A stretch of DNA of 64,000 nt, from contig DAHXMW010000010.1 of the NCBI GenBank assembly GCA_027371545.1, positions 2,697 to 66,696 on the forward strand, written 5' to 3'. Under the pieces are notes generated by a model. That model had not been told where the DNA came from and made no database searches. It saw only the letters and a list, made by a program, of their open reading frames with translations. Below are positions 1-64,000 of this stretch, piece after piece. A program made the position numbers and the translations under genes. Numbering within the stretch: the stretch's first letter is position 1; the number at the start of each line of letters is the position of its first letter. This DNA is from Candidatus Micrarchaeota archaeon (lineage in GTDB: Archaea; Micrarchaeota; Micrarchaeia; Micrarchaeales; CABMGC01).

Positions 1-1711
1 GCAGCCTGCCTCCTCCGCTAACTGTAGTCGTGGTTATATTCTGATGGTAATATGACTGGTTCGCAGAACTGTATGACACTGGCAGAGTGCCGTTGGTGTT
101 TATGTACCCCGATATTGTTGCGAGTTCGGTCTCATTGAATGCTGTGCCGTTATATACCATGCCCCATAGGGTTACATTTAGCCTTGTTCCGATTGGTCCT
201 TTTACGCCGCAGTTGAAGCTTAGCTGGGTGGGTTGGTATTCATTGATAATTATTTTTGTACTTGAGAAGTTGCTTTCCGGAGGTGCGGATTGTGGTTGGT
301 AAGAGAACCCACCCTGCGAACTTGATGGTGAGCAGTAGAGCCCGGTAATTGTGATGTTTGTTGCGGAACTGGAGGAGTTGGTAGAGTTAAATGAGTATAT
401 GAACGAAGGAGTTATATCGTATAGTATGCCCACGCTGCCCGTAGTGTTTGCAGTGATATTGCTGCATATGGCGTAGAAGCCTGACACTGTTGACCCGAGG
501 CAGTATCCTGGAAGAAGCTGTGCGTATTTAATATAGGCAGCATTTTGAGGGAATGTTAGTATCTGCGCAGCAGGCACGGGAGGATTTGAAGATACCTGCG
601 CCATGCTGCCGTTTATGTTTAATGAAAATATGGATATCTTCGCATTGAGGTTTAGAGTCGAGTTCAGAGTTGTTGCGTTTGCTGTTGAGACGCATTCTGA
701 GAAGTAGCCATTTATTGAAGGTGTGTAATTCAAACTGCCCAGGCCAAGCCCTGACGACCCCGAAGAGTTGAGTTCCTTTGCTAGTTGATTGCCCAGAGCC
801 GTCATTGTGCCATTAATAGTTCCGTTGAAGAAAAGGCATGGAGTGTTGCGCACGCTCCTGAGCGAATAAGAGTTAATTGTTACGTTTATCCCACTTAGGT
901 ATGCTGATGCGTTTGATAAGTTGAGGGACGTTACGCCTGTTGAATTTGCCTCTGCTTCCTGAAGAGTCTTGAGCATGTTGCCGCTTATGCATAGAAGGTG
1001 TGACTGCGCCAGAGATGCGCCAGTAGTAGTATAGATAGGGACGAGTGCGCTTGTTGCATTAAAGCATGCGAATTTAAGGTTATTTGATACGTTTGAATAT
1101 GCATTGCTCTTTAGGCCGGTAAGGTTCATTACTACTATTGCGTAGGCGCTGAAGAGCGATGATCCAGTCTTGTTGCTCAGTGAAAGTGAGATTGTTGACC
1201 TGGAAAGATTGTCAGTGCTTTCCTGGTTGAGCTTGAATGGTACAGAGAATACCAGGTTTGAGAGTGCGGACTGGCTTAGGAGAGGGCTGCTTATAGCTAT
1301 GCGGTAGTTGCCCGTATAGTTGGCATTTACGTTGTGCTGCTGGCTTTGAAGCGCAGAGGTCGCATTTGCTAATGTAAGAATAGGTATAGGCTTCTTCGTA
1401 GCAAGATAAGGTATCAGGCTGCTTAAGGCGCCGTATTTGCTGCTTGTACCGCTGAATGCAAGAAATGCCACGCCAACTATTACCACTAATGCAACAATCC
1501 CCAATGCTATAATCATCTTCGTCTTGCCGCCTTGTGGGCCTGCATTTATGCGGGGATTTCCATTATCATATCCCGGCTGCTGGTAAGCATTTTCCTGTGA
1601 GCCTGCAATCTGTGACTGGGTATTTATGGCGCGCAATGTCTCAACCCCTTTTTTATTAAATGTAGGCTTATGGTTGTTTATAATACTTTTGGTTGTGCGA
1701 GCCTTGTTCAT
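1..1711 (-). CDS. Membrane-anchored, Asn/Ser/Thr-rich envelope protein (C-terminus lies beyond the window edge)
   Basis: Manual minus-strand translation from ATG 1711..1709 stays open to position 1. It is absent from the ORF track because there is no stop in the window. It begins MNKARTTKSIINNHKPTFNKKG..., has one hydrophobic span (KMIIALGIVALVVIVGVAFLAF), then a long N/S/T-rich region with more than twenty N-x-S/T sequons. Confidence 0.6.
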   Translation of the reverse strand, partial: MNKARTTKSIINNHKPTFNKKGVETLRAINTQSQIAGSQENAYQQPGYDNGNPRINAGPQGGKTKMIIALGIVALVVIVGVAFLAFSGTSSKYGALSSLIPYLATKKPIPILTLANATSALQSQQHNVNANYTGNYRIAISSPLLSQSALSNLVFSVPFKLNQESTDNLSRSTISLSLSNKTGSSLFSAYAIVVMNLTGLKSNAYSNVSNNLKFACFNATSALVPIYTTTGASLAQSHLLCISGNMLKTLQEAEANSTGVTSLNLSNASAYLSGINVTINSYSLRSVRNTPCLFFNGTINGTMTALGNQLAKELNSSGSSGLGLGSLNYTPSINGYFSECVSTANATTLNSTLNLNAKISIFSLNINGSMAQVSSNPPVPAAQILTFPQNAAYIKYAQLLPGYCLGSTVSGFYAICSNITANTTGSVGILYDITPSFIYSFNSTNSSSSATNITITGLYCSPSSSQGGFSYQPQSAPPESNFSSTKIIINEYQPTQLSFNCGVKGPIGTRLNVTLWGMVYNGTAFNETELATISGYINTNGTLPVSYSSANQSYYHQNITTTTVSGGGRL

Positions 1712-1985
1712 AAACTCCTACTTTATGGGCAGATTACGGGGTTTATGGACAGGTTTATACGTGCAGAAGTGGTGATAATAAATGTTGTGCGGAATTTGCT
1801 CAGAAAACAGATGCGCTTAATGCTCTAATTTGTTGATAGTAGAGCCGTGGCATTTACCTCAAAGATACCTTTGGTGGCAGGTTTTAGCTGTGGTTTTCTT
1901 TGGTATGAGGAAAGGCCGATTTGCTTACATATCCTTTTTTATTAAAGACTGCCATTTCATATACAAATTATATCCGTGTGGGCTT

Positions 1986-3224
1986 ATGGCAATTGTCCTG
2001 GTTGTCCTTGATGGAGCGGCTGATAGGGCCAACCCTGAGCTTAGTGGCATGACACCGCTAGAGTATGCGGATATGCCTAATCTCAGGAGATTTGCCAAGA
2101 ACGCATCTAAGGGGATGATGTATTCGGTAGGAAAAGGTATTGCTCCGGAATCCGATGCCGCAATATTCTCAATTCTTGGGTATAAAGTTAGCGATTACAC
2201 AGGCAGGGGGCCTCTTGAGGCTTTTGGTGCAGGGCTTGATGTTGGGGAAAAGACTCTCGGTGTAAGATGCAACTTTGCAACAATAGGGCATGATAGAAGG
2301 ATAATAGACAGGAGGGCAGGCAGGATCAGTACCAGGGATGCAGAGCTTCTCGGCGAGGAGATAAGCAAGGTTGATTTGGGGATTGATGGCGTGAGCTTCG
2401 AATTTAAGCCAACCGTTGGGCATAGGGGAGCGTGTGTCTTCAGGTCTGAATCAAGAGGCTTTTCGCATATGGTATCTAATGCCGATCTTGGATACGTGAA
2501 GAAAGGCACAATCTCTGTTGCTGTAGGAGGAGAGCTGGGAAAGCTTCCTGATGTTGTTCCACTTGACAAGAGCAAAGAAGCGGAATTCACTGCTTATGTC
2601 CTTAACACCTTCATAAGCAAGGTCATAGAGGCTTTATCCGGCTCTGAAGTTAACGAGAGGAGGCGCAGGGAGGGTATATATGAAGCCAATTCGCTTCTGA
2701 TGAGGGATGCTGGAGTAGGACTTCCCAATGTGGAGGGATTTAATGGAAGGTTTGGGAAGAAGGCTGCCTTCATTGCGGAGATGGCCGTAGAGAAAGGCAT
2801 ATCGAGGCTCATAGGGATGAACCCAATAGAGATTCCAGAGATAAAGGAGAGAAACGTGCGCTATAAGGTTATGGCAGACAAGGTTAACTCCAATATCGAT
2901 GCATATGATTTTGTATATGTACATATCAAAGGGCCTGATGAACCGGGCCACGATGGGGATGCGCCGCTTAAGGCGAAGATTCTTGAGGAGATTGACGCGA
3001 ATTTCTTTGGCATGCTTGATATGAAAGGCATCAGACTTTGCGTCACTGCGGACCATGCGACCCCATGCACGATGAAGGCGCATTCTGATGATCCTGTGCC
3101 TGTGATGTTTACAGGCGTAGAGGCCATGCATGGAGAACCTGAAGAGTTTGATGAGAAAATAGGAGACCTGGGGAGCCTTGGGATTATAAATGGGGTTGAG
3201 CTTGTAGATATGATTATCAAGTGA
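1986..3224 (+). CDS. apgM: 2,3-bisphosphoglycerate-independent phosphoglycerate mutase, archaeal type
   Basis: From internal ATG 1986 the protein reads MAIVLVVLDGAADRANPELSGMTPLEYADMPNLRRFA..., with KGPDEPGHDGD and VTADHATP further on. This is the typical ApgM pattern. The 52 upstream codons of the listed ORF look non-coding. The gene lies 4 nt upstream of enolase. Confidence 0.85.
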   Translation: MAIVLVVLDGAADRANPELSGMTPLEYADMPNLRRFAKNASKGMMYSVGKGIAPESDAAIFSILGYKVSDYTGRGPLEAFGAGLDVGEKTLGVRCNFATIGHDRRIIDRRAGRISTRDAELLGEEISKVDLGIDGVSFEFKPTVGHRGACVFRSESRGFSHMVSNADLGYVKKGTISVAVGGELGKLPDVVPLDKSKEAEFTAYVLNTFISKVIEALSGSEVNERRRREGIYEANSLLMRDAGVGLPNVEGFNGRFGKKAAFIAEMAVEKGISRLIGMNPIEIPEIKERNVRYKVMADKVNSNIDAYDFVYVHIKGPDEPGHDGDAPLKAKILEEIDANFFGMLDMKGIRLCVTADHATPCTMKAHSDDPVPVMFTGVEAMHGEPEEFDEKIGDLGSLGIINGVELVDMIIK

Positions 3225-3228
3225 GAAT

Positions 3229-4458
3229 ATGGCATGCGAGATAACGGATATTTCTGTGAGGAAGATACTTGATTCTAGATGCGGGTTCACTGTGGAAGTT
3301 CTCGTGACCGGAAAGGATGGTAATAAGGCGCTTACAAGGGTGCCTAACAGCACAAGCACTGGGGAGCACGAGGTATGTGCTTATCCTAAAGACGGCATTG
3401 ATGCTGGAATTGAAAGATTCGGAAGAGTCAAGAGGCGCTTGATTGGTATGGATGCAGAAGATCAGGTAGGCATTGACTCAGCGCTTAAGTCAATAAGCGG
3501 TAAGCGCTTTGAAGAGGTAGGAGGAAATATCGCCACAGGCGTATCGTTATCTTCTGCAAAGCTTGCGGCAAAGTGCAATGGGATGGAACTTTGCGATTAC
3601 GTTAATAGAGTGCTTATGAAGGGCTCAGGAATTAATGAGGGAATTCCAAGACCCATTGGCAACCTTATCGGAGGAGGGGCGCATGCGCATTCCAATATGA
3701 GCATCCAGGAGATATTGGTATCACCGAAGGGCGAGGGCTTCATGGCAAATGCGTATGCTAATGGGCTGGCGCATAAAAAGCTTGGAGAAGAGCTAGGTGG
3801 GCGAGGTAGCGCTTATGGGGTAAATGTTGAAGGCGCATGGAACACAGGTTTGTCAGATATGGAGAATGTCAGGCTGGCGCACTCGATAGCTGATGCAATA
3901 GAAGGAGAACTTGGTGTTGAGGTGGAGCTGGGCATTGATTTTGCAGCCAGTGAGTATTATGAAGGCGGCAGATACCTTTACCCAGGCAAGAAAATAAGCA
4001 AGGAAGAGCAGATAGATTTCGTCAATAAACTTGCGCAGGAGTTCGGGATCAGATATATTGAAGACCCGATGGAGGAGAACGATTTTGAAGGCTTCGCAAA
4101 GATTAATGACGCACTTGGTGAAAGCGCATTGGTGGTAGGAGATGACATATACACAACTGACCAGGAGCGGCTTAGGACAGGAATAAAGAAGCACTCTTCC
4201 AATGCAGTATTGATAAAGGTAAACCAGATAGGAACCCTGAGCGATACAATAGATGTTGTTAGGCTTGCGCATCGGAGCGGAATGAAGACAGTGGTATCGC
4301 ACAGGAGCAGGGACACATATGATTCTTTCATCGCACACCTTGCAGTTGCATTTGGATCGGAATATATAAAATGCGGGATTGTAGGAGGGGAGCGTGTCTC
4401 CAAGCTTAACGAAGTTGCAAGGATAGAAGAGCTAAAGAAGGCGGTTCAATGGAAGTGA
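3229..4458 (+). CDS. eno: Enolase
   Basis: N-terminal ITDISVRKILDSRCGFTVEV, VLIKVNQIGTLSDT and VVSHRSRDT..DSFIAHLAV match enolase signature regions. Glycolytic neighbour of apgM. Confidence 0.9.
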   Translation: MACEITDISVRKILDSRCGFTVEVLVTGKDGNKALTRVPNSTSTGEHEVCAYPKDGIDAGIERFGRVKRRLIGMDAEDQVGIDSALKSISGKRFEEVGGNIATGVSLSSAKLAAKCNGMELCDYVNRVLMKGSGINEGIPRPIGNLIGGGAHAHSNMSIQEILVSPKGEGFMANAYANGLAHKKLGEELGGRGSAYGVNVEGAWNTGLSDMENVRLAHSIADAIEGELGVEVELGIDFAASEYYEGGRYLYPGKKISKEEQIDFVNKLAQEFGIRYIEDPMEENDFEGFAKINDALGESALVVGDDIYTTDQERLRTGIKKHSSNAVLIKVNQIGTLSDTIDVVRLAHRSGMKTVVSHRSRDTYDSFIAHLAVAFGSEYIKCGIVGGERVSKLNEVARIEELKKAVQWK

Positions 4459-6146
4459 TCATAAAATCCTGCGAGGAGGATAAAGGAATCGCTGCTGAAT
4501 CTTTCAGCGAAGAGGAGGAGAGTGAACTCCATCAATTTGCGACAAATTCCGATAGCAACGTATTTGCATGGAAGATAGGGGATCTTCTTACTGCGGAGCA
4601 GGCTGGTGCGCTTCTTTCCAGGTATAGCAGGACATCGCTTACCGGCCGGCGCCTATTTCTAAAGGAGTTCCTCCCCAACAGGGAGAGGGGCAGGGAATTC
4701 TTCGAGTCCTGGTTGGTAGATTATGGCGATGACTCCATACAGGAGATGGCAGGGGGGATACCTGTTTCTTGCGAATTTGTATCCAACCTTGCCGTAAAGG
4801 ATATAGAGGATAGCAGGCTGGCATCGTATATAGAGAAGTCTTCCAGATATGTGCCTTTTGACAAGAGGCTTCCTGGAGGAAGGTATATGTATTACAAAGG
4901 CATGGACATCTCCGAATCGAGGTTTTCCGATAAGTATGAAGACCTGATGGACGGGCTTTTTGATTCATACTCTTCAGGAATGAAAAAAATGATTCCGTAC
5001 ATAGAAGAATCTAATAGGCTTGAGGATCAGGTATTCAGGGTTCAGGATGCAACGCTTCGCATAACCGAGATGGATTCTGCAAAGGAAGAGAGATACGGAA
5101 TTTCTGAGGAAGATCTGAGGCGCGCTTACGATAATGCGGTAAAGGCGAATGCGCTTGACTTCATGAGAGACTATCTGCCAATGGCCACGCTTACGCATGT
5201 TGGAATAAGCGCGAATGCGCGATCCTACGACAACCTGGTAACCAAGATGCTTGCTTCAACGCTTGGCGAGTCAAGATGGATAGGTAAGCGCATATTGTCC
5301 GAGCTTGGAAAGCTCATACCTTCGCTTATGAAAAGGACCGGAGGTGATTATGGCCAGGCAAAGATCAATTTTATAAGGTCTTCTAGGGAAGGTGCAGAGC
5401 ATGCTGCTGCGGAGGCACTCCCCAATGCTGTTTGGAAAGGTGCTGCATCCCTTGTGGACTACACAGGCAAAGGCTTGGATAGGCCGGACGATGCGGCACA
5501 GATTAACCTATGTGCGGCTATAGTGTATCGCTTTTCAGAAGGAATAAATTTTAGGGAAGCTCTGGAATATGCTAAGGCAGCAGGACGGGAGAGGAGGGAT
5601 ATTATAATAGGTGCGTATGTTGGAAAGAGGGAGAATAGGAGGCTAAAGCCTGGGAGGGCCTTTGAGCATGTAGAGTACCTCGCCGAGTTCACAGGCAGAG
5701 TAGGAATTTATAGGGATCTGCAGAGGCACAGGATAGGCACTCAGGAAAGGCAGAGGTTAACTACAAAGATGGGATTTGAGATGCGTCCCCAGTTTGAGGA
5801 AATAGGAATCTCAGACGAGTATAAATCCAAGATGGCTCTTGCGGATGAGCTTTACAGGGAAATGCAGGAAGATATGCCATATCACGCACAGTATGTGGTG
5901 ACTTATGGTTTCCTCGCCAAATGGTATTATCGAATGAATGCCAGGCAGCTCTTCCATTTTGTTGAGCTGAGGACAACTTCAGGAGGGCATCCCGATTACA
6001 GGATGATGGCGCAGCAGCTCTTCAAGGCAGTTGAAGCCGTACATCCTTCAGTAACAAAGCATATGGGATTTGCCAACCTTGAAGACAAGAAGCTTGGAAG
6101 GCTTGATTCGGAGATAAGGATAGCTATCAAGAAACGCCGGAAATAA
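4449..6146 (+). CDS. thyX: ThyX-family (long form) FAD-dependent thymidylate synthase-like protein
   Basis: YRDLQRHRIGTQERQR resembles the ThyX RHR motif. FHFVELRTTSGGHPDYRMMAQQL resembles the C-terminal ThyX helix region. At 565 aa it is about twice the length of a single-domain ThyX. The start overlaps the eno stop by 10 nt, and the gene is convergent with glyA. Confidence 0.55.
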   Translation: MEVIIKSCEEDKGIAAESFSEEEESELHQFATNSDSNVFAWKIGDLLTAEQAGALLSRYSRTSLTGRRLFLKEFLPNRERGREFFESWLVDYGDDSIQEMAGGIPVSCEFVSNLAVKDIEDSRLASYIEKSSRYVPFDKRLPGGRYMYYKGMDISESRFSDKYEDLMDGLFDSYSSGMKKMIPYIEESNRLEDQVFRVQDATLRITEMDSAKEERYGISEEDLRRAYDNAVKANALDFMRDYLPMATLTHVGISANARSYDNLVTKMLASTLGESRWIGKRILSELGKLIPSLMKRTGGDYGQAKINFIRSSREGAEHAAAEALPNAVWKGAASLVDYTGKGLDRPDDAAQINLCAAIVYRFSEGINFREALEYAKAAGRERRDIIIGAYVGKRENRRLKPGRAFEHVEYLAEFTGRVGIYRDLQRHRIGTQERQRLTTKMGFEMRPQFEEIGISDEYKSKMALADELYREMQEDMPYHAQYVVTYGFLAKWYYRMNARQLFHFVELRTTSGGHPDYRMMAQQLFKAVEAVHPSVTKHMGFANLEDKKLGRLDSEIRIAIKKRRK

Positions 6147-7476
6147 ACGATGGATAAAGCGGAAACCTCTTGCACATGTCCTTAACTTCAGAGCGCACCT
6201 TTCTTATCTCCTCGTTTGAGACGATTTCTTCCCTGAATCTCTTTATCACCTGCTGCCTCTCCTGCTTTTCATCAGGCATCTGGTATTTTGTTACTTGGCC
6301 TATCACGCCTGCTATCATCCCTGCTATCTCTGACATCTCCTTCTCCTTCATACCCCTAGTTGTAAGTGCAGGGGTTCCGAGGCGTATGCCGCTAGGGTAA
6401 AAAGGAGAGGACGGATCATTTGGTATCGTGTTTTTGTTTACCGTTATGCCTGCTTTGTCAAGGGCGTCCTGCGCAAACAAGCCAAGCCCCTTGCCGTGCT
6501 TTGTAAGGTCTATAAGCACCATGTGGTTATCCGTGCCTCCGGTTACCAGGCTTATCCCGTTTGATTTGAGGCCTTCGGCAAGGGCTTTCGCATTGGAGAT
6601 TATCTGAAAGGCATAATCCCTGAATTCCTGAGATGACGCTTCCTTAAGAGCCACAGCTATTGCAGCCGTAACATGGTCGTGCGGGCCTCCCTGCATCCCG
6701 GGAAATATTGTCTTGTCTATTTTATCTGGAAGATCAGGGTCTTTCTCGACGCCCTTTTTTGTCACCATTACCATTGCGCCTCGAGGGCCGCGCAGGGTTT
6801 TGTGCGTTGTTGTTGTTATTATGTGCACATATTTGGCTGGGCTTTCATGGGCTCCGGCAACTACAAGGCCGGATATGTGGGATATGTCTGCTGCGAGATA
6901 TGCACCGCACTCTTCCGCAATCTCGGAAAACTCCGAGAATGGTAAGCTCCTTGTATATGCCGTGGCGCCCACCCATATGAGTTTTGGACTGTTCTCTCTC
7001 GCAAGCCTTCTTGCCTCTTCTATATCTATATATCCATCTGATTTTACGTGGTAAGGCACGCTTTTGAATAGCTGCCCGGTTAGGCTCGTCTTCCACCCAT
7101 GGGTAAGATGCCCCCCGTCCGTAAGGTTCTGGCCCATTATAGTGTCGCCAGGTTTGCACACAGACATGTACACTGAGAAGTTGGCAGGGGATCCGGAATA
7201 TGGCTGTACGTTTACGTGCTCAACTTTGAAGAGCTCCTTTGCCCTCTTTCTTGCGAGGTTTTCTACCTTGTCTATATTCTCGTTGCCAGCATAGTACCTC
7301 GCTCCTGGGTAACCTTCTGAATATTTATTTGTCATTATGCTTCCAAGCGCTTCGAGCACAGGAAGGCTGACGAAATTTTCCGAAGGAATCATCTCTAAGC
7401 ATTCCTTTTGCCTGGCTAGCTCTTCATTCAGTATCTCGGCTGTCTCCTTGTCTATGCGATCGATTCCATCGAACAT
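6127..7476 (-). CDS. glyA: Serine hydroxymethyltransferase
   Basis: IPSENFVS, YYAGNE and the PLP-lysine motif HIITTTTHKTLRGPRG. The start was moved to internal ATG 7476 (MFDGIDRIDKE...), which matches usual SHMT N-termini. Confidence 0.9.
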   Translation of the reverse strand: MFDGIDRIDKETAEILNEELARQKECLEMIPSENFVSLPVLEALGSIMTNKYSEGYPGARYYAGNENIDKVENLARKRAKELFKVEHVNVQPYSGSPANFSVYMSVCKPGDTIMGQNLTDGGHLTHGWKTSLTGQLFKSVPYHVKSDGYIDIEEARRLARENSPKLIWVGATAYTRSLPFSEFSEIAEECGAYLAADISHISGLVVAGAHESPAKYVHIITTTTHKTLRGPRGAMVMVTKKGVEKDPDLPDKIDKTIFPGMQGGPHDHVTAAIAVALKEASSQEFRDYAFQIISNAKALAEGLKSNGISLVTGGTDNHMVLIDLTKHGKGLGLFAQDALDKAGITVNKNTIPNDPSSPFYPSGIRLGTPALTTRGMKEKEMSEIAGMIAGVIGQVTKYQMPDEKQERQQVIKRFREEIVSNEEIRKVRSEVKDMCKRFPLYPSFISGVS

Positions 7477-7537
7477 GTTCACACCATATTTATCGCCTTT
7501 TAAAGGTTTAAATAGTAGCTGCAGCACTTTTTAGTAT

Positions 7538-8044
7538 ATGAAGAAACAGGTCCCCGAAGTAAGACTCAGGCGGGCGACTATTGCCGATATAGGTAAGCTT
7601 ACAGCGATGGCCAGAAAGATGCTTGACTACCATATAGCACTTTCTTCGGGGGACAGCACAATAATGGCATATCTAAAGCCAGACAGGGATTTTGATAGGA
7701 TATGGAAAGGTTGGGTAGGAAAGTGGATAAGATCGGCTAACGGGATGGTGATAATCGCAGAATCACGTGGCAAGCCAATAGGCTACGCCATGGGTTACAT
7801 AAAGAAGAATACGCCGATTTACAGCCTGAAGGAGCTAGGGTACATAGGCGATTTGTACGTTGAGAAAAATTTCAGGAGATCTGGTGTTGGAACGATGATG
7901 AAGGATTTCATGCTCGACTGGTTCAGGAAGCGCAAGATGAGATATGTTTCCATAGCAGTCCACGAGTCTAATTCCTCTGCGCATAAGGCTTATGCCTCAT
8001 GGGGATTTTCGGATTACTACAGGGAGATGAGGCAGAAGTTATAG
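7538..8044 (+). CDS. GNAT family N-acetyltransferase
   Basis: 168 aa. LYVEKNFRRSGVGTMMKDFM is the acetyl-CoA-binding R-x-x-G-x-G motif. The size is typical of a GNAT. Confidence 0.7.
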   Translation: MKKQVPEVRLRRATIADIGKLTAMARKMLDYHIALSSGDSTIMAYLKPDRDFDRIWKGWVGKWIRSANGMVIIAESRGKPIGYAMGYIKKNTPIYSLKELGYIGDLYVEKNFRRSGVGTMMKDFMLDWFRKRKMRYVSIAVHESNSSAHKAYASWGFSDYYREMRQKL

Positions 8045-8086
8045 CTATTTTTATTATTATGCCAGCATAGATTAACTAGTGGTTGG

Positions 8087-8749
8087 ATGGAGCTAAGTGA
8101 CAATGAGTATGTAATACAGAGGCCTATGCAGTTTGCGTGGAATGTGGTTTACCAGGTCATGGATTCCAAGGGTAATCCCATATTCGCAGGGAGGCAGCAT
8201 GCTCTCGGCGGGAGCCTTGATATCTTTGATGTTTCAGGCGCGGTTGCAGCATCTATGCATGCGAAGCACCTTACGCTTAAGCCGCAGTACGAGCTCTTCG
8301 ATGCGAACAAGAACAAGCTTGGGAGGGCTGTGAAGATAAGCCATCTGGTAAACCTAAACAGCAAGTTTGACCTTGAAAACGCAGGAGGGGAGGTAATAGC
8401 GCAGGCTATAGGGCAGATATTCGGGTATAACTATGCAATAAAGGACGCAAAGGGTGAGAAGGATATAGCAGGAATTTCTAAGGCATCGCCTTTTAATGCT
8501 GCTACAGCAATGGACCAGCAGCAGGGATTTGGAGGACTCCTTGGAAGCATAATAGCAGGTGCAATGAACGCTTATAAGTTGAGCATATATGACACATCAA
8601 TTGACAAGCTTCTGCTAATTGTATTCACAATAGCCATAGACCATATCGCAAACAATAACAACGTAAGCGTGGGAATAGGCGGGATGGGTAGTAGCACTGG
8701 GGGATTCGGCGGAGTAGGTGGATTCGGCGGACCTGGAGTGAGGCTGTAG
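8087..8749 (+). CDS. Hypothetical protein, LURP-one-related/tubby C-terminal-like (DUF567-like) with a hydrophobic segment and Gly-rich tail
   Basis: Repetitive short beta-hairpin-like segments (VYQVMDSKGNPIFAGRQ, YELFDANKNKLGRAVK, FDLENAGGEVIAQAIG, YAIKDAKGEKDIAGISK) resemble LOR family proteins. The C-terminus is GIGGMGSSTGGFGGVGGFGGPGVRL. Confidence 0.4.
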   Translation: MELSDNEYVIQRPMQFAWNVVYQVMDSKGNPIFAGRQHALGGSLDIFDVSGAVAASMHAKHLTLKPQYELFDANKNKLGRAVKISHLVNLNSKFDLENAGGEVIAQAIGQIFGYNYAIKDAKGEKDIAGISKASPFNAATAMDQQQGFGGLLGSIIAGAMNAYKLSIYDTSIDKLLLIVFTIAIDHIANNNNVSVGIGGMGSSTGGFGGVGGFGGPGVRL

Positions 8750-8768
8750 GGCTCACAGGAGTGTTTGA

Positions 8769-9371
8769 ATGGCCCATACTAGCAGGCAATTGAATATAGA
8801 GTCTTCTGAACTAAAGGCGCTTAGGCGCGAAGTTGCTGAGGCGATGGAGCCTACGCGGCACATACAACGCCTGCTTAAGCCTAATGCTAAAAGTTCCGGG
8901 AATCCTTATCTATTCGGCGCGGGAAGGCCAAATGGAGGATTTGATGATAGTGCATTTGATGCCATTTCCAAGATATTCAGCTTCGACTACATGGGAAGAG
9001 GGGAGTATGAGTTCGGGGCGCTTCCGAATTCGATGGGCAGAATCTATGATTACGCAACAAATGGCAATCTTGCAAGAGGGAGTGTAAAGTTGGGACTCCA
9101 CGAGGTTTTTTACATCTGCAGGAAGGATATGGCTGCCGAGGTCGAGAGGAGAATAAAGAAACTTGGGGAGGGGGAGTCGTGGGAGCAGAGGGGGCCGAAA
9201 AAATCTAGGGTGTTAACCTCTGATTTCGTGGGGCTGCGAAGATCCCTGGATAGCAGACCTGAAGATGCAAGAATGCCAGTTGGATGGCTTGAGATAGACA
9301 ATCACTTCCTATTCTTTACGGACAGGGGGATGTTCAGCAATGCGGCAGGGCTCTTTGGGCTTAAACCATAA
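8769..9371 (+). CDS. Hypothetical protein
   Basis: 200-aa ORF with protein-like composition and no competing long ORF. I recognise no motif. It lies 19 nt downstream of the LOR-like gene. Confidence 0.45.
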   Translation: MAHTSRQLNIESSELKALRREVAEAMEPTRHIQRLLKPNAKSSGNPYLFGAGRPNGGFDDSAFDAISKIFSFDYMGRGEYEFGALPNSMGRIYDYATNGNLARGSVKLGLHEVFYICRKDMAAEVERRIKKLGEGESWEQRGPKKSRVLTSDFVGLRRSLDSRPEDARMPVGWLEIDNHFLFFTDRGMFSNAAGLFGLKP

Positions 9372-9460
9372 ACTTGAAGCCGGAATTCCTGCAGGATGGT
9401 TTTCCATGATGGTATAGGCCATCGGTGGCGGAATTTAGTATATGTGGGTTATGACTAAGA

Positions 9461-19106: not shown

Positions 19107-20417
19107 TTGAGGTTCGGCTTTTTCGGGGCTGCAGGAGAGGTTGGAAGGAGCTGCATAATGGCAGAGAGCGAAGGCGCGAGGCTGCTACTGGATTCAGGCA
19201 TCAAACTGGGCAGGCAGATAGAGTATCCGACAATAGATACGGAGACGCTTTCTAAAGTAGATGCAATACTTATCTCGCATGCGCACCTCGACCATTCTGG
19301 ATTCATCCCGCATCTTATAGACATGGGCTACCGTGGCCCTATTTACGCCACAAAGCCCACGCACGAGCTCACCAATGTCCTTATAAGCGACTATATGCGG
19401 ATCTCGAAGCCCGAAGGAATAAGCGAGGAGCACATTAAGCTTATGCAGAAGCAGTCCAGGATAGTCGAGTATGGAAAGGACTTGGTCATAAAGGATATGC
19501 ATGTCAGATTCATCCCTGCCGGGCATATACTAGGTAGCGCGATGATGGAGATCAGCGATGGTAAAAAGAAGGTAATTTATACGGGTGATATAAACCTGAG
19601 GAAGACGCGGCTTCTCAACCCGGGAAGGCTGGAAAACACTAGCGCAGACATACTTGTAACCGAGAGCACGTATGGCGGTACTGGAGATGTATTCCCAATG
19701 GAGAAGACCACAGTTGAGGAGATGCTGAAGAGCATAAAGGAGACAGCAGATACCGGAGGCAAGATAGTCATACCAAGCTTTGCCGTAGGAAGGGCGCAGG
19801 AAGTGCTCCTGCTCCTTGATGATTATATGCGCTCGGGGCGCATACCGAAGATGCCCATCTATATAGACGGAATGATAAACAAGGCAATGAGGATACACAG
19901 ACATAATGTTATATACTGCAGGAAAGAGCTTCAGCAGCGTATTCTAATGAATGAAGAAGATCCTTTCAAGAGCCCGAATTTCTACATTGTAAAGGAGAAG
20001 GGTGAGAGGAGGAGCATAATAAAGGGGGACGAGGCTGCCATAGTGGTAACGACCAGTGGCATGATTACCGGGGGACCGATAATGAAGTACCTCGAGTACA
20101 TGGCTGAAGACGAGAGGAACAAGCTAATAATAGTGGGGTACCAGGCGGAGGGAACCATAGGAAGGGCCTTGGCCGATGGTGCCAAGGAGATAGTGCTCGA
20201 CGGGCGCAAGTATCAGATACGCATGTCAGTTGCAAAGTTCCATCTCTCTGCACATGCTGATAGGGCGCAGCTGCTTGATATGATAAATAAGATAAACGGC
20301 CTGAAGAGCATATTCCTGGTCCATGGTGAGGCAAAGAAAGCAGGCGAGCTCAATGATGCCCTCAAAGGAGATTATGAATCCAGGGTTCCTGAGCTGAGAA
20401 GCGTATATGAAGCCTGA
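19107..20417 (+). CDS. Metallo-beta-lactamase/beta-CASP ribonuclease (aCPSF2/RNase J-like, no KH domains)
   Basis: FFGAAGEVGRSCIM, the HAHLDHSG motif, TESTYGG and a C-terminal ...LSAHADRAQLL...VHGE beta-CASP motif. TTG start. Confidence 0.8.
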   Translation: MRFGFFGAAGEVGRSCIMAESEGARLLLDSGIKLGRQIEYPTIDTETLSKVDAILISHAHLDHSGFIPHLIDMGYRGPIYATKPTHELTNVLISDYMRISKPEGISEEHIKLMQKQSRIVEYGKDLVIKDMHVRFIPAGHILGSAMMEISDGKKKVIYTGDINLRKTRLLNPGRLENTSADILVTESTYGGTGDVFPMEKTTVEEMLKSIKETADTGGKIVIPSFAVGRAQEVLLLLDDYMRSGRIPKMPIYIDGMINKAMRIHRHNVIYCRKELQQRILMNEEDPFKSPNFYIVKEKGERRSIIKGDEAAIVVTTSGMITGGPIMKYLEYMAEDERNKLIIVGYQAEGTIGRALADGAKEIVLDGRKYQIRMSVAKFHLSAHADRAQLLDMINKINGLKSIFLVHGEAKKAGELNDALKGDYESRVPELRSVYEA

Positions 20418-20418
20418 T

Positions 20419-20718
20419 TTATTTCGTTATTCTGAATCCTTCAGCTTCGCTGAATTCATATGCAAGATCAAACTTATCTGGAGGGGACTTGAATGTCTCT
20501 ATCTTCTTTACTTCCGGTCCGTGAGGAATTGAAATGTCTATTGCGCTGATGAACTTGTCCAGTTCCGCTTCGGGACCTGATGCAGCGATCAGCACACTCC
20601 CGTCAGCTGCATTCTTCACTGCACCTGATATGTGCATCCTGCTGGCTATAGATTTAACGAATGCCCTGTATCCTACACCCTGAACGAAGCCATGCACTAT
20701 TAGAAAAATCTTCGGCAT
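20419..20718 (-). CDS. acyP: Acylphosphatase
   Basis: 99 aa. The VHGFVQGVGYRAFV signature is near the N-terminus. Confidence 0.85.
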   Translation of the reverse strand: MPKIFLIVHGFVQGVGYRAFVKSIASRMHISGAVKNAADGSVLIAASGPEAELDKFISAIDISIPHGPEVKKIETFKSPPDKFDLAYEFSEAEGFRITK

Positions 20719-20755
20719 TTCATCAGTATTTGGCTGCCCTGCATTGCTTTATTTA

Positions 20756-20828
20756 TGCGATTGCCGGGATTTGAACCCGGGTTATTGGCTTGGAAAGCCA
20801 AAGTCCTACCAGGCTAGACTACAATCGC
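20756..20828 (-). tRNA. tRNA-Gly (UCC)
   Basis: Reverse complement reads GCGATTG-TA-GTCT-AGCCTGGT-AGGAC-T-TTGGC-TTTCCAA-GCCAA-TAAC-CCGGG-TTCAAAT-CCCGG-CAATCGC-A. All stems pair. Confidence 0.85.
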
Positions 20829-20857
20829 TTCATCGCATATTAAGGTATAAAAATATT

Positions 20858-20875
20858 AATACTTACTGCACGTGC
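20858..20875. repeat. Copy 1 of an exact 18-bp direct repeat AATACTTACTGCACGTGC
   Basis: Identical to 22164..22181. On the minus strand it covers the last three codons (His-Val-Gln), the stop and 6 nt of 3' flank of the antiporter gene. It contains the 8-bp palindrome GCACGTGC. Confidence 0.9.
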
Positions 20876-22119
20876 GCAACTGCCGCCTGCTGCGCCTGCT
20901 CTATCTTTGCCTCTATCCTCTTCTGCTTTATCGAGAAATAAAGCGACGATATGCTATTGAATAGTATAGTAAGTATTATCACAGTGAATATGATGTTTAT
21001 GAACTGGCTTGTGCCTGCAATGCCATATGCCAATGGAAGAGTTGCAAGGACTCCTGCACCCATTCCCCTAGACACCATATAAGATATCTGGAACTTCTCA
21101 TCATCATTATACTGCGATTTCATTAGTGCTACAGGTGTGCCTATAAAGCGTGCGATTATCAATGCCGCGGTTATTGCAACGCCTATCAGGAAAGAGTAGG
21201 GGTTCGAGAAGGAAACAAGGCCGCCCAGATATACAAAGAAGAATGCGCCTGTGAAGAATGTTACGAGGCTGTTAAACCGTTTGGACTCCTTGCTAAGCGT
21301 GAAATTCTTGGTATTCTCGTATTTCATCTCCTTGTATATGGTCTCCCCGTTTGCAAGTATAATACCGAATACAAGCGCGGCTATTGGCCCGCTTCCATTT
21401 ATGTACTGGACTAATATGAATATGATGAATGCAGCAGCTATTGATCCTGCGTATGAATATTCATATCTGTTTGTCTGCAGATATCCCATAATAGGAACCC
21501 ATACTATCCCAGCAAGGGCACCGAATACTATCGCTATCGAGAAGTTGGCAGCGACTGTTGATACCACAAATCCTATGCTGTAGTTGTTAAGGATAATTAT
21601 GTTTATTATCGCAAGGGTAAGAACTATGCCTATAGGATCAGTAAGTATCGATTCTACAGTGACTAGGTTTTTGCTCTGTGAGGACATTGGGGCGCTTTTC
21701 GATATTATTGGTATTACCGCGGCGCTGGTTCCACCGACGATCACTCCCATTAGAATTGCATCAACTTGACTGAAGCCAAAAGCGTACATTGCTATTGCAG
21801 TAAGCAATGCGGATACTACAAAATTAACAACTGCAAGTATTGTAGTCTGGGAGAGGGATCTAACAAACTGGTATATGTTAAGCCTCAACCCTGCGTTGAA
21901 TATTATTATTAGCAGTACCAGAGTAGAGACTATAGGGCTGAGGCTTATAAGAAGAGAGGCTGGCAAGATCCCAAGAACAGGACCGAGGATTATCCCGAAT
22001 GCCAAAAGCCACACTATTGAAGGCAGACCTGTCTTCCTGGCTATTATGTCCCCGATAAACCCTATTACTACGACTCCGGCTATTCCAGCGGAGTATATGT
22101 CTATTGATGAAGTAATCAA
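20863..22119 (-). CDS. Cation/proton antiporter (Na+/H+ exchanger family)
   Basis: 418 aa and almost entirely hydrophobic, with 10 or more predicted TM segments and Gly/Ile/Ala-rich helices typical of CPA-type exchangers. No soluble domain. Confidence 0.65.
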   Translation of the reverse strand: MITSSIDIYSAGIAGVVVIGFIGDIIARKTGLPSIVWLLAFGIILGPVLGILPASLLISLSPIVSTLVLLIIIFNAGLRLNIYQFVRSLSQTTILAVVNFVVSALLTAIAMYAFGFSQVDAILMGVIVGGTSAAVIPIISKSAPMSSQSKNLVTVESILTDPIGIVLTLAIINIIILNNYSIGFVVSTVAANFSIAIVFGALAGIVWVPIMGYLQTNRYEYSYAGSIAAAFIIFILVQYINGSGPIAALVFGIILANGETIYKEMKYENTKNFTLSKESKRFNSLVTFFTGAFFFVYLGGLVSFSNPYSFLIGVAITAALIIARFIGTPVALMKSQYNDDEKFQISYMVSRGMGAGVLATLPLAYGIAGTSQFINIIFTVIILTILFNSISSLYFSIKQKRIEAKIEQAQQAAVAHVQ

Positions 22120-22163
22120 ACGTGAACACCGTTTTTAAGTATTTGTAAGATTTGGAAACTTTA

Positions 22164-22181
22164 AATACTTACTGCACGTGC
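22164..22181. repeat. Copy 2 of an exact 18-bp direct repeat AATACTTACTGCACGTGC
   Basis: Identical to 20858..20875. On the minus strand it covers the last three codons (His-Val-Gln), the stop and 3' flank of the methyltransferase gene. Confidence 0.9.
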
Positions 22182-22930
22182 TTTTTCTCAGGTTCTTTTT
22201 TTATTATTGCGGTGTACAGGCCATTTTTGGCGAAATCTTGCGAATTGATAAACTTATGCACTTTCCATCCGGTGCCCTTCAGTATTTCTTTCATCTCTTT
22301 CTTTGATACGTATAATAAATCAAACCATTCTGTAGAGTATTGCATGAATCTCACTCTTACTCTAAGCTGACCTGGCATCCTGCCCATTTTCCTGTTTGAT
22401 TTATGATATAGTAAATGAAAAGGATTGTCAGTAATGTAAGGATCTCTGTTTCCAGCAATTATTAATGCATCTTCTGTGGTTATTTTATGCATTGTTCTTA
22501 GTAACTGCTTTGCTTTTTTTACATTTGATAACAGGCTAAAATTGTTACCGAACATTATTATGGAGTTAAAGTAGTTCTTCCTGAATGATTTTATCTTTGC
22601 TAGTTCGCAAACCTTTGCGTTTACAACTCCTCTCATTTTGCATACTTTTATTGCTAAAGGTGAATTGTCTATTCCTAAACAATAAATGCCCTTTTCTTGT
22701 AGATATAATGGTACTCTTCCTGCGCCGCAGCCTATATCGAGGCATTTCCCTTTGGCAAGTTTTATGGATTCTTTTTCGCATTTGTCCCACTGATTGTATT
22801 CGGCCAAGTAGACTTTTTCATATCCAGATACATTTATGTATCCATCATCTCGCTCAACTACATCGAAACTTGTAAGTCCATTAAATGCATTCCATATTAT
22901 ATGCCCATATGCGTCATTGAATCTGTTCAT
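22169..22930 (-). CDS. Class I SAM-dependent methyltransferase
   Basis: Motif I is CLDIGCGAGRVPLYL, followed by GIDNSP (motif II region). AT-rich gene. Confidence 0.7.
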   Translation of the reverse strand: MNRFNDAYGHIIWNAFNGLTSFDVVERDDGYINVSGYEKVYLAEYNQWDKCEKESIKLAKGKCLDIGCGAGRVPLYLQEKGIYCLGIDNSPLAIKVCKMRGVVNAKVCELAKIKSFRKNYFNSIIMFGNNFSLLSNVKKAKQLLRTMHKITTEDALIIAGNRDPYITDNPFHLLYHKSNRKMGRMPGQLRVRVRFMQYSTEWFDLLYVSKKEMKEILKGTGWKVHKFINSQDFAKNGLYTAIIKKEPEKKHVQ

Positions 22931-23069
22931 TTCGCACCTTTTACAGATTAACCATTAGTTTAAGTAAGCGTTTATAAACATATATAATTATACGATAAGT
23001 GGTGATGCTGTGGATGGTGCATATTAGGTTCGGATTTTCTATTTTGTTTTTTGAATATTAAGTTAAATT

Positions 23070-24458
23070 CTAATACTTTTTAAGTTCTGTCGGCTTTATT
23101 TTATTTAGTTTTATGAGTAGTTTATAGGCGTTTGAATACATATTATCGAACCTCCTATAACATAATGTACCAGTAATAATTTTTGTTACTATAAGACTTT
23201 TGACTATGCTTCCTTCTAGATCTTTTTCTACTTTCTTAGTAAATAAATCTAGATTTCCTTCAGAAGTAATTGGTAGGAAGGATATTGCTCCATTTGTAGG
23301 GGCACCTATATTCCCAAGTAATGAATATTTGTTTAGTACTTTATCGTATTGAATTTCGTCCTGTAATAATTTATAGCGGTTTTCTTTTATTTTGCTATAA
23401 TCTATGTTTGAGATAAGGATTACACCAATATAATTTGCACCGGTTTTTGTAGCCGATATAGTTGTTCTAACAATTACTCCACTTTCTTGAAGTGTTTGGT
23501 AGGCGTAGCGCGATGTACCTTTACCCATATTATATATCTTATCCAGCTCTGTAAAGTTTATAGAACTGTTCTTATTTAGTTCTTTTATTATGTTATATTC
23601 TCTGATTTTAAGTTGGTTTTTTTCTGGTTTTTTTGCATCTTTTGATTTGAACCAAACTTTATCGCTTAGTATATGGGTTATAAATTGGTCTCTAATTGGA
23701 ACGAAGGAATATGCTTGTGCAAAATACGTTAAGATCCATTGTGCTTTGTATTTGTCAAATGGTGTTTTAGATCTAAGTGTAACTAAATTTTCGTGAGCTT
23801 TTACATGATCTTCATCAATAAGATACATAATCAAGTCATAGTCTCCCTTGGTTATTACAGCGAATTGGATTCTTGGTTCATTAGATATTGCTTCTTCCAA
23901 CTCATTTTGAGTTGGTATGTTCCCTTCAAATTTTATTAGAACTAAATATTGTAGATAGCCGAGCCTCTCTATGTTTAATTCTAATATATATTTCATACCC
24001 AATTCTTTTTCTAAAGACTTGATGTGATAATATACCTTTTGTTTGTTAATCCCGCAGATTTCTGCAAGCCTTGAGGCAGGGATCCTTGCGTTCATGCTTA
24101 ATGCCGTGAGAATCTTGAGATCTGTTTCTTTGAGGTTTAATTTGTTTTCTTCTGCGTGATAAACCTTTGGATTTGTTTGCTTAGAATGCCATATTACTTC
24201 TCCGCCGTTTTCCTCTATGAGTGCCTTTGCTGCCTCTAGATCCTCCTTAGCCGAATGCGCCTTCTTTAGATATCTCCCATCATCTGTTATCCTGCCCAGA
24301 TATTCCGATATGGTCTTGTGCTTCTTCTGCTCTTTGGCCCATATTCCCATTTCCTTGTATACGTAATATCTTCCGGATATTTTCTTCAGGCTTATATTAA
24401 ATGGGTAGAGGGATTTGAGCTCTTTGAATTTTTTTATTATAATGGCGTTGGCTTCCAT
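23070..24458 (-). CDS. Transcription regulator with two tandem Lrp/AsnC-like modules (wHTH + RAM-like) behind an unknown N-terminal domain
   Basis: Module 1 is LKETDLKILTALSMNARIPASRLAEICGINKQKVYYHIKSLEKE followed by YLVLIKFEGN...FAVITKGDYDLIMYL. Module 2 is REYNIIKELNKNSSINFTELDKIYNMGKGTSRYAYQTLQESGVI followed by IGVILISN.... The gene is very AT-rich. Confidence 0.6.
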   Translation of the reverse strand: MEANAIIIKKFKELKSLYPFNISLKKISGRYYVYKEMGIWAKEQKKHKTISEYLGRITDDGRYLKKAHSAKEDLEAAKALIEENGGEVIWHSKQTNPKVYHAEENKLNLKETDLKILTALSMNARIPASRLAEICGINKQKVYYHIKSLEKELGMKYILELNIERLGYLQYLVLIKFEGNIPTQNELEEAISNEPRIQFAVITKGDYDLIMYLIDEDHVKAHENLVTLRSKTPFDKYKAQWILTYFAQAYSFVPIRDQFITHILSDKVWFKSKDAKKPEKNQLKIREYNIIKELNKNSSINFTELDKIYNMGKGTSRYAYQTLQESGVIVRTTISATKTGANYIGVILISNIDYSKIKENRYKLLQDEIQYDKVLNKYSLLGNIGAPTNGAISFLPITSEGNLDLFTKKVEKDLEGSIVKSLIVTKIITGTLCYRRFDNMYSNAYKLLIKLNKIKPTELKKY

Positions 24459-24467
24459 TCAGGCACT

Positions 24468-24533
24468 CTATACGTTATATAACATATCATTTATTTATAA
24501 TACTATACGTTAATTTTACCTTTGAATAACGTA
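24468..24533. promoter_or_regulatory. Three copies of a TACGTTA core in a divergent promoter region (candidate operator)
   Basis: CTATACGTTA occurs at 24468..24477 and again at 24503..24512. The inverted copy TAACGTA is at 24527..24533. The region lies between the divergent tandem-Lrp gene (start 24458) and the small RAM-domain gene (start 24829). Confidence 0.3.
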
Positions 24534-24828
24534 ATTTATCTGGATTAATGTGTAAGAATGATGTAGATATATGATGCGTAGAGCCATCCTGCAGCGTATT
24601 TGCCAGATTAAATTTAAATATAAAGGCAGCGTATAGTTAGGTGGGAGTTGGATGCGGGGAATCACGTATTCTTCTATATCTGATATGCAAGCGTATTATA
24701 GCAATGCACTACCACACCCCTTCTAAGTTGTGTTTGCTACTTTTAGCCATATTGGATTCCCATCCTCTCCCAAATGCTTACTCTTTGCGGAGGATTTCAG
24801 CGATGGCATTTATGCGTAGGTGAGAACT

Positions 24829-25095
24829 ATGGGGAATAATAGAGCGAAACGGCAGAATAACGGTTGCAGGTTCTTTTTGGTGCAGCCTGGGAGCAATAAC
24901 GACGTTAGTGCTACCGCGAGGAGACTAATTGAAATAGAAAATATAAAAGAAGTGCATGTGACAACCGGAGACTTCGGGTTCGTGGTTAGGGCCGATGTGG
25001 ATGAAGTCTCTGCTGGAGCGGTGCAGAAAAAGATTATGAAGCTTACAGATGGCAAGGCATCCTCGGTTGCCTCCTGCATGAAGTATGTAAAGTAA
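24829..25095 (+). CDS. Stand-alone Lrp/AsnC ligand-binding (RAM) domain protein
   Basis: FFLVQPGSNNDVSATARRLIEIENIKEVHVTTGDFGFVVRADVD matches the beta-alpha-beta-beta-alpha-beta RAM pattern of small Lrp-like proteins. The start was set at ATG 24829. Confidence 0.55.
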   Translation: MGNNRAKRQNNGCRFFLVQPGSNNDVSATARRLIEIENIKEVHVTTGDFGFVVRADVDEVSAGAVQKKIMKLTDGKASSVASCMKYVK

Positions 25096-25097
25096 AG

Positions 25098-25170
25098 TGC
25101 GATCGCCGGGATTTGAACCCGGGTTACTGCCTTGGCAAGGCAATGTCCTACCAGGCTAGACTACGATCGC
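25098..25170 (-). tRNA. tRNA-Gly (GCC)
   Basis: Reverse complement reads GCGATCG-TA-GTCT-AGCCTGGT-AGGAC-A-TTGCC-TTGCCAA-GGCAG-TAAC-CCGGG-TTCAAAT-CCCGG-CGATCGC-A. The D and T arms are identical to those of tRNA-Gly(UCC). Confidence 0.85.
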
Positions 25171-25241
25171 ACAGATTTATCTTAATGAATCGTCATTTAT
25201 AAATCCGTTTGCATTGATCTGTGCTTGCAGTGGCCGTTTGG

Positions 25242-25796
25242 TTATCTTGCACGCTTGTGGGATGGTTTCCGTGCGGTGCGCAACTTTCCCGGCATGCCCA
25301 TCTCTATGAGCATGCGCGTAACCCTTGCCTTTATCCTTTTGTCAATCTTTATTATTGACATGCCCTTGCCCCTTAATCCATATGCCACTATGGATCCGTT
25401 ACTTGCAAATATTATGCATGGCATTGCAGCAAGGTCCTCTTCCCCCTTTACTTCTATCGCAGCATAGTCTCCGCGCTTGATGCTTCTCTCTATCAGGTTG
25501 AAGAGCCCCTTTGTTATCTTCCCTGGTGGATTTAGTATTCTTAAAGGCCTGGGAAATTTCTCTTTTATTAAGGGAAAGTCTGCCTTTGCGCGGGCTGTAG
25601 AGTTGTCGAATATTGATAGCTTAGGCATGTATCCGCACGACAGGAGGGTATTTACAGTAACGTCACCTACTGCGTATATCTCTTTGTTTCTCCCTATAGC
25701 TTTCATTATTGAGCGCTTAGACCTACACAGAGTATATCTGCCTGCGCCAAGCTCTGCCCTGAGTTTATCGGGGAGCACAAGATCCTTTCTTATCAT
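25242..25796 (-). CDS. DUF359-type GTP-dependent dephospho-CoA kinase (archaeal)
   Basis: AVGDVTVNTLL, SIFDNSTAR and VKGEEDLAAMPCIIFASNGSIVAYGLRGKGMSII follow the conserved DUF359/COG1909 layout as I recall it. Confidence 0.6.
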   Translation of the reverse strand: MIRKDLVLPDKLRAELGAGRYTLCRSKRSIMKAIGRNKEIYAVGDVTVNTLLSCGYMPKLSIFDNSTARAKADFPLIKEKFPRPLRILNPPGKITKGLFNLIERSIKRGDYAAIEVKGEEDLAAMPCIIFASNGSIVAYGLRGKGMSIIKIDKRIKARVTRMLIEMGMPGKLRTARKPSHKRAR

Positions 25797-25940
25797 GATT
25801 ATCTCTAGACTGTGCAGTTTATTTATATGTGCCCTTTTTCTTATTGGAAAGGGTGCGGTTTATTTTTTTGTCGAGGCAATTAATGGAACTGTGACCTAAT
25901 TATTTATAAGCAATTTCCAAATTCCGCAATACCTTTAAAT

Positions 25941-26255
25941 ATGAGTAAACCTTTAATGATATTCGGGGGTGGGGTAGAAATGGAATTTAGGAGTTCTGCT
26001 CTATTGTTAGCTTTGAGCAGGGCGAATGGGAACCGGAACGCAGTTGCCAGCGGAACTGGCAGCACCATAAGAGTTCTTGAGGAGAAAGCATTCTTGTTTC
26101 CTGAAGAAAGGGATAGGATACTTGAGGCATTGGAGGAATATGCAGAAGCGCACAGGGACGAAAACAGCGGCATGCTGGCACAGCGCGCGGCTGAGAGGAT
26201 AGCGGCAGTATCCATGCTCGAGGCCCTGAGCGGGGAGACGGCATTTATGGATTGA
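25941..26255 (+). CDS. Hypothetical small protein
   Basis: 104-aa ORF. Its helical, charged composition (EERDRILEALEEYAEAHRDE) looks more protein-like than the Ser/Leu/Ala-rich antisense ORF 25904..26215. I recognise no motif. Confidence 0.35.
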   Translation: MSKPLMIFGGGVEMEFRSSALLLALSRANGNRNAVASGTGSTIRVLEEKAFLFPEERDRILEALEEYAEAHRDENSGMLAQRAAERIAAVSMLEALSGETAFMD

Positions 26256-26389
26256 AGCTTGAGTGAGCAGAAGCGCAGCAGATATTTTAATATTTATCTT
26301 TCTTGCTGTTTTGCAGTGGAGTGTGCTATACTTTGTATGAATGCATTACTCTTATATTTTTAATTAAGCAGTTATTCAGCGGCGCTCTG

Positions 26390-26809
26390 ATGAAGACAGT
26401 AATGGCATTCGGCACTTTTGACGTGTTGCACCCGGGACATATTGCTTATCTTGAACAGGCAAAAAGGATGGGAGACAGATTGGTGGTTGTAGTTGCACGG
26501 GACAGCAGCGTAGCTATAATAAAGGGCAGGCGGCCTATCTTTGGGGAGAAGGAGAGGCTGGAGATAGTCTCTTCGCTAAGGGTCGTTGACAAAGCTGTTC
26601 TCGGCGCTGAGGTCAAGACCGAGGGCGGCAGATTCGGAATAATACGCAGATTCCACCCTTCAGTGATAGCCTTGGGTTATGACCAGCAGAAGAATGCAGA
26701 GACGCTTAAAGAGTGGCTGAGGAGAGAAGGAATAGGCGCGAAGGTAGTGAGAATGAAGGCGCTGAAGCCTGATACTTACAGGAGCTCTCTAATCAAGAAT
26801 AGGTTTTGA
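26390..26809 (+). CDS. ribL: Cytidylyltransferase-fold FAD synthetase (RibL-like)
   Basis: From ATG 26390 it reads MKTVMAFGTFDVLHPGHIAYLEQAKRMGDRLVVVVARDSSV...RRPIFGEKERLEIVSSLRVVDKAVLG. This closely follows the archaeal RibL pattern (GTFD.LHPGH). Confidence 0.72.
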   Translation: MKTVMAFGTFDVLHPGHIAYLEQAKRMGDRLVVVVARDSSVAIIKGRRPIFGEKERLEIVSSLRVVDKAVLGAEVKTEGGRFGIIRRFHPSVIALGYDQQKNAETLKEWLRREGIGAKVVRMKALKPDTYRSSLIKNRF

Positions 26810-26889
26810 TTCTTTCCCTGCGCTTTTCTGAAGGTTTTTATTCTTTAGCAGCCAATGGTAATTGCAATTCTTACTATTGAGAGGATATC

Positions 26890-27702
26890 ATGGATAGGAA
26901 AAGGACAATTTACATAGGCTTAGCGATTATAGTGGTTCTCGCAATTGCCTTAATAGCATCTTCATCGCTTGGAAGCGGAAACGGAGCGGCGCTTGCTGCA
27001 TATGACAACGTCAGGGTAAGTAGTGCGGTAATTAGCAATCTGAGCAGCGTTCCCAACTCTGTAAGCAATGCCGTGGGCATAAACGAGGTCAGCGATCTTC
27101 CCACAATAATAAAGAAGGGAAGCATGCTTACGGACAATGGCAAACCCGAGGTGCTTTTCATAGGCGCAGAATACTGCCCATTCTGCGCTGCGGAGAGATG
27201 GGGAATGGTGATAGCGCTGATGAGATTCGGCACATTCTCCAATCTCCATTACATGACATCAAGTCCCTCTGACGTGTTTCAAAACACGCCTACGTTCACC
27301 TTCTACAATTCTACGTATACAAGCAATTACATAACCTTCGTGCCTGTAGAGATAGAGAAGAATAAGCTTGTCAATGGTACTTATCCTACGTTGCAGACAC
27401 CGAACCAAAGCGAGAATCAGATATTTTCCACTTATAATCCATCGGGGAGCATACCTTTCATAGATTTTGCAAATAGGAGCGTGCAGATAGGTTCAAACTA
27501 CCAGCCGCCTGACGTTCTTGATGGCTACAACTGGACCCAGATATCGCATGATACCCATAATAGCTCAACTGTTCAGGCAGAGGAGGTGGTAGGCACTGCA
27601 AACCTGATTACCGCACAGATATGCGCAGTTACAAATAACACGCCGCAGAATGTCTGCAGCCAGGGTTATGTGGTCTCCGCGGAGAAGCAGCTTGGGATAT
27701 AA
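26890..27702 (+). CDS. DUF929-like membrane-anchored CxxC (thioredoxin-like) protein
   Basis: N-terminal [20 protein letters not shown] single CxxC sits in [25 protein letters not shown]. Several N-x-S/T sequons. The stop overlaps the VKOR start (TAATG). Confidence 0.6.
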
Positions 27703-28109
27703 TGGCATCAGAGAAGCTCTACAGGAAATTTCAGTTCGGGCTATCAGTACTTGGACTTATAATATCCCTTTACCTTACAGCTTACCATTATACCTCAGTG
27801 GTGCCTCTAGCGTGCCCTGATACAGGAATAATAAACTGCGCGAACGTGCTCAACAGCCCGTATGCATATCTTTTTGGGATACCGATAGCCGTATTCGGTG
27901 TGCTCTTCTTTGTCATAGAGATTTACTCCCTCCTAAGGTTAGAGATGGACCAGAGATTTCTCATTAACTCGATAGGGATAGGTTTCGTAGCGTATTTCAT
28001 ATATTTGGAATACAGGATAGGTAATATATGCATTTATTGCACTACGGTGCATGCAATAGTGGTCCTGCTCTTCGCACTCTCGTTGTATGAGGAGCTCAGG
28101 CACAAGTAG
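27702..28109 (+). CDS. Vitamin K epoxide reductase (VKOR) family membrane protein
   Basis: Four TM segments. A loop Cys pair (ACPDTGIINC), NSPYAYLFGIPIAVFG, and CIYC at the start of the last TM. These are the four conserved Cys plus Ser/Thr expected of VKOR homologs. Confidence 0.75.
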   Translation: MASEKLYRKFQFGLSVLGLIISLYLTAYHYTSVVPLACPDTGIINCANVLNSPYAYLFGIPIAVFGVLFFVIEIYSLLRLEMDQRFLINSIGIGFVAYFIYLEYRIGNICIYCTTVHAIVVLLFALSLYEELRHK

Positions 28110-28186
28110 GTATAATTATAAATTTTTGCGCTGAATACTATATTGTCTTGAGTACTGTTATTATCTTCTACTTAAGGTGTAAATAA

Positions 28187-28882
28187 ATGTATCCAAATGT
28201 ACAAGCGTATGATAGAGGAGTAATGTTCAACCCGGATGGAAGGCTCTTTCAGGTAGAGTATGCGAAGGAGGCCGTCAGGAAGGGCGCTACTTCGGTAGGG
28301 CTGATAGGGAAGGATTGCGTAGTATTCGTTGCACATAAGAACATTGTAGAGCCTCTCGCGGTGCCGACTACAATACAGAAGGTCTTTACCATAGACAAGC
28401 ATATAGGCGCAACATACAGCGGGATGGTAGCTGATGGGCTGCACATAATAGACTCCTCAAGGGTCTCGGCCCAGAACCACAGGCTGGTATACGATGATAT
28501 AAAGTCGATAGAGGCGCTCGCAAAGGATATCTCATCTTACATGATGCAGGCAACGCAGTATGGCGGCATGAGGCCATATGCGGTATCCCTGCTCCTTGGG
28601 GGCATAGACGGCGAACCGAGGCTCTTCGAGATTGAACCTGGAGCATCCTTCCTTGGATACAAGGCAGACGCGATAGGCTCAGGAAAGAAGGTAGCTACTG
28701 AGATGCTTATGAAGGAATACAAGGACAATATGGAGCTGGAAGATGCAATAGGCCTTGGAATAAAGATAATAAGGAAGGCAAGCGACGCGGATGTCAACCA
28801 GGACAGCCTTGACATAGGGTATCTTACTTCAGAGAAGGATTTCGCCGTCCTTAAGCCTGATGAGGTAAAGGATTATCTTTGA
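28187..28882 (+). CDS. psmA: Proteasome subunit alpha
   Basis: YDRGVMFNPDGRLFQVEYAKEAVRKGATSVG is the canonical alpha-subunit N-terminus. Confidence 0.92.
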   Translation: MYPNVQAYDRGVMFNPDGRLFQVEYAKEAVRKGATSVGLIGKDCVVFVAHKNIVEPLAVPTTIQKVFTIDKHIGATYSGMVADGLHIIDSSRVSAQNHRLVYDDIKSIEALAKDISSYMMQATQYGGMRPYAVSLLLGGIDGEPRLFEIEPGASFLGYKADAIGSGKKVATEMLMKEYKDNMELEDAIGLGIKIIRKASDADVNQDSLDIGYLTSEKDFAVLKPDEVKDYL

Positions 28883-28912
28883 ATTTTGTTTTTATGTTTT
28901 GTAGTGTAGTTT

Positions 28913-29599
28913 ATGTCTAAAACAGTAATAGCGAAATATGCCGTAGGAGGCAAGAACTTTGAAATATTTGTCAACTCTGACCAGGCATACGAATACATAA
29001 GCGGCAAGAGATCAGATCCGCTCGCTGCGCTTGAGGTAGATGAGATATTCTCCGATGCCAACAAAGGGGAGAGGCAGAGCGCAGAAGCGGTGAAGAAGGC
29101 GTTCGGGACAGAGGATAGGGCAAAGATTGTTGAGACGATACTTAAGAAGGGCAATGTGCCGGTAACCACAGAGCAGAGGAACAAGATGCTCGAAGAGAAA
29201 AGGAAGCAGATAATAACCATAATAGCGACTAACTCTATAGACCCGAGGACAGGTGCACCGCATCCCGCACAGAGGATTGAGAATGCGATGAAGGAGGTGC
29301 GCGTGCAGATAGACCCTTTCAAGAACGCCACTGAGCAGGTGGATTCTGTAGTTAAGCAGCTAAGCGCCAGGCTTCCCATAAAGTTTGCCACTGCAAGGAT
29401 GGATGTGATAATACCTGCAGAATATGCGAACAGATGTTATGGTCTACTCAAGCAGTACGGCCTCAAGTCAGAGAAATGGCTTGACAACGGCTCGCTCAAT
29501 GCGGAGGTGGAGTTTCCTGCAGGGCTGCAGGGAGAGTTCTTCGAGAAACTCAATTCTTTTACAAAAGGTAATGCAATAGCTAAAAAAATAGGTAGTTAG
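28913..29599 (+). CDS. SBDS-family ribosome maturation protein
   Basis: AKYAVGGKNFEIFVNSDQAYEY... is an FYSH domain N-terminus. The position between psmA and rrp4 matches the archaeal exosome superoperon. Confidence 0.85.
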   Translation: MSKTVIAKYAVGGKNFEIFVNSDQAYEYISGKRSDPLAALEVDEIFSDANKGERQSAEAVKKAFGTEDRAKIVETILKKGNVPVTTEQRNKMLEEKRKQIITIIATNSIDPRTGAPHPAQRIENAMKEVRVQIDPFKNATEQVDSVVKQLSARLPIKFATARMDVIIPAEYANRCYGLLKQYGLKSEKWLDNGSLNAEVEFPAGLQGEFFEKLNSFTKGNAIAKKIGS

Positions 29600-30199
29600 A
29601 TGGGCACTATAGTGGTTCCAGGCGAAGTACTGGAGAGATTCAATGGAAGATCAGATAACGTCTTCTTAGACGGGAACAAGGCTTATTCGAAGGTTTTAGG
29701 AGTATATGACAGCGAGAAGGGCGTGCTTACGCCGCTCGAGGGGCTGTGGTACCCTAGGATGGGAGACACAGTGATAGGCATCGTGGAGGAGGATAAATTT
29801 AACATTTACACTGTTTATCTGAATGCACCTTACAAAGGCATAGCGATGTCCAAGTTCATAGAGGAGCCGCTTGCCGCAGGGGACATAATAGAAGCTGTCA
29901 TAAAGGACATAGACAGGACAAAGACTGCTGTGCTTACGCGCGTCAGGAAGCTTAATGGAGGAAAGATAATCTCGGTGAAGCCCTCGAAGATACCGCGCAT
30001 TATGGGCCGCGGGGACACCATGATAAAGCAGCTTGTCCAGTGGACCAAATGCACGCTGGTGGTAGGGCTGAATGGAGTAATATGGATTAGCGGGGGCAAT
30101 TACGATCTTGCCGCAGAGGCTATATTCAAGATAGTTGAGGAGGCGCATACGCAGGGGCTTACGGAGCGCGTGAAGGAATTGCTCGAGGGCAAGAAGTGA
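29600..30199 (+). CDS. rrp4: Exosome complex RNA-binding protein Rrp4 (S1 + KH)
   Basis: VVPGEVL, an S1-like segment (GDTVIGIVEEDKFNIYTVYLNAPYKGIA) and a KH segment (PRIMGRGDTMIKQLVQWTKCTLVVGLNGVIWI). Superoperon position. Confidence 0.8.
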   Translation: MGTIVVPGEVLERFNGRSDNVFLDGNKAYSKVLGVYDSEKGVLTPLEGLWYPRMGDTVIGIVEEDKFNIYTVYLNAPYKGIAMSKFIEEPLAAGDIIEAVIKDIDRTKTAVLTRVRKLNGGKIISVKPSKIPRIMGRGDTMIKQLVQWTKCTLVVGLNGVIWISGGNYDLAAEAIFKIVEEAHTQGLTERVKELLEGKK

Positions 30200-30203
30200 T
30201 ATT

Positions 30204-30944
30204 ATGTCTGGAGGAACTGATAAACCCGAATTGATAGTAAATGGAAGGAGGCTTGACGGAAGGGATATGGGCGACCTGAGGGAAGTGAAGATAGAAGCAG
30301 GCACGCTGAAGAATGCCGACGGATCTGCTTATATAGAATGGGGCAACAACAAGATACTTGCTGCAGTCTACGGCCCTAAGGAAGCGCTTCCGAAGCATAT
30401 AGCTGATCCAGAGAGGGCAGTCATAAGGTGCAGGTATTCGATGGCGCCTTTCTCTTCTCTAGAGGAACACGGGCGCTCAGGGCCAAACAGGAGGGCTATT
30501 GAGATATCAAAGGTTACCAAAGAGGTATTTGAGAAGGTGGTGGTGCTTGAGGATTTCCCTGGCAGCAAGATAGATCTCTTCATAGAGGTGCTTCAGGGCG
30601 ATGGAGGGACAAGGGCAGCTGGGATAACTGCTGCTGCAGTGGCCTTTGCGTCCTCGGGGATACCTATGCTCGACCTTCCTTATGCGGTCTCGGTTGGAAA
30701 GATAGGGGAGCATGTAGTGCTGGACCTAAACAAGATTGAGGATAATTACTCTGACGCTGATATGCCTGTGGCAATAGGCCCGAGGCTCAATGAGGTACTG
30801 CTCCTGCAGATGGACGGGAATATGAGCAGGCAGGACATCTCGAAGGGGCTTGATATGGTAATCAAGTCAGGAAGCGTGATAAGCCAGATACAGAAGGCTG
30901 CGCTGAAGGAACCTTACGAGAAGGTCGCTAGCAGGTATAGGTAG
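30204..30944 (+). CDS. rrp41: Exosome complex exonuclease Rrp41 (RNase PH fold)
   Basis: RLDGRDMGDLREVKIEAGTLKNADGSAYIEWGNNKILAAVYGPKE and LQGDGGTRAAGITAAAVA. Confidence 0.9.
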   Translation: MSGGTDKPELIVNGRRLDGRDMGDLREVKIEAGTLKNADGSAYIEWGNNKILAAVYGPKEALPKHIADPERAVIRCRYSMAPFSSLEEHGRSGPNRRAIEISKVTKEVFEKVVVLEDFPGSKIDLFIEVLQGDGGTRAAGITAAAVAFASSGIPMLDLPYAVSVGKIGEHVVLDLNKIEDNYSDADMPVAIGPRLNEVLLLQMDGNMSRQDISKGLDMVIKSGSVISQIQKAALKEPYEKVASRYR

Positions 30945-31739
30945 GTGGTGTTTATGACTATAAGAAAAGCAATGGTAGGATATGTGGAGAGTATGGTGAA
31001 GAAGGGGTTGCGGGAAGATGGAAGAGACTTCCTGAGTTACAGAAATATAAGGATAAATACGGGAAAGATTCCAAATGCCGAAGGATCTGCTGAAGTAGAC
31101 CTAGGCTACACTAAAGTTCTCGCCGGTGTTAAGGTTGGCATAGGTGAGCCTATGAAGGATAAGCCGGATGAAGGAAATCTTCTCACCTCTGCCGAGCTGC
31201 TTCCTCTGGCATCTGAGGAGTATGATATAGGCCCGCCTAGCCCCGAGGCTATAGAACTGGCCAGGGTGGTGGACAGGGGAATACGGGCAGCCGGAGTGAT
31301 AGATACAAAATCATTGTTTATAGAGGAGGGCAAGGTATGGGAGATCTTCATAGACATCTACGTACTCAATTACGATGGCAACCTATTCGATGCGGGTACT
31401 ATAGCCGCTTCTGCTGCACTCGCTAGTGCGAGAATGCCCAAGTATGAGGACGAGAAAGTTATACGGGAAGGCAATCTCGGGAGGCTGAAGACAGGGAATG
31501 TTGTCACCTCTTGCACCTTTGCAAAGCTTGGCTCGGCTGTGCTCCTTGATCCCGATGGAAATGAGGAGACTGCCATGGATGGGCGATTGACCATGGCGAA
31601 TGATGAGAATGCGGTTAGGGCGATGCAGAAAGGGCTTAGCGGATCCTTCTCGTTCGGAGAAATAGACAAGGCAATAGAGATGTCCTTTGAGAGATCCAAG
31701 GACCTCAGGAAGATTATAAAGAATTCTACAGGTGAATGA
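30945..31739 (+). CDS. rrp42: Exosome complex protein Rrp42 (RNase PH fold)
   Basis: GLREDGRDFLSYRNIRINTGKIPNAEGSAEVDLGYTKVLAGVK. GTG start directly after the rrp41 stop (alternative ATG at 30954). Confidence 0.85.
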   Translation: MVFMTIRKAMVGYVESMVKKGLREDGRDFLSYRNIRINTGKIPNAEGSAEVDLGYTKVLAGVKVGIGEPMKDKPDEGNLLTSAELLPLASEEYDIGPPSPEAIELARVVDRGIRAAGVIDTKSLFIEEGKVWEIFIDIYVLNYDGNLFDAGTIAASAALASARMPKYEDEKVIREGNLGRLKTGNVVTSCTFAKLGSAVLLDPDGNEETAMDGRLTMANDENAVRAMQKGLSGSFSFGEIDKAIEMSFERSKDLRKIIKNSTGE

Positions 31740-31967
31740 GTGGCAAAATATAATGTCAGATATGGAGTGAGCCTTAGGAACAGGTACGAAGCGGTTAAAG
31801 CAGACAAGAGGAAAAGGTACAAGTGCGACATCTGCGGCAAGGAAGCCGTTAAGAGGCGCAGCAACGGAATATGGGAGTGCAGGAGCTGCCAGTCCATATT
31901 CGCCGGAGGCGCGTATACTCCAAGGACCTCTGCTGGAGAGACGGTAAGCAGGCTCCTTGGAAGGTAA
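31740..31967 (+). CDS. rpl37ae: 50S ribosomal protein L37Ae (eL43)
   Basis: RYGVSLRNRY...YKCDICGKEAVKRRSNGIWECRSCQSIFAGGAYTP is the C4 zinc ribbon of eL43. GTG start directly after the rrp42 stop. Confidence 0.85.
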   Translation: MAKYNVRYGVSLRNRYEAVKADKRKRYKCDICGKEAVKRRSNGIWECRSCQSIFAGGAYTPRTSAGETVSRLLGR

Positions 31968-31971
31968 TAAT

Positions 31972-32337
31972 ATGGTAAGGATAACGTATTCGCCGATAAA
32001 AGATCTTGTGATACATGAGATGATAGAGCTGAGCAAGGAGGACCTTATGCGCGAGAGGGTAACTCCTGCCGGGACTATGCCCTTGTATTGGTGCGACGGT
32101 ATACTCTTCACCTTCTCCTCCCTGCCCATGACTGATGAGATAGTCAAGGACTATGTCAATGGCAAGACGCACTGGGTCGAGGTGCACTTTGCGCGGATGG
32201 ACAATTTTGTCCCTGTCCTCTCGCTTAGCGAGGAAGAATACAAGACAGCGATGAATATAAGGGTTATAGATACTGGCGTGTCAAGCCTTCACAAAGAATT
32301 TATAAAGTGGTTGAAGGATAATATTGTAAAGAAGTGA
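31972..32337 (+). CDS. Hypothetical protein in the exosome superoperon
   Basis: 121 aa from ATG 31972 (MVRITYSPIKDLV...), tightly packed between rpl37ae and rpoP. I recognise no family. Confidence 0.5.
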   Translation: MVRITYSPIKDLVIHEMIELSKEDLMRERVTPAGTMPLYWCDGILFTFSSLPMTDEIVKDYVNGKTHWVEVHFARMDNFVPVLSLSEEEYKTAMNIRVIDTGVSSLHKEFIKWLKDNIVKK

Positions 32338-32341
32338 GCGA

Positions 32342-32473
32342 ATGGCTTATGTTTGCATACATTGCGGAAAAGAGCTGAAGAACCTCGAGAAGTTCATGAG
32401 GTGCCCGTATTGCGGATACAGGGTACTGGCAAAGAAGAGATCGTCTATAGCCAAGGAACTCTCAACTGACTGA
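32342..32473 (+). CDS. rpoP: DNA-directed RNA polymerase subunit P (Rpo12/RPABC4)
   Basis: Below the ORF-track length cut-off. Manual translation gives MAYVCIHCGKELKNLEKFMRCPYCGYRVLAKKRSSIAKELSTD, a 43-aa CxxC...CxxC zinc ribbon. The position after L37Ae is as expected. Confidence 0.75.
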   Translation: MAYVCIHCGKELKNLEKFMRCPYCGYRVLAKKRSSIAKELSTD

Positions 32474-32482
32474 ATGGCGCGG

Positions 32483-32722
32483 CTATTCCTCGCCGACTAT
32501 TATTGTCTGCGAGACCTTTCTTACGCGCTTGAAGTCTACGCTGTTCTTGAAGAGGTCTTTGCGCACGTTGCTGCTGCGCATCAGGCTGCTTATGTTGCTG
32601 AATAGTAGCTTTGCGACCGTGCCGTCATCCATGTTCAGTATCACGTCCTTGACCTCTCCCAGGACCTTGCCGCTCGTAGAGATTACTTTCTTATCGTAAA
32701 GCTCCGAAATATTTATTGTCAT
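32483..32722 (-). CDS. PRC-barrel domain protein
   Basis: ISELYDKKVISTSGKVLGEVKDVILNMDDGTVAKLLF is a typical PRC-barrel N-terminus. The start was set at ATG 32722 rather than the upstream TTG. Confidence 0.6.
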   Translation of the reverse strand: MTINISELYDKKVISTSGKVLGEVKDVILNMDDGTVAKLLFSNISSLMRSSNVRKDLFKNSVDFKRVRKVSQTIIVGEE

Positions 32723-32726
32723 GATT

Positions 32727-33293
32727 TCATCCTTCAAGTTTTACTCTATTAATTTTCTTGGAAGCAAATATTCTTATTACGTGTTCCCATATCGCATTTA
32801 TGAATGCCTCCTTGTCCTTCTCCCTTAATGAGAGCTCCTCTTCAGTAAACATCCCGATATTTGAATCTGAGAGGTTGCGTATGTAGTCTTTTGTTATGAA
32901 ATACGATTTGGAATTGCAGGACCTGCAGACAAGCATGGGAAGGGTAGGCACATGTTTTATCTCCTCTATGTTGATAATATCAAGCTCCCGCTGCAGCGCG
33001 GATTCGCCGCATGAGGCACAGGCGGCATTTATCTGCGGAGGCGTGTATGCGCCTTCCTGCTCTATGACAAGCTCCATGCCTTTGCATATGTACTCTGCTA
33101 GAATTTTCTCCGGGTCTGTGGCAGTTTTTCTGTATATCTGATTTGTTGTAGCGCCGTTTGGCGTCATCTCGGTAATCAGTATGCCCTCCTTAGTCTTTTC
33201 CGCGATGTAGTAGCGCCCTCCTGAACTTGTAGGAATTACCTCGGTGCGTACCCTTGGCCCTGCTTTGTAAGCGGTTATCTGCTCATTTGGCAT
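32727..33293 (-). CDS. Hypothetical protein with a CxxC...CxxC zinc-ribbon-like element
   Basis: 188 aa. Contains ACASCGESAL and LVCRSCNSKSY. The start overlaps the stop of the upstream histone-fold gene by 11 nt. Confidence 0.45.
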   Translation of the reverse strand: MPNEQITAYKAGPRVRTEVIPTSSGGRYYIAEKTKEGILITEMTPNGATTNQIYRKTATDPEKILAEYICKGMELVIEQEGAYTPPQINAACASCGESALQRELDIINIEEIKHVPTLPMLVCRSCNSKSYFITKDYIRNLSDSNIGMFTEEELSLREKDKEAFINAIWEHVIRIFASKKINRVKLEG

Positions 33294-33531
33294 CCGTCTC
33301 GCCCTTTAGCCTGTAGTCGGATATGTCCTTCTTTGTAACTTTTGACCTCTTCTCGCTTGCTGCATTCCTTACCGCGAATTCGGATATCCTTCTTGCCTCC
33401 TCTTCGAGCATGCGCGCCATCTCCTCCGCTCCGCTCTCCGTTATGTTTGCCTTGAACTTGTTCTTTATCAGTTTTTTTATCTCTTCCCTGGAGATGTTTG
33501 CCATTGAATCAGCACTCAAGATCCTCATCAT
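33283..33531 (-). CDS. Histone-fold protein (archaeal histone/NF-Y-like)
   Basis: The helix-loop-helix-loop-helix layout is REEIKKLIKNK - ANITESG - AEEMARMLEEEARRISEFAVRNAASEKR - SKVTKKD - ISDY. Confidence 0.5.
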   Translation of the reverse strand: MMRILSADSMANISREEIKKLIKNKFKANITESGAEEMARMLEEEARRISEFAVRNAASEKRSKVTKKDISDYRLKGETDAK

Positions 33532-33617
33532 GAATCAGATCTTTTACTCATCATCTCAGTTACTATTCCACTGCATGATATATTAGCTTTTTCTAGTTAT
33601 CCGTGCCGTTCCTGTAG

Positions 33618-33980
33618 CTACCTGATAACGTATACTATGCTGCCAGGCTCCACCTTGTACCGTAGCTTTATCCCTATCTCATCGCCCTCTCCTGCACTAG
33701 TGACATCCTCTCTGTTTATCTGCATGCTAGCTACCCTCTGCCGCACGGCTTCCTCCTCCGTTCCTATCTCTATTATCTCGCCCTGGCTCAGGGAGCCTTC
33801 AAGCCTTATCGCGGCTACCCCTATCTTGCTGTAGAATTGCATGACTGTGCCTATACGCTCCTTTCCCTTTCCAATTCCTGCAATATTCGCTGCGGCAGAT
33901 GAGCGAAGCCTCTCCTCTTTCTCCTCTGAGGCTTCAAGTGCTGCTATTACCCCGTCCAGATCGTTTGTTCTTCTGCCCAT
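33618..33980 (-). CDS. Hypothetical protein with a translation-factor domain-2-like beta-barrel
   Basis: GTVMQFYSKIGVAAIRLEGSLSQGEIIEIGT...INREDVTSAGEGDEIGIKL resembles an EF-Tu domain 2 barrel. The start was moved to ATG 33980 so that it no longer overlaps iscU. Confidence 0.4.
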   Translation of the reverse strand: MGRRTNDLDGVIAALEASEEKEERLRSSAAANIAGIGKGKERIGTVMQFYSKIGVAAIRLEGSLSQGEIIEIGTEEEAVRQRVASMQINREDVTSAGEGDEIGIKLRYKVEPGSIVYVIR

Positions 33981-33990
33981 GCAAGCACCG

Positions 33991-34395
33991 CTACAGCTCT
34001 TTGGTATCCCTGTCAATTGGCTTTTTCTGATAAATAAGAAGCGCCTTCCTTGCAGCACGGAGCGTGAGGGTTGCGCAATGCAGCCTTGACGGGCCAGGAT
34101 CTATGTTTATTATGGAGACAAGCTTGTCCTTGCCCATCTTCTCGACTTCTTCGATTGTTTTGCCCTTGAGATAATCCATGAGTATGCTTGCTGTTCCCAT
34201 GGATATAACGCACCCGCTGCCTTCGAATGAGATATCGCTTATCCTTCCCTCTTTTACCTTAAGATAGACTGTTATCCTGTCGCCGCAGGATATATTTTCC
34301 TCATGTATCGAGACGTCTGCGTCTCCCATCTTTGATTTGCCGTGCGGATGCTCATAGTTGAATATAAGCTCTTCAGCGTATGCTCCCAAATCCAT
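33991..34395 (-). CDS. iscU: IscU/SufU-type Fe-S cluster assembly scaffold
   Basis: YEHPHGKSKM, NISCGDRITVYLKV, FEGSGCVISMGTASIL and RLHCATLTLRA carry the three conserved Cys of the NifU N-terminal domain. Confidence 0.8.
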   Translation of the reverse strand: MDLGAYAEELIFNYEHPHGKSKMGDADVSIHEENISCGDRITVYLKVKEGRISDISFEGSGCVISMGTASILMDYLKGKTIEEVEKMGKDKLVSIINIDPGPSRLHCATLTLRAARKALLIYQKKPIDRDTKEL

Positions 34396-34399
34396 GCAA

Positions 34400-34798
34400 C
34401 TACCTGCCAAAAATCCTCATATGCTCCTTCATCATGCATCTGTCCTGCACAAAGTCCATCCCGCATGATAAAGAATACTTCTCGGCATCAGCGTTAGTGA
34501 TGCCTTCCTGCAGCCATAGGGCTTTTGCCCCGTTCTCAAAAGCCTCCTTAGCTATTTTATATGCCTCGCCAGAGGGCCTGAATACATCAACCGTATCGAA
34601 GCTCCCCTTAGCCTCTGCAAGGCTCTTAAGTGCTTTAATGCCCAATATTGAATCTGCAAAAGGGTTTATCGGTATTATGCGGTATCCCTGCGATGCGAGA
34701 TACTCGGGAACGTATCCGCTCGGTTTGGAGGCGTCCCTTGAGCATCCCACTACGGCTATAACCCTGGCACTTTCCAATATCTTCTTTGCCATATCCAT
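34400..34798 (-). CDS. CoA-binding domain protein (YccU-like)
   Basis: ARVIAVVGCSRDASKPSGYVPEYLASQGYRIIPINP and VDVFRPSGEA. Confidence 0.75.
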   Translation of the reverse strand: MDMAKKILESARVIAVVGCSRDASKPSGYVPEYLASQGYRIIPINPFADSILGIKALKSLAEAKGSFDTVDVFRPSGEAYKIAKEAFENGAKALWLQEGITNADAEKYSLSCGMDFVQDRCMMKEHMRIFGR

Positions 34799-35382
34799 TA
34801 ATTTTTACCTAGACGCGCCGATATTGGATTCGGCACGACAGATATTATCTTGTATAATATGTTATTTATCCTTTCCTTATTTCTTATTATCGCGTAGCCT
34901 ACGGCTATGCTTATTATGAATCCTGCAATCACGTCGGTAAGGTAATGCTGCCCGAGGTAGACCCTGCCAAATAGAACAAGGAACAGCCATACTATATACA
35001 TTATGTTAAGGTATTTGTATGTCCTTGTTATGAAGTACAATCCTGTCAGTGTTGTTGCATGGCTTGACGGAAATGAGAAGCTGCTCTCGCAGCCCACCTT
35101 GTTTATCCAGTAAAGGGAGCTGACATCGCATGGTCTGGGTTCCCTGACTATCAGTTTTATAGTCTCGCTTATCGCGTAGAGGAATACAACCGAGAAGGCG
35201 AATAGCATAGCGTTCCTGTCTTTCCGGTATATCAGGTAGACAAGTATCAGGGGAAGCACTATGAAGAAGCTGGAACCTATGTATGCCATTACTGTGTTGA
35301 GAGACGGATTTGCAAGAGAGTCTACCGCATGGAATGCCGCTATGTTTATACCAGTGGTAAGGTTGGATATGTTGAGCTGCAT
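34798..35382 (-). CDS. PAP2-family membrane phosphatase
   Basis: The three PAP2 motifs are present: KLIVREPRP, SFPSSHA and GRVYLGQHYLTDV. Multiple TM segments. Confidence 0.75.
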   Translation of the reverse strand: MQLNISNLTTGINIAAFHAVDSLANPSLNTVMAYIGSSFFIVLPLILVYLIYRKDRNAMLFAFSVVFLYAISETIKLIVREPRPCDVSSLYWINKVGCESSFSFPSSHATTLTGLYFITRTYKYLNIMYIVWLFLVLFGRVYLGQHYLTDVIAGFIISIAVGYAIIRNKERINNILYKIISVVPNPISARLGKN

Positions 35383-35419
35383 GAATTAATATAATAATGG
35401 CTATTTTTAAAATAATAGC

Positions 35420-35785
35420 ATGGATTGCATTGTTGTTGATACAAGTTCCGTAATATATGCCACCGCTCACAGAAAGGATATATGCGAGAGTCTTCTCGCT
35501 GGAATGGGCCTGAAGGCGGTAGTCTCGTCAGGTGTACTTAGGGAGCTCAGGAAGATAGGCGACGGGAAGGGCTCTAATGCAGGAAGTGCGCGTGCGGGGG
35601 CGGTTTTACTTAAGAACCATGGGGTAAAGGTAATAAATAATAATTCTTATGTTGATATATGGATAGAGGAATATGCCTTGAGGCATAGGCTTCCTGTCTG
35701 CACCAACGATACAAAACTTAAAAAGAGGCTAAGTGCTGAAGGCCTAAGCGTATTCAGCGTATCCTCTGATGGAAAAATAAGATAG
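35420..35785 (+). CDS. PIN-domain protein (Fcf1/Utp24-like)
   Basis: MDCIVVDTSSVIY (first acidic residue) and PVCTNDTKLKKRL (C-terminal TND motif). It sits upstream of rpoE, as is common in archaea. Confidence 0.65.
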   Translation: MDCIVVDTSSVIYATAHRKDICESLLAGMGLKAVVSSGVLRELRKIGDGKGSNAGSARAGAVLLKNHGVKVINNNSYVDIWIEEYALRHRLPVCTNDTKLKKRLSAEGLSVFSVSSDGKIR

Positions 35786-35798
35786 AATGGTTGATTGA

Positions 35799-44607: not shown

Positions 44608-44716
44608 GGCTTTTAGTCCGCATGCTTTTTTGGTGGCATGTTAGTTCATACGATCCCTGATAGATGCACCTTTATTTGCGCTGTGTGATTAGGAAAGCTT
44701 AAATTATTATTCGCGG

Positions 44717-44740
44717 ATATACGCATATATACGCATATAC
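44717..44740. repeat. Perfect tandem 10-mer ATATACGCAT x2.4
   Basis: ATATACGCAT ATATACGCAT ATAC, 35 nt upstream of the PIG-L deacetylase ATG (44775). TATA-like content. Confidence 0.8.
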
Positions 44741-44774
44741 TTGTTTTGGTAATGGCACTTTTAGGTGATTATTC

Positions 44775-45461
44775 ATGAAGGTACTTGGCGTTGCTGCGCA
44801 TCCTGACGATTTGGATTTTGGCGCTGCGGGAACTTTTGCAAAATGGTCTAAGGAAGGGGCTAGTTGCTACTACCTTATCTGCACGAACGGATGCAAGGGC
44901 TCTGACGATCCGAAGATGACAGAAAAGAAACTGATAAAGATAAGGCGCAGGGAGCAGATTGAAGCTGGCAGGGTGCTTGGGCTTAAGGGAGTATACTTCC
45001 TTAACCATAATGATACGCAACTTGTAGCCGATCTGAAGCTCAAGAAGGAGATAGTGCGAATGATAAGGAGGATAAAGCCTGATGTGGTAGTAACCATGGA
45101 TCCTACATTTGTCTATTCTAAGAGAGGCTTTGTCAACCATACGGATCATAGGGCTGCCGGGCAAGCAACTATAGATGCAGTATATCCTCTTGCAAGGGAC
45201 AGGCTCACCTTTAAGGAGCTTGAGAAGGAAGGCCTGAAGCCGCATACTGTAAAGACCCTTTATCTTACAAATTTCGAGAACAGGAACGAGATCGTTGACA
45301 TAAGCGATACAATAGACCTTAAGGTAGCCGCGTTGAAGTGCCATAGAAGCCAGATATCAGCCGAGAGCGTTTCCAGGATAAAGGAGATGGCAAAAATGGC
45401 AGGGAAAGATAAAGGATACAAATATGCAGAGGGATTTGTCAGGCTTGACCTCCCAGGATGA
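44775..45461 (+). CDS. PIG-L/LmbE-family N-acetylglucosaminyl deacetylase
   Basis: KVLGVAAHPDDLDFGAAGTFAKW (AHPDD motif), LICTNG and NHTDHRAAG (HxDH). Confidence 0.8.
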   Translation: MKVLGVAAHPDDLDFGAAGTFAKWSKEGASCYYLICTNGCKGSDDPKMTEKKLIKIRRREQIEAGRVLGLKGVYFLNHNDTQLVADLKLKKEIVRMIRRIKPDVVVTMDPTFVYSKRGFVNHTDHRAAGQATIDAVYPLARDRLTFKELEKEGLKPHTVKTLYLTNFENRNEIVDISDTIDLKVAALKCHRSQISAESVSRIKEMAKMAGKDKGYKYAEGFVRLDLPG

Positions 45462-46636
45462 CTCTGATGGTTTTCTCGCTCTTTAATTCGCGTGGGAGGA
45501 AGATTGAAAGATTCTACCCAATTTCCAGAGGTGCAGGCGGGATAAAGATATACGTATGCGGAGTCACCCCATATGACACTACTCACCTTGGGCACGCATT
45601 CACATACGTCTCATTTGACGTGCTTATACGCTATTTGAGGTTTCTTGGCTTCAATGTAAACTATACGCAGAATGTTACTGACATAGACGATGATATACTA
45701 AGGAAAAGCAGGGAGAATGGTGTAGGATGGAAGAGCCTGGGCAGCTTTTGGACAAAAAGGTACCTTAATGATATGAAGGCCCTAAATGTAGGGAAGCCTA
45801 CGCACTATGTCAAGGCTACCGAATCCATTCCTGAGATAATAGGGATGGTTTCGAAGCTTGTAAAAAAGAAGGTTGCCTACGAAAGGGAAGGAAATGTCTA
45901 CTTCGATGTGGCTTCCTTCGATGGGTACGGATCTCTCTCTGGATTTAACGAAGGGCAGATGAAGCTTCTCCTAAAGGAACGCGGCGGAGACCCTGATGAC
46001 AGCCGCAAGAAAGGCCCACTTGATTTCCTTTTGTGGCAAGGATCTAAAAAAGGAGAACCTTATTGGAAGTCGCCATGGGGTAATGGCAGGCCAGGATGGC
46101 ATATAGAATGTTCTGCTATGATACACGAGTACCTTGGGGAGCAGATAGACATACACGGAGGCGGAAGAGACCTCATATTCCCTCACCATGAGAGCGAGAT
46201 TGCGCAGTCAGAGAGCTTCACCGGCAAGAGTCCTTTCTCCAATTACTTCATGCATACTGCAATGGTAATGTACATGGGAGAGAAGATGGCAAAATCCCTT
46301 GGCAATCTTGTCCTTGTTTCGGATCTGCTTAAGAAAGGCCATACGCCAAACGCAATAAGATGGCTTCTGTTGTCGCATCATTATAGGAAGATATGGGAAT
46401 ACGAAGAAGGCGAACTTGAGGAAGCTGAATTTTATTCCGGCCTCATAGGCAAGCTCGGGAAGAGAAGCGCCTCGCCTCACGGAGGTGCTTTGGAAGCTTT
46501 CACCGATGCGATGGATAACGACCTAGATACTATTACGGTGCTCAAAATCCTAAGTGAACTCCTCGACTCCGAAGGAAGGAGCGAGGCTGCCGATTTGGTG
46601 AAAATTGTAGACACCCTTGGCTTCCTGAGGGCCTAG
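45458..46636 (+). CDS. Class I cysteine ligase, CysRS-like but C-terminally short (MshC-like architecture)
   Basis: [16 protein letters not shown] (HIGH), [61 protein letters not shown] (KMSKS) and DAMDNDLDT. The protein ends about 40 aa after DNDLDT, at 392 aa, so there is no room for a full CysRS anticodon-binding domain. The ATG overlaps the deacetylase TGA (ATGA). Confidence 0.75.
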
Positions 46637-46655
46637 GTATTTTTCAAGTGCGAAT

Positions 46656-47885
46656 ATGAAAAATGACAAGGGATTCTCTTATCTAGTCTACTCGCGCATT
46701 TTCAGGAGCGTCGCGTTGATATTTATGACCCTCGGGTCTCCACTCTACCTTGCGCTCCTTAACTTAAGCATAACCGAGATAGGCCTCGTGTATGTTGGGG
46801 TGATGGCTTTTACGGCCCTCCTTTCCGTAGGACTTGGGATGCTTGGGGACAGATTCGGGTACAAAAAATCGCTCATACTGGGTGAGATACCGCCAATGGC
46901 AGGCGCAGTAGTTCTCGCATTGTCGCAGAACATATGGCTTGTTGGTTTAGGTGTTACCGTAGCGGGCATCAGTGGTGTTGCAGGAGGCATGCGCGGAGCC
47001 TTTTCGCCAGGCATGACAGCTTTTACGGCGAGCACCTATCCAAACCATGAGGAGAGAGTAAAGAAGCTTGGTACCCTTGTCGTCGCCGCTTCTGTATCAA
47101 GCGTCTTTGGGGCTATGCTTCTACTTAGCCAGTCTTACATAATACCGGTTTTCGGCGCGGCAGGTGCGTTCAGGGCTCTGTTTGGAGTTGCCGCGTTGAT
47201 GCTCTTCGCGTCATTTTTATGCCTCTTCCTTCTGGAAGAGAATCCAAGACCTGTAAAATCCACCAGGATGATGAAGCCTGAAAGCATGAGGTATATGGTA
47301 AGGATATCTGCACTTAGCATACTCAACGGCTTTGGGATGGGGTTGTCGCTTCCTCTTCTTCCGCTTATGTTTGCAATAGCCTTCAAGCTTCCTGCAGATA
47401 CTACTGCGCTGTATATAGGCATTATATACATACCATCGTATATAGCTACAGCAATAGGTTCGGATATTTCCAAGAAGCTATCTAGGAAGCTGGACGTTAT
47501 GCAGGTTGCTTCTGTAGCAAGGATGGCAAACGGCCTTCTCCTTGGGCTCCTTGGCGTGATATTCTTCATGCAGTATTATGGATTTCTGGTTTATCTTCCG
47601 CTTCTTGCCGCAGCTGCTTTTGTATATTCCTGCAGGTCGCTTGCGGCCGGATTCGGATCTGCGTCGATAAGCGCAGTAAGCGTGAAGGGAATACACGGCG
47701 AGGATTATGGAACCGCTACAAGCATACAGGGTCTTGCGGGAAATATTTCACAGGCAAGCAGCGGAATAAGTGGTTATTTGGCAGAGATATCGCTTCCGGC
47801 GCCGCTCTTTGCTGGTGCAATTCTCCAGACACTGAGCGGTTATTTGTATCCCAAGCTGCTTGCCGAAAAGAAGAATAAGAATTAA
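46656..47885 (+). CDS. MFS transporter
   Basis: About 12 TM segments. GMLGDRFGYKKS is the loop 2-3 motif. Confidence 0.75.
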   Translation: MKNDKGFSYLVYSRIFRSVALIFMTLGSPLYLALLNLSITEIGLVYVGVMAFTALLSVGLGMLGDRFGYKKSLILGEIPPMAGAVVLALSQNIWLVGLGVTVAGISGVAGGMRGAFSPGMTAFTASTYPNHEERVKKLGTLVVAASVSSVFGAMLLLSQSYIIPVFGAAGAFRALFGVAALMLFASFLCLFLLEENPRPVKSTRMMKPESMRYMVRISALSILNGFGMGLSLPLLPLMFAIAFKLPADTTALYIGIIYIPSYIATAIGSDISKKLSRKLDVMQVASVARMANGLLLGLLGVIFFMQYYGFLVYLPLLAAAAFVYSCRSLAAGFGSASISAVSVKGIHGEDYGTATSIQGLAGNISQASSGISGYLAEISLPAPLFAGAILQTLSGYLYPKLLAEKKNKN

Positions 47886-48658
47886 AGCCGGAGCGCAGAT
47901 GCGGCATTGGTGTCGATAAGGATCGTTGCGTCTCCATGCATTCTCAGTGCCGAGGCAGGCACCTCGGTGGACAGATCCTCACGGATTGATCTCATTATGG
48001 CAATCGCTTTAGATTCACCGGTAGCAATAAGCACTATTCTCTCTGCGGAGAGTATTGTGCCAATTCCCATGGTTATCGCGGCAGAAGGCATTTTTGCTCC
48101 TTTGAAGTATATTGAATTTGAATTTATTGTAGATGGGCTAAGGCTTACGACATGAGTCTTCGAGTCTATTGCGGTGCCTGGTTCGTTGAATCCTATGTGT
48201 CCGTTCGTGCCTATACCCAGGTACTGGAGCCCTATCCCGCCATTTGATACTATTAGATTTTCGTAGGATGACGCCTCTGCCTCTGGGTCAGCTGCATTTG
48301 AATTAGGTATGAATGATCTTTCTACGGCTATTTTCGAGAACATGTGCCTTTGCATGTAAGTCGAATATGTATTAGGATCGTCTGTCGCAAGGCCTATGTA
48401 CTCATCTAGGTTAAATGTGTTTATATCAAGTTTATTTTTGCCAAGCGCCTTGCATTGAGAGACTAGTTCCGCGTAGAAAGGCTCGAATGTGGCGCCTGTC
48501 GCAAGGCCTATGTTCCTGTTTTTTGATGTGGAGAGATAATTGAACAGAATCTTTACTGCGTCGCTATATAAGTCTTGCTGGCTCGCGTATATCCTGAGGC
48601 GCAGCCCGTTCGTTTCCTTTTCGGTATAAGCTCTTTTTGTGTACAGCATTTCACGCAA
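47882..48658 (-). CDS. nagB: Glucosamine-6-phosphate deaminase
   Basis: IGLATGATFEPFY, TFNLDEYIGL and LGIGTNGHIGFNEPG match NagB core motifs. Confidence 0.8.
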   Translation of the reverse strand: MREMLYTKRAYTEKETNGLRLRIYASQQDLYSDAVKILFNYLSTSKNRNIGLATGATFEPFYAELVSQCKALGKNKLDINTFNLDEYIGLATDDPNTYSTYMQRHMFSKIAVERSFIPNSNAADPEAEASSYENLIVSNGGIGLQYLGIGTNGHIGFNEPGTAIDSKTHVVSLSPSTINSNSIYFKGAKMPSAAITMGIGTILSAERIVLIATGESKAIAIMRSIREDLSTEVPASALRMHGDATILIDTNAASALRL

Positions 48659-48732
48659 TTGTATTTCGTAGGGAATATTTAAAAATATGAAAAGATATTT
48701 AGAAAGTATAGGTTTATGGCAAGGTTGGTGGA

Positions 48733-50082
48733 ATGGCTAGCGCGTTTGCTGTTGTCAAGAACATGGATAGCGTGCCTTCCTTTAAGAGCAGTGTGGCCGT
48801 AGAGAATGTATTCTTCAAGCTTGCAGAGCATATCAACAAAGATGGCTACATCAAGGCCTCGCTTACATATCCACATTATTATGCATGCTGGTTCAGGGAT
48901 GCTTCCATGACAAGCATCTCTATGGCAAACCTCGCCGCGGAGCTTAGCACAGAAAGGCGCGGATCTTCTGATGCTCCGCTTCTTGGTATAGACAGGGATA
49001 TGCCGCGAGAATTGTCTGCGAGGATACTCAGATTCCTTTGGGGCTCTGTAGCCGAAAATTCATGGAGAATTGGGGGGGCTGTAGATGGAGAAGACTATGC
49101 AAGTACTGAAGAGAGCAGGCATATACCAGCCAGGGTTGGCGAGGATGGAAAGATTTTTCACATGGAGATTGACGGAAAGGTGTTTACAGATAGGAAAGGG
49201 TACGATGTCTGGGATGGATACAATGTCCTTATAAGGCAGCATGACAGCATACCGTTATTGTTGCTTGCCACGGAGAATTATATAGGCAGATTTGGAAGGG
49301 ATGGTGTTGAAGGGGTTGTGGCGTGGCTGAAGGAGAATGCTAAGGTGGTAGCCAATTATGTCGAATCTACACTCTATACTCCATGCGCTAACGCATGGGA
49401 ACTTGATGACAATTCCTTCCATTCATACGACATCGCTGCGATACAGAGAGGCCTTAAAAGCCTTGCAGAACTTGATAGCATGCTTGGGCTTGGGGTAAAT
49501 AGGGATAAGCTCTCAGATGCGCAGCATACGGCAGGGCGGATGCTTCTTGAGCATTTCGTCAGGGATGGGATTCTCTTCAAGGCAACCGAATGTACAGATG
49601 GAAAGTTTAAGGAAGATCCCATAATGGAAGTCGATGCGTCTGCGATACTGGTATTCAATTATTTCAAGCCTCCTGAGCTAGGCAAGGATATTGAGATAAA
49701 TACAATGGCAAGGATAGAATCCGATCTCTTTGGTGGCAATATGCTGCCGCTGAGATATAAGCACGATGACTATTTCTATGGTGGGAGATGGCTGCTCCTT
49801 GGGCTTGAAGCTGCAGTCTGGTACACCAATAATGGTAACCGTGAAAAGGCAGCTTCCATTATTGAATATGTAAATGCGAAGTATCTGGCAACTGGTTCGG
49901 GTATGCTTCCGGAACAGGAGCTCGTAAACCCTGAATCTCCCGGGAAGGATCCATACGAATTCTTCGTCAGGAACGGAAGCAGCATGGTAACTGATCTTGC
50001 GTGGTCTGAAGCTGCGTACATAAACGCGTTTATTGCGATGACTTCGCGCAAGCCGGAGATAGAGATACTCGTCAGGAGATAG
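48733..50082 (+). CDS. Glycoside hydrolase family 15 (glucoamylase-like catalytic domain)
   Basis: YYACWFRDASMTSI, NAWELDDNSFHSYDIAAIQRGL, LPEQE and GGRWLLLGLEAAVWY are typical of an (alpha/alpha)6 GH15 domain. Confidence 0.72.
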   Translation: MASAFAVVKNMDSVPSFKSSVAVENVFFKLAEHINKDGYIKASLTYPHYYACWFRDASMTSISMANLAAELSTERRGSSDAPLLGIDRDMPRELSARILRFLWGSVAENSWRIGGAVDGEDYASTEESRHIPARVGEDGKIFHMEIDGKVFTDRKGYDVWDGYNVLIRQHDSIPLLLLATENYIGRFGRDGVEGVVAWLKENAKVVANYVESTLYTPCANAWELDDNSFHSYDIAAIQRGLKSLAELDSMLGLGVNRDKLSDAQHTAGRMLLEHFVRDGILFKATECTDGKFKEDPIMEVDASAILVFNYFKPPELGKDIEINTMARIESDLFGGNMLPLRYKHDDYFYGGRWLLLGLEAAVWYTNNGNREKAASIIEYVNAKYLATGSGMLPEQELVNPESPGKDPYEFFVRNGSSMVTDLAWSEAAYINAFIAMTSRKPEIEILVRR

Positions 50083-50092
50083 TGGGGCATCT

Positions 50093-50776
50093 ATGCTTGG
50101 GCATGGTGAAGAGAGCTCCGATGTGCCTCTTGTTTCGGCATCTATATTATCAGCAGATTTCGGCGCTTTACGCGAAGAAGCAGTAAGATTAGCACAAGCA
50201 GGAGCAGATAGCATACACGTAGATGTGATGGATGGGCATTTCGTGCCTAACCTGGCTTTTGGTCCGGATATTGTGCGTGCGCTGCATGCGCATCCAGGTA
50301 TACCGCTTCAAGTGCACCTGATGTTAGAGAGACCCAGGTCTTTCATACCCAGCTTCGCAGAATGCGGAGCGGATATGCTTATATTCCATTACGAGTGTGA
50401 TGATGATATTAAGCAACTTGCCAAATCCGCAGAAGATGCAGGGTGCAGTGCAGGACTTGCCATAAACCCTGAGACAGGATTCGAATCAATCAGGAATATC
50501 GTTGGATCTTTCGACTTGCTTCAGATAATGGGAGTTCATCCCGGCCTTAGCGGACAGGCCTTCATTCCGGATACTTTGAAAAAGATAGGAGATGCGCGTG
50601 CATATATGGATATGGAGCACCTTGGAACAGTGGTTGCAGTAGATGGCGGTGTGAAATTGGAAAATTCGCAGATGATACTTAATGCTGGCGCTGACCAGCT
50701 TGTAGTTGGAAGCTATCTCTCATCGGCTGAAGATGTAAAGGCTGCCATAGACAGGCTTAAAGGGATTATAGGCTGA
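50093..50776 (+). CDS. rpe: Ribulose-phosphate 3-epimerase
   Basis: SASILSADFGALREEAVRLAQAGADSIHVDVMDGHFVPNLAFG, VHLM, GVHPGLSGQAFIP and AVDGGV. Confidence 0.9.
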   Translation: MLGHGEESSDVPLVSASILSADFGALREEAVRLAQAGADSIHVDVMDGHFVPNLAFGPDIVRALHAHPGIPLQVHLMLERPRSFIPSFAECGADMLIFHYECDDDIKQLAKSAEDAGCSAGLAINPETGFESIRNIVGSFDLLQIMGVHPGLSGQAFIPDTLKKIGDARAYMDMEHLGTVVAVDGGVKLENSQMILNAGADQLVVGSYLSSAEDVKAAIDRLKGIIG

Positions 50777-50802
50777 ATTATATTGTAGCTTTTGGTGTTT
50801 TT

Positions 50803-52008
50803 TTGGATAGGAGAAGGACAGCTCTGACTTTTACCTCTTTGGGGCATTTCTCAAATGATTTCTCAAGCCTTCTGTTTCCTGTGCTTATAACGTATTTCCT
50901 TACCATACCTGGCATAAGCATCCTCTTCCTTGGTGTTATGGCCTTCATGTACAATATACTTTCCGGGCTTCTTGGTGTTCCGGTGAGTAGGATAGCGGAC
51001 AGGAGCGAGGCTGAAGGAAAACTTATGGCTATTGGCATATTGATAATAGGAGCGAGTGCAGTGTTTTTTGCATCTGCATTTTTTTACCAGCATCTTGCCT
51101 ATTTGCTAATCTTTGCGGGCACTATTGTTTTTGGTCTTGGAAGGGCTTTTTACCACCCTATAGGAGCATCTATATTGCAGAGGGAATACGGACCGGAAAA
51201 ATCCCCGGAGGTGATGGGAGTTAATGGTTCATTTGGAAGCATAGGAAGGGCAATAATGCCTACGGTGCTGATAGCAGCAGTAGGGTTTGCAGGACTGTTT
51301 AATGGGATGCTGCTTGTTGCTTATTTTTACTTTGCGTGTGGTATAATTATATTCTTGGGCCTTAGGCACATGCGCAGTGTGGCAAGGAACGCAGCTAAAC
51401 GCAAAGAAGGCAAGCGCATGGCAAGCAAGAAAACGGATTTCCGCAGGTATTATGCATTCCTTGCCGCATTTGTCGGGATAGTATTCGTGAGATCCATGTT
51501 CATAGAGGGCGTGATGACCTTTACGCCTGAATACGTAATCGGGTTGTTTGGCTCAGAGGTATTGATGGGTGTCCTTCTTACCGTAGGATTCTTTGCTGCC
51601 ATATTCGGGCAGATCTTCTTCGGAGTTGTCACTTCTAGGAAAGGAGGGCTCTTTGGATTCTCTGCCTCTGCTGTGCTTGCCCTCGTCGCATTTGTTCTTT
51701 TCATGCTCTCTGGAAAGTTGTTTATAATGGATGTAATTTCATATGCGATTTTCGTATTTGGCGCATTCAACGGGTTTCCTGTGCTCCTTGGATATGTAGG
51801 GCAGGTAATCCCTGCAGAGTACTCGACTAGGGCAAACTCGCTTGTATGGAATATAGGAAATACCATAGGAGGATCTGCGGGAATAGGCGTTTTTACAGTC
51901 CTACTTTACTATGTTAGCATAGGCACAGGCATGTGGGTTATGGTTGCGTTGGCATTTATCTCGGCATTGATGCTTCCGCTTCTTGCCTGGGCGGCAAATG
52001 ATGTCTGA
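50803..52008 (+). CDS. MFS transporter
   Basis: About 12 TM segments and an MFS-like loop (VSRIADRSEAEGK). TTG start. Confidence 0.7.
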   Translation: MDRRRTALTFTSLGHFSNDFSSLLFPVLITYFLTIPGISILFLGVMAFMYNILSGLLGVPVSRIADRSEAEGKLMAIGILIIGASAVFFASAFFYQHLAYLLIFAGTIVFGLGRAFYHPIGASILQREYGPEKSPEVMGVNGSFGSIGRAIMPTVLIAAVGFAGLFNGMLLVAYFYFACGIIIFLGLRHMRSVARNAAKRKEGKRMASKKTDFRRYYAFLAAFVGIVFVRSMFIEGVMTFTPEYVIGLFGSEVLMGVLLTVGFFAAIFGQIFFGVVTSRKGGLFGFSASAVLALVAFVLFMLSGKLFIMDVISYAIFVFGAFNGFPVLLGYVGQVIPAEYSTRANSLVWNIGNTIGGSAGIGVFTVLLYYVSIGTGMWVMVALAFISALMLPLLAWAANDV

Positions 52009-52037
52009 TAAGTATTTGCTGGCTGATATCGCAAGAC

Positions 52038-52634
52038 TTAGCCCCTTAGCGCGGCATGGGCTATTCCCAAATACTTTAATGGGTCCATGGGCGTTTCCCT
52101 GCTTGGCCTTGGGTTGTCTGATCTCCTTCTGATAAACTCCGACATTTTGCTCTCTAGTATGGATTTGACTACTCTGTCATTTTTCGGGTTGCCGTTCAGA
52201 TGTGGTATGTGCCAGTATTCATCCATGTATGGCTTTATGTTTGCATTTAGCCTAGAGGCGAGTTCCTTCTCCTCTATCTGCGATATCACTATCACATAAA
52301 ATATGTTTCCGTATTCCTCTTTGAAGGCCTTCATCTTGTCAAGCCATTTTGGATTGCAGTTTCCATGAGGCTCTATTATGACCTGACGGCCATCGACAAA
52401 CATATTTGTTATGAAATCCGGGAAGTATCCCCTGTTCTTGCTCACAGGAAATGTCACGAGTTCATAGTATGAAAGTATGTTGCGCTCTATCAGTAGTTTC
52501 TTTATCATCTCCTCGTACTGGCTCTTAGTCTGGGTTTCGGTCGAAAGAGGCCTTAAGCTTGGAAAGTCGGAAACTCGAGCTCCCAACCTAACAAACTGCC
52601 CGCTTTTCTGCCCCACATCAGGAAAAGTTAGCAT
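52038..52634 (-). CDS. Hypothetical protein, possible PD-(D/E)XK/DUF559-like nuclease fold
   Basis: YFPDFITNMFVDGRQVIIEPHG resembles the PDF...(I/V)(I/V)E(V/x)DG strand pattern of Vsr/DUF559-type endonuclease folds. Weak call. Confidence 0.3.
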   Translation of the reverse strand: MLTFPDVGQKSGQFVRLGARVSDFPSLRPLSTETQTKSQYEEMIKKLLIERNILSYYELVTFPVSKNRGYFPDFITNMFVDGRQVIIEPHGNCNPKWLDKMKAFKEEYGNIFYVIVISQIEEKELASRLNANIKPYMDEYWHIPHLNGNPKNDRVVKSILESKMSEFIRRRSDNPRPSRETPMDPLKYLGIAHAALRG

Positions 52635-52698
52635 ATGATTTATTGCCTAGAAAGATATTTATATCTTAAGATGCGCAATAACATAGAAGGCGCCTATT

Positions 52699-53739
52699 AT
52701 GGCAGTTTCTGCACAAAAACAAACTGTTAGAGACAATACTCTAGAAAGATACAAGAAGACTTTGGCGAGGTTCAAGTTGATAAGCACAGTTTCCCTGATA
52801 ATAAGCATTGTGGCGATACTCTTCTCCGTGGCAATTATTATTTTCCATCTTGGCGGGTCTAACGTAGTCTCTTATGTAAATGTGACTCAAAACTCTACTG
52901 GAACGAGCAGCAACAGCTTCGGGAGCAGGCTCACCAACATAGATGAGCCCCTAAACGCGACAGCGCTCTCCGTAATAAATAATGCGCCGACCAGCTATTT
53001 TGAGATTGCAGGGCAGAAGCTTCTCAATGGAACATTGACAGATCCAATAATACCGCAGATACCTAATTCGTCTGATACTTTTAACGAGATAGTGGTAAAT
53101 GGGAAGCCGACTGTTATTTATATAGGGGCTATTTCCTGCGTATACTGCGGAGAGAACAGGTGGGCAATGGCATTGGCACTCTCAAGGTTCGGAAACTTCA
53201 GCGAATTGTATAAGGGCTATAGCAGTTTTGGTGATCACAACCTTCCTACCTTGTACTGGATTCCTGACAACTACACCACGCAGGCGGGCGTTGGATACGG
53301 GAATTACTATTCTAGCAATTATCTCAATTTTGTATCTGCGGATTATGAATCTCCGATAGTGCAGGGATTCCAGGTGCAGCCTCTCTCGTATTTCATACAG
53401 AACGCACCGAATGAGACGTACAAGAATGCCATGAGCTTCATGAACAGCACCGGGCTTTTCCAGGGAACGCCATTCACCTTCTGGGGGAGATATGCTATAG
53501 ATGGAGCTGACGGAATTGTCTTTGGAAATTCTACCCCTACTTCTCAGACTCTCCCGCTTACGTATATGACACATGCGCAGGTTCTGCAGCAGCTTAGCAA
53601 TTTTAACGATCAGTTTGCATGGGGCGAGTATGCCGCAGCTGACGTGTACGTGGCTTATACTTGCGCGTCAATAAACAATACGGCAAGCATCTGCAGCCTC
53701 CCTGCAATAACAGGCATAGAGGCGAGGATGAAGATATGA
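52699..53739 (+). CDS. DUF929-like membrane-anchored CxxC protein (paralog of 26890..27702)
   Basis: N-terminal TM LISTVSLIISIVAILFSVAIIIF. YIGAISCVYCGENRWAMALALSRFGNF is collinear with [27 protein letters not shown] in the paralog. Many N-x-S/T sequons. Confidence 0.6.
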   Translation: MAVSAQKQTVRDNTLERYKKTLARFKLISTVSLIISIVAILFSVAIIIFHLGGSNVVSYVNVTQNSTGTSSNSFGSRLTNIDEPLNATALSVINNAPTSYFEIAGQKLLNGTLTDPIIPQIPNSSDTFNEIVVNGKPTVIYIGAISCVYCGENRWAMALALSRFGNFSELYKGYSSFGDHNLPTLYWIPDNYTTQAGVGYGNYYSSNYLNFVSADYESPIVQGFQVQPLSYFIQNAPNETYKNAMSFMNSTGLFQGTPFTFWGRYAIDGADGIVFGNSTPTSQTLPLTYMTHAQVLQQLSNFNDQFAWGEYAAADVYVAYTCASINNTASICSLPAITGIEARMKI

Positions 53740-54272
53740 TCTCTCTTGGAAGATTCTTATTGACCCTGAAAGCAATATACAAGAGACCCAGGTATGTAGC
53801 TCTTAATGTTGCATTTGTAGCGGTTTACTACTATTTGTTCAAGTATCTTGTGCTGCTTCAGAACAGAGGCATTTTCATTGTTCTTGGAGCTCCTTTGTAT
53901 CTGATATATGCAGTAGTAATTACATCATCTATTCTGATGACTGTAGCTATTTATGCCGTATTTTCCAGGAGAAGCCCTTATCACGCTTATGGAGGAGTTC
54001 TGGGAAGCGCGAGTGCAGTGGTTGCAGGAATAATAAGTGGGTGCGGATGCACAGCGCCGCTCCTACTCGGGAGTTTTACTTTGGTTGTAGGCATAAGCGA
54101 AGCTACTTATCTTAATAATTTCTTATCCGACAATACATTTGCAATACTGCTCTTCTTCCTCATTTTCAACTTGTTCATGATTGTATATTATCTGTACCGC
54201 ATGCCGGATTCGTGCATTTACGGCAGATTAAAAAGAAAGAGAGCAGCCAGTAATGTCAAGGCAAAGCGCTGA
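53736..54272 (+). CDS. Polytopic membrane protein with an intramembrane C-G-C motif (unknown family)
   Basis: From ATG 53736, which overlaps the upstream TGA as ATGA, it reads MISLGRFLL.... About 4 TM segments. Contains AGIISGCGCTAPLLLG and a C-terminal DSCIYG. The 25 upstream codons in the track ORF overlap the DUF929 gene. Confidence 0.5.
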   Translation: MISLGRFLLTLKAIYKRPRYVALNVAFVAVYYYLFKYLVLLQNRGIFIVLGAPLYLIYAVVITSSILMTVAIYAVFSRRSPYHAYGGVLGSASAVVAGIISGCGCTAPLLLGSFTLVVGISEATYLNNFLSDNTFAILLFFLIFNLFMIVYYLYRMPDSCIYGRLKRKRAASNVKAKR

Positions 54273-54276
54273 TTCT

Positions 54277-54894
54277 TTACGGAGCAGATACAAGGTGGGT
54301 TGGTATTGCTATTGCAGCTATCCCGAATGAGAGTATGCTGCCAAGCAGAAGCAGGAGCCAGAATATAACGAGTATTGCGTGCCACCCTTTCCAAGGATTC
54401 TTGCGGAGTCCCGGAAGTTTGTCGGCTATGAGTGCAACAGGATATGAAAAGATCCCTGCAAGCCCGTAGAGGAAATAGAGCGCAAGGAGTGCGATTGGTT
54501 CGCTCGTTAGGCCTATTCCGTATCCTTCTATCCCGTATATTATTACCATCAGGCCAACAAGAAGGCCTACCATGCCTATGTATTCAAGCTTTGATTTGTA
54601 CACCACTGATACAGCATATCCTATGAGTATTATTCCAAATGCTATGAGAGGATCGTAGAAGAGTATGTTGTAGCTTCCCGGAAGCGGCCATGTGAATTGC
54701 CCCCATATGCCCATTAAAAACATGTAAATGCCGAGCAGTCCCAAAGGCACACTCGAGCTTCTGATCGTATCTGAAAAGGTTGCATTCTTCCTCTTTTTGT
54801 ATATTAGATACATTGAGGATATGGTATAAAGGAGCAAGAATCCCGCAAAGCTTATTGCAAACAGTGAGAACGCAAGGTTGTCTATAAAAGCCAC
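54277..54894 (-). CDS. DUF981-like integral membrane protein
   Basis: About 6 TM segments. GQFTWPLPGSYNILFYDP resembles the DUF981 signature as I recall it. Confidence 0.45.
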   Translation of the reverse strand: MAFIDNLAFSLFAISFAGFLLLYTISSMYLIYKKRKNATFSDTIRSSSVPLGLLGIYMFLMGIWGQFTWPLPGSYNILFYDPLIAFGIILIGYAVSVVYKSKLEYIGMVGLLVGLMVIIYGIEGYGIGLTSEPIALLALYFLYGLAGIFSYPVALIADKLPGLRKNPWKGWHAILVIFWLLLLLGSILSFGIAAIAIPTHLVSAP

Positions 54895-54974
54895 TTTGCC
54901 ACCCGCACAGTCTTATATTAAAGGCAGGCCTATATATTGTTTTGCCTGGTTATTCTGCTTGCTTGCTAACAAGT

Positions 54975-57563
54975 TTATGCAGTCTTAACCTTGACAGGGC
55001 CTATACCCTTTGATTCCTTTATAAGGTCTTTCCTGAATACGGGGGATATCTCGGCTGCGACTATCTTTCCCTTTTCCGCATCTACTTTCAGATCAAGGAA
55101 CATATAGCCTGTTGTGTCCCCTACAGGTATGCTTATCCTCTTTAGGTATGGGTTATCCTTTGCTTCCTGCATTGCAGGAGATTCGGCAACTATTATCCCG
55201 TTTGCGCTTACAACCTTGAAGCTATGGAAGTGCCCACCTACGCTGAGTTCCACGTCGCTCTTCTTCTTCTCTGCGAAGCTTATCATTGCAGACTCTGTAG
55301 GGCCTACCTTATGGCTGGTCGCTATGCGTATTCCATCTATCTTGAAGCTCTCCGCGCCGTAATCGCTTCCGCTCACGGCAAATAAGCGGTCCTTCCACCC
55401 GGAATCGAGTTTGCCCTGCTCTTCATGCGCCATGAGGTGCACGGCAGTCATATCCCTAAGCCTTGTGGATTCGTCAAGCTGCCAATCCGAGTATGTCTTG
55501 TTGTAGTGGTTGCCTGAGACAAATATCACGCTGCCTCCACGCATTATGACATCGTCTATAAGGGGCATTGCTATCTCCATGAAAGGCCTCGCCTGGGCGT
55601 CTATGTTGCTTATGACCCTGCTCTTGCTCGAATAGTATGATTCAAGCAGCTTGGCCTTAAGCTCCTCTCCGCTGATTCCGGACTCTATCAGCTGCTTCTC
55701 GTAGTCTCTTGGGAATGTCACTTCGGATTCTGGCCTGTTTACGTACTTGTAATTGTTATGGTTCCCTTCTATTATGTCGCCGCTGAATATGAGGACGTCT
55801 GGCTTGCGCGCGAGGGCGTCTTTCACGCTCTCCTGCAGCAGCTTTGCATCGCTGTAGTTTCCGAAATGCACGTCGCTTATTACAGCCACCTTCATCTGGC
55901 GGGGATCCTGAGGCGGACCTTCTGCGTGGTGCGGTATTGTCTGCATTATGCCTTCGCTTCCGAGTATAGTGGCGTCCTTCTCCGTAAGCTCAGATGGCCT
56001 CTTGTTGGATGCTATTAGTAGATCCAGCCCTGGCTTGGTTGAGCCCTCAGTATCAGAATTAGGCTTGGTCCCTGTTATTAATTTCGTAGCCGCTCCTAGC
56101 TCCTCTACATCGCTTGCGCGCCTCTCTGCCTTCAGGAGCTCGGATGATATTATGGAGAACTGCACTGTGCCGTCAGGGTTTACTTTCACCATGCTTGCCC
56201 CAGAGTCGAGATAGCCTTTCTCGAAGGCCTGCGTCTGTTTCGTCTTTATCCTGCTGTTCCAGAGGCTCGCTATTCCGCTTATATCGAAGAACGGGCCCTG
56301 TGAGAGTACGGCAAGCAGGGCTTCGCTGTTGTCCTTTATCGGATCTATGCTGAAAGAGGTATATGTGTTGTTCCCGCTTACCAGCAATGTAAGAGGTTTT
56401 GAGAGGAGCTTGTCGTAGCTTAGTATCCCGCCGTTCTTGAGCAATCGCTCGAATCTATCCGGCATCTGGGAGTTGCTCGTCTTCTGATATGATTGCGAGG
56501 ACATATTCATGGAGTTGCTTACAACTAGGTTGAATTCGTATCCTCCGCTGTTCTTTTCGTACAGGGCGACTTCCTCCATGTTTACTACGACATCGCGCTT
56601 CCTTCCTAGCGCATCGCGTATTGTTGATCCGTAATAGGATAGGGCTGCCTCGCGTATCAGGTCAACCGCCTCCTTTGAGACTACAATGTTCTTTGTGAAT
56701 GTGTATGCCTGCTTCATCCTCTGCGCCATCGCATTTGTCGATTCGGTATTTATTGCATGCTCGTACCTGTAATTCAGCGCCTTGAGTATGCTTGCCTGCC
56801 GCTTTGATTCTGAGCGCAGTGTTTCTGCCTGCTGGGGCGTCGTGGAAGTGTCTTCAAGCTGGCGCTGGATATCATCCTGCCTCGCTGTTGCGTTCTTTAT
56901 CATCTTCTTTATCTCTTCTTTTGATGATTTGTCGAGGCTCATCTCATAGAGTTTCTGGAGAAGTTCCTTCCTGAAGGTAAGTTCATCAAGAATTGCGCGC
57001 TCGGCCTTGAGTTTTCTATCGACTCTTCTTAGCTCCTCTTCGCGTGCAAGTTCTGGCGATGAGTGCTGCTGCTCTGCAAGGCTTCTCCGAGAGGAAGTAT
57101 ATGCGCGTATATTGGTGCGCTGTGCACGAATCCCCTCTATTGTGCTGTCGAGGCGTGACGCGAGGCTCTCTGCACTATAAGCAAATTCCTTGTTCAGCGT
57201 GTCTTCTATAAGCTTTATGTTCTCGAAGTCTGCTTTTCCAAGGACATATATTGCAGTCGCATCGCTTGGAAGGGAATTGACAAGCCTCTCGACATGCGGC
57301 TTTACTATAGCAGCTGCATCATTAGCATTTGATACGCCACCCTTCTTTATTGAGAGTAGTTTATCCCTGTACCTCGAAGAACCTGTCATCGGAAATTCCG
57401 GTATCAGACCTCCATTTATTATTAGGAAATTGGGCTTCTCGGAATTCGGAATCTGATTTATGTAGTGTGCGAGGCCAATGAAATTGTCCTCTCCCAGATA
57501 TTCCGTCCCGCCTCCAACATCAGAGATAACCAATACGTTAAAACTTTTTTCCCCACTCTGCAT
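54975..57563 (-). CDS. Tandem calcineurin-like metallophosphoesterase: degenerate N-terminal copy with a coiled-coil insert, intact C-terminal copy
   Basis: The C-terminal half has all MPE motifs: VAVISDVHFG (DxH), IFSGDIIEG (GD), VSGNHYN (GNH) and GGHFHSF (GHxH). The N-terminal half is collinear but lacks the ligands: VLVISDVGGG, LIINGGLIPE, YVLGKADFE. A long charged helical region (EELRRVDRKLKAERAILDELTFRKELLQKLYEM...) follows. Confidence 0.65.
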   Translation of the reverse strand: MQSGEKSFNVLVISDVGGGTEYLGEDNFIGLAHYINQIPNSEKPNFLIINGGLIPEFPMTGSSRYRDKLLSIKKGGVSNANDAAAIVKPHVERLVNSLPSDATAIYVLGKADFENIKLIEDTLNKEFAYSAESLASRLDSTIEGIRAQRTNIRAYTSSRRSLAEQQHSSPELAREEELRRVDRKLKAERAILDELTFRKELLQKLYEMSLDKSSKEEIKKMIKNATARQDDIQRQLEDTSTTPQQAETLRSESKRQASILKALNYRYEHAINTESTNAMAQRMKQAYTFTKNIVVSKEAVDLIREAALSYYGSTIRDALGRKRDVVVNMEEVALYEKNSGGYEFNLVVSNSMNMSSQSYQKTSNSQMPDRFERLLKNGGILSYDKLLSKPLTLLVSGNNTYTSFSIDPIKDNSEALLAVLSQGPFFDISGIASLWNSRIKTKQTQAFEKGYLDSGASMVKVNPDGTVQFSIISSELLKAERRASDVEELGAATKLITGTKPNSDTEGSTKPGLDLLIASNKRPSELTEKDATILGSEGIMQTIPHHAEGPPQDPRQMKVAVISDVHFGNYSDAKLLQESVKDALARKPDVLIFSGDIIEGNHNNYKYVNRPESEVTFPRDYEKQLIESGISGEELKAKLLESYYSSKSRVISNIDAQARPFMEIAMPLIDDVIMRGGSVIFVSGNHYNKTYSDWQLDESTRLRDMTAVHLMAHEEQGKLDSGWKDRLFAVSGSDYGAESFKIDGIRIATSHKVGPTESAMISFAEKKKSDVELSVGGHFHSFKVVSANGIIVAESPAMQEAKDNPYLKRISIPVGDTTGYMFLDLKVDAEKGKIVAAEISPVFRKDLIKESKGIGPVKVKTA

Positions 57564-57691
57564 TTTACCCCCCGATACTAATTATGCATATGGTTATTTA
57601 ATTCTTTATTGCTGTTTCTGTGCGGATTTTATAAATATTCTTATTTGCTGCAGCACCAAAAACAAAACTAATAAAGGTTTGGAGATAAGAT

Positions 57692-58177
57692 ATGCATATG
57701 GTTGATATTTTTCCTCACAGCGCGGGCGTTAGCCACGTCAGAGGCATCGTAAGGATAATAAGCCAGAATGAAGGCGCTGTCTCAATATCCGAACTTGCCG
57801 AAGAGGCTGAGGAGGACGTCGACGATTTACTACCGCTGATAGACGCATGCGAGCTTATGGGGCTTGCTTCGGTGAAGGACTCTGAGATAAGGATAACCGA
57901 GAAAGGGGCGAAGATGGTAAAATCGGGGCCTTTCAAAATACTTAGGGAAAGCATAAGGAAGGTGGAGCCTTTCAAGAGTACAATAGCTGCCATATCAAAG
58001 AACAGGAAAACTACGGAAGAAATAGCAGAATACCTAATTGGCAAGGGGATAGTAATTGATCAGGTACCTGAGAATAATGTCCAGACCCTCAGGAAGCTGC
58101 TGCGCAACTGGGGTGCAGGCACAAGGCTGCTTTCATACGATGAGCAGAACGATTCCTGGAGCATAAGGAGCTATTGA
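57692..58177 (+). CDS. Stand-alone 'AAA-associated domain' protein of NitT/TauT-type ABC systems
   Basis: 161 aa. HVRGIVRIISQNEGAVSISELAEEAEEDVDDLLPLIDACELMGLA resembles the C-terminal accessory domain found on, or next to, nitrate/sulfonate-type ABC ATPases. It abuts the ABC ATPase gene tail-to-tail. Confidence 0.45.
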   Translation: MHMVDIFPHSAGVSHVRGIVRIISQNEGAVSISELAEEAEEDVDDLLPLIDACELMGLASVKDSEIRITEKGAKMVKSGPFKILRESIRKVEPFKSTIAAISKNRKTTEEIAEYLIGKGIVIDQVPENNVQTLRKLLRNWGAGTRLLSYDEQNDSWSIRSY

Positions 58178-58933
58178 TCAGTCATTTGCAAGTGCGGCAT
58201 ATACCTGATCCATCGTAGCTGTGAATTTCCTGCTCCTCTTTGTTCTTGGACGCTTGAGATCCACAGTGATTATCTCCTTTACCGTTGACGGTTTTTTTGA
58301 CAATACTATTATCCTGTCGGAGAGCTCCACTGCCTCTTCAACGTTATGGGTCACCATTATGACCGACTTCACAGGGAGATCCTTGTTCTTGAGCTGGTAT
58401 AATATATCGTTCCTGAGAGTGTCTGCGGTAAGCTGGTCCAACGAGCTGAACGGCTCGTCCATAAGGAGCACGCTTGGCGCTGATGCAAGTGCCCTGGCTA
58501 TCCCTACCCTCTGCTTCATGCCTCCACTGAGTATGTTCGGGTAAGAGTTCTCGAATCCGCTAAGGCCGAACGTATCGAGAAGGAGCGTTGCCCTCTTGGT
58601 CTTCTCCTCTTCGCTTATATCCAATATCGAGAATCCAAGCTTGACATTCTCAAGCACCGTAAGCCATGGCAGTAGTGCGAAATCCTGGAATACAAACGAA
58701 ACGCCCCTGGACGGGCCCTTGACTTCGCTATCCATGTACATTACTTTTCCAGTGTTTGGCATTATGAGCCCCGCTATTATCCTGAGCAATGTGCTTTTCC
58801 CGCAGCCGCTCGGGCCGGTTACGGATATGAATTCGTCCTCCTCAACGCTAAATGATACCTTGTCAATCAGGCTTGCTTCTCCTTCCTCGAATGAGAATGA
58901 TATGTCTTCAAGCTTGATCATTGTCATTGGCAT
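58178..58933 (-). CDS. ABC transporter ATP-binding protein (NitT/TauT family-like)
   Basis: Walker A GPSGCGKST, Q-loop, signature LSGGMKQRVGIARAL, Walker B LLMDEPFSSLD and H-loop VTHN. Confidence 0.85.
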   Translation of the reverse strand: MPMTMIKLEDISFSFEEGEASLIDKVSFSVEEDEFISVTGPSGCGKSTLLRIIAGLIMPNTGKVMYMDSEVKGPSRGVSFVFQDFALLPWLTVLENVKLGFSILDISEEEKTKRATLLLDTFGLSGFENSYPNILSGGMKQRVGIARALASAPSVLLMDEPFSSLDQLTADTLRNDILYQLKNKDLPVKSVIMVTHNVEEAVELSDRIIVLSKKPSTVKEIITVDLKRPRTKRSRKFTATMDQVYAALAND

Positions 58934-58937
58934 TTTA

Positions 58938-60524
58938 TTACCTATATACTATTGTCGCCTTGCGATATAACCTTTTCCATAAAAATGTATTAATAAGAAT
59001 TATCATTGCAGAGAGATTTATTAGGCCTATGAGCATGAGGAGCAGGTTGTTGGAGTTTAATGCCAGATTAAGCAGTTTGCCTATTCCCACGCCAACCTGC
59101 GTGACCGAATCCCCGCTCACGAAGTATTCAGCCACTATGCTTACGTTCCACTCAGCAGCTATAGCTGTAACCGCTCCGGTTATGAGACCTGGTATTATTG
59201 CCGGTATGTATATCTTCTTCCAGGCCTCAAGGCCGTGTATGCCAAATACTTTCTTGACCTCGTCTATCCTAAATGGCATGGATTTGCTCGCACCTATAGC
59301 GCTGAATATCAGGTACCATATCCCGCTGATGAAATATACCATTATTGCAGTAAGTTCAGCAGAATGCGGATAGGTCCTGAGTGTGGATATTATTGCCGGA
59401 AGCAGTATCGTTGAGGGTATTGATGCTATTATCTGGAAGGCAATTATATAGCGTGAGATGTTCTTTGACATGAATATGAGATAAACAGATATTGGCACGG
59501 ATATTGCCAGAATTATTGCAAAGACAACCCATATCCTGACGAAAGAGAATGCTATGCTTTCTGCGACAAATGCTTCGTCGCTTATTATTTTAGGGTAATA
59601 ATATGTGACCAGTGCGGTTGCTATCATCAGCATCATTAATAGAAATGCAATCTGCTTTTTAGATGAGGCTTTCATAGATTTTTTGGATGGCAGCGTCTTG
59701 CTTATGTACATGCTGGCTTTTGGATATGCTTTCTCTCTGCCGGTAGTACTGGGCCTTTGTGCAGGCTGAATTCTGGTAAAAAGCCTGTTTGGCAATTTAG
59801 CTATTGAACGCCAGTTCAGGTACCTGTTCACGTTTGATTGTGGCTTGTAGTATCTTGAGTAGTAATCCTCAAGTGGCTTGAAAAAGAGCATCCTAGTTGC
59901 TATAACGAAAACTACGAACATTGCGATGCCGGTGAGATAATATGTAATGTTGCTCGTTATTGCTGCGCTTGCCAGAGCCGCGCCTATCCCATACTTAACG
60001 CTGTATTGTGCGGTGCCGGTTGAGAATATTTCGCTTGTGACAAGATAAAAGAGCCCTATTGACCAAGATAATATTGACTGCTGCACTATCCTTGGTGCCG
60101 CAGCTGGAAGGTATATTGTCTTGAGTTTCTCCAGGCTCGTAAGGCCATACATCTCAGACATCTCGAAAAACTCCGATGGTATTGTCTTTATGGCTTCGTA
60201 TACGCCGAATATTATATTCCATATCATGCTTGTTACGATTAGAAAGATCACAGCGGCATTTATTCCTATATAGCCTGGCAGGTATCCTACAAAAACGTAT
60301 ATCACTATAGGGAAGAATGCGAGGATTGGCAATGTCTGGAATATATCTATCACGGGGAGCAGAAGCTTCTCGGCCCTTCTAGAAGTAGCGATATATATCC
60401 CGAGGATTATGCTTATGACTACGGATATTCCCAGGGCTATGAACATCCTAGACCATGAATATATGCTGTCTACAAGAAGATTTCCTATTAACCCTAGATA
60501 AAGAGACATATCCATCCGAGACAC
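58938..60524 (-). CDS. ABC transporter permease, duplicated (two fused transmembrane domains)
   Basis: 528 aa with two hydrophobic halves separated by a basic linker (KPQSNVNRYLNWRS...KKSMKASSKK). Directly upstream of the ABC ATPase (4-nt gap). Confidence 0.72.
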   Translation of the reverse strand: MSRMDMSLYLGLIGNLLVDSIYSWSRMFIALGISVVISIILGIYIATSRRAEKLLLPVIDIFQTLPILAFFPIVIYVFVGYLPGYIGINAAVIFLIVTSMIWNIIFGVYEAIKTIPSEFFEMSEMYGLTSLEKLKTIYLPAAAPRIVQQSILSWSIGLFYLVTSEIFSTGTAQYSVKYGIGAALASAAITSNITYYLTGIAMFVVFVIATRMLFFKPLEDYYSRYYKPQSNVNRYLNWRSIAKLPNRLFTRIQPAQRPSTTGREKAYPKASMYISKTLPSKKSMKASSKKQIAFLLMMLMIATALVTYYYPKIISDEAFVAESIAFSFVRIWVVFAIILAISVPISVYLIFMSKNISRYIIAFQIIASIPSTILLPAIISTLRTYPHSAELTAIMVYFISGIWYLIFSAIGASKSMPFRIDEVKKVFGIHGLEAWKKIYIPAIIPGLITGAVTAIAAEWNVSIVAEYFVSGDSVTQVGVGIGKLLNLALNSNNLLLMLIGLINLSAMIILINTFLWKRLYRKATIVYR

Positions 60525-60843
60525 CTCTCCCCAAGCGAAGTTTGGGAGTACCCTGCTGCAATTCTATAATGTTTTTTTCCTCGCTTTATCTGGTGATGCA
60601 GTGCGTGCATGCGTTTTATGATGCCTCCCGAATGGTCTTTTTCTATCTTCATTTCATTATGGAATTTATTTAGCATGATATCGCTTTTTGAATGTTGCAA
60701 TTTTGTATAGTTAATTAGAATCCATGCCATATATACGCTTTTTGTTATTTTGTCCCGTTTTTTCTGCTATGGGCAAGATGAGCTGCATAAGGTTTATAAA
60801 TGTGTAAAAGTAATACATCCTATGTTCCCTTATTCTAAGATTT

Positions 60844-62868
60844 TTGCAGCTGGACTTTGTTCCTATGGTGGGTGCAAATATGGAAGATAGATATAGGAAG
60901 GCCTTGGAGGAATTCGGGGTTCTTACTTATCTGTCGCGCACTTCCTCTGGTCCGGAGGGCATCTCCATGGAGGACATAATGAAGAGCATTTTCTACTCTG
61001 CCCCAGGTATAGATTATCACAGGAGGAGCATAAAGAGCATGGTCGTTGATGGAGAGATAGCCGCAAAGGAGGGGAGGCTGCAGGATTATACCCAGATGAT
61101 AAATGTACGTGACATACTTGATGTTGCGAGGAGGCTTGTGGCTAAAGAGATTAATAAGCACGACATAGCATACCTTCGGAGTACGCTTCTTGAAGGAGTC
61201 CTTGGAATAGACGGTTCTGGGTTCAGGAGGTTCAGAAACCGATCGGGCCATTACATAACCGCTCCTACAGATGAGGTAAGCGGAGGGATGGATGCATTAG
61301 TAGAGCTTCTGAATAAGCCTTCGAAGAACGGCATAGACGCTTTTTCCAATGCCGTGGATTTCTTCCTTGGCTTCGTAAAGCTGCATCCTTTTGATGAGTG
61401 CGTTGGGAGGACGGACAGGATAGTCACGAACAGCTATCTGATAGCCCATGGAATAAACCCCATATTCCTCAACAACAATGGAAGCAGCCACTCTTACGCT
61501 TCTGCTCTTGATATATCGTATTTCTCCGGATATTATGGGGCCTTTATAGCGATAGCCCTTATTTCTGCAATGGACAACAAGAACAAGGAGGCATTTATAT
61601 CGAAGATAAAATCAGAGAGCTATACGGATCCTACAATGATAGAGCTCAAGAATCTTGTGCTTTCCGTAACGAAAGAGTTGGGAGGTGAAGAGCTGGTTAG
61701 AGTGCTGGGCCTGTCTGAAAATCTGTACTGCAAGGACTCTGCACCACTGCTCCTTTCCGGGCTTTTTGCGCTGAAGACTTACGGAATGGATAGCGAGATT
61801 ATAGAGATGGCCCTGCGGCATAAGGACAGTGGCATAAGGGCAGTAGGGTTTTATACTGCAGAGGCTGTCAATTTTGCAAAATACAAGAACGCATTTATTG
61901 ATGCTGCAATACACGATCCCAGCGTAGATGTCAGAATGGTTGCAGTGGGCATACTTGGAACCAGGAAGGAGCTTGATGGGAAAACAGCATTGAGGATACT
62001 TGCGTCTTCCACTGAAGAGACAGTTTTGATATCGCTTGGATCTGCTATGAGGTTTGCTGCAGGAGGAGATGTTGAATGCATGGATGTAATAAATGCAATT
62101 TGCGCGTCAAGGTCGAAAGATGTCAGGTTCAGGGGCTTCCAGGCGATGATGGTACATGGGGATAATGGTGCTGTGGCTAATACGATAGCTTTACTTAAAG
62201 ATGAGCCGCTTGAGATGTTCAGGGCTGCAGTAACAGAGCTGAAAAGGGTTGGAAGGATAAATGATTACGATATAGCAAAGAGCCTGGCAGACGTAGTATC
62301 TGGTGATGTGCAAAAACGCAAGATGCTTTTGGGCCAGCTGGCCATGGATGGAAGAGTATCTGATGCATATCAGGGTATGCTTAATGATGTGTTAACTTCT
62401 GACAATTCGGGTGCGGTGGAGAAGATCTACGCCGCATATCTTTTTGGTACCAAATACGGCTACGCACAGACCGTTTCAATGTATCCGGATGCAGAAAGCC
62501 TGAAGGACCATATGCTATTTGGAATAGTGAAGACAATACTTATGGTTGATGAGGCAAATGGCGGTGCTGATAAGTTAAAGCAGCGCATACCAGAACTTGT
62601 CTCAAATAGTGCCTTGCAGAACTTCGTACTTGCTTCTGAACTTGGAAGCCTTATGAAAAAAGGAGGGCTTGATGGAGAGTTGGTGAAGAAAGTTGCAGAG
62701 GCTATCGAAGCAGCAGAGCCTGTAATCAGGAACTCAGACAGATTCTACAACCTCACAGCTCAGTTGAAGAGAAAGGCAGCAATGATGAACGATCTCATTG
62801 AAGCTGGCAGGACTGGCGTGGCAGCGACAAATAGCACAGGGCTGAAGAATGCAAGAATAAAACGCTGA
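60844..62868 (+). CDS. Fic-domain protein with a degenerate active-site motif, fused to C-terminal HEAT-like repeats
   Basis: HPFDECVGRTDR (61384..61419) compared with the canonical HxFx(D/E)GNGRxxR. N-terminal STLLEG (61180..61197) fits the (S/T)xxxE(G/N) inhibitory-helix motif. The C-terminal half has repeated HKDSGIRAVGFY / HDPSVDVRMVAVGILG-type HEAT units. TTG start; the real start may be an internal ATG (MVGANMEDRY). Confidence 0.6.
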   Translation: MQLDFVPMVGANMEDRYRKALEEFGVLTYLSRTSSGPEGISMEDIMKSIFYSAPGIDYHRRSIKSMVVDGEIAAKEGRLQDYTQMINVRDILDVARRLVAKEINKHDIAYLRSTLLEGVLGIDGSGFRRFRNRSGHYITAPTDEVSGGMDALVELLNKPSKNGIDAFSNAVDFFLGFVKLHPFDECVGRTDRIVTNSYLIAHGINPIFLNNNGSSHSYASALDISYFSGYYGAFIAIALISAMDNKNKEAFISKIKSESYTDPTMIELKNLVLSVTKELGGEELVRVLGLSENLYCKDSAPLLLSGLFALKTYGMDSEIIEMALRHKDSGIRAVGFYTAEAVNFAKYKNAFIDAAIHDPSVDVRMVAVGILGTRKELDGKTALRILASSTEETVLISLGSAMRFAAGGDVECMDVINAICASRSKDVRFRGFQAMMVHGDNGAVANTIALLKDEPLEMFRAAVTELKRVGRINDYDIAKSLADVVSGDVQKRKMLLGQLAMDGRVSDAYQGMLNDVLTSDNSGAVEKIYAAYLFGTKYGYAQTVSMYPDAESLKDHMLFGIVKTILMVDEANGGADKLKQRIPELVSNSALQNFVLASELGSLMKKGGLDGELVKKVAEAIEAAEPVIRNSDRFYNLTAQLKRKAAMMNDLIEAGRTGVAATNSTGLKNARIKR

Positions 62869-62892
62869 TGTATCGTGATTCTCCTGTGTTCC

Positions 62893-63297
62893 TTATTTGC
62901 CTTTTGACACGCTCCTGAATCCTATCCATATCCCATTTGGATCCTTTACAAAGCCCATGGCTATGTGCTTACCTTCTGATTCCCACTCGCGCAGCTTCAT
63001 GGCTACAGGTGCGCCTGCCTTAATCATTTTATCGTATGCTTTCTTCGCGTCATCGACTTCGAACATAAGATGGTCGAGTTCCACGCCATCCTCCTTCCAC
63101 GGGGTATAAATCGCGCATGTTTTTGAGTACCACATGAGATTTATCCGCTGCTTTGTAGCCTTGTCCTCCAGGCTGACGACTTCTTCTCCCTGTATTGGGC
63201 TTCTTCTCCCGATTATCCTTAGTCCAAGGCGCTTAGTATAGAATTCGGTTGACTTCTTTATGTCCTTGACCCTTATGCTCGTATAAGACAAACCCAT
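62893..63297 (-). CDS. VOC-family (glyoxalase I-like) protein
   Basis: From ATG 63297 it reads MGLSYTSIRVKDIKKSTEFYTKRLGL...LDHLMFEVDD...FVKDPNGIWIGF, the paired beta-alpha-beta-beta-beta modules of glyoxalase/bleomycin-resistance proteins. Confidence 0.7.
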   Translation of the reverse strand: MGLSYTSIRVKDIKKSTEFYTKRLGLRIIGRRSPIQGEEVVSLEDKATKQRINLMWYSKTCAIYTPWKEDGVELDHLMFEVDDAKKAYDKMIKAGAPVAMKLREWESEGKHIAMGFVKDPNGIWIGFRSVSKGK

Positions 63298-63383
63298 TGA
63301 ATCACATCGTATTACTATGTAGTATACGGAGGTATAATAACCAGATGGCAATGCGCTGAATCTTTTTGGTGACAGCCATGCCG

Positions 63384-63848
63384 CTATTCGTAGAGTGCCT
63401 TGTTTATCATCATGTCATCGAAGTCACAGTTTAGCCATGACTTGTCAATAATAGCGCCACGTTTTGAGTAGAACTTTATCGCATCCTTGTTCCAGTCAAG
63501 AACCTGCCATCTTACTCTCTTGCAACCTTCTTTGGCAGCAACCTCAAAGACTTTTTTAAGTAGGGCTGTTCCCACCTTCCTTCCCCTGTAGCGCGGCTTC
63601 ACGTATATATCGTCCAGGTAGAGGCTTTTCCCAACCCAGGTATAGTAGGCGAAGAAGAATACGGCGTAGCCTATCGGCCTGCCGTTTTCAGATGCAATAA
63701 GGGCCCTGAAGAGGTGCTTTTCTTTTTTCATTCTTGATACTGAATTTTTTACTTTGTCCACCGCTCTTTCGAAGCGCGCTAGCTCCTTTACCATGCCCAT
63801 GATGGGCTTGTAGTCTGCCTCCGATGCCTCCCTTATCTCAATTCCCAT
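63384..63848 (-). CDS. GNAT-family (diamine/spermidine-type) N-acetyltransferase
   Basis: From ATG 63848 it reads MGIEIREASEADYKPI..., then LYLDDIYVKPRYRGRKVGTALLKKV (acetyl-CoA motif) and AIKFYSKRGA. The longer track ORF would run into tRNA-Arg. Confidence 0.75.
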   Translation of the reverse strand: MGIEIREASEADYKPIMGMVKELARFERAVDKVKNSVSRMKKEKHLFRALIASENGRPIGYAVFFFAYYTWVGKSLYLDDIYVKPRYRGRKVGTALLKKVFEVAAKEGCKRVRWQVLDWNKDAIKFYSKRGAIIDKSWLNCDFDDMMINKALYE

Positions 63849-63883
63849 AACAGATGGCCTCTTATTGCTATGCATCGTATATA

Positions 63884-63958
63884 CGGGCATGACGGGATTT
63901 GAACCCGCAACCAACGGCTCCGCAAGCCGACGTGCTATCCAAGTTACACCACATGCCC
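63884..63958 (-). tRNA. tRNA-Arg (GCG)
   Basis: Reverse complement reads GGGCATG-TG-GTGT-AACTTGGAT-AGCAC-G-TCGGC-TTGCGGA-GCCGT-TGGTT-GCGGG-TTCAAAT-CCCGT-CATGCCC-G. Confidence 0.8.
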
Positions 63959-64000
63959 AATTCAGATATTTTTATATACTTTGACATTAAAGTATTGAAT

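Follow-up and report, generated by a model that had tools for sequence, protein, structure and literature searches.

Cys-GlcN is the common core of mycothiol and bacillithiol. In the bacillithiol pathway (BshA/BshB/BshC), an LmbE-family deacetylase acts first and cysteine is then added onto GlcN-X; BshC is not known to be related to the cysteine--tRNA ligase CysRS. MshC, of the mycothiol (MshB/MshC) pathway (TIGR03447; 3C8Z, 8HFM-8HFO), is built on a class I core derived from CysRS, which is around 400 residues long and lacks the anticodon-binding domain. A further deacetylase of relevance is Dac of the Thermococcales (3WL4, 3WE7, 8BGN), which functions in chitin catabolism together with GlmA and GlmD; we know of no cysteine ligase that is its gene partner.

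A CysRS paralogue without an anticodon-binding domain, CysRS*, is found beside the normal CysRS in Desulfobacterales (Mukai et al. 2017, summarised in PMC9437257). CysRS* is coupled genetically to selC*/selB* and charges a tRNA (PMC9437257). The strongest identity elements of tRNACys are the anticodon GCA and U73 (PMC9976931).

The window considered here, the whole 64,000-nucleotide stretch of a contig from a Candidatus Micrarchaeota MAG, contains a PIG-L/LmbE-family deacetylase gene that overlaps the gene for a short, CysRS-derived ligase. It is proposed, with a probability of roughly 0.6, that the two proteins are a deacetylase and an ATP-dependent Cys:aminosugar amide ligase which together would make Cys-GlcN-X, in a module related to mycothiol and bacillithiol synthesis rather than in mycothiol synthesis proper. 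As in the bacillithiol pathway, a deacetylase of the LmbE family (BshB-like, with scores of 94-122 bits) would act before cysteine is attached to GlcN-X. Unlike in that pathway, the cysteine-adding enzyme is CysRS-derived, and the deacetylases score below the BshB cutoffs.

The gene pair and its surroundings

Both open reading frames and their overlap were recovered exactly as in the original prediction (Table 1), and all of the motifs that it quoted are present in the two proteins. The overlap is predicted to couple the translation of deacetylase and ligase; in other Micrarchaeota species, the gap between the two genes is only about 4 nt, as judged from gene coordinates. A GGTGAT sequence lies about 11 nt 5' of the deacetylase ATG. 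The intergenic region upstream of the pair also carries an exact 10-bp tandem repeat (tacgcatata twice, at 44720-44739).

Table 1. Positions in the window of the gene pair and of the other features discussed.
Feature	Position	Strand	Remarks
PIG-L/LmbE-family zinc deacetylase, 228 aa	44775..45461	+	AHPDD and NHTDH metal motifs; PF02585
Short class I cysteine-activating ligase, 392 aa	45458..46636	+	CysRS/MshC catalytic core
ATGA stop/start overlap, deacetylase TGA within	45458..45461	+	Read directly from sequence
MFS transporter	46656..47885	+	PF07690; start 19 nt past ligase stop
HAD	43812..44423	-	Co-directional overlap with ProRS gene
GNATs	7538..8044 and 63384..63914		
VOC	62893..63351		
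GT4	17262..18425		Sole GT4 in window, 27 kb from pair
Divergent intergenic region, 5' of pair	44424..44774	.	Sequence reading

The HAD, MFS, GNAT and VOC genes that had been cited as supporting neighbours all exist, but the HAD gene belongs with that of ProRS, and those for GNAT and VOC lie unlinked at a distance of 16-37 kb. The MFS gene is the sole neighbour in the window that plausibly belongs to the transcription unit of the pair, of which it is a possible third gene. Its orthologues are found 3' of the ligase only in the closest relatives (L005 and L006), and the MFS genes that adjoin the ligase in two Patescibacteria-type loci (L085 and L173) are unrelated to it. HAD and MFS were considered as conserved members of the module and rejected, given the overlap of HAD with ProRS and the fact that the HAD and MFS proteins of Patescibacteria are not orthologous to those of the window.

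Partners for a thiol pathway were sought among 55 ORFs of the window, with some 14 mostly short ORFs at 24.8-35 kb left out. Among these 55 there is no equivalog of MshA, MshD or Ino1, so that, unlike MshC, the ligase has no MshA or MshD partner in the scanned set. No BshA equivalog was found in the window either, and neither an MshD nor a glycosyltransferase of the MshA/BshA type is linked to the pair. The GT4 protein was examined as an MshA/BshA candidate and set aside as non-specific: it scores 112.7 bits against BshA (cutoff 273.7) and 110.7 bits against MshA (cutoff 462.5), and its best match is a monoglucosyl-diacylglycerol synthase, at 152 bits.

Architecture and residues of the ligase

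The ligase matches tRNA-synt_1e (PF01406) with 373 bits, in keeping with its original family assignment. Against the cysS profile TIGR00435 it scores 407.6 bits, above the cutoff of 340, with a match that covers only positions 2-375 of 466. A Pfam search detects neither DALR_2 (PF09190) nor CysS_C (PF23493), and the C-terminus lies about 30 residues past DAMDNDLDT, bearing out the earlier statement that there is no full anticodon-binding domain. Thus, in comparison with canonical CysRS (TIGR00435; 1LI5, 1U0B, 8QHP), the catalytic domain is 40-45% identical and the four zinc ligands are the same, whilst about 90 C-terminal residues, corresponding to most of DALR_2 and all of CysS_C, are absent.

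The MshC profile TIGR03447 gives 385.8 bits, below its cutoff of 485.1; true MshC controls reach 535.5 and 631 bits. When the cysS score is subtracted from the MshC score, the ligase is at -22, intermediate between canonical enzymes (-275 and -251) and true MshC (+274 and +315). A contest between MshC-specific and CysS-specific HMMs, which had been put forward as a check on MshC-likeness, is therefore not won by MshC.

HIGH and KMSKS motifs are present as HLGH and KMAKS, and C34, C218, H243 and E247 form a complete CysRS-type Cys/Cys/His/Glu zinc site. The other quoted ligase motifs comprise a further 32 residues not spelled out here, followed by LDFLLW, GNLVLVS and DAMDNDLDT. MshC also keeps HIGH and KMSKS, and it has the motifs TPYD.THLGHA, (E/Q)RGG(D/N) and GNLV in common with the ligase; in M. 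smegmatis MshC these appear, as in the ligase, as TPYD.THLGHA, ERGGDPD and GNLVLVS.

Four residues of canonical CysRS, R42, K73, K185 and N237 (E. coli numbering), are conserved at 91-100% in 106 full-length enzymes, with K185 at 100%. In the short-ligase family these positions hold F48, D79, Q194 and S246 instead, each of them 94-100% conserved. The same four positions are replaced in MshC, which belongs to the same short-form clade, and P38, G176 and L284 are common to the whole of this clade and rare among canonical CysRS. Ten columns discriminate MshC from CysRS, with a different conserved residue in each of the two; the ligase is CysRS-like in seven of them, including that of the fourth zinc ligand, Glu. 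Unlike MshC, which has HHE(Y/M)S/C, it keeps the HHESE of CysRS, and M221, H233 and I248 are likewise as in CysRS.

An AF2 model of the ligase (pLDDT 83) has MshC as its best structural match in Foldseek (8hfn/3c8z; TMq 0.88, TMt 0.86, with all of MshC covered). For tRNA-bound CysRS (1u0b), the TMt is 0.74 with partial coverage, and this fold comparison separates MshC from CysRS only marginally.

Placement of the family and the second CysRS

The short-ligase family, with proteins of about 385 residues, is large and well supported and is found in Micrarchaeota and Patescibacteria. Its node has bootstrap values of 98.5% and 99% in two neighbour-joining analyses. Together with all true MshC (7 and 12 sequences in the two trees), it forms a short-form clade of proteins of about 375-435 residues, outside of which fall E. 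coli CysRS and the long CysRS of Micrarchaeota; the trees are distance (NJ) rather than maximum likelihood trees, and bootstrap support for this clade is moderate, at 67.5% and 60%. The window family falls outside the MshC subclade itself (12 sequences, bootstrap 99.5%), and its HMM scores are intermediate between MshC and CysRS. The resemblance to MshC that had been proposed for this protein therefore stands for architecture and lineage, which are nearer to MshC than to a reduced housekeeping CysRS, and it fails for MshC proper, given the profile score, the position outside the MshC subclade, and the CysRS-like columns with their CysRS-type fourth zinc ligand. The same division applies to the phylogeny, in which the ligase joins MshC in the short-form clade but not in the MshC subclade.

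In a related Micrarchaeota locus (L013), one contig carries the LmbE gene with the short ligase, at 2424-4467, as well as a long CysRS at 10847-12087 that is cut by the end of the contig, and their accessions (MEM3839261 and MEM3839269) are close enough to confirm a common genome. Other pairs of short ligase and long CysRS are more than 17,000 accession numbers apart and so come from different genomes. More than 100 clusters of CysRS of 480-486 residues are known from Micrarchaeota, carrying both PF09190 and PF23493. A full-length CysRS separate from the short ligase is thus generally present in Micrarchaeota, and the archaeon of the window probably has the short ligase on top of a normal CysRS; the second cysS that had been suggested as a discriminating gene is found in a related genome and generally in the phylum. 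Unlike canonical CysRS, the family coexists with the full-length enzyme within the phylum.

These results bear on the suggestion that the short protein charges tRNA as a true CysRS, whether as a minimal housekeeping enzyme suited to reduced genomes or, like CysRS*, as a second enzyme for a special tRNA, with the PIG-L protein irrelevant to its chemistry. It passes the TIGR00435 cutoff, is named cysteine--tRNA ligase by PGAP, keeps HIGH, KMSKS and the four CysRS zinc ligands, and is CysRS-like at most of the discriminating columns. There is also the precedent of CysRS*, which charges SelC* without an anticodon-binding domain (PMC9437257). Levybacteria-type loci, moreover, place a short ligase among housekeeping genes with no PIG-L nearby. 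Nevertheless, four near-invariant residues are lost, including the invariant K185, and Micrarchaeota have a full-length CysRS besides, which in L013 shares the contig of the short ligase. Unlike CysRS*, the ligase has a PIG-L deacetylase as its partner, and no tRNA gene was found within several kb of it in twelve loci (the window and 11 related ones). The recurrence of the PIG-L linkage in both archaea and bacteria, with PIG-Ls that are not orthologous and with one fusion, would also be left unexplained, and a tRNA-charging role is considered unlikely. If, however, Patescibacteria carriers were without any other CysRS, the family must charge tRNA.

In the Levybacteria-type loci, a conserved protein of 387-389 residues, without a Pfam match, is encoded 3' of the ligase.

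The deacetylase

The deacetylase belongs to PF02585, as originally assigned (101.3 bits, cutoff 28.2), with the metal motifs AHPDD at residues 8-12 and HTDH at residues 122-125. It falls short of the NCBIfam cutoffs for BshB1 (94.2 bits against 182.5), BshB2 (77.2 against 195.3), MshB (43.2 against 224.4) and Mca (55.8 against 277.2). The closest solved structures are the diacetylchitobiose deacetylases of Thermococcales (8bgn and 3wl4; 131 bits, full-length identity 37%), which makes Dac its nearest characterised relative; MshB structures give only 25 bits. Of the mycothiol-like pair that had been predicted, the functional tie between the ligase and an LmbE deacetylase is therefore upheld by the recurrent linkage and the fusion described below, whereas the deacetylase itself is nearest to Dac and not to MshB.

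That the archaeon has gained a bona fide mycothiol pathway is barely credible, even though IMG calls members of the ligase family MshC and the ligase has its motifs in common with the M. smegmatis enzyme. The TIGR03447 score and the position outside the MshC subclade argue against it on the side of the ligase, and the poor matches to the MshB model and structures on the side of the deacetylase. MshA and MshD equivalogs were not found among the scanned window ORFs, and a 2020 review based on InterPro families reports MshC-family hits to be absent from archaea (PMC7278568).

Linkage across genomes

A PIG-L gene adjoins the ligase in nine of ten Micrarchaeota species loci, the exception being L014, and in three of six Patescibacteria-type loci. 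By contrast, PIG-L was near canonical cysS at none of 70 loci, which together amount to 1.12 Mb. The pairing of ligase and PIG-L is thus far above chance. The distribution in DPANN archaea and Patescibacteria, with gene coupling to a deacetylase, also sets the ligase apart from MshC. Scanning metagenomes with the family alignment (patterns GRPGWHIE and PHHESEIA) gave for the most part relatives that are further removed, at 40-54% identity, and these were of use only as a negative control for PIG-L adjacency.

Deacetylase orthologues with 72-76% identity lie directly 5' of the ligase in L005-L013. The PIG-L proteins of Patescibacteria are of a different, BshB2/MshB-like subfamily and only 29-32% identical to the archaeal one, while the ligases of the two groups are 58% identical, implying that the partnership arose, or was kept, with non-orthologous deacetylases. 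In addition, a 634-residue fusion protein, P0129, known from one metagenomic 2.4-kb contig, combines ligase and PIG-L domains that are each 48% identical to the window proteins.

A more local explanation is that the deacetylase merely belongs to an amino-sugar catabolic island (BadF/NagK-like kinase, NagB-like deaminase, MFS) and that its adjacency to the ligase is incidental. The original prediction had allowed for this, with the ligase as the sole CysRS. A NagB-like gene (219.9 bits, cutoff 236.9) and a NagK-like kinase gene do flank the pair in the window, and the kinship of the deacetylase to the chitobiose/GlcNAc deacetylase Dac would fit such a set. Yet the window lineage and L005 are the only ones in which these two genes go along with the pair, and seven more species keep the LmbE-ligase pair in gene surroundings that otherwise differ; the pairing also recurs in Patescibacteria and exists as a fusion. 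Taken with the long CysRS of Micrarchaeota, this makes an incidental pairing very improbable.

Proposed function

In the proposed scheme, the LmbE/PIG-L zinc deacetylase would take the N-acetyl group off GlcNAc-X, freeing the 2-amino group. The ligase would then use ATP to turn L-cysteine into Cys-AMP on its CysRS/MshC core, a step suggested by the retention of HIGH, KMSKS and the thiol-selecting zinc site. The cysteinyl group would be passed from the ligase to the sugar amine, instead of to a tRNA, giving amide-linked Cys-GlcN-X, and the translation of Cys codons would be the job of the separate full-length CysRS. As Cys-GlcN is the core of both mycothiol and bacillithiol, a low-molecular-weight thiol, or the precursor of such a thiol, is the most likely product. 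Three elements of this scheme are inferred: the amide ligation, what X is, and a role as a thiol buffer. With no dedicated glycosyltransferase found nearby and a Dac-like deacetylase, it is plausible that compounds of the GlcNAc or chitobiose type are imported and salvaged.

It could be argued instead that the product is a modified glycolipid or glycan and not a soluble thiol. The substrate of PIG-L would then be a GlcNAc-lipid or a surface glycan, by analogy with the deacetylation of GlcNAc-phosphatidylinositol or archaetidylinositol, and the ligase would attach cysteine to the amine so exposed. PIG-L is the family of the GlcNAc-PI de-N-acetylase, some archaea contain glucosaminyl archaetidylinositol, and DPANN and CPR organisms acquire host lipids. 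The lack of a soluble-acceptor glycosyltransferase linked to the pair points the same way. However, Pfam detects no membrane-associated domain in either protein, the nearest characterised relatives (Dac, BshB and MshC) use soluble substrates, and an MFS gene adjoining the pair in several loci fits a soluble substrate better, so that a glycolipid or glycan target appears quite improbable.

The Cys-GlcN-X proposal can be extended, tentatively and at somewhat less than even odds, to a wider one. Micrarchaeota (DPANN) and many Patescibacteria (CPR) may make an undescribed low-molecular-weight thiol of the cysteinyl-glucosamine type by a minimal salvage route of two enzymes, importing a GlcNAc-type compound and acting on it with PIG-L and a CysRS-derived ligase. 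The ligase would be deeply branching, either as a sister to actinobacterial MshC or as its precursor lineage. Such a system would have gone unnoticed because one pipeline labels the genes cysS and another mshC.

Annotation and significance

NCBI/PGAP annotates the family as CysRS (cysteine--tRNA ligase) and IMG annotates it as MshC. Scoring below the MshC cutoff and above that of cysS, its members are invisible to family-based surveys. As NCBI-annotated members in both groups are named 'cysteine--tRNA ligase', name-based inferences of aminoacyl-tRNA synthetase completeness may be unsafe for these genomes.

The module suggests that ultra-small archaea and bacteria may have a small thiol that is as yet undescribed. 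If it does make a Cys-aminosugar, it would be a third biosynthetic solution beside mycothiol and bacillithiol, would show the emergence of MshC-type amide ligases from CysRS, and would open thiol metabolism to testing in symbionts for which co-culture is now possible.

One of the long CysRS sequences, P0353, is labelled Saccharimonadales; every relative found for it is from Micrarchaeota, and the label is therefore probably a binning error.

Organisation of the gene pair

The deacetylase and ligase genes overlap through an ATGA, as had been predicted, and both open reading frames and their motifs can be read directly from the sequence (see table). The genes around the pair are archaeal (Rpb7, Spt4, archaeal ProRS and PheRS). 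The identical ligase sequence is present on 19 public contigs, among them NCBI GCA_021835105.1, and its nearest species-level relatives (57-87% identity) all come from Candidatus Micrarchaeota MAGs. A HAD phosphatase gene, cited in the original prediction as support for a thiol pathway, lies on the opposite strand from the pair, runs in the direction of the ProRS gene and overlaps its 5' end; it thus goes with ProRS and not with the pair. The divergent intergenic region carries an exact 10-bp tandem repeat, a candidate promoter or operator element.

Features of the window and of compared loci (window coordinates unless a locus is named)
Feature	Location	Strand	Remarks
PIG-L/LmbE deacetylase, 228 aa	44775..45461	+	PF02585, 101 bits; AHPDD and NHTDH motifs
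Class I cysteine ligase core, 392 aa	45458..46636	+	PF01406, 373 bits; HLGH, KMAKS, GWHIECSAM
ATGA stop/start overlap	45458-45461	+	Deacetylase stop inside ligase start
MFS transporter	starts 46656		19 nt 3' of ligase
Repeat tacgcatata x2	44716..44741		Partial flanking copies; 35-55 nt 5' of deacetylase ATG
Sugar island genes	41461..42381, 47882..48658, 48733..50082, 50093..50776, 50803..52008		Lineage-specific, around pair
ProRS 5' part	43459..43852	-	Three in-frame TAG stops (codons 6, 8, 10)
ThyX-type protein, 565 aa	4449..6146		Two stretches match ThyX (Thy1) domain
DUF929 paralogs	26890..27702, 52699..53739
Fic-domain protein, 674 aa	60844..62868
Ni-superoxide dismutase	L085 13097-13594; L172 7890-8295		Near short ligase
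Methionine sulfoxide reductase	L173 6167-6715		Directly 3' of short ligase
Conserved protein, 386-389 aa	L086 9188-10357; L087 9285-10451; L174 6251-7411		Directly 3' of short ligase; no Pfam match

Affiliation of the ligase

The ligase scores 407.6 bits against the cysS model TIGR00435 (cutoff 340), matching profile positions 2-375 of 466 only, and 385.8 bits against the MshC model TIGR03447 (cutoff 485.1); it therefore passes the first on a partial profile but fails the second. Controls were used to calibrate the MshC-minus-cysS difference: canonical CysRS gave -275 and -251, true MshC +274 and +315. At -22, with other short relatives at -45 to +93, the window ligase is a true intermediate that falls in neither equivalog. 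A review of archaeal thiols records no MshC InterPro matches in archaea (PMC7278568), consistent with a family lying below the MshC cutoff.

This family is very large, comprising proteins of ~385 aa that are 55-66% identical to the window ligase and are found in Micrarchaeota, in MAGs labelled 'Marsarchaeota' and in Patescibacteria such as Levybacteria; they are annotated as cysteine--tRNA ligase by NCBI and as MshC by IMG. When 50%-identity representatives were searched exhaustively, the relatives beyond it were again short (375-435 aa) and ranked above full-length CysRS. Two neighbour-joining analyses, differing in alignment and distance correction, recovered the core family with bootstrap values of 98.5% and 99% within a short-form clade (67.5% and 60%) that holds every true MshC and leaves the CysRS of E. 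coli and the long form of Micrarchaeota outside. The family stands apart from the MshC subclade itself (99.5% support).

Residues R42, K73, K185 and N237 (E. coli numbering), near-invariant in 106 full-length CysRS and in the case of K185 100% conserved, are substituted in both the window family and MshC, while P38, G176 (ERGG motif) and L284 (GNL) are common to the whole short clade. At seven of ten columns with distinct conserved residues in MshC and CysRS, however, the window family is CysRS-like, including the Glu that is the fourth zinc ligand, which counts against the MshC-side evidence. The best match of an AlphaFold model (pLDDT 83) is MshC (TMq 0.88, TMt 0.86), with tRNA-bound CysRS (TMq 0.86, TMt 0.74) nearly as good over the common part.

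A possible role in translation

The alternative that the ligase is a minimal CysRS has a precedent in CysRS*, the Desulfobacterales paralog, which lacks an anticodon domain and charges SelC* (PMC9437257). Unlike that system, the window-family ligase is not accompanied by a tRNA gene in any locus examined. The strongest identity elements of tRNACys are the anticodon GCA and U73 (PMC9976931). No long CysRS gene lies within the 64-kb window, and protein look-ups and accession comparisons located none in the window's own MAG. In one Micrarchaeaceae MAG (L013), the LmbE gene and short ligase share a 12-kb contig with another CysRS gene, which is located 6 kb from the pair, extends past the contig end and encodes 413 aa or more. 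Its product shows 44% identity to CysRS of Nanoarchaeia and Woesearchaeota, and in NCBI the protein accessions of the two ligases are eight numbers apart. Homologues of this long gene, 480-486 aa in size and with DALR_2 and CysS_C domains, occur throughout Micrarchaeota. The short ligase has lost the anticodon-binding domain and the phylum has a full-length paralog, which in combination argue against a role in translation.

A 486-aa CysRS (P0353) on a 6.8-kb contig is labelled 'Candidatus Saccharimonadales bacterium', but its close relatives (50-73% identity) are all from Micrarchaeota and the contig is therefore probably mis-binned.

Linkage across genomes

A PIG-L gene lies directly 5' of the ligase, overlapping it or separated by ~4 nt, in nine of ten Micrarchaeota species representatives, among which the ligase neighbourhood is otherwise not conserved. 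As a negative control, PIG-L was found within 10 kb of canonical cysS in none of 70 loci (1.12 Mb in total). A divergent PIG-L adjoins the ligase in three of six Patescibacteria-type loci (L085, L172, L174), and these bacterial proteins score highest on BshB2 and MshB models. Bacterial and archaeal PIG-L are only 29-32% identical, whereas the ligases share 58%; one ligase family is thus partnered with non-orthologous deacetylases.

A metagenomic protein of 634 aa (P0129), encoded on a single 2.4-kb contig, joins an N-terminal ligase domain in frame to a PIG-L domain, both with 48% identity to the matching window protein. The fusion could be a read-through artefact; even so, it shows both genes adjoining, in reversed order, in a third lineage. 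P0203 (609 aa) likewise links a CysRS core to a sugar-active enzyme: its CysRS-type catalytic domain (residues 14-314) precedes the N-terminal domain of a family 3 glycoside hydrolase (residues 365-603), and DALR and anticodon domains are both missing. This protein could be an assembly artefact.

Oxidative-stress genes lie near the short ligase in some Patescibacteria-type loci (see table), as do PfkB sugar kinases, accompanied in L173 by a NAGPA-family gene. The conserved 386-389-aa protein is found in Levybacteria-type genomes.

Proposed pathway and acceptor

It is proposed, with a probability of roughly 60%, that the pair makes Cys-GlcN-X. PIG-L would remove the acetyl group from GlcNAc-X, and the ligase would form Cys-AMP and move Cys onto the sugar amine; the Cys-GlcN so produced would be the core that mycothiol and bacillithiol have in common. 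Of this, the analysis shows the domain content, loss of the tRNA-reading parts, lineage, linkage and the paralogous long CysRS in the phylum. Amide ligation would be the predicted chemistry, and the product may serve as a thiol buffer.

The window deacetylase is closest to Dac, the diacetylchitobiose/GlcNAc deacetylase of Thermococcales (131 bits, 37% identity), whereas its similarity to MshB is distant (25 bits). The window ORFs scanned include neither a glycosyltransferase of the MshA/BshA type nor MshD or inositol-phosphate synthase, and the sole GT4 is non-specific and 27 kb from the pair. The original prediction is supported in part: the pair is MshC-like rather than a minimal CysRS, but does not amount to mycothiol synthesis proper. 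In the window lineage, genes for a NagB-like deaminase, a BadF/NagK-like kinase and MFS transporters lie on either side of the pair, neighbours that are missing in the other species retaining it. The most economical guess for the acceptor is a GlcN-type amine from an imported GlcNAc compound. The pair is best filed as a variant of the theme of a CysRS-derived cysteine ligase with an LmbE deacetylase, spread over DPANN archaea and CPR bacteria. No publication describing the module in Micrarchaeota, DPANN, Patescibacteria or CPR was found in the mycothiol/MshC literature.

The sugar island comprises the BadF/NagK-like kinase, the NagB-like GlcN-6-P deaminase (219.9 bits, slightly below the cutoff of 236.9), a protein of 449 aa that matches no family, a ribulose-phosphate 3-epimerase and another MFS transporter.

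Other features of the window

ProRS aligns over all 494 aa with its ortholog in the Micrarchaeota locus L005 (89.7% identity). After the TAG stops, its frame has no ATG, GTG or TTG for ~131 codons until the ATG at 43459, and the conserved N-terminal part falls within this start-less stretch; the gene call is 363 aa in four independent assemblies alike. Translation possibly starts at an ATA after GGTGA, or at an out-of-frame ATG with an A7 run (gcAAAAAAAc) permitting a -1 slip. The ThyX-type protein is about twice the usual length, so it may have arisen by duplication or fusion of a flavin-dependent thymidylate synthase. The window also encodes two DUF929 paralogs and a Fic-domain protein.

What the first reader, a model, noticed from the sequence alone, without database searches (positions are those of the whole stretch)
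52699..54272. Second DUF929-like CxxC protein coupled to a non-VKOR membrane protein with a C-G-C motif: a possible undescribed redox pair
**Seen in sequence**
- ORF 52699..53739 is a clear paralog of 26890..27702. Both have the same N-terminal anchor, and the CxxC blocks are collinear: YIGAISCVYCGENRWAMALALSRFGNF versus [27 protein letters not shown].
- Like its paralog, it is start/stop-overlapped (ATGA at 53736..53739) with a small polytopic membrane protein.
- In the other locus that partner is a textbook VKOR. Here the partner is an unrelated ~178-aa, ~4-TM protein. Its only conspicuous features are a Cys-Gly-Cys inside a predicted TM helix (AGIISGCGCTAPLLLG) and a C-terminal Cys (DSCIYG).

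**Inference**
By guilt by association, this membrane protein may re-oxidise or reduce the DUF929 CxxC. That would make it a functional analog of VKOR/DsbB/CcdA from a family I cannot place. The downstream DUF981-like membrane protein (54277..54894, opposite strand) may or may not belong to it.
Basis: partly seen in the sequence, partly recalled or inferred. Interest (0 to 1): 0.75.

Follow-up and report, generated by a model that had tools for sequence, protein, structure and literature searches.

The report
Micrarchaeal thioredoxin-like protein with CxC membrane partner
A secreted, membrane-anchored thioredoxin-like protein and an uncharacterised small four-helix membrane protein with an invariant Cys-x-Cys form a conserved, translationally coupled gene pair in Micrarchaeota (tiny DPANN archaea), often just upstream of secY; it is probably a new disulfide-exchange pair, but this is untested.

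Summary
ORF 52699..53739 is a DUF929 (thioredoxin-like, CxxC) paralog of 26890..27702. It overlaps by ATGA a 178-aa membrane ORF (53736..54272).

That ORF has no Pfam, NCBIfam, PDB-sequence or Foldseek match. It belongs to a real family of 118 clusters at 50% identity. Genome hits are almost all Candidatus Micrarchaeota.

Family features:
- The Cys pair is near-invariant (CxC, mostly CGC; rarely CxxC).
- It sits at a break in the third hydrophobic helix, in the membrane core.
- Conserved Tyr31/32, Thr/Ser63-65 and Asn145 lie at similar predicted depths (sequence-based estimate).

The DUF929–CxC adjacency holds in 25 of 33 loci reached from the CxC side. It holds in 51 of 71 loci reached from the DUF929 side, in several flanking contexts. 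The usual order is DUF929→CxC→V4R-like→SecY.

The C-terminal Cys occurs in only about half the family. DUF981 is not part of the unit.

The closest functional precedent is bacterial MauE/MauD, where a CXC-only membrane oxidase partners a Trx-fold protein. CcdA/DsbD is the other precedent. Homology to either was tested and not found.

A redox pair is the best reading (about 0.5), with direction unresolved. Rivals are soft-metal relay and a translocon-associated role.

The parts
52699..53739 (+). DUF929b: membrane-anchored, extracytoplasmic thioredoxin-like protein (346 aa). It has an N-terminal TM helix, CxxC (C147/C150), a conserved G-T-P loop (256-258), invariant H292 and a C-terminal Cys pair C322/C332.
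   Evidence: - PF06053, E 9.4e-13.
- CxxC, C322/C332, H292 and P258 are invariant in 21 or 25 orthologs.
- AF2 pLDDT 88. The model shows a long N-terminal helix 4-51 and a strand 136-144, with CxxC at the N-terminus of helix 148-161.
- 618 homologs, all of the listed 120 PF06053.
53137..53148 (+). CxxC active-site codons of DUF929b (C-V-Y-C).
   Evidence: Sequence read. Invariant in all aligned orthologs.
53736..53739 (+). ATGA start/stop overlap between DUF929b and the CxC membrane gene, suggesting translational coupling.
   Evidence: In 52 of 53 related loci the estimated gap is -4 to +31 nt.
53736..54272 (+). CxC membrane protein (178 aa). It is a member of an uncharacterised 4-TM family that in the genome scan is almost entirely Micrarchaeota.
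   Evidence: - No Pfam, NCBIfam or PDB hit.
- Family of 118 cluster representatives.
- AF2 pLDDT 83.7, pTM 0.77.
- K/R-rich N-terminus, loop 2-3 and tail.
54042..54050 (+). Cys103-Gly104-Cys105 codons, the family-defining CxC. The motif sits at a break between helix 86-101 and helix 107-115.
   Evidence: C103 97/97, C105 96/97, G104 72/97. Helix break in AF2. Motif [GS]-C-x-C-x-x-P-[ILV]-[LIV].
54213..54215 (+). Cys160, a cytoplasmic-face Cys just after TM4. It is conserved only in a subfamily.
   Evidence: Present at +57..+59 from the CxC in 56 of 117 members. Another 14 have a Cys at about -11/-5 in the cytoplasmic half of TM3. 35 have none.
26890..27702 (+). Comparator: DUF929a paralog (CPFC active site), partner of VKOR.
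   Evidence: PF06053, E 1.6e-29. 29% identical to DUF929b.
27702..28109 (+). Comparator: canonical VKOR with a loop Cys pair plus CxxC. It is the oxidising membrane partner of DUF929a.
   Evidence: PF07884, E 1.1e-23. NCBIfam VKOR model NF011480 matched at E 1.8e-21 (77 bits), below its curated cutoff of 120 bits. Sequence.

Best explanation
The two genes encode a dedicated extracytoplasmic thiol-disulfide pair.

**DUF929b.** It is tethered by one N-terminal helix and carries a thioredoxin-like domain with a CxxC outside the cell. There it exchanges disulfides with exported proteins.

**The CxC protein.** This 178-aa, 4-TM protein is its membrane redox partner. Its only invariant cysteines are a CxC at a break in the third helix. 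They are proposed to cycle between dithiol and disulfide and to exchange with the DUF929b CxxC. Conserved Tyr31/32, Thr/Ser63-65 and Asn145 are placed at similar depths by their position within the predicted helices.

**Direction is not settled.** I slightly favour a CcdA/DsbD-like conduit that brings reducing equivalents from the cytoplasm (about 0.28). The alternative is a MauE/DsbB/VKOR-like oxidase that dumps electrons on a quinone (about 0.22).

**Shown:** the family is real, the Cys pair is invariant, the topology prediction places the motif in the membrane, the gene adjacency and overlap are conserved, and DUF929b has thioredoxin-like features.

**Inferred:** any thiol exchange between the two proteins, the direction of electron flow, and the cytoplasmic or quinone partner.
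For: 1. **Trx-type features of DUF929b.**
 - CxxC lies at the N-terminus of a helix that follows a strand, there is a G-T-P loop before a strand, and the domain follows a single anchor helix.
 - DUF929 was placed in the thioredoxin clan by HHpred (PMC3091736).
 - DUF929 proteins were found in the Picrophilus secretome (PMC8345856).
2. **Paralog precedent.** The paralog in the same window is start/stop-coupled to a canonical VKOR. DUF929 proteins therefore do work with membrane redox enzymes.
3. **Cys pair.** It is invariant across 97 aligned sequences at 20-80% identity to the window protein, and rare members have CxxC instead.
4. **Adjacency from the CxC side.**
 - 10 of 10 context look-ups have DUF929 directly upstream.
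 - 15 of 23 informative genome loci do as well.
5. **Adjacency from the DUF929b side.**
 - 51 of 71 informative metagenome loci have CxC directly downstream, with a gap of -4..+31 nt in 52 of 53.
 - 2 of 2 further look-ups agree.
6. **Stability of the pair.** It persists in at least three flanking contexts. In 13 of 40 loci it is present without V4R/SecY downstream.
7. **Operon with secY.** This fits a role in maturation of exported proteins.
8. **Precedent for a CXC-only partner.** MauE is a small polytopic membrane protein whose only cysteines are a CGC. It replaces DsbB in E. coli and works with Trx-fold MauD (bioRxiv 10.64898/2026.03.05.709764).
9. **For the reductive direction.**
 - The Cys pair sits in a hydrophobic helix break with a C-x-x-P signature. 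hhalign places it on the DsbD TM4 Cys, though not significantly.
 - A cytoplasm-side third Cys occurs in about 60% of members.
 - An oxidising VKOR pair is already present in this genome.
10. **For the oxidative direction.**
 - Conserved Asn and Tyr residues lie near the Cys pair in the predicted helices. From my own recollection, not checked here, VKOR uses an Asn and a Tyr to bind its quinone.
 - The unit occupies a core-gene position next to secY.
Against: - There is no detectable homology to any redox membrane family. Pfam on all 97 members, hhalign against DsbD, VKOR and MauE, and Foldseek against the PDB all failed.
- Adjacency is not obligatory.
 - Eight of 23 genome loci have CxC without DUF929, for example TatD | CxC→SecY in L034/L035.
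 - Four peat loci have DUF929b→V4R→SecY with no CxC.
- Most supporting loci share one ancestral synteny, so they are not independent events.
- The CxC lies in a hydrophobic stretch. Access for a folded Trx domain is unproven.
- No model coordinates or complex model could be obtained.
- No quinone, thioredoxin or thioredoxin-reductase link was shown.
- There is no experimental evidence.
Confidence: 0.5

Rival explanations
1. Variant of the pair idea: the CxC protein is a quinone-linked disulfide generator, a functional analog of MauE, DsbB or VKOR. It re-oxidises DUF929b, which then oxidises proteins emerging from SecY. This probability is already counted within the 0.5 given to the redox-pair explanation.
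For: - MauE precedent: 4 TM helices, CGC between TM3 and TM4 as the only cysteines and essential for activity, X usually Gly or Ala, partner Trx-fold MauD.
- Conserved Asn145, Tyr31/32 and Tyr151/152 lie near the Cys pair in the predicted helices.
- The unit occupies a core position in an apparent operon with secY across the lineage.
- DUF929b is far better conserved than its partner, as expected for a general oxidase.
Against: - hhalign against Paracoccus MauE gives probability 0.9% and does not even align the CGC motifs.
- MauE was not among the 25 most frequently matched Pfam families in the 97 members.
- The MauE signature is absent (F-G after CXC, conserved Lys in TM1 and Glu in TM2).
- The CGC of MauE sits in a hydrophilic loop (RGRTQIDCGCFRNG). 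Here it sits in a hydrophobic stretch.
- Many members come from peat and sediment DPANN archaea. I expect a quinone pool and terminal acceptor to be doubtful there; this is my own knowledge and was not tested.
- The same genome already has VKOR plus DUF929a.
Confidence: 0.22
2. Soft-metal relay. DUF929b would bind a thiophilic ion such as Hg(II), Cu(I), Ag(I), Cd(II) or As(III) with its CxxC outside the cell, like MerP or a Sco/ArsD-type Trx-fold metallochaperone. It would hand the ion to the intramembrane CxC, as MerP hands Hg to the Cys pair of MerT. The ion would then move to a cytoplasm-side Cys.
For: - Motif-level resemblance: gCGCsaPil compared with MerT ACCLGPLVL, MerC GCAACFPAI and MerE TCPCHLPIL. 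hhalign aligns these motifs, with MerC probability 14% and MerE 7%, neither significant.
- Architecture: a Cys pair within a TM helix, the next TM helix, then a cytoplasmic Cys. This resembles MerT TM1, TM2 and C76/C82.
- Conserved Asn, Tyr and Ser/Thr residues in the predicted helices recall, from my own memory and not checked here, the P1B-ATPase CPC + YN + MxxSS site.
- H292 is invariant in DUF929.
- Many members come from acid-mine-drainage MAGs.
Against: - No merR, merA, merP, copA or HMA genes occur in any of the inspected neighbourhoods.
- The pair sits among housekeeping genes (SRP54, TatD, SecY, PolD, cmk, L34e), not in accessory islands.
- The DUF929 paralog pairs with VKOR, which is a redox context.
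- One third of members have no third Cys.
- No conserved Met or His is found in the membrane protein.
- All hhalign results are non-significant.
Confidence: 0.15
3. No direct thiol exchange with DUF929b. The CxC protein would be a translocon- or envelope-associated membrane protein that shares an operon with secY. Examples are an accessory factor of SecY or of the V4R-like protein, or a small-molecule channel. Its CxC would serve a structural, cofactor-binding or other role, and the DUF929 adjacency would reflect co-expression only.
For: - The CxC→(V4R)→SecY link is as frequent as the DUF929 link in genome loci: 15 of 23 each.
- CxC stays next to SecY when DUF929 is absent (L029, L030, L034, L035).
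- DUF929b stays next to V4R/SecY when CxC is absent (L063, L075, L079, L080).
- The fold has no match to any redox enzyme.
Against: - An invariant vicinal Cys pair is hard to explain by a purely structural role.
- The DUF929b-CxC pair survives without V4R/SecY in 13 of 40 loci and in the window itself.
- The near-universal 0-10 nt spacing or 4-nt overlap suggests stoichiometric co-production.
Confidence: 0.28

Closest known systems
MauE/MauD (bacterial; PF07291 MauE, DoxX-like clan). MauE was shown in a 2026 preprint to replace DsbB through its CXC motif.
   Same: - Both membrane proteins are small and polytopic.
- Their only conserved cysteines are a CxC, with X mostly Gly or Ala, lying between the third and fourth helices.
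- The partner is an adjacent, membrane-anchored Trx-fold CxxC protein.
- The genes are tightly coupled: 1-nt gap in Paracoccus, 4-nt overlap here.
   Different: - No sequence or profile similarity: hhalign probability 0.9%, and MauE not among the 25 most matched Pfam families in the 97 members.
- The MauE hallmarks (CXC-F-G, Lys in TM1, Glu in TM2) are absent.
- The MauE CGC lies in a charged periplasmic loop. Here it lies in a hydrophobic helix break followed by x-x-P-[IL]-[LI].
- Gene order is reversed, with the Trx-like gene first here.
- The lineage is archaeal (Micrarchaeota).
CcdA / DsbD transmembrane domain (PF02683)
   Same: - Two redox cysteines and no others are needed.
- The cysteines lie in the membrane core at kinked or broken helices with a Cys-x-x-Pro signature.
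- Both serve extracytoplasmic Trx-fold partners.
- hhalign's best local match places the family's second Cys on the DsbD TM4 Cys (CTTAPLSAILL).
   Different: - The match covers 10 columns at probability 0.16%, so it is not evidence of homology.
- There are 4 TM helices with no internal repeat, against 6 TM helices as two 3-TM repeats.
- The two Cys are vicinal on one helix rather than on TM1 and TM4.
- No Foldseek match to CcdA structures appeared among the listed PDB hits.
VKOR (PF07884) and DsbB
   Same: - Both are roughly 4-TM membrane proteins.
- Both are genetically coupled to an extracytoplasmic Trx-fold CxxC protein.
- In this window the DUF929a paralog is coupled to a true VKOR.
- Conserved Asn and Tyr lie near the Cys pair in the predicted helices.
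   Different: - No Pfam hit. hhalign against the window's own VKOR gives probability 0.09%.
- No Foldseek match to DsbB or VKOR appeared among the listed PDB hits.
- There is one Cys pair instead of two. It is CxC rather than CxxC, and there is no loop Cys pair.
Mer transporters MerT/MerC/MerE/MerF with periplasmic MerP
   Same: - A Cys pair inside a TM helix is followed by Pro and Leu-rich sequence.
- Many members have a cytoplasm-side Cys after the next helix.
- The partner outside the membrane has a CxxC.
   Different: - No significant profile similarity.
- No mer genes are nearby.
- The context is housekeeping.
- The partner has a Trx fold, not an HMA fold.

Membership tests
DUF929 (PF06053), for ORF 52699..53739 | Pfam model match above the gathering score | tested here: met
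   48.7 bits against a cutoff of 24.6, E 9.4e-13, profile positions 11-202 of 205. All of the best 120 homologs carry PF06053.
Thioredoxin-like fold oxidoreductase, for ORF 52699..53739 | CxxC at the N-terminus of a helix that follows a beta-strand | tested here: met
   AF2 (pLDDT 88) gives strand 136-144, C147/C150 and helix 148-161. CxxC is invariant.
Thioredoxin-like fold oxidoreductase, for ORF 52699..53739 | cis-Pro loop preceding a strand, and overall structural match to Trx or DsbA folds | tested here: inconclusive
   - G256-T257-P258 is conserved (P258 invariant; G256 and T257 at least 90%) and is followed by strands 259-262 and 265-268.
- Foldseek of the whole model against the PDB gave no hit with E below 1. 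Only scattered Trx, DsbA, DsbG, DsbH and ScsC hits appeared at E 2.7-5.
- The PDB profile search was empty.
- HHpred assignment to the clan is reported in PMC3091736.
VKOR (PF07884), for ORF 53736..54272 | Profile match to VKOR, with a loop Cys pair plus CxxC in TM4 | tested here: not met
   No Pfam or NCBIfam hit. hhalign against the window VKOR gives probability 0.09%. Only one conserved Cys pair, a CxC.
DsbB, for ORF 53736..54272 | DsbB fold or profile, with two periplasmic Cys pairs | tested here: not met
   Not among the listed Pfam matches. Foldseek against the PDB gave a best E of 1.2 and TM at most 0.36, with no DsbB among the listed matches. One Cys pair only.
CcdA/DsbD (PF02683), for ORF 53736..54272 | Profile match, with 6 TM helices as two 3-TM repeats and one Cys in each of TM1 and TM4 | tested here: not met
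   Not among the listed Pfam matches. hhalign against E. coli DsbD gives 10 columns at probability 0.16% and 0.3% against the beta domain. AF2 and hydropathy give 4 TM helices with no repeat.
CcdA/DsbD (PF02683), for ORF 53736..54272 | Redox Cys in the membrane core at a Pro-kinked helix (C-x-x-P) | tested here: inconclusive
   The motif C-x-[AS]-P-[IL]-[LI] has Pro in 68 of 97 members. AF2 shows a helix break at 102-106. The mid-stretch position follows from hydropathy and K/R counts. This is a resemblance only.
MauE (PF07291), for ORF 53736..54272 | Profile or sequence similarity to MauE | tested here: not met
   MauE is not among the 25 most frequently matched Pfam families in the 97 members at E<=10. 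hhalign against P. denitrificans and P. yeei MauE gives probability 0.9%, with the CGC motifs not aligned.
MauE (PF07291), for ORF 53736..54272 | CXC (X small) as the sole conserved Cys pair between TM3 and TM4, with an adjacent Trx-fold CxxC partner | tested here: met
   C103 97/97 and C105 96/97. X is Gly in 72, Ala in 11 and Ser in 7. DUF929b is adjacent. Features of MauE are taken from the preprint.
MauE (PF07291), for ORF 53736..54272 | CXC followed by conserved Phe-Gly, conserved Lys (TM1) and Glu (TM2), and CXC in a hydrophilic periplasmic loop | tested here: not met
   - Here the CXC is followed by [ST]-A-P-[IL]-[LI].
- The conserved residues are Y31/Y32, T63/S64/S65 and N145.
- No conserved Lys or Glu occurs in TM1 or TM2.
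- The flanks are hydrophobic, with zero K/R in positions 88-118.
Mer transporters (MerT/MerC/MerE), for ORF 53736..54272 | Profile similarity and mer operon context (merR, merP, merA) | tested here: not met
   hhalign probabilities are 0.5% (MerT), 14% (MerC) and 7% (MerE), all non-significant. No mer genes occur in any inspected locus.
Any redox function of the pair | Reversible disulfide in the CxC and thiol exchange with DUF929b | not testable with these tools
   This needs biochemistry or genetics. A complex prediction was not possible, because the structure tool takes single chains and returns no coordinates.

The most novel reading that the evidence does not exclude
The CxC protein founds a structurally new family of membrane thiol-disulfide oxidoreductases, unrelated to DsbB, VKOR, MauE and CcdA. 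Together with DUF929b, and possibly the V4R-like protein, it would form a translocon-linked folding module co-transcribed with secY. This module would be the core extracytoplasmic redox system of Micrarchaeota, small-genome DPANN archaea.
Probability: 0.3. Interest if true: 0.75.

Novelty: new variant of a known kind. Interest (0 to 1): 0.6.

Why it matters
- **A further route for extracytoplasmic disulfide exchange.** The membrane enzymes known to feed extracytoplasmic disulfide exchange were long limited to DsbB, VKOR and CcdA/DsbD. MauE was added only in 2026. The authors of that work state that about 20% of bacterial species in their data set still lack any known oxidase. An unrelated archaeal family with the same minimal logic would show this logic arose more than once. 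That logic is one vicinal Cys pair in a small membrane protein plus a tethered Trx-fold partner.
- **First candidate for Micrarchaeota.** I found no described extracytoplasmic redox system for this DPANN phylum in the literature searched here.
- **Link to secY.** The apparent operon link would tie oxidative or reductive folding directly to the translocon.
- **Directly testable.** The proteins are small, and standard E. coli dsbB and dsbD complementation assays exist.

Tried and rejected
- **Family searches.** Pfam and NCBIfam on the 178-aa protein, and Pfam on all 97 family members at E<=10, gave no recurrent family.
- **PDB searches.** A PDB sequence-profile search gave only chance hits such as PsbZ at E 0.18. 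Foldseek of the AF2 model against the PDB gave nothing (best E 1.2).
- **Profile-profile comparisons.** hhalign against E. coli DsbD, the window VKOR, MerT/C/E/P and Paracoccus MauE was non-significant in every case.
- **DUF929b structure.** Foldseek of the DUF929b model against the PDB was not significant, probably because the long anchor helix and insertions spoil the global alignment. The PDB profile search was empty.
- **Genome scan.** A motif-selected sub-alignment A4 worked but samples only members with [GS]CGC[TS]AP[IL][LI][FYL].
- **DUF981 (54277..54894) as a third component.** Rejected, because it is adjacent only in the two close relatives L002 and L016.
- **C-terminal Cys as a family feature.** Rejected, because it is present in about half of members.
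- **Domain fusions (Rosetta stone).** None found. The long hit P0085 is a read-through into the V4R-like gene.
- **Literature.** Searches for DUF929/PF06053, for VKOR with archaea, DsbA and Sulfolobus, and for Micrarchaeota with disulfide found nothing describing this pair.
Full report
**1. Observation**

- The region holds ORF 52699..53739 (+, 346 aa) and an ORF whose ATG at 53736 overlaps the upstream stop as ATGA. This gives a 178-aa product ending at 54272.
- The 346-aa protein matches PF06053 (DUF929) above threshold.
- It is 29% identical (E 1e-17) to the product of 26890..27702. That gene is itself DUF929 and is start/stop-coupled to a canonical VKOR at 27702..28109.
- The 178-aa protein has no Pfam or NCBIfam hit.
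- ORF 54277..54894 (-) is DUF981.

**2. The membrane protein belongs to a real, uncharacterised family**

- A word-indexed search found only four relatives.
- An exhaustive profile search of 1.84 billion cluster representatives found 118 with E<=1e-3 and 95 with E<=1e-10. Nearly all are 150-210 aa.
- None of the 18 relatives returned by the annotated-database search carries a Pfam domain or an informative name.
- In an alignment of 97 members at 20-80% identity to the window protein, C103 is invariant and C105 is present in 96.
- The middle residue is Gly in 72, Ala in 11 and Ser in 7. A few members have CxxC instead (GCASCQAP).
- Other conserved positions are Y31 (92/97), Y32, P53, Y58, T63/S64/S65, G97, P108 (68/97), N145 (91/97) and Y151/Y152.
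- The local signature is [GS]-C-x-C-x-x-P-[ILV]-[LIV].
- Another 14 members have a Cys about 11 or 5 residues before the CxC. Thirty-five have no third Cys.

**3. Structure and topology**

- AlphaFold2 with the 97-sequence alignment gave pLDDT 83.7 and pTM 0.77.
- Predicted helices are 4-15, 18-42, 54-77, 86-101, 107-115, 120-132 and 134-155, plus a tail helix. The only break inside a hydrophobic stretch is at 102-106, which is G-C-G-C-T.
- Family-averaged K+R counts are 4.2 (N-terminus), 0.2 (loop 1-2), 2.1 (loop 2-3), 0.2 (loop 3-4, which is acidic instead) and 4.4 (tail).
- This gives an N-in/C-in four-span protein. The CxC is about 15 residues from the cytoplasmic start of the third span and about 13 from its outer end.
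- By their positions in the predicted helices, Y31/32, T63-S65 and N145 sit at comparable depths. No coordinates were available to check distances.
- Foldseek against the PDB found nothing (best E 1.2, TM at most 0.36). No DsbB, VKOR, CcdA or Mer structure appears among the listed matches.

**4. The partner**

- DUF929b orthologs are much better conserved than the membrane protein, at 41-64% identity against 20-40%.
- C147/C150 (CxxC), C322/C332, H292 and P258 of the G-T-P 256-258 loop are invariant.
- AF2 (pLDDT 88) predicts a long N-terminal anchor helix and a disordered linker. A strand follows, then CxxC at the start of a helix, and later G-T-P followed by two strands and C-terminal helices. 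This is the thioredoxin order of elements.
- Foldseek and a PDB profile search gave no significant hit.
- Literature places DUF929 in the thioredoxin clan by HHpred (PMC3091736). It also reports DUF929 proteins in the Picrophilus secretome (PMC8345856).

**5. Taxonomy and context**

- *Taxonomy.* A motif-seeded scan of one genome per GTDB species returned 24 loci.
  - 23 are labelled Candidatus Micrarchaeota, Micrarchaeia or Micrarchaeaceae. One is a 'Ca. Acidoferrum' MAG with the same synteny.
  - The closest locus (78% identity, L016) is syntenic with the window, so the window is micrarchaeal.
- *From the CxC side.*
  - All 10 context look-ups show a PF06053 gene immediately upstream.
  - Of 23 informative genome loci, 15 do so.
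- *From the DUF929b side.*
  - A metagenome scan gave 80 loci.
  - Of 71 with at least 550 nt downstream, 51 have a CxC-family ORF directly downstream on the same strand.
  - The estimated spacing is -4 to +31 nt in 52 of 53.
  - Two further look-ups agree.
- *Commonest arrangement.* This is SRP54 … TatD← | DUF929b→CxC→V4R-like (about 340 aa)→SecY, with short gaps or overlaps.
- *Pair without V4R/SecY.* Thirteen of 40 pair-bearing loci, and the window itself, lack V4R/SecY downstream. The DUF929b-CxC pair is therefore the more stable unit.
- *Exceptions.*
  - CxC occurs without DUF929 in L025, L026, L029, L030, L034, L035, L037 and L039.
  - DUF929b→V4R→SecY occurs with no room for CxC in L063, L075, L079 and L080.
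- *Other neighbours.*
  - DUF981 is adjacent only in close relatives.
  - No mer, cop, thioredoxin-reductase or quinone genes were seen in any neighbourhood.

**6. Comparison with known systems**

- Profile-profile tests were negative:
  - E. coli DsbD, probability 0.16%;
  - the window VKOR, 0.09%;
  - MerT 0.5%, MerC 14% and MerE 7%;
  - DsbD beta domain, 0.3%.
- Even so, the best local match to DsbD places the family's second Cys on the DsbD TM4 redox Cys (CTTAPLSAILL). The Mer alignments likewise pair the Cys motifs. This is a motif-level resemblance shared by proteins that carry reactive Cys in a Pro-kinked membrane helix.
- A 2026 preprint (10.64898/2026.03.05.709764) reports several findings on MauE:
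  - It is a small polytopic membrane protein whose only cysteines are a CGC between TM3 and TM4.
  - It replaces DsbB in E. coli, and both Cys are essential.
  - X is usually Gly or Ala.
  - The authors propose Trx-fold MauD as its DsbA-like partner.
- I retrieved MauE and MauD from Paracoccus plasmids and compared them.
  - hhalign gives probability 0.9% and does not align the CGC motifs.
  - The MauE CGC sits in a charged loop (RGRTQIDCGCFRNG).
  - The MauE signature residues are absent here.
- The window family is therefore not a MauE. It has the same minimal design.

**7. Mechanism**

The best-supported reading is a dedicated thiol-disulfide pair (about 0.5).

- Arguments for a CcdA-like reductive conduit:
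  - the membrane-core, Pro-kinked location of the Cys pair;
  - a cytoplasm-side third Cys in about 60% of members;
  - the coexistence of an oxidising VKOR-DUF929a pair in the same genome;
  - Thr before the putative cis-Pro and an aromatic CxxC dipeptide. From my own knowledge, not tested here, these resemble DsbC and DsbG.
- Arguments for a MauE/DsbB-like oxidase:
  - the MauE precedent;
  - the conserved Asn and Tyr residues near the Cys pair;
  - the core position next to secY.
- I split the probability about 0.28 to 0.22.
- Rivals are a Mer-like soft-metal relay (0.15) and a translocon-associated role without direct thiol exchange (0.28).
- Everything beyond gene structure, conservation, predicted topology and synteny is inference.

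**8. Verdict**

- This is a real, conserved, unannotated gene pair that in the genome scan is almost entirely micrarchaeal.
- Its function remains unproven.
- It is best filed as a new variant of a known kind: a Trx-fold protein plus a membrane redox partner.
- Interest is 0.6.

Noticed in passing
L003:5537-8016, L001:6049-8573, L042:6537-9119 and many others; not in the window: In most Micrarchaeota loci the pair is followed by a roughly 340-aa protein and then by secY, often with overlapping stop and start codons. In that protein only residues about 115-175 match the V4R domain (PF02830). secY thus appears to sit in an operon with DUF929b, CxC and V4R rather than at the end of a ribosomal-protein operon. 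No SecY or V4R homolog is in the window (tblastn).
   Followed up: partly
window 52038..52634 (-): This 198-aa ORF is transcribed divergently from DUF929b and has no Pfam hit. It is weakly similar (26% over 144 aa, E 1e-6) to the unknown gene that sits divergently upstream of DUF929b in L003, L005, L094 and L096. This suggests the window locus derives from the TatD/SecY-type arrangement. By eye its 'YFPDF…IIEPHG' stretch looks like a PD-(D/E)xK nuclease motif; this was not tested.
   Followed up: partly
window 26890..28109 (+): DUF929a (active site CPFC; Ile before the putative cis-Pro) is start/stop-coupled to a canonical VKOR with a loop Cys pair plus CxxC. It matches the Pfam DUF929 model much better than DUF929b does (E 1.6e-29 against 9e-13).
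   Followed up: partly
L042 (GCA_023473665.1) and L043: DUF929b homologs labelled 'Candidatus Marsarchaeota' in NCBI, and one labelled 'Methanothrix sp.' (P0149), are 60-70% identical to the window protein. The two Marsarchaeota-labelled ones that were looked up lie in the typical Micrarchaeota synteny (SRP54, GTPase, TatD, DUF929, CxC, V4R, SecY). Either the labels or bins are wrong, or the cluster is shared across phyla.
   Followed up: partly
L026:5977-7384: In one Micrarchaeota MAG the CxC gene has no DUF929 neighbour. About 380 nt downstream on the same strand lies a methionine sulfoxide reductase A-like ORF (GCFWC motif, identified by eye only). This is a single case.
   Followed up: no
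L063, L075, L079, L080 (peat metagenome Ga0326727): This lineage has DUF929b directly followed by V4R-like and SecY, with no space for a CxC gene. Either CxC was lost or it was relocated.
   Followed up: partly
window 54975..57563 (-): An 862-aa protein in which only a short Metallophos (calcineurin-like phosphoesterase) match at residues 557-616 was found. A 25%-identical 951-aa homolog lies upstream of TatD in L038.
   Followed up: no
window 4449..6146 (+) and 60844..62868 (+): A 565-aa protein carries the ThyX (Thy1) domain only in its C-terminal part (two matched stretches). A 674-aa protein has a Fic/DOC domain. Both are unusual architectures and were not examined further.
   Followed up: no
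P0124, P0125, P0128, P0130 and relatives (clade of L005-L015): The clade that lacks the tail Cys has one or two extra Cys in the cytoplasmic half of TM3, at about -11 and -5 from the CxC (SFGCMIAGCGC). This forms a ladder of Cys along one helix.
   Followed up: partly

What the first reader, a model, noticed from the sequence alone, without database searches (positions are those of the whole stretch)
54975..57563. 862-aa pseudo-dimeric metallophosphoesterase: dead N-terminal copy with a coiled-coil insert plus a live C-terminal copy
**Seen in sequence**
- The C-terminal ~290 aa carry a complete calcineurin-like motif set: SDVHFG, SGDIIEG, SGNHYN, GGHFHSF.
- The N-terminus repeats the same spacing and local sequence, but every metal ligand is replaced: SDVGGG for DxH, INGGLI for GD, LGKADFE for GNHD/E.
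- This is followed by a highly charged helical segment of well over 100 residues (REEELRRVDRKLKAERAILDELTFRKELLQKLYEMSLDKSSKEEIKKMIKN...QRQLEDTS...), and then a long linker domain.

**Established knowledge**
MPE nucleases such as Mre11/SbcD act as dimers and work with the coiled-coil partners Rad50/SbcC.

**Inference**
A single chain that combines an inactive MPE, a coiled coil and an active MPE could be a self-contained nuclease/phosphodiesterase with a built-in regulatory or tethering arm. I could not match this architecture to a named family.
Basis: partly seen in the sequence, partly recalled or inferred. Interest (0 to 1): 0.65.

Follow-up and report, generated by a model that had tools for sequence, protein, structure and literature searches.

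The report
Tandem dead/live metallophosphoesterase of Micrarchaeota
A real, strongly conserved 862-residue protein of tiny acid-mine archaea (Micrarchaeota, DPANN) joins a degenerate copy of a metal-dependent phosphoesterase domain, which carries a long helical arm, to an intact catalytic copy; this architecture matches no described family and its substrate is unknown.

Summary
The ORF is real: window 54975-57563, on the MINUS strand, 862 aa. All quoted motifs are present. The C-terminal domain (about 550-850) is an intact metallophosphoesterase (MPE). Pfam Metallophos scores 42.5 bits against a 21.5 cutoff, and the metal ligands are invariant or nearly so in 60 homologues.

The N-terminal region is a degenerate MPE-fold domain split in two (1-109 and 320-473) by a helical insert of about 210 residues (110-319). 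Three results support this:
- An AlphaFold2 model (pLDDT 88, pTM 0.87) gives both halves the same strand order.
- A profile-profile alignment of N against C is colinear through motifs I-V (86% probability, P = 5e-6).
- Distant members keep vestigial SDxxIGT and PDxxxxGH motifs.

An exhaustive search of 1.84 billion proteins found only 86 relatives, about 60 of them longer than 680 aa. Those with names are "hypothetical protein" from Micrarchaeota MAGs. No neighbouring gene is conserved. pN/pS is 0.01-0.08 in every segment, including the "dead" one.

Substrate and pseudo-dimer packing could not be tested. A canonical coiled-coil heptad was not supported. Verdict: a genuine, uncharacterised new variant of the MPE superfamily.

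The parts
54975..57563 (-). Whole ORF, 862 aa plus TAA stop. It is a stand-alone gene.
   Evidence: Full-length homologues. AF2 model with pLDDT 88.4 and pTM 0.87.
57237..57563 (-). N-domain, first half (aa 1-109): strand 1 (8-14), helix, strand 2 (46-50), two helices, strand 3 (103-107). It carries the degenerate motifs I-III.
   Evidence: DSSP of the model. hhalign to the C-domain. Sub-threshold Pfam Metallophos (E = 0.006). Weak PolD-DP1 NCBIfam hit.
57504..57524 (-). Degenerate motif I, SDVGGGT (aa 14-20). The family consensus is G-E-L-G-G-G-T. The Asp/Glu is kept (44/60), and the catalytic His position is Gly in 33/60 and never among the four commonest residues.
57399..57416 (-). Degenerate motif II, NGGLIP (aa 50-55). 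The metal-bridging Asp is replaced by Gly or Glu. G51 and P55 are conserved.
57219..57239 (-). Degenerate motif III, GKADFEN (aa 109-115). The G and D of GNHD are kept, while N and H are lost. D112 is 58/60 and N115 is 59/60.
56607..57236 (-). Helical insert or 'arm' (aa 110-319). Long helices at 110-168, 172-210, 215-237, 243-270, 274-290 and 297-319. It is basic (pI 9.0; family median 8.5), varies in length (127-339 aa) and is the fastest-evolving segment. K254 is near-invariant.
   Evidence: Weak Foldseek hit to the arfaptin BAR domain (E = 0.023).
56145..56606 (-). N-domain, second half (aa 320-473): eight strands in 3+3+2 order. The vestigial motif IV position (N350) and motif V position (GNNT, 397-400) lie here. 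Family-conserved residues: S356, P408, D427, K440, T441, T444, S454.
55917..56144 (-). Helical linker (aa 474-549) with the conserved K-[LR]-P-S-E motif (KRPSE, aa 521-525, window 55989-56003).
55014..55916 (-). C-terminal catalytic MPE domain (aa 550-850). Motif positions: I DVH 55866-55874; II GD 55776-55781; III GNH 55506-55514; IV H751 55311-55313; V GHFH 55224-55235. There is an extra helical insert between motifs II and III (aa 601-675) with invariant Q657.
57568..57635 (-). Upstream signals: GGGGGG at -10..-5 (57568-57573) and a TTTATAAAA TATA-like box at -72..-64 (57627-57635). The 128-bp intergenic region is shared with the divergent AAA_assoc_C gene.
   Evidence: Pattern match only; function not tested.

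Best explanation
This is a cytoplasmic, single-chain 'pseudo-heterodimeric' metallophosphoesterase, specific to Micrarchaeota and related DPANN archaea. It arose by an ancient internal duplication of an MPE domain.

Shown:
- The C-terminal domain keeps the full ligand set for the two-metal centre and the motif III His.
- The N-terminal domain keeps the MPE strand order. In every member it has lost the motif I His, the motif II Asp and the motif III Asn-His. In this protein it has also lost the motif IV and V His residues.
- The N-domain carries a helical insert of about 210 residues after strand 3.
- All segments are under strong purifying selection.
- The gene stands alone among housekeeping genes.

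Inferred:
- The C-domain hydrolyses a phosphodiester. Its nearest structural neighbours are all phosphodiesterases or nucleases: Rv0805, PolD DP1, Mre11/SbcD and GpdQ.
- The N-domain cannot bind the dinuclear metal centre. It probably serves as the built-in partner that a second protomer provides in the obligately dimeric MPEs, and/or as a binding module for substrate or ligand. Its conserved residues sit at the old active-site positions (GE-GGGT loop, KPH-x-x-R, Y-x-x-G-x-x-D-x-x-N).
- The basic, fast-evolving helical arm positions the enzyme on a polyanionic substrate or on a partner.

My best guess for substrate class is nucleic acid or nucleotide-derived phosphodiesters (about 45%), with small-molecule phosphodiesters next.
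For: C-domain:
- Pfam Metallophos E = 1.3e-10, 42.5 bits against a 21.5 cutoff.
- Ligand conservation in 60 sequences: D564, H686, H751 and H780 at 60/60; H566 at 59/60.
- Foldseek probability 1.0 to Rv0805 (1.3e-5), PolD DP1 (4.5e-5), Mre11 (3e-4), GpdQ and SbcD, and to phage MPEs, 'DNA pol II small subunit' and SbcD.

N-domain:
- AF2 model with pLDDT 88.4 and pTM 0.87 shows the same strand order in both halves.
- hhalign of N (1-118 + 318-476) against C gives probability 86% and P = 4.7e-6, over 176 colinear columns covering motifs I-V. With the smaller 42-sequence alignment it gave 67% and P = 5e-5 over motifs I-II.
- The distant subfamily keeps SD-x-x-IGT and PD-x4-GH.
- His is still present at the motif IV position in 19/60 and at the motif V position in 31/60 members.
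- Weak Metallophos and DP1 hits fall on residues 4-55.

Selection: pN/pS is 0.01-0.03 for the N core, 0.07-0.08 for the arm and 0.00-0.02 for the C-domain.

Family and context:
- 86 hits in 1.84 billion representatives, mostly 850-1100 aa.
- Micrarchaeota MAGs.
- No signal peptide or transmembrane segment is evident in the sequence by eye; strand 1 starts at residue 8.
- The arm has pI 9.0, with a family median of 8.5.
Against: - No biochemical or partner evidence exists, and the substrate class rests only on the ranking of remote fold neighbours (E = 1e-5 to 1e-3, 12-15% identity).
- The Foldseek output gives no query ranges, so which domain each hit aligns to is unknown.
- The N-domain is not recognisable as an MPE by sequence against outside families. 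A profile of 21 N-domains finds no MPE in the PDB, and only 1 of 21 gets a sub-threshold Pfam hit. BLASTP of N against C finds nothing.
- Packing of the two halves as a dimer mimic was not inspected.
- The conserved N-domain pocket could mean it is not inert.
- No RNA evidence of expression was found in three metatranscriptomes.
Confidence: 0.6

Rival explanations
1. It is a small-molecule phosphodiesterase, acting on cyclic or 2',3'-cyclic nucleotides, glycerophosphodiesters or a lipid or nucleotide-sugar pyrophosphate. It would work like Rv0805/CpdA, GpdQ or LpxH rather than as a nuclease. The N-domain would be a dimer surrogate or allosteric site.
For: The top PDB fold hit is Rv0805, and GpdQ also ranks high. 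The only weak non-family sequence hits to the C-domain profile are small proteins of about 260 aa (Pfam Metallophos/Metallophos_2), two of them labelled LpxH or 'predicted phosphodiesterase' (E = 0.017-0.3). Weak NCBIfam YaeI and LpxG hits cover residues 556-601. No nucleic-acid-binding domain is detected.
Against: DP1, Mre11 and SbcD score about as well. All of these hits are too remote to discriminate. A basic arm of about 210 residues is unexpected for a small-molecule enzyme.
Confidence: 0.28
2. It is a DNA-end-processing or tethering nuclease that replaces or complements Mre11-Rad50 in reduced DPANN genomes. The helical arm would play a Rad50-like bridging role without an ATPase.
For: The fold is similar to Mre11/SbcD and DP1. 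The gene lies next to a HerA-like DUF87 ATPase in one lineage (L004/L005) and next to a DEAD helicase in another (L008). The arm is basic.
Against: The HerA adjacency is confined to one lineage: L004's protein is 83% identical to P0003. The genes are convergent, and the window has no DUF87. No Rad50/SMC partner appears in any of the 11 distinct neighbourhoods read (13 loci). There is no capping domain. The protein has zero Cys, so no zinc hook. The arm is far shorter than Rad50 coiled coils and shows no significant heptad register.
Confidence: 0.12
3. The N-terminal region is not MPE-derived. It would be an unrelated alpha/beta domain that merely resembles the first beta-alpha-beta of an MPE, so the protein is not an internal duplication.
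For: BLASTP of N against C finds nothing. The N-domain profile finds no MPE in the PDB or Pfam. The hhalign probability is 86%, not above 95%.
Against: The hhalign alignment is colinear across five motif positions once the insert is excised. The 11-strand order is identical in a high-confidence model. Vestigial SDxxIGT, GxxD and PDxxxxGH sit at exactly the expected strand ends.
Confidence: 0.08
4. It is an anti-virus defence or mobile-element nuclease rather than a housekeeping enzyme.
For: A 674-aa Fic-domain protein with PADLOC hits lies 3.3 kb away. MPE effectors occur in some defence systems (from my own knowledge).
Against: The protein has no PADLOC hit and no relative in viral contigs. 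Its neighbourhoods are housekeeping genes, with lineage-level synteny across 32-35% identical orthologues. Purifying selection is very strong.
Confidence: 0.03

Closest known systems
Rv0805 / CpdA class III cyclic-nucleotide phosphodiesterases and GpdQ (dimeric MPE phosphodiesterases)
   Same: The C-domain has the MPE fold with the complete DxH, GD, GNH, H and G[H/D]xH motif set. Rv0805 is the best PDB fold match (E = 1.3e-5, TM normalised to target 0.43-0.54). From my own knowledge, these enzymes need a second MPE protomer; here a degenerate copy in the same chain could supply that role.
   Different: There is no significant sequence match. Identity is only 13-15%. This protein is a single chain with one degenerate and one intact domain, a helical insert of about 210 aa, an extra helical insert of about 55 aa between motifs II and III, and family-specific invariant residues Q657 and D697-E698.
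Mre11 / SbcD nucleases (with Rad50 / SbcC)
   Same: MPE nuclease fold. Foldseek E = 3e-4 to 1e-2. Marginal profile hits on motifs I-II (E about 0.65-0.9). PHROG SbcD-like and 'DNA repair exonuclease' hits. It shares the concept of an MPE pair plus a long helical element.
   Different: No capping domain, no Rad50-binding helix-loop-helix, and no adjacent SMC-like ATPase in the 11 distinct neighbourhoods read. The helical arm is intramolecular, about 210 aa, free of Cys (no zinc hook) and inserted in the dead domain.
PolD small subunit DP1 and the eukaryotic polymerase B-subunits
   Same: DP1 takes 8 of the top 12 PDB fold hits. There is a weak NCBIfam DP1 hit on N-domain residues 4-53. From my own knowledge, B-subunits set the precedent for an MPE fold that lost its metal ligands and survives as a scaffold.
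   Different: No OB fold. The NCBIfam score is 19.8 bits against a cutoff of 445. There is no DP2-like neighbour. Here the inactivated and active copies sit in one chain.
Other inactivated MPE-fold scaffolds (Vps29, Plasmodium GAP50)
   Same: Both appear among the fold hits. Like the N-domain, they keep the fold without a working dinuclear centre (from my own knowledge).
   Different: They are single-domain proteins in eukaryotic complexes. No sequence relationship is detectable.

Membership tests
Metallophosphoesterase (calcineurin-like) superfamily: C-terminal domain | Motif I DxH, II GD, III GNH(D/E), IV H, V GHxH supplying the dinuclear metal ligands | tested here: met
   The query has D564-V-H566, G595-D596, G684-N685-H686, H751 and G777-H778-F-H780. 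Conservation in 60 sequences is 60/60 for D564, H686, H751 and H780; 59/60 for H566; D/E at 596; N/Q at 685; H/D at 778. The fourth residue of motif III is Tyr, not Asp or Glu.
Metallophosphoesterase (calcineurin-like) superfamily: C-terminal domain | Score above the curated Pfam cutoff, and an MPE beta-sandwich fold | tested here: met
   PF00149 scores 42.5 bits against a 21.5 cutoff. 19 of 42 family members hit PF00149 at E <= 0.1. Foldseek probability is 1.0 to many MPE structures.
Metallophosphoesterase superfamily: N-terminal domain (as a catalytically competent member) | Metal-ligand motifs I-V | tested here: not met
   The query has D15-V-G17, G51-G52, G109-K-A, N350 and G397-N-N-T. The motif I His position is Gly in 33/60 and His is not among its four commonest residues. 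His survives only at the motif IV position (19/60) and the motif V position (31/60).
Metallophosphoesterase superfamily: N-terminal domain (as a fold homologue) | Homology to an MPE domain and the MPE strand topology | tested here: inconclusive
   In favour: hhalign against its own C-domain gives 86% probability and P = 4.7e-6 over 176 colinear columns; the strand order is identical in the AF2 model; vestigial motifs are present. Against: no outside MPE is found by the N-domain profile in the PDB or Pfam. No 3D superposition was possible.
Mre11 / SbcD nuclease family | C-terminal capping (DNA-binding) domain and Rad50/SbcC-binding region | tested here: not met
   The MPE fold ends at about residue 845, followed by a disordered 12-residue tail. 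No Mre11_DNA_bind or SbcD_C Pfam hit appears in any of 42 members.
Mre11 / SbcD nuclease family | Encoded next to, and working with, a Rad50/SbcC SMC-like ATPase with a zinc-hook coiled coil | tested here: not met
   No such gene lies within 6-10 kb in the window or in 13 homologous loci covering 11 distinct neighbourhoods. The protein has no Cys. Presence elsewhere in the genome was not testable.
Mre11 / SbcD nuclease family | Mn-dependent exo- or endonuclease activity | not testable with these tools
   Needs biochemistry.
PolD small subunit (DP1) / polymerase B-subunit | OB fold N-terminal to the MPE domain; equivalog-level sequence match | tested here: not met
   NF003118 scores 19.8 bits against a cutoff of 445, covering residues 4-53 only. 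The model contains no OB-fold-like element.
Class III cNMP phosphodiesterase (Rv0805 / CpdA) | Sequence membership and cAMP/cGMP hydrolysis | tested here: inconclusive
   It is the best fold hit, but there is no sequence-level match in the PDB, Pfam or NCBIfam. Activity is not testable.
Known anti-phage defence proteins (PADLOC) | Match to a defence-system model | tested here: not met
   0 families at E <= 0.1.

The most novel reading that the evidence does not exclude
The 'dead' N-domain may be a sensor rather than an inert scaffold. Its old active-site pocket has been rebuilt around a glycine-rich GE-GGGT loop, K88-P-H90-x-x-R93, Y106, D112 and N115. It could bind a phosphate-bearing ligand (a nucleotide or a nucleic-acid end) without metals and gate the C-terminal catalytic centre, possibly through the conserved linker motif K-[LR]-P-S-E. 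The helical arm would oligomerise or tether the enzyme. That would make this a self-regulated, ATPase-free nucleic-acid-processing machine unique to DPANN archaea, and a candidate stand-in for a repair or turnover function that these reduced genomes lack.
Probability: 0.15. Interest if true: 0.75.

Novelty: new variant of a known kind. Interest (0 to 1): 0.52.

Why it matters
DPANN archaea have tiny genomes, so a 2.6-kb gene kept under very strong purifying selection across the phylum is likely to do something important. Here pN/pS is about 0.01-0.08 while synonymous sites are nearly saturated. Yet every named member is annotated only as 'hypothetical protein'.

The protein is also a clean natural example of a pseudoenzyme-enzyme tandem within the metallophosphoesterase superfamily. 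One chain may replace an obligate homodimer, leaving one copy free to evolve a new conserved pocket and a long helical arm. Working out its substrate could reveal a lineage-specific step in nucleic-acid or nucleotide metabolism. Micrarchaeota now exist in laboratory co-cultures, so the question is open to experiment.

Tried and rejected
1. Word-indexed homologue searches returned almost nothing. The C-domain profile added three metagenomic fragments, and no outgroup scored better than E = 0.017.
2. The single-sequence AF2 run was useless (pLDDT 39.5). Only the run with the alignment was used.
3. PDB sequence searches gave little. The single sequence and the full-length profile gave only coiled-coil noise plus marginal DP1, SbcD and Mre11 hits. 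The N-domain profile gave only spurious poxvirus polymerase hits at E about 0.3.
4. Pfam scans found nothing beyond generic Metallophos, both on N-domains with the insert removed (21 members) and on long family members searched for fused domains.
5. The search for related loci with alignments A1 and A2 failed because no stretch was conserved enough. The single-protein scan found only two genome loci and none in viral contigs.
6. Conserved gene neighbourhood was rejected. The HerA-like neighbour belongs to a single lineage. The ABC / AAA_assoc_C / DUF929 block is only lineage synteny.
7. Expression could not be shown. Three metatranscriptomes from one of the studies hold no contigs for the locus, which is uninformative.
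8. Heptad periodicity of the long helices was not significant.
9. Literature searches for Micrarchaeota with metallophosphoesterase or Mre11, and for tandem or pseudodimer MPEs, found nothing relevant.
10. Model coordinates are not exposed to the script sandbox. Domain superposition and interface analysis could therefore not be done.
Full report
OBSERVATION. The ORF listing and translation show an 862-codon ORF at 54975..57563 on the minus strand, with an ATG start and a TAA stop. The plus-strand frame is full of stops.
- C-terminal copy: SDVHFG 563-568, SGDIIEG 594-600, SGNHYN 683-688, GGHFHSF 776-782, and a motif IV His at 751.
- N-terminal copy: SDVGGG 14-19, INGGLI 49-54, LGKADFE 108-114.
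- A charged helical stretch starts near residue 174.

A GGGGGG run lies at -10..-5 and a TTTATAAAA box at -72..-64 upstream of the ATG.

ORGANISM AND REALITY OF THE GENE. The window is archaeal.
- Two long tRNA genes are seen by Rfam but not by ARAGORN, and the neighbours include DUF929 and DUF981.
- A 96% identical copy lies in a 'Candidatus Micrarchaeota archaeon' MAG, and a 35% identical copy lies in another. NCBI now calls this phylum Microcaldota, in the kingdom Nanobdellati (DPANN).
- The exact locus occurs in more than 10 independent acid-mine-drainage or tailings assemblies.
- In one run, the strain variants listed for 57234-57510 nearly all fall at multiples of three.
- Against the 98% and 96% identical orthologues, pS is 0.33-0.60. 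pN/pS is 0.01-0.03 for the N-domain core, 0.07-0.08 for the helical insert, 0.01-0.06 for the linker and 0.00-0.02 for the C-domain.

The ORF is therefore a real gene under strong constraint along its whole length. It is not a fusion artefact.

FAMILY. The word-indexed search found only the near-identical P0001. The exhaustive phmmer search against 1.84 billion representatives found 86 proteins at E <= 1e-3. About 45 of the best 56 are 830-1130 aa and align end to end at 24-37% identity. Generic MPEs do not reach significance, so the catalytic domain belongs to an isolated clade. Where sources give names, they are 'hypothetical protein' from Ca. Micrarchaeaceae, Micrarchaeota or unclassified 'archaeon' MAGs. 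No relative was found in viral contigs. Searches of Pfam, NCBIfam, PHROGs and PADLOC recognise only the generic Metallophos signal in the C-terminal part. Long members carry no recognisable extra domains.

C-TERMINAL DOMAIN. Pfam PF00149 scores 42.5 bits against a 21.5 cutoff. Conservation in a 60-sequence alignment:
- D564, H686, H751 and H780: 60/60.
- H566: 59/60.
- Position 596: 53 D, 7 E.
- Position 685: 48 N, 10 Q.
- Position 778: 34 H, 25 D.
- Family-specific invariants: Q657, E698, G684; near-invariant G819 (59/60), D697, N688, G732, G736.

This pattern fits an active two-metal enzyme.

STRUCTURE. Single-sequence AlphaFold2 failed (pLDDT 39.5). With the 42-sequence alignment the model is confident: mean pLDDT 88.4, pTM 0.87, and 547 residues at pLDDT 90 or above. 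The DSSP string gives the following layout.
- N-terminal region: strand 8-14, helix, strand 46-50, two helices, strand 103-107.
- Then about 210 residues of long helices: 110-168, 172-210, 215-237, 243-270, 274-290 and 297-319.
- Then strands 325-328, 332-339 and 342-349; helices; strands 391-396, 402-408 and 416-421; helices; strands 455-461 and 467-473.
- C-terminal domain: the same 3+3+3+2 strand order (555-563, 590-594, 678-682 / 727-730, 737-742, 745-750 / 773-776, 782-787, 790-794 / 819-827, 834-843).

The true linker is residues 474-549. It is helical and contains a conserved K-[LR]-P-S-E motif.

Foldseek of the whole model against the PDB returns only MPEs at the top: Rv0805 (1.3e-5), PolD DP1 (4.5e-5 and following), Mre11 (3e-4), then GpdQ, SbcD, Vps29, GAP50 and the Pol epsilon B-subunit. 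There is also a weak arfaptin BAR-domain hit (E = 0.023), plausibly to the helical arm. BFVD returns phage MPEs, 'DNA polymerase II small subunit' and SbcD-like proteins. I could not assign hits to one domain or analyse the interface.

IS THE N-DOMAIN A DEGENERATE MPE? Evidence against, from outside comparisons:
- BLASTP of N against C finds nothing.
- A profile of 21 N-domains with the insert removed finds no MPE in the PDB.
- Only the query itself gets a sub-threshold Pfam Metallophos hit (E = 0.006-0.008).

Evidence for:
- hhalign of the family's N-domain profile against its C-domain profile aligns motifs I-II at P = 5e-5 with 42 sequences.
- With 60 sequences and the insert excised, it gives 86% probability and P = 4.7e-6 over 176 colinear columns running through the motif I, II, III, IV and V positions.
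- The more distant subfamily (P0057-P0085) still reads SD-[LV]-x-I-G-T at motif I and P-D-x4-G-H-x-x-G-G-F at motif V.
- Across 60 sequences, the motif I acid is kept (E 31, D 13), and the G and D of GNHD are kept (G109 46/60, D112 58/60). His persists at the motif IV position in 19/60 and at the motif V position in 31/60. The motif I His position is Gly in 33/60, with Ala, Phe and Glu next.
- NCBIfam's PolD-DP1 model weakly matches residues 4-53.

Together with the identical strand order, I regard the internal-duplication, degenerate-MPE reading as well supported (about 0.85-0.9). It has not been proven by 3D superposition.

'DEAD' BUT NOT DISPENSABLE. The first half of the N-domain is the most conserved part of the protein, at 33% mean identity to the query against 27% for the C-domain. 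It has its own near-invariant set: G30, P44, G51, P55, P58, K88, R93, Y106, D112, N115 and the GGGT loop. These residues sit at the C-terminal ends of strands 1-3, where an MPE active site would be. This suggests a retained pocket or interface with a new role.

THE HELICAL ARM. It is variable in length (127-339 aa), poorly conserved (19% identity) and basic (pI 9.0; family median 8.5). The query has no Cys at all, so there is no zinc hook. A crude heptad test is not significant for any helix. I therefore call it a helical arm or bundle rather than a demonstrated coiled coil.

CONTEXT. In the window the gene is flanked by DUF981 (54277-54894, same strand) and by a divergent AAA_assoc_C gene followed by ABC ATPase and permease genes. 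A Fic-domain protein lies 3.3 kb away. Orthologues at 32-35% identity share the ABC / AAA_assoc_C / DUF929 block (L006, L013). More distant members sit among unrelated housekeeping genes:
- haem biosynthesis genes and a DEAD helicase;
- PNP and ScpAB;
- HMG-CoA synthase;
- ribosomal proteins, PAC2 and ProRS;
- IleRS.

A convergent HerA-like DUF87 ATPase appears only in one lineage: L004's protein is 83% identical to P0003, and the window has none. No functional partner can be inferred, and the gene behaves as a stand-alone housekeeping gene.

MECHANISM (INFERENCE). The nearest folds are phosphodiesterases or nucleases that, from my own knowledge, function as dimers. I therefore propose a single-chain pseudo-heterodimer. 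The C-domain carries out two-metal phosphodiester hydrolysis. The degenerate N-domain supplies the partner surface and/or a ligand- or substrate-binding pocket. The basic arm positions the enzyme on a polyanionic substrate or partner. The substrate class is unresolved. I lean to nucleic-acid or nucleotide phosphodiesters (about 45%) over small-molecule diesters (about 28%). A Rad50-less end-tethering nuclease is possible but unsupported (about 12%).

NOVELTY. The superfamily is known, and so is the idea of inactivated MPE scaffolds. I found no family model, solved structure or paper that describes a tandem degenerate/active MPE with a helical insert. I rate it a new variant of a known kind. 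It is of moderate interest: real, conserved and lineage-defining, but its function remains open.

Noticed in passing
window 20756-25170: There is a low-GC island: GC is 0.33 in 22001-24000 against about 0.46 elsewhere. It holds a SAM-methyltransferase (22169-22930, minus strand) and a 462-aa winged-helix protein (23070-24458, minus strand). tRNA-Gly(TCC) at 20756-20828 and tRNA-Gly(GCC) at 25097-25170 bracket it. It may be horizontally acquired or an integrated element.
   Followed up: no
window 9461-9547 (-) and 44470-44607 (+): Two tRNA matches found by Rfam are 87 and 138 nt long, and ARAGORN missed both. They are probably intron-containing archaeal tRNAs.
   Followed up: no
window 60844-62868 (+): A 674-aa protein has an N-terminal Fic/DOC domain and a long uncharacterised C-terminal part. 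PADLOC gives PDC-S04 and SoFic hits (E = 1e-11 to 3e-9). The gene is syntenic in the sister strains L001 and L002.
   Followed up: partly
window 57692-58177 (+) with 58178-60524 (-): A stand-alone 161-aa AAA_assoc_C protein is encoded divergently from the MPE gene, next to ABC ATPase and permease genes. To my knowledge this domain is usually fused to ABC ATPases. The block is syntenic in three Micrarchaeota lineages (window, L006, L013).
   Followed up: partly
window 4449-6146 (+): A 565-aa ThyX-like protein has two Thy1 stretches, so it is an apparent tandem or extended ThyX. A 577-aa counterpart lies in L013 next to SHMT, as it does in the window.
   Followed up: no
L004 15342-17927 (+): An 861-aa protein in a related Micrarchaeota MAG is made almost entirely of leucine-rich-repeat-variant / HEAT repeats (25 LRV stretches, E = 1e-234). 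It overlaps a 781-aa ORF on the opposite strand.
   Followed up: no
family members P0020, P0022, P0035 and P0037, P0041, P0044, P0050: Short proteins match only the C-domain (about 220-380 aa) or only the first N-domain half (about 140-180 aa). They are probably contig-end fragments, but split-gene variants were not excluded.
   Followed up: no
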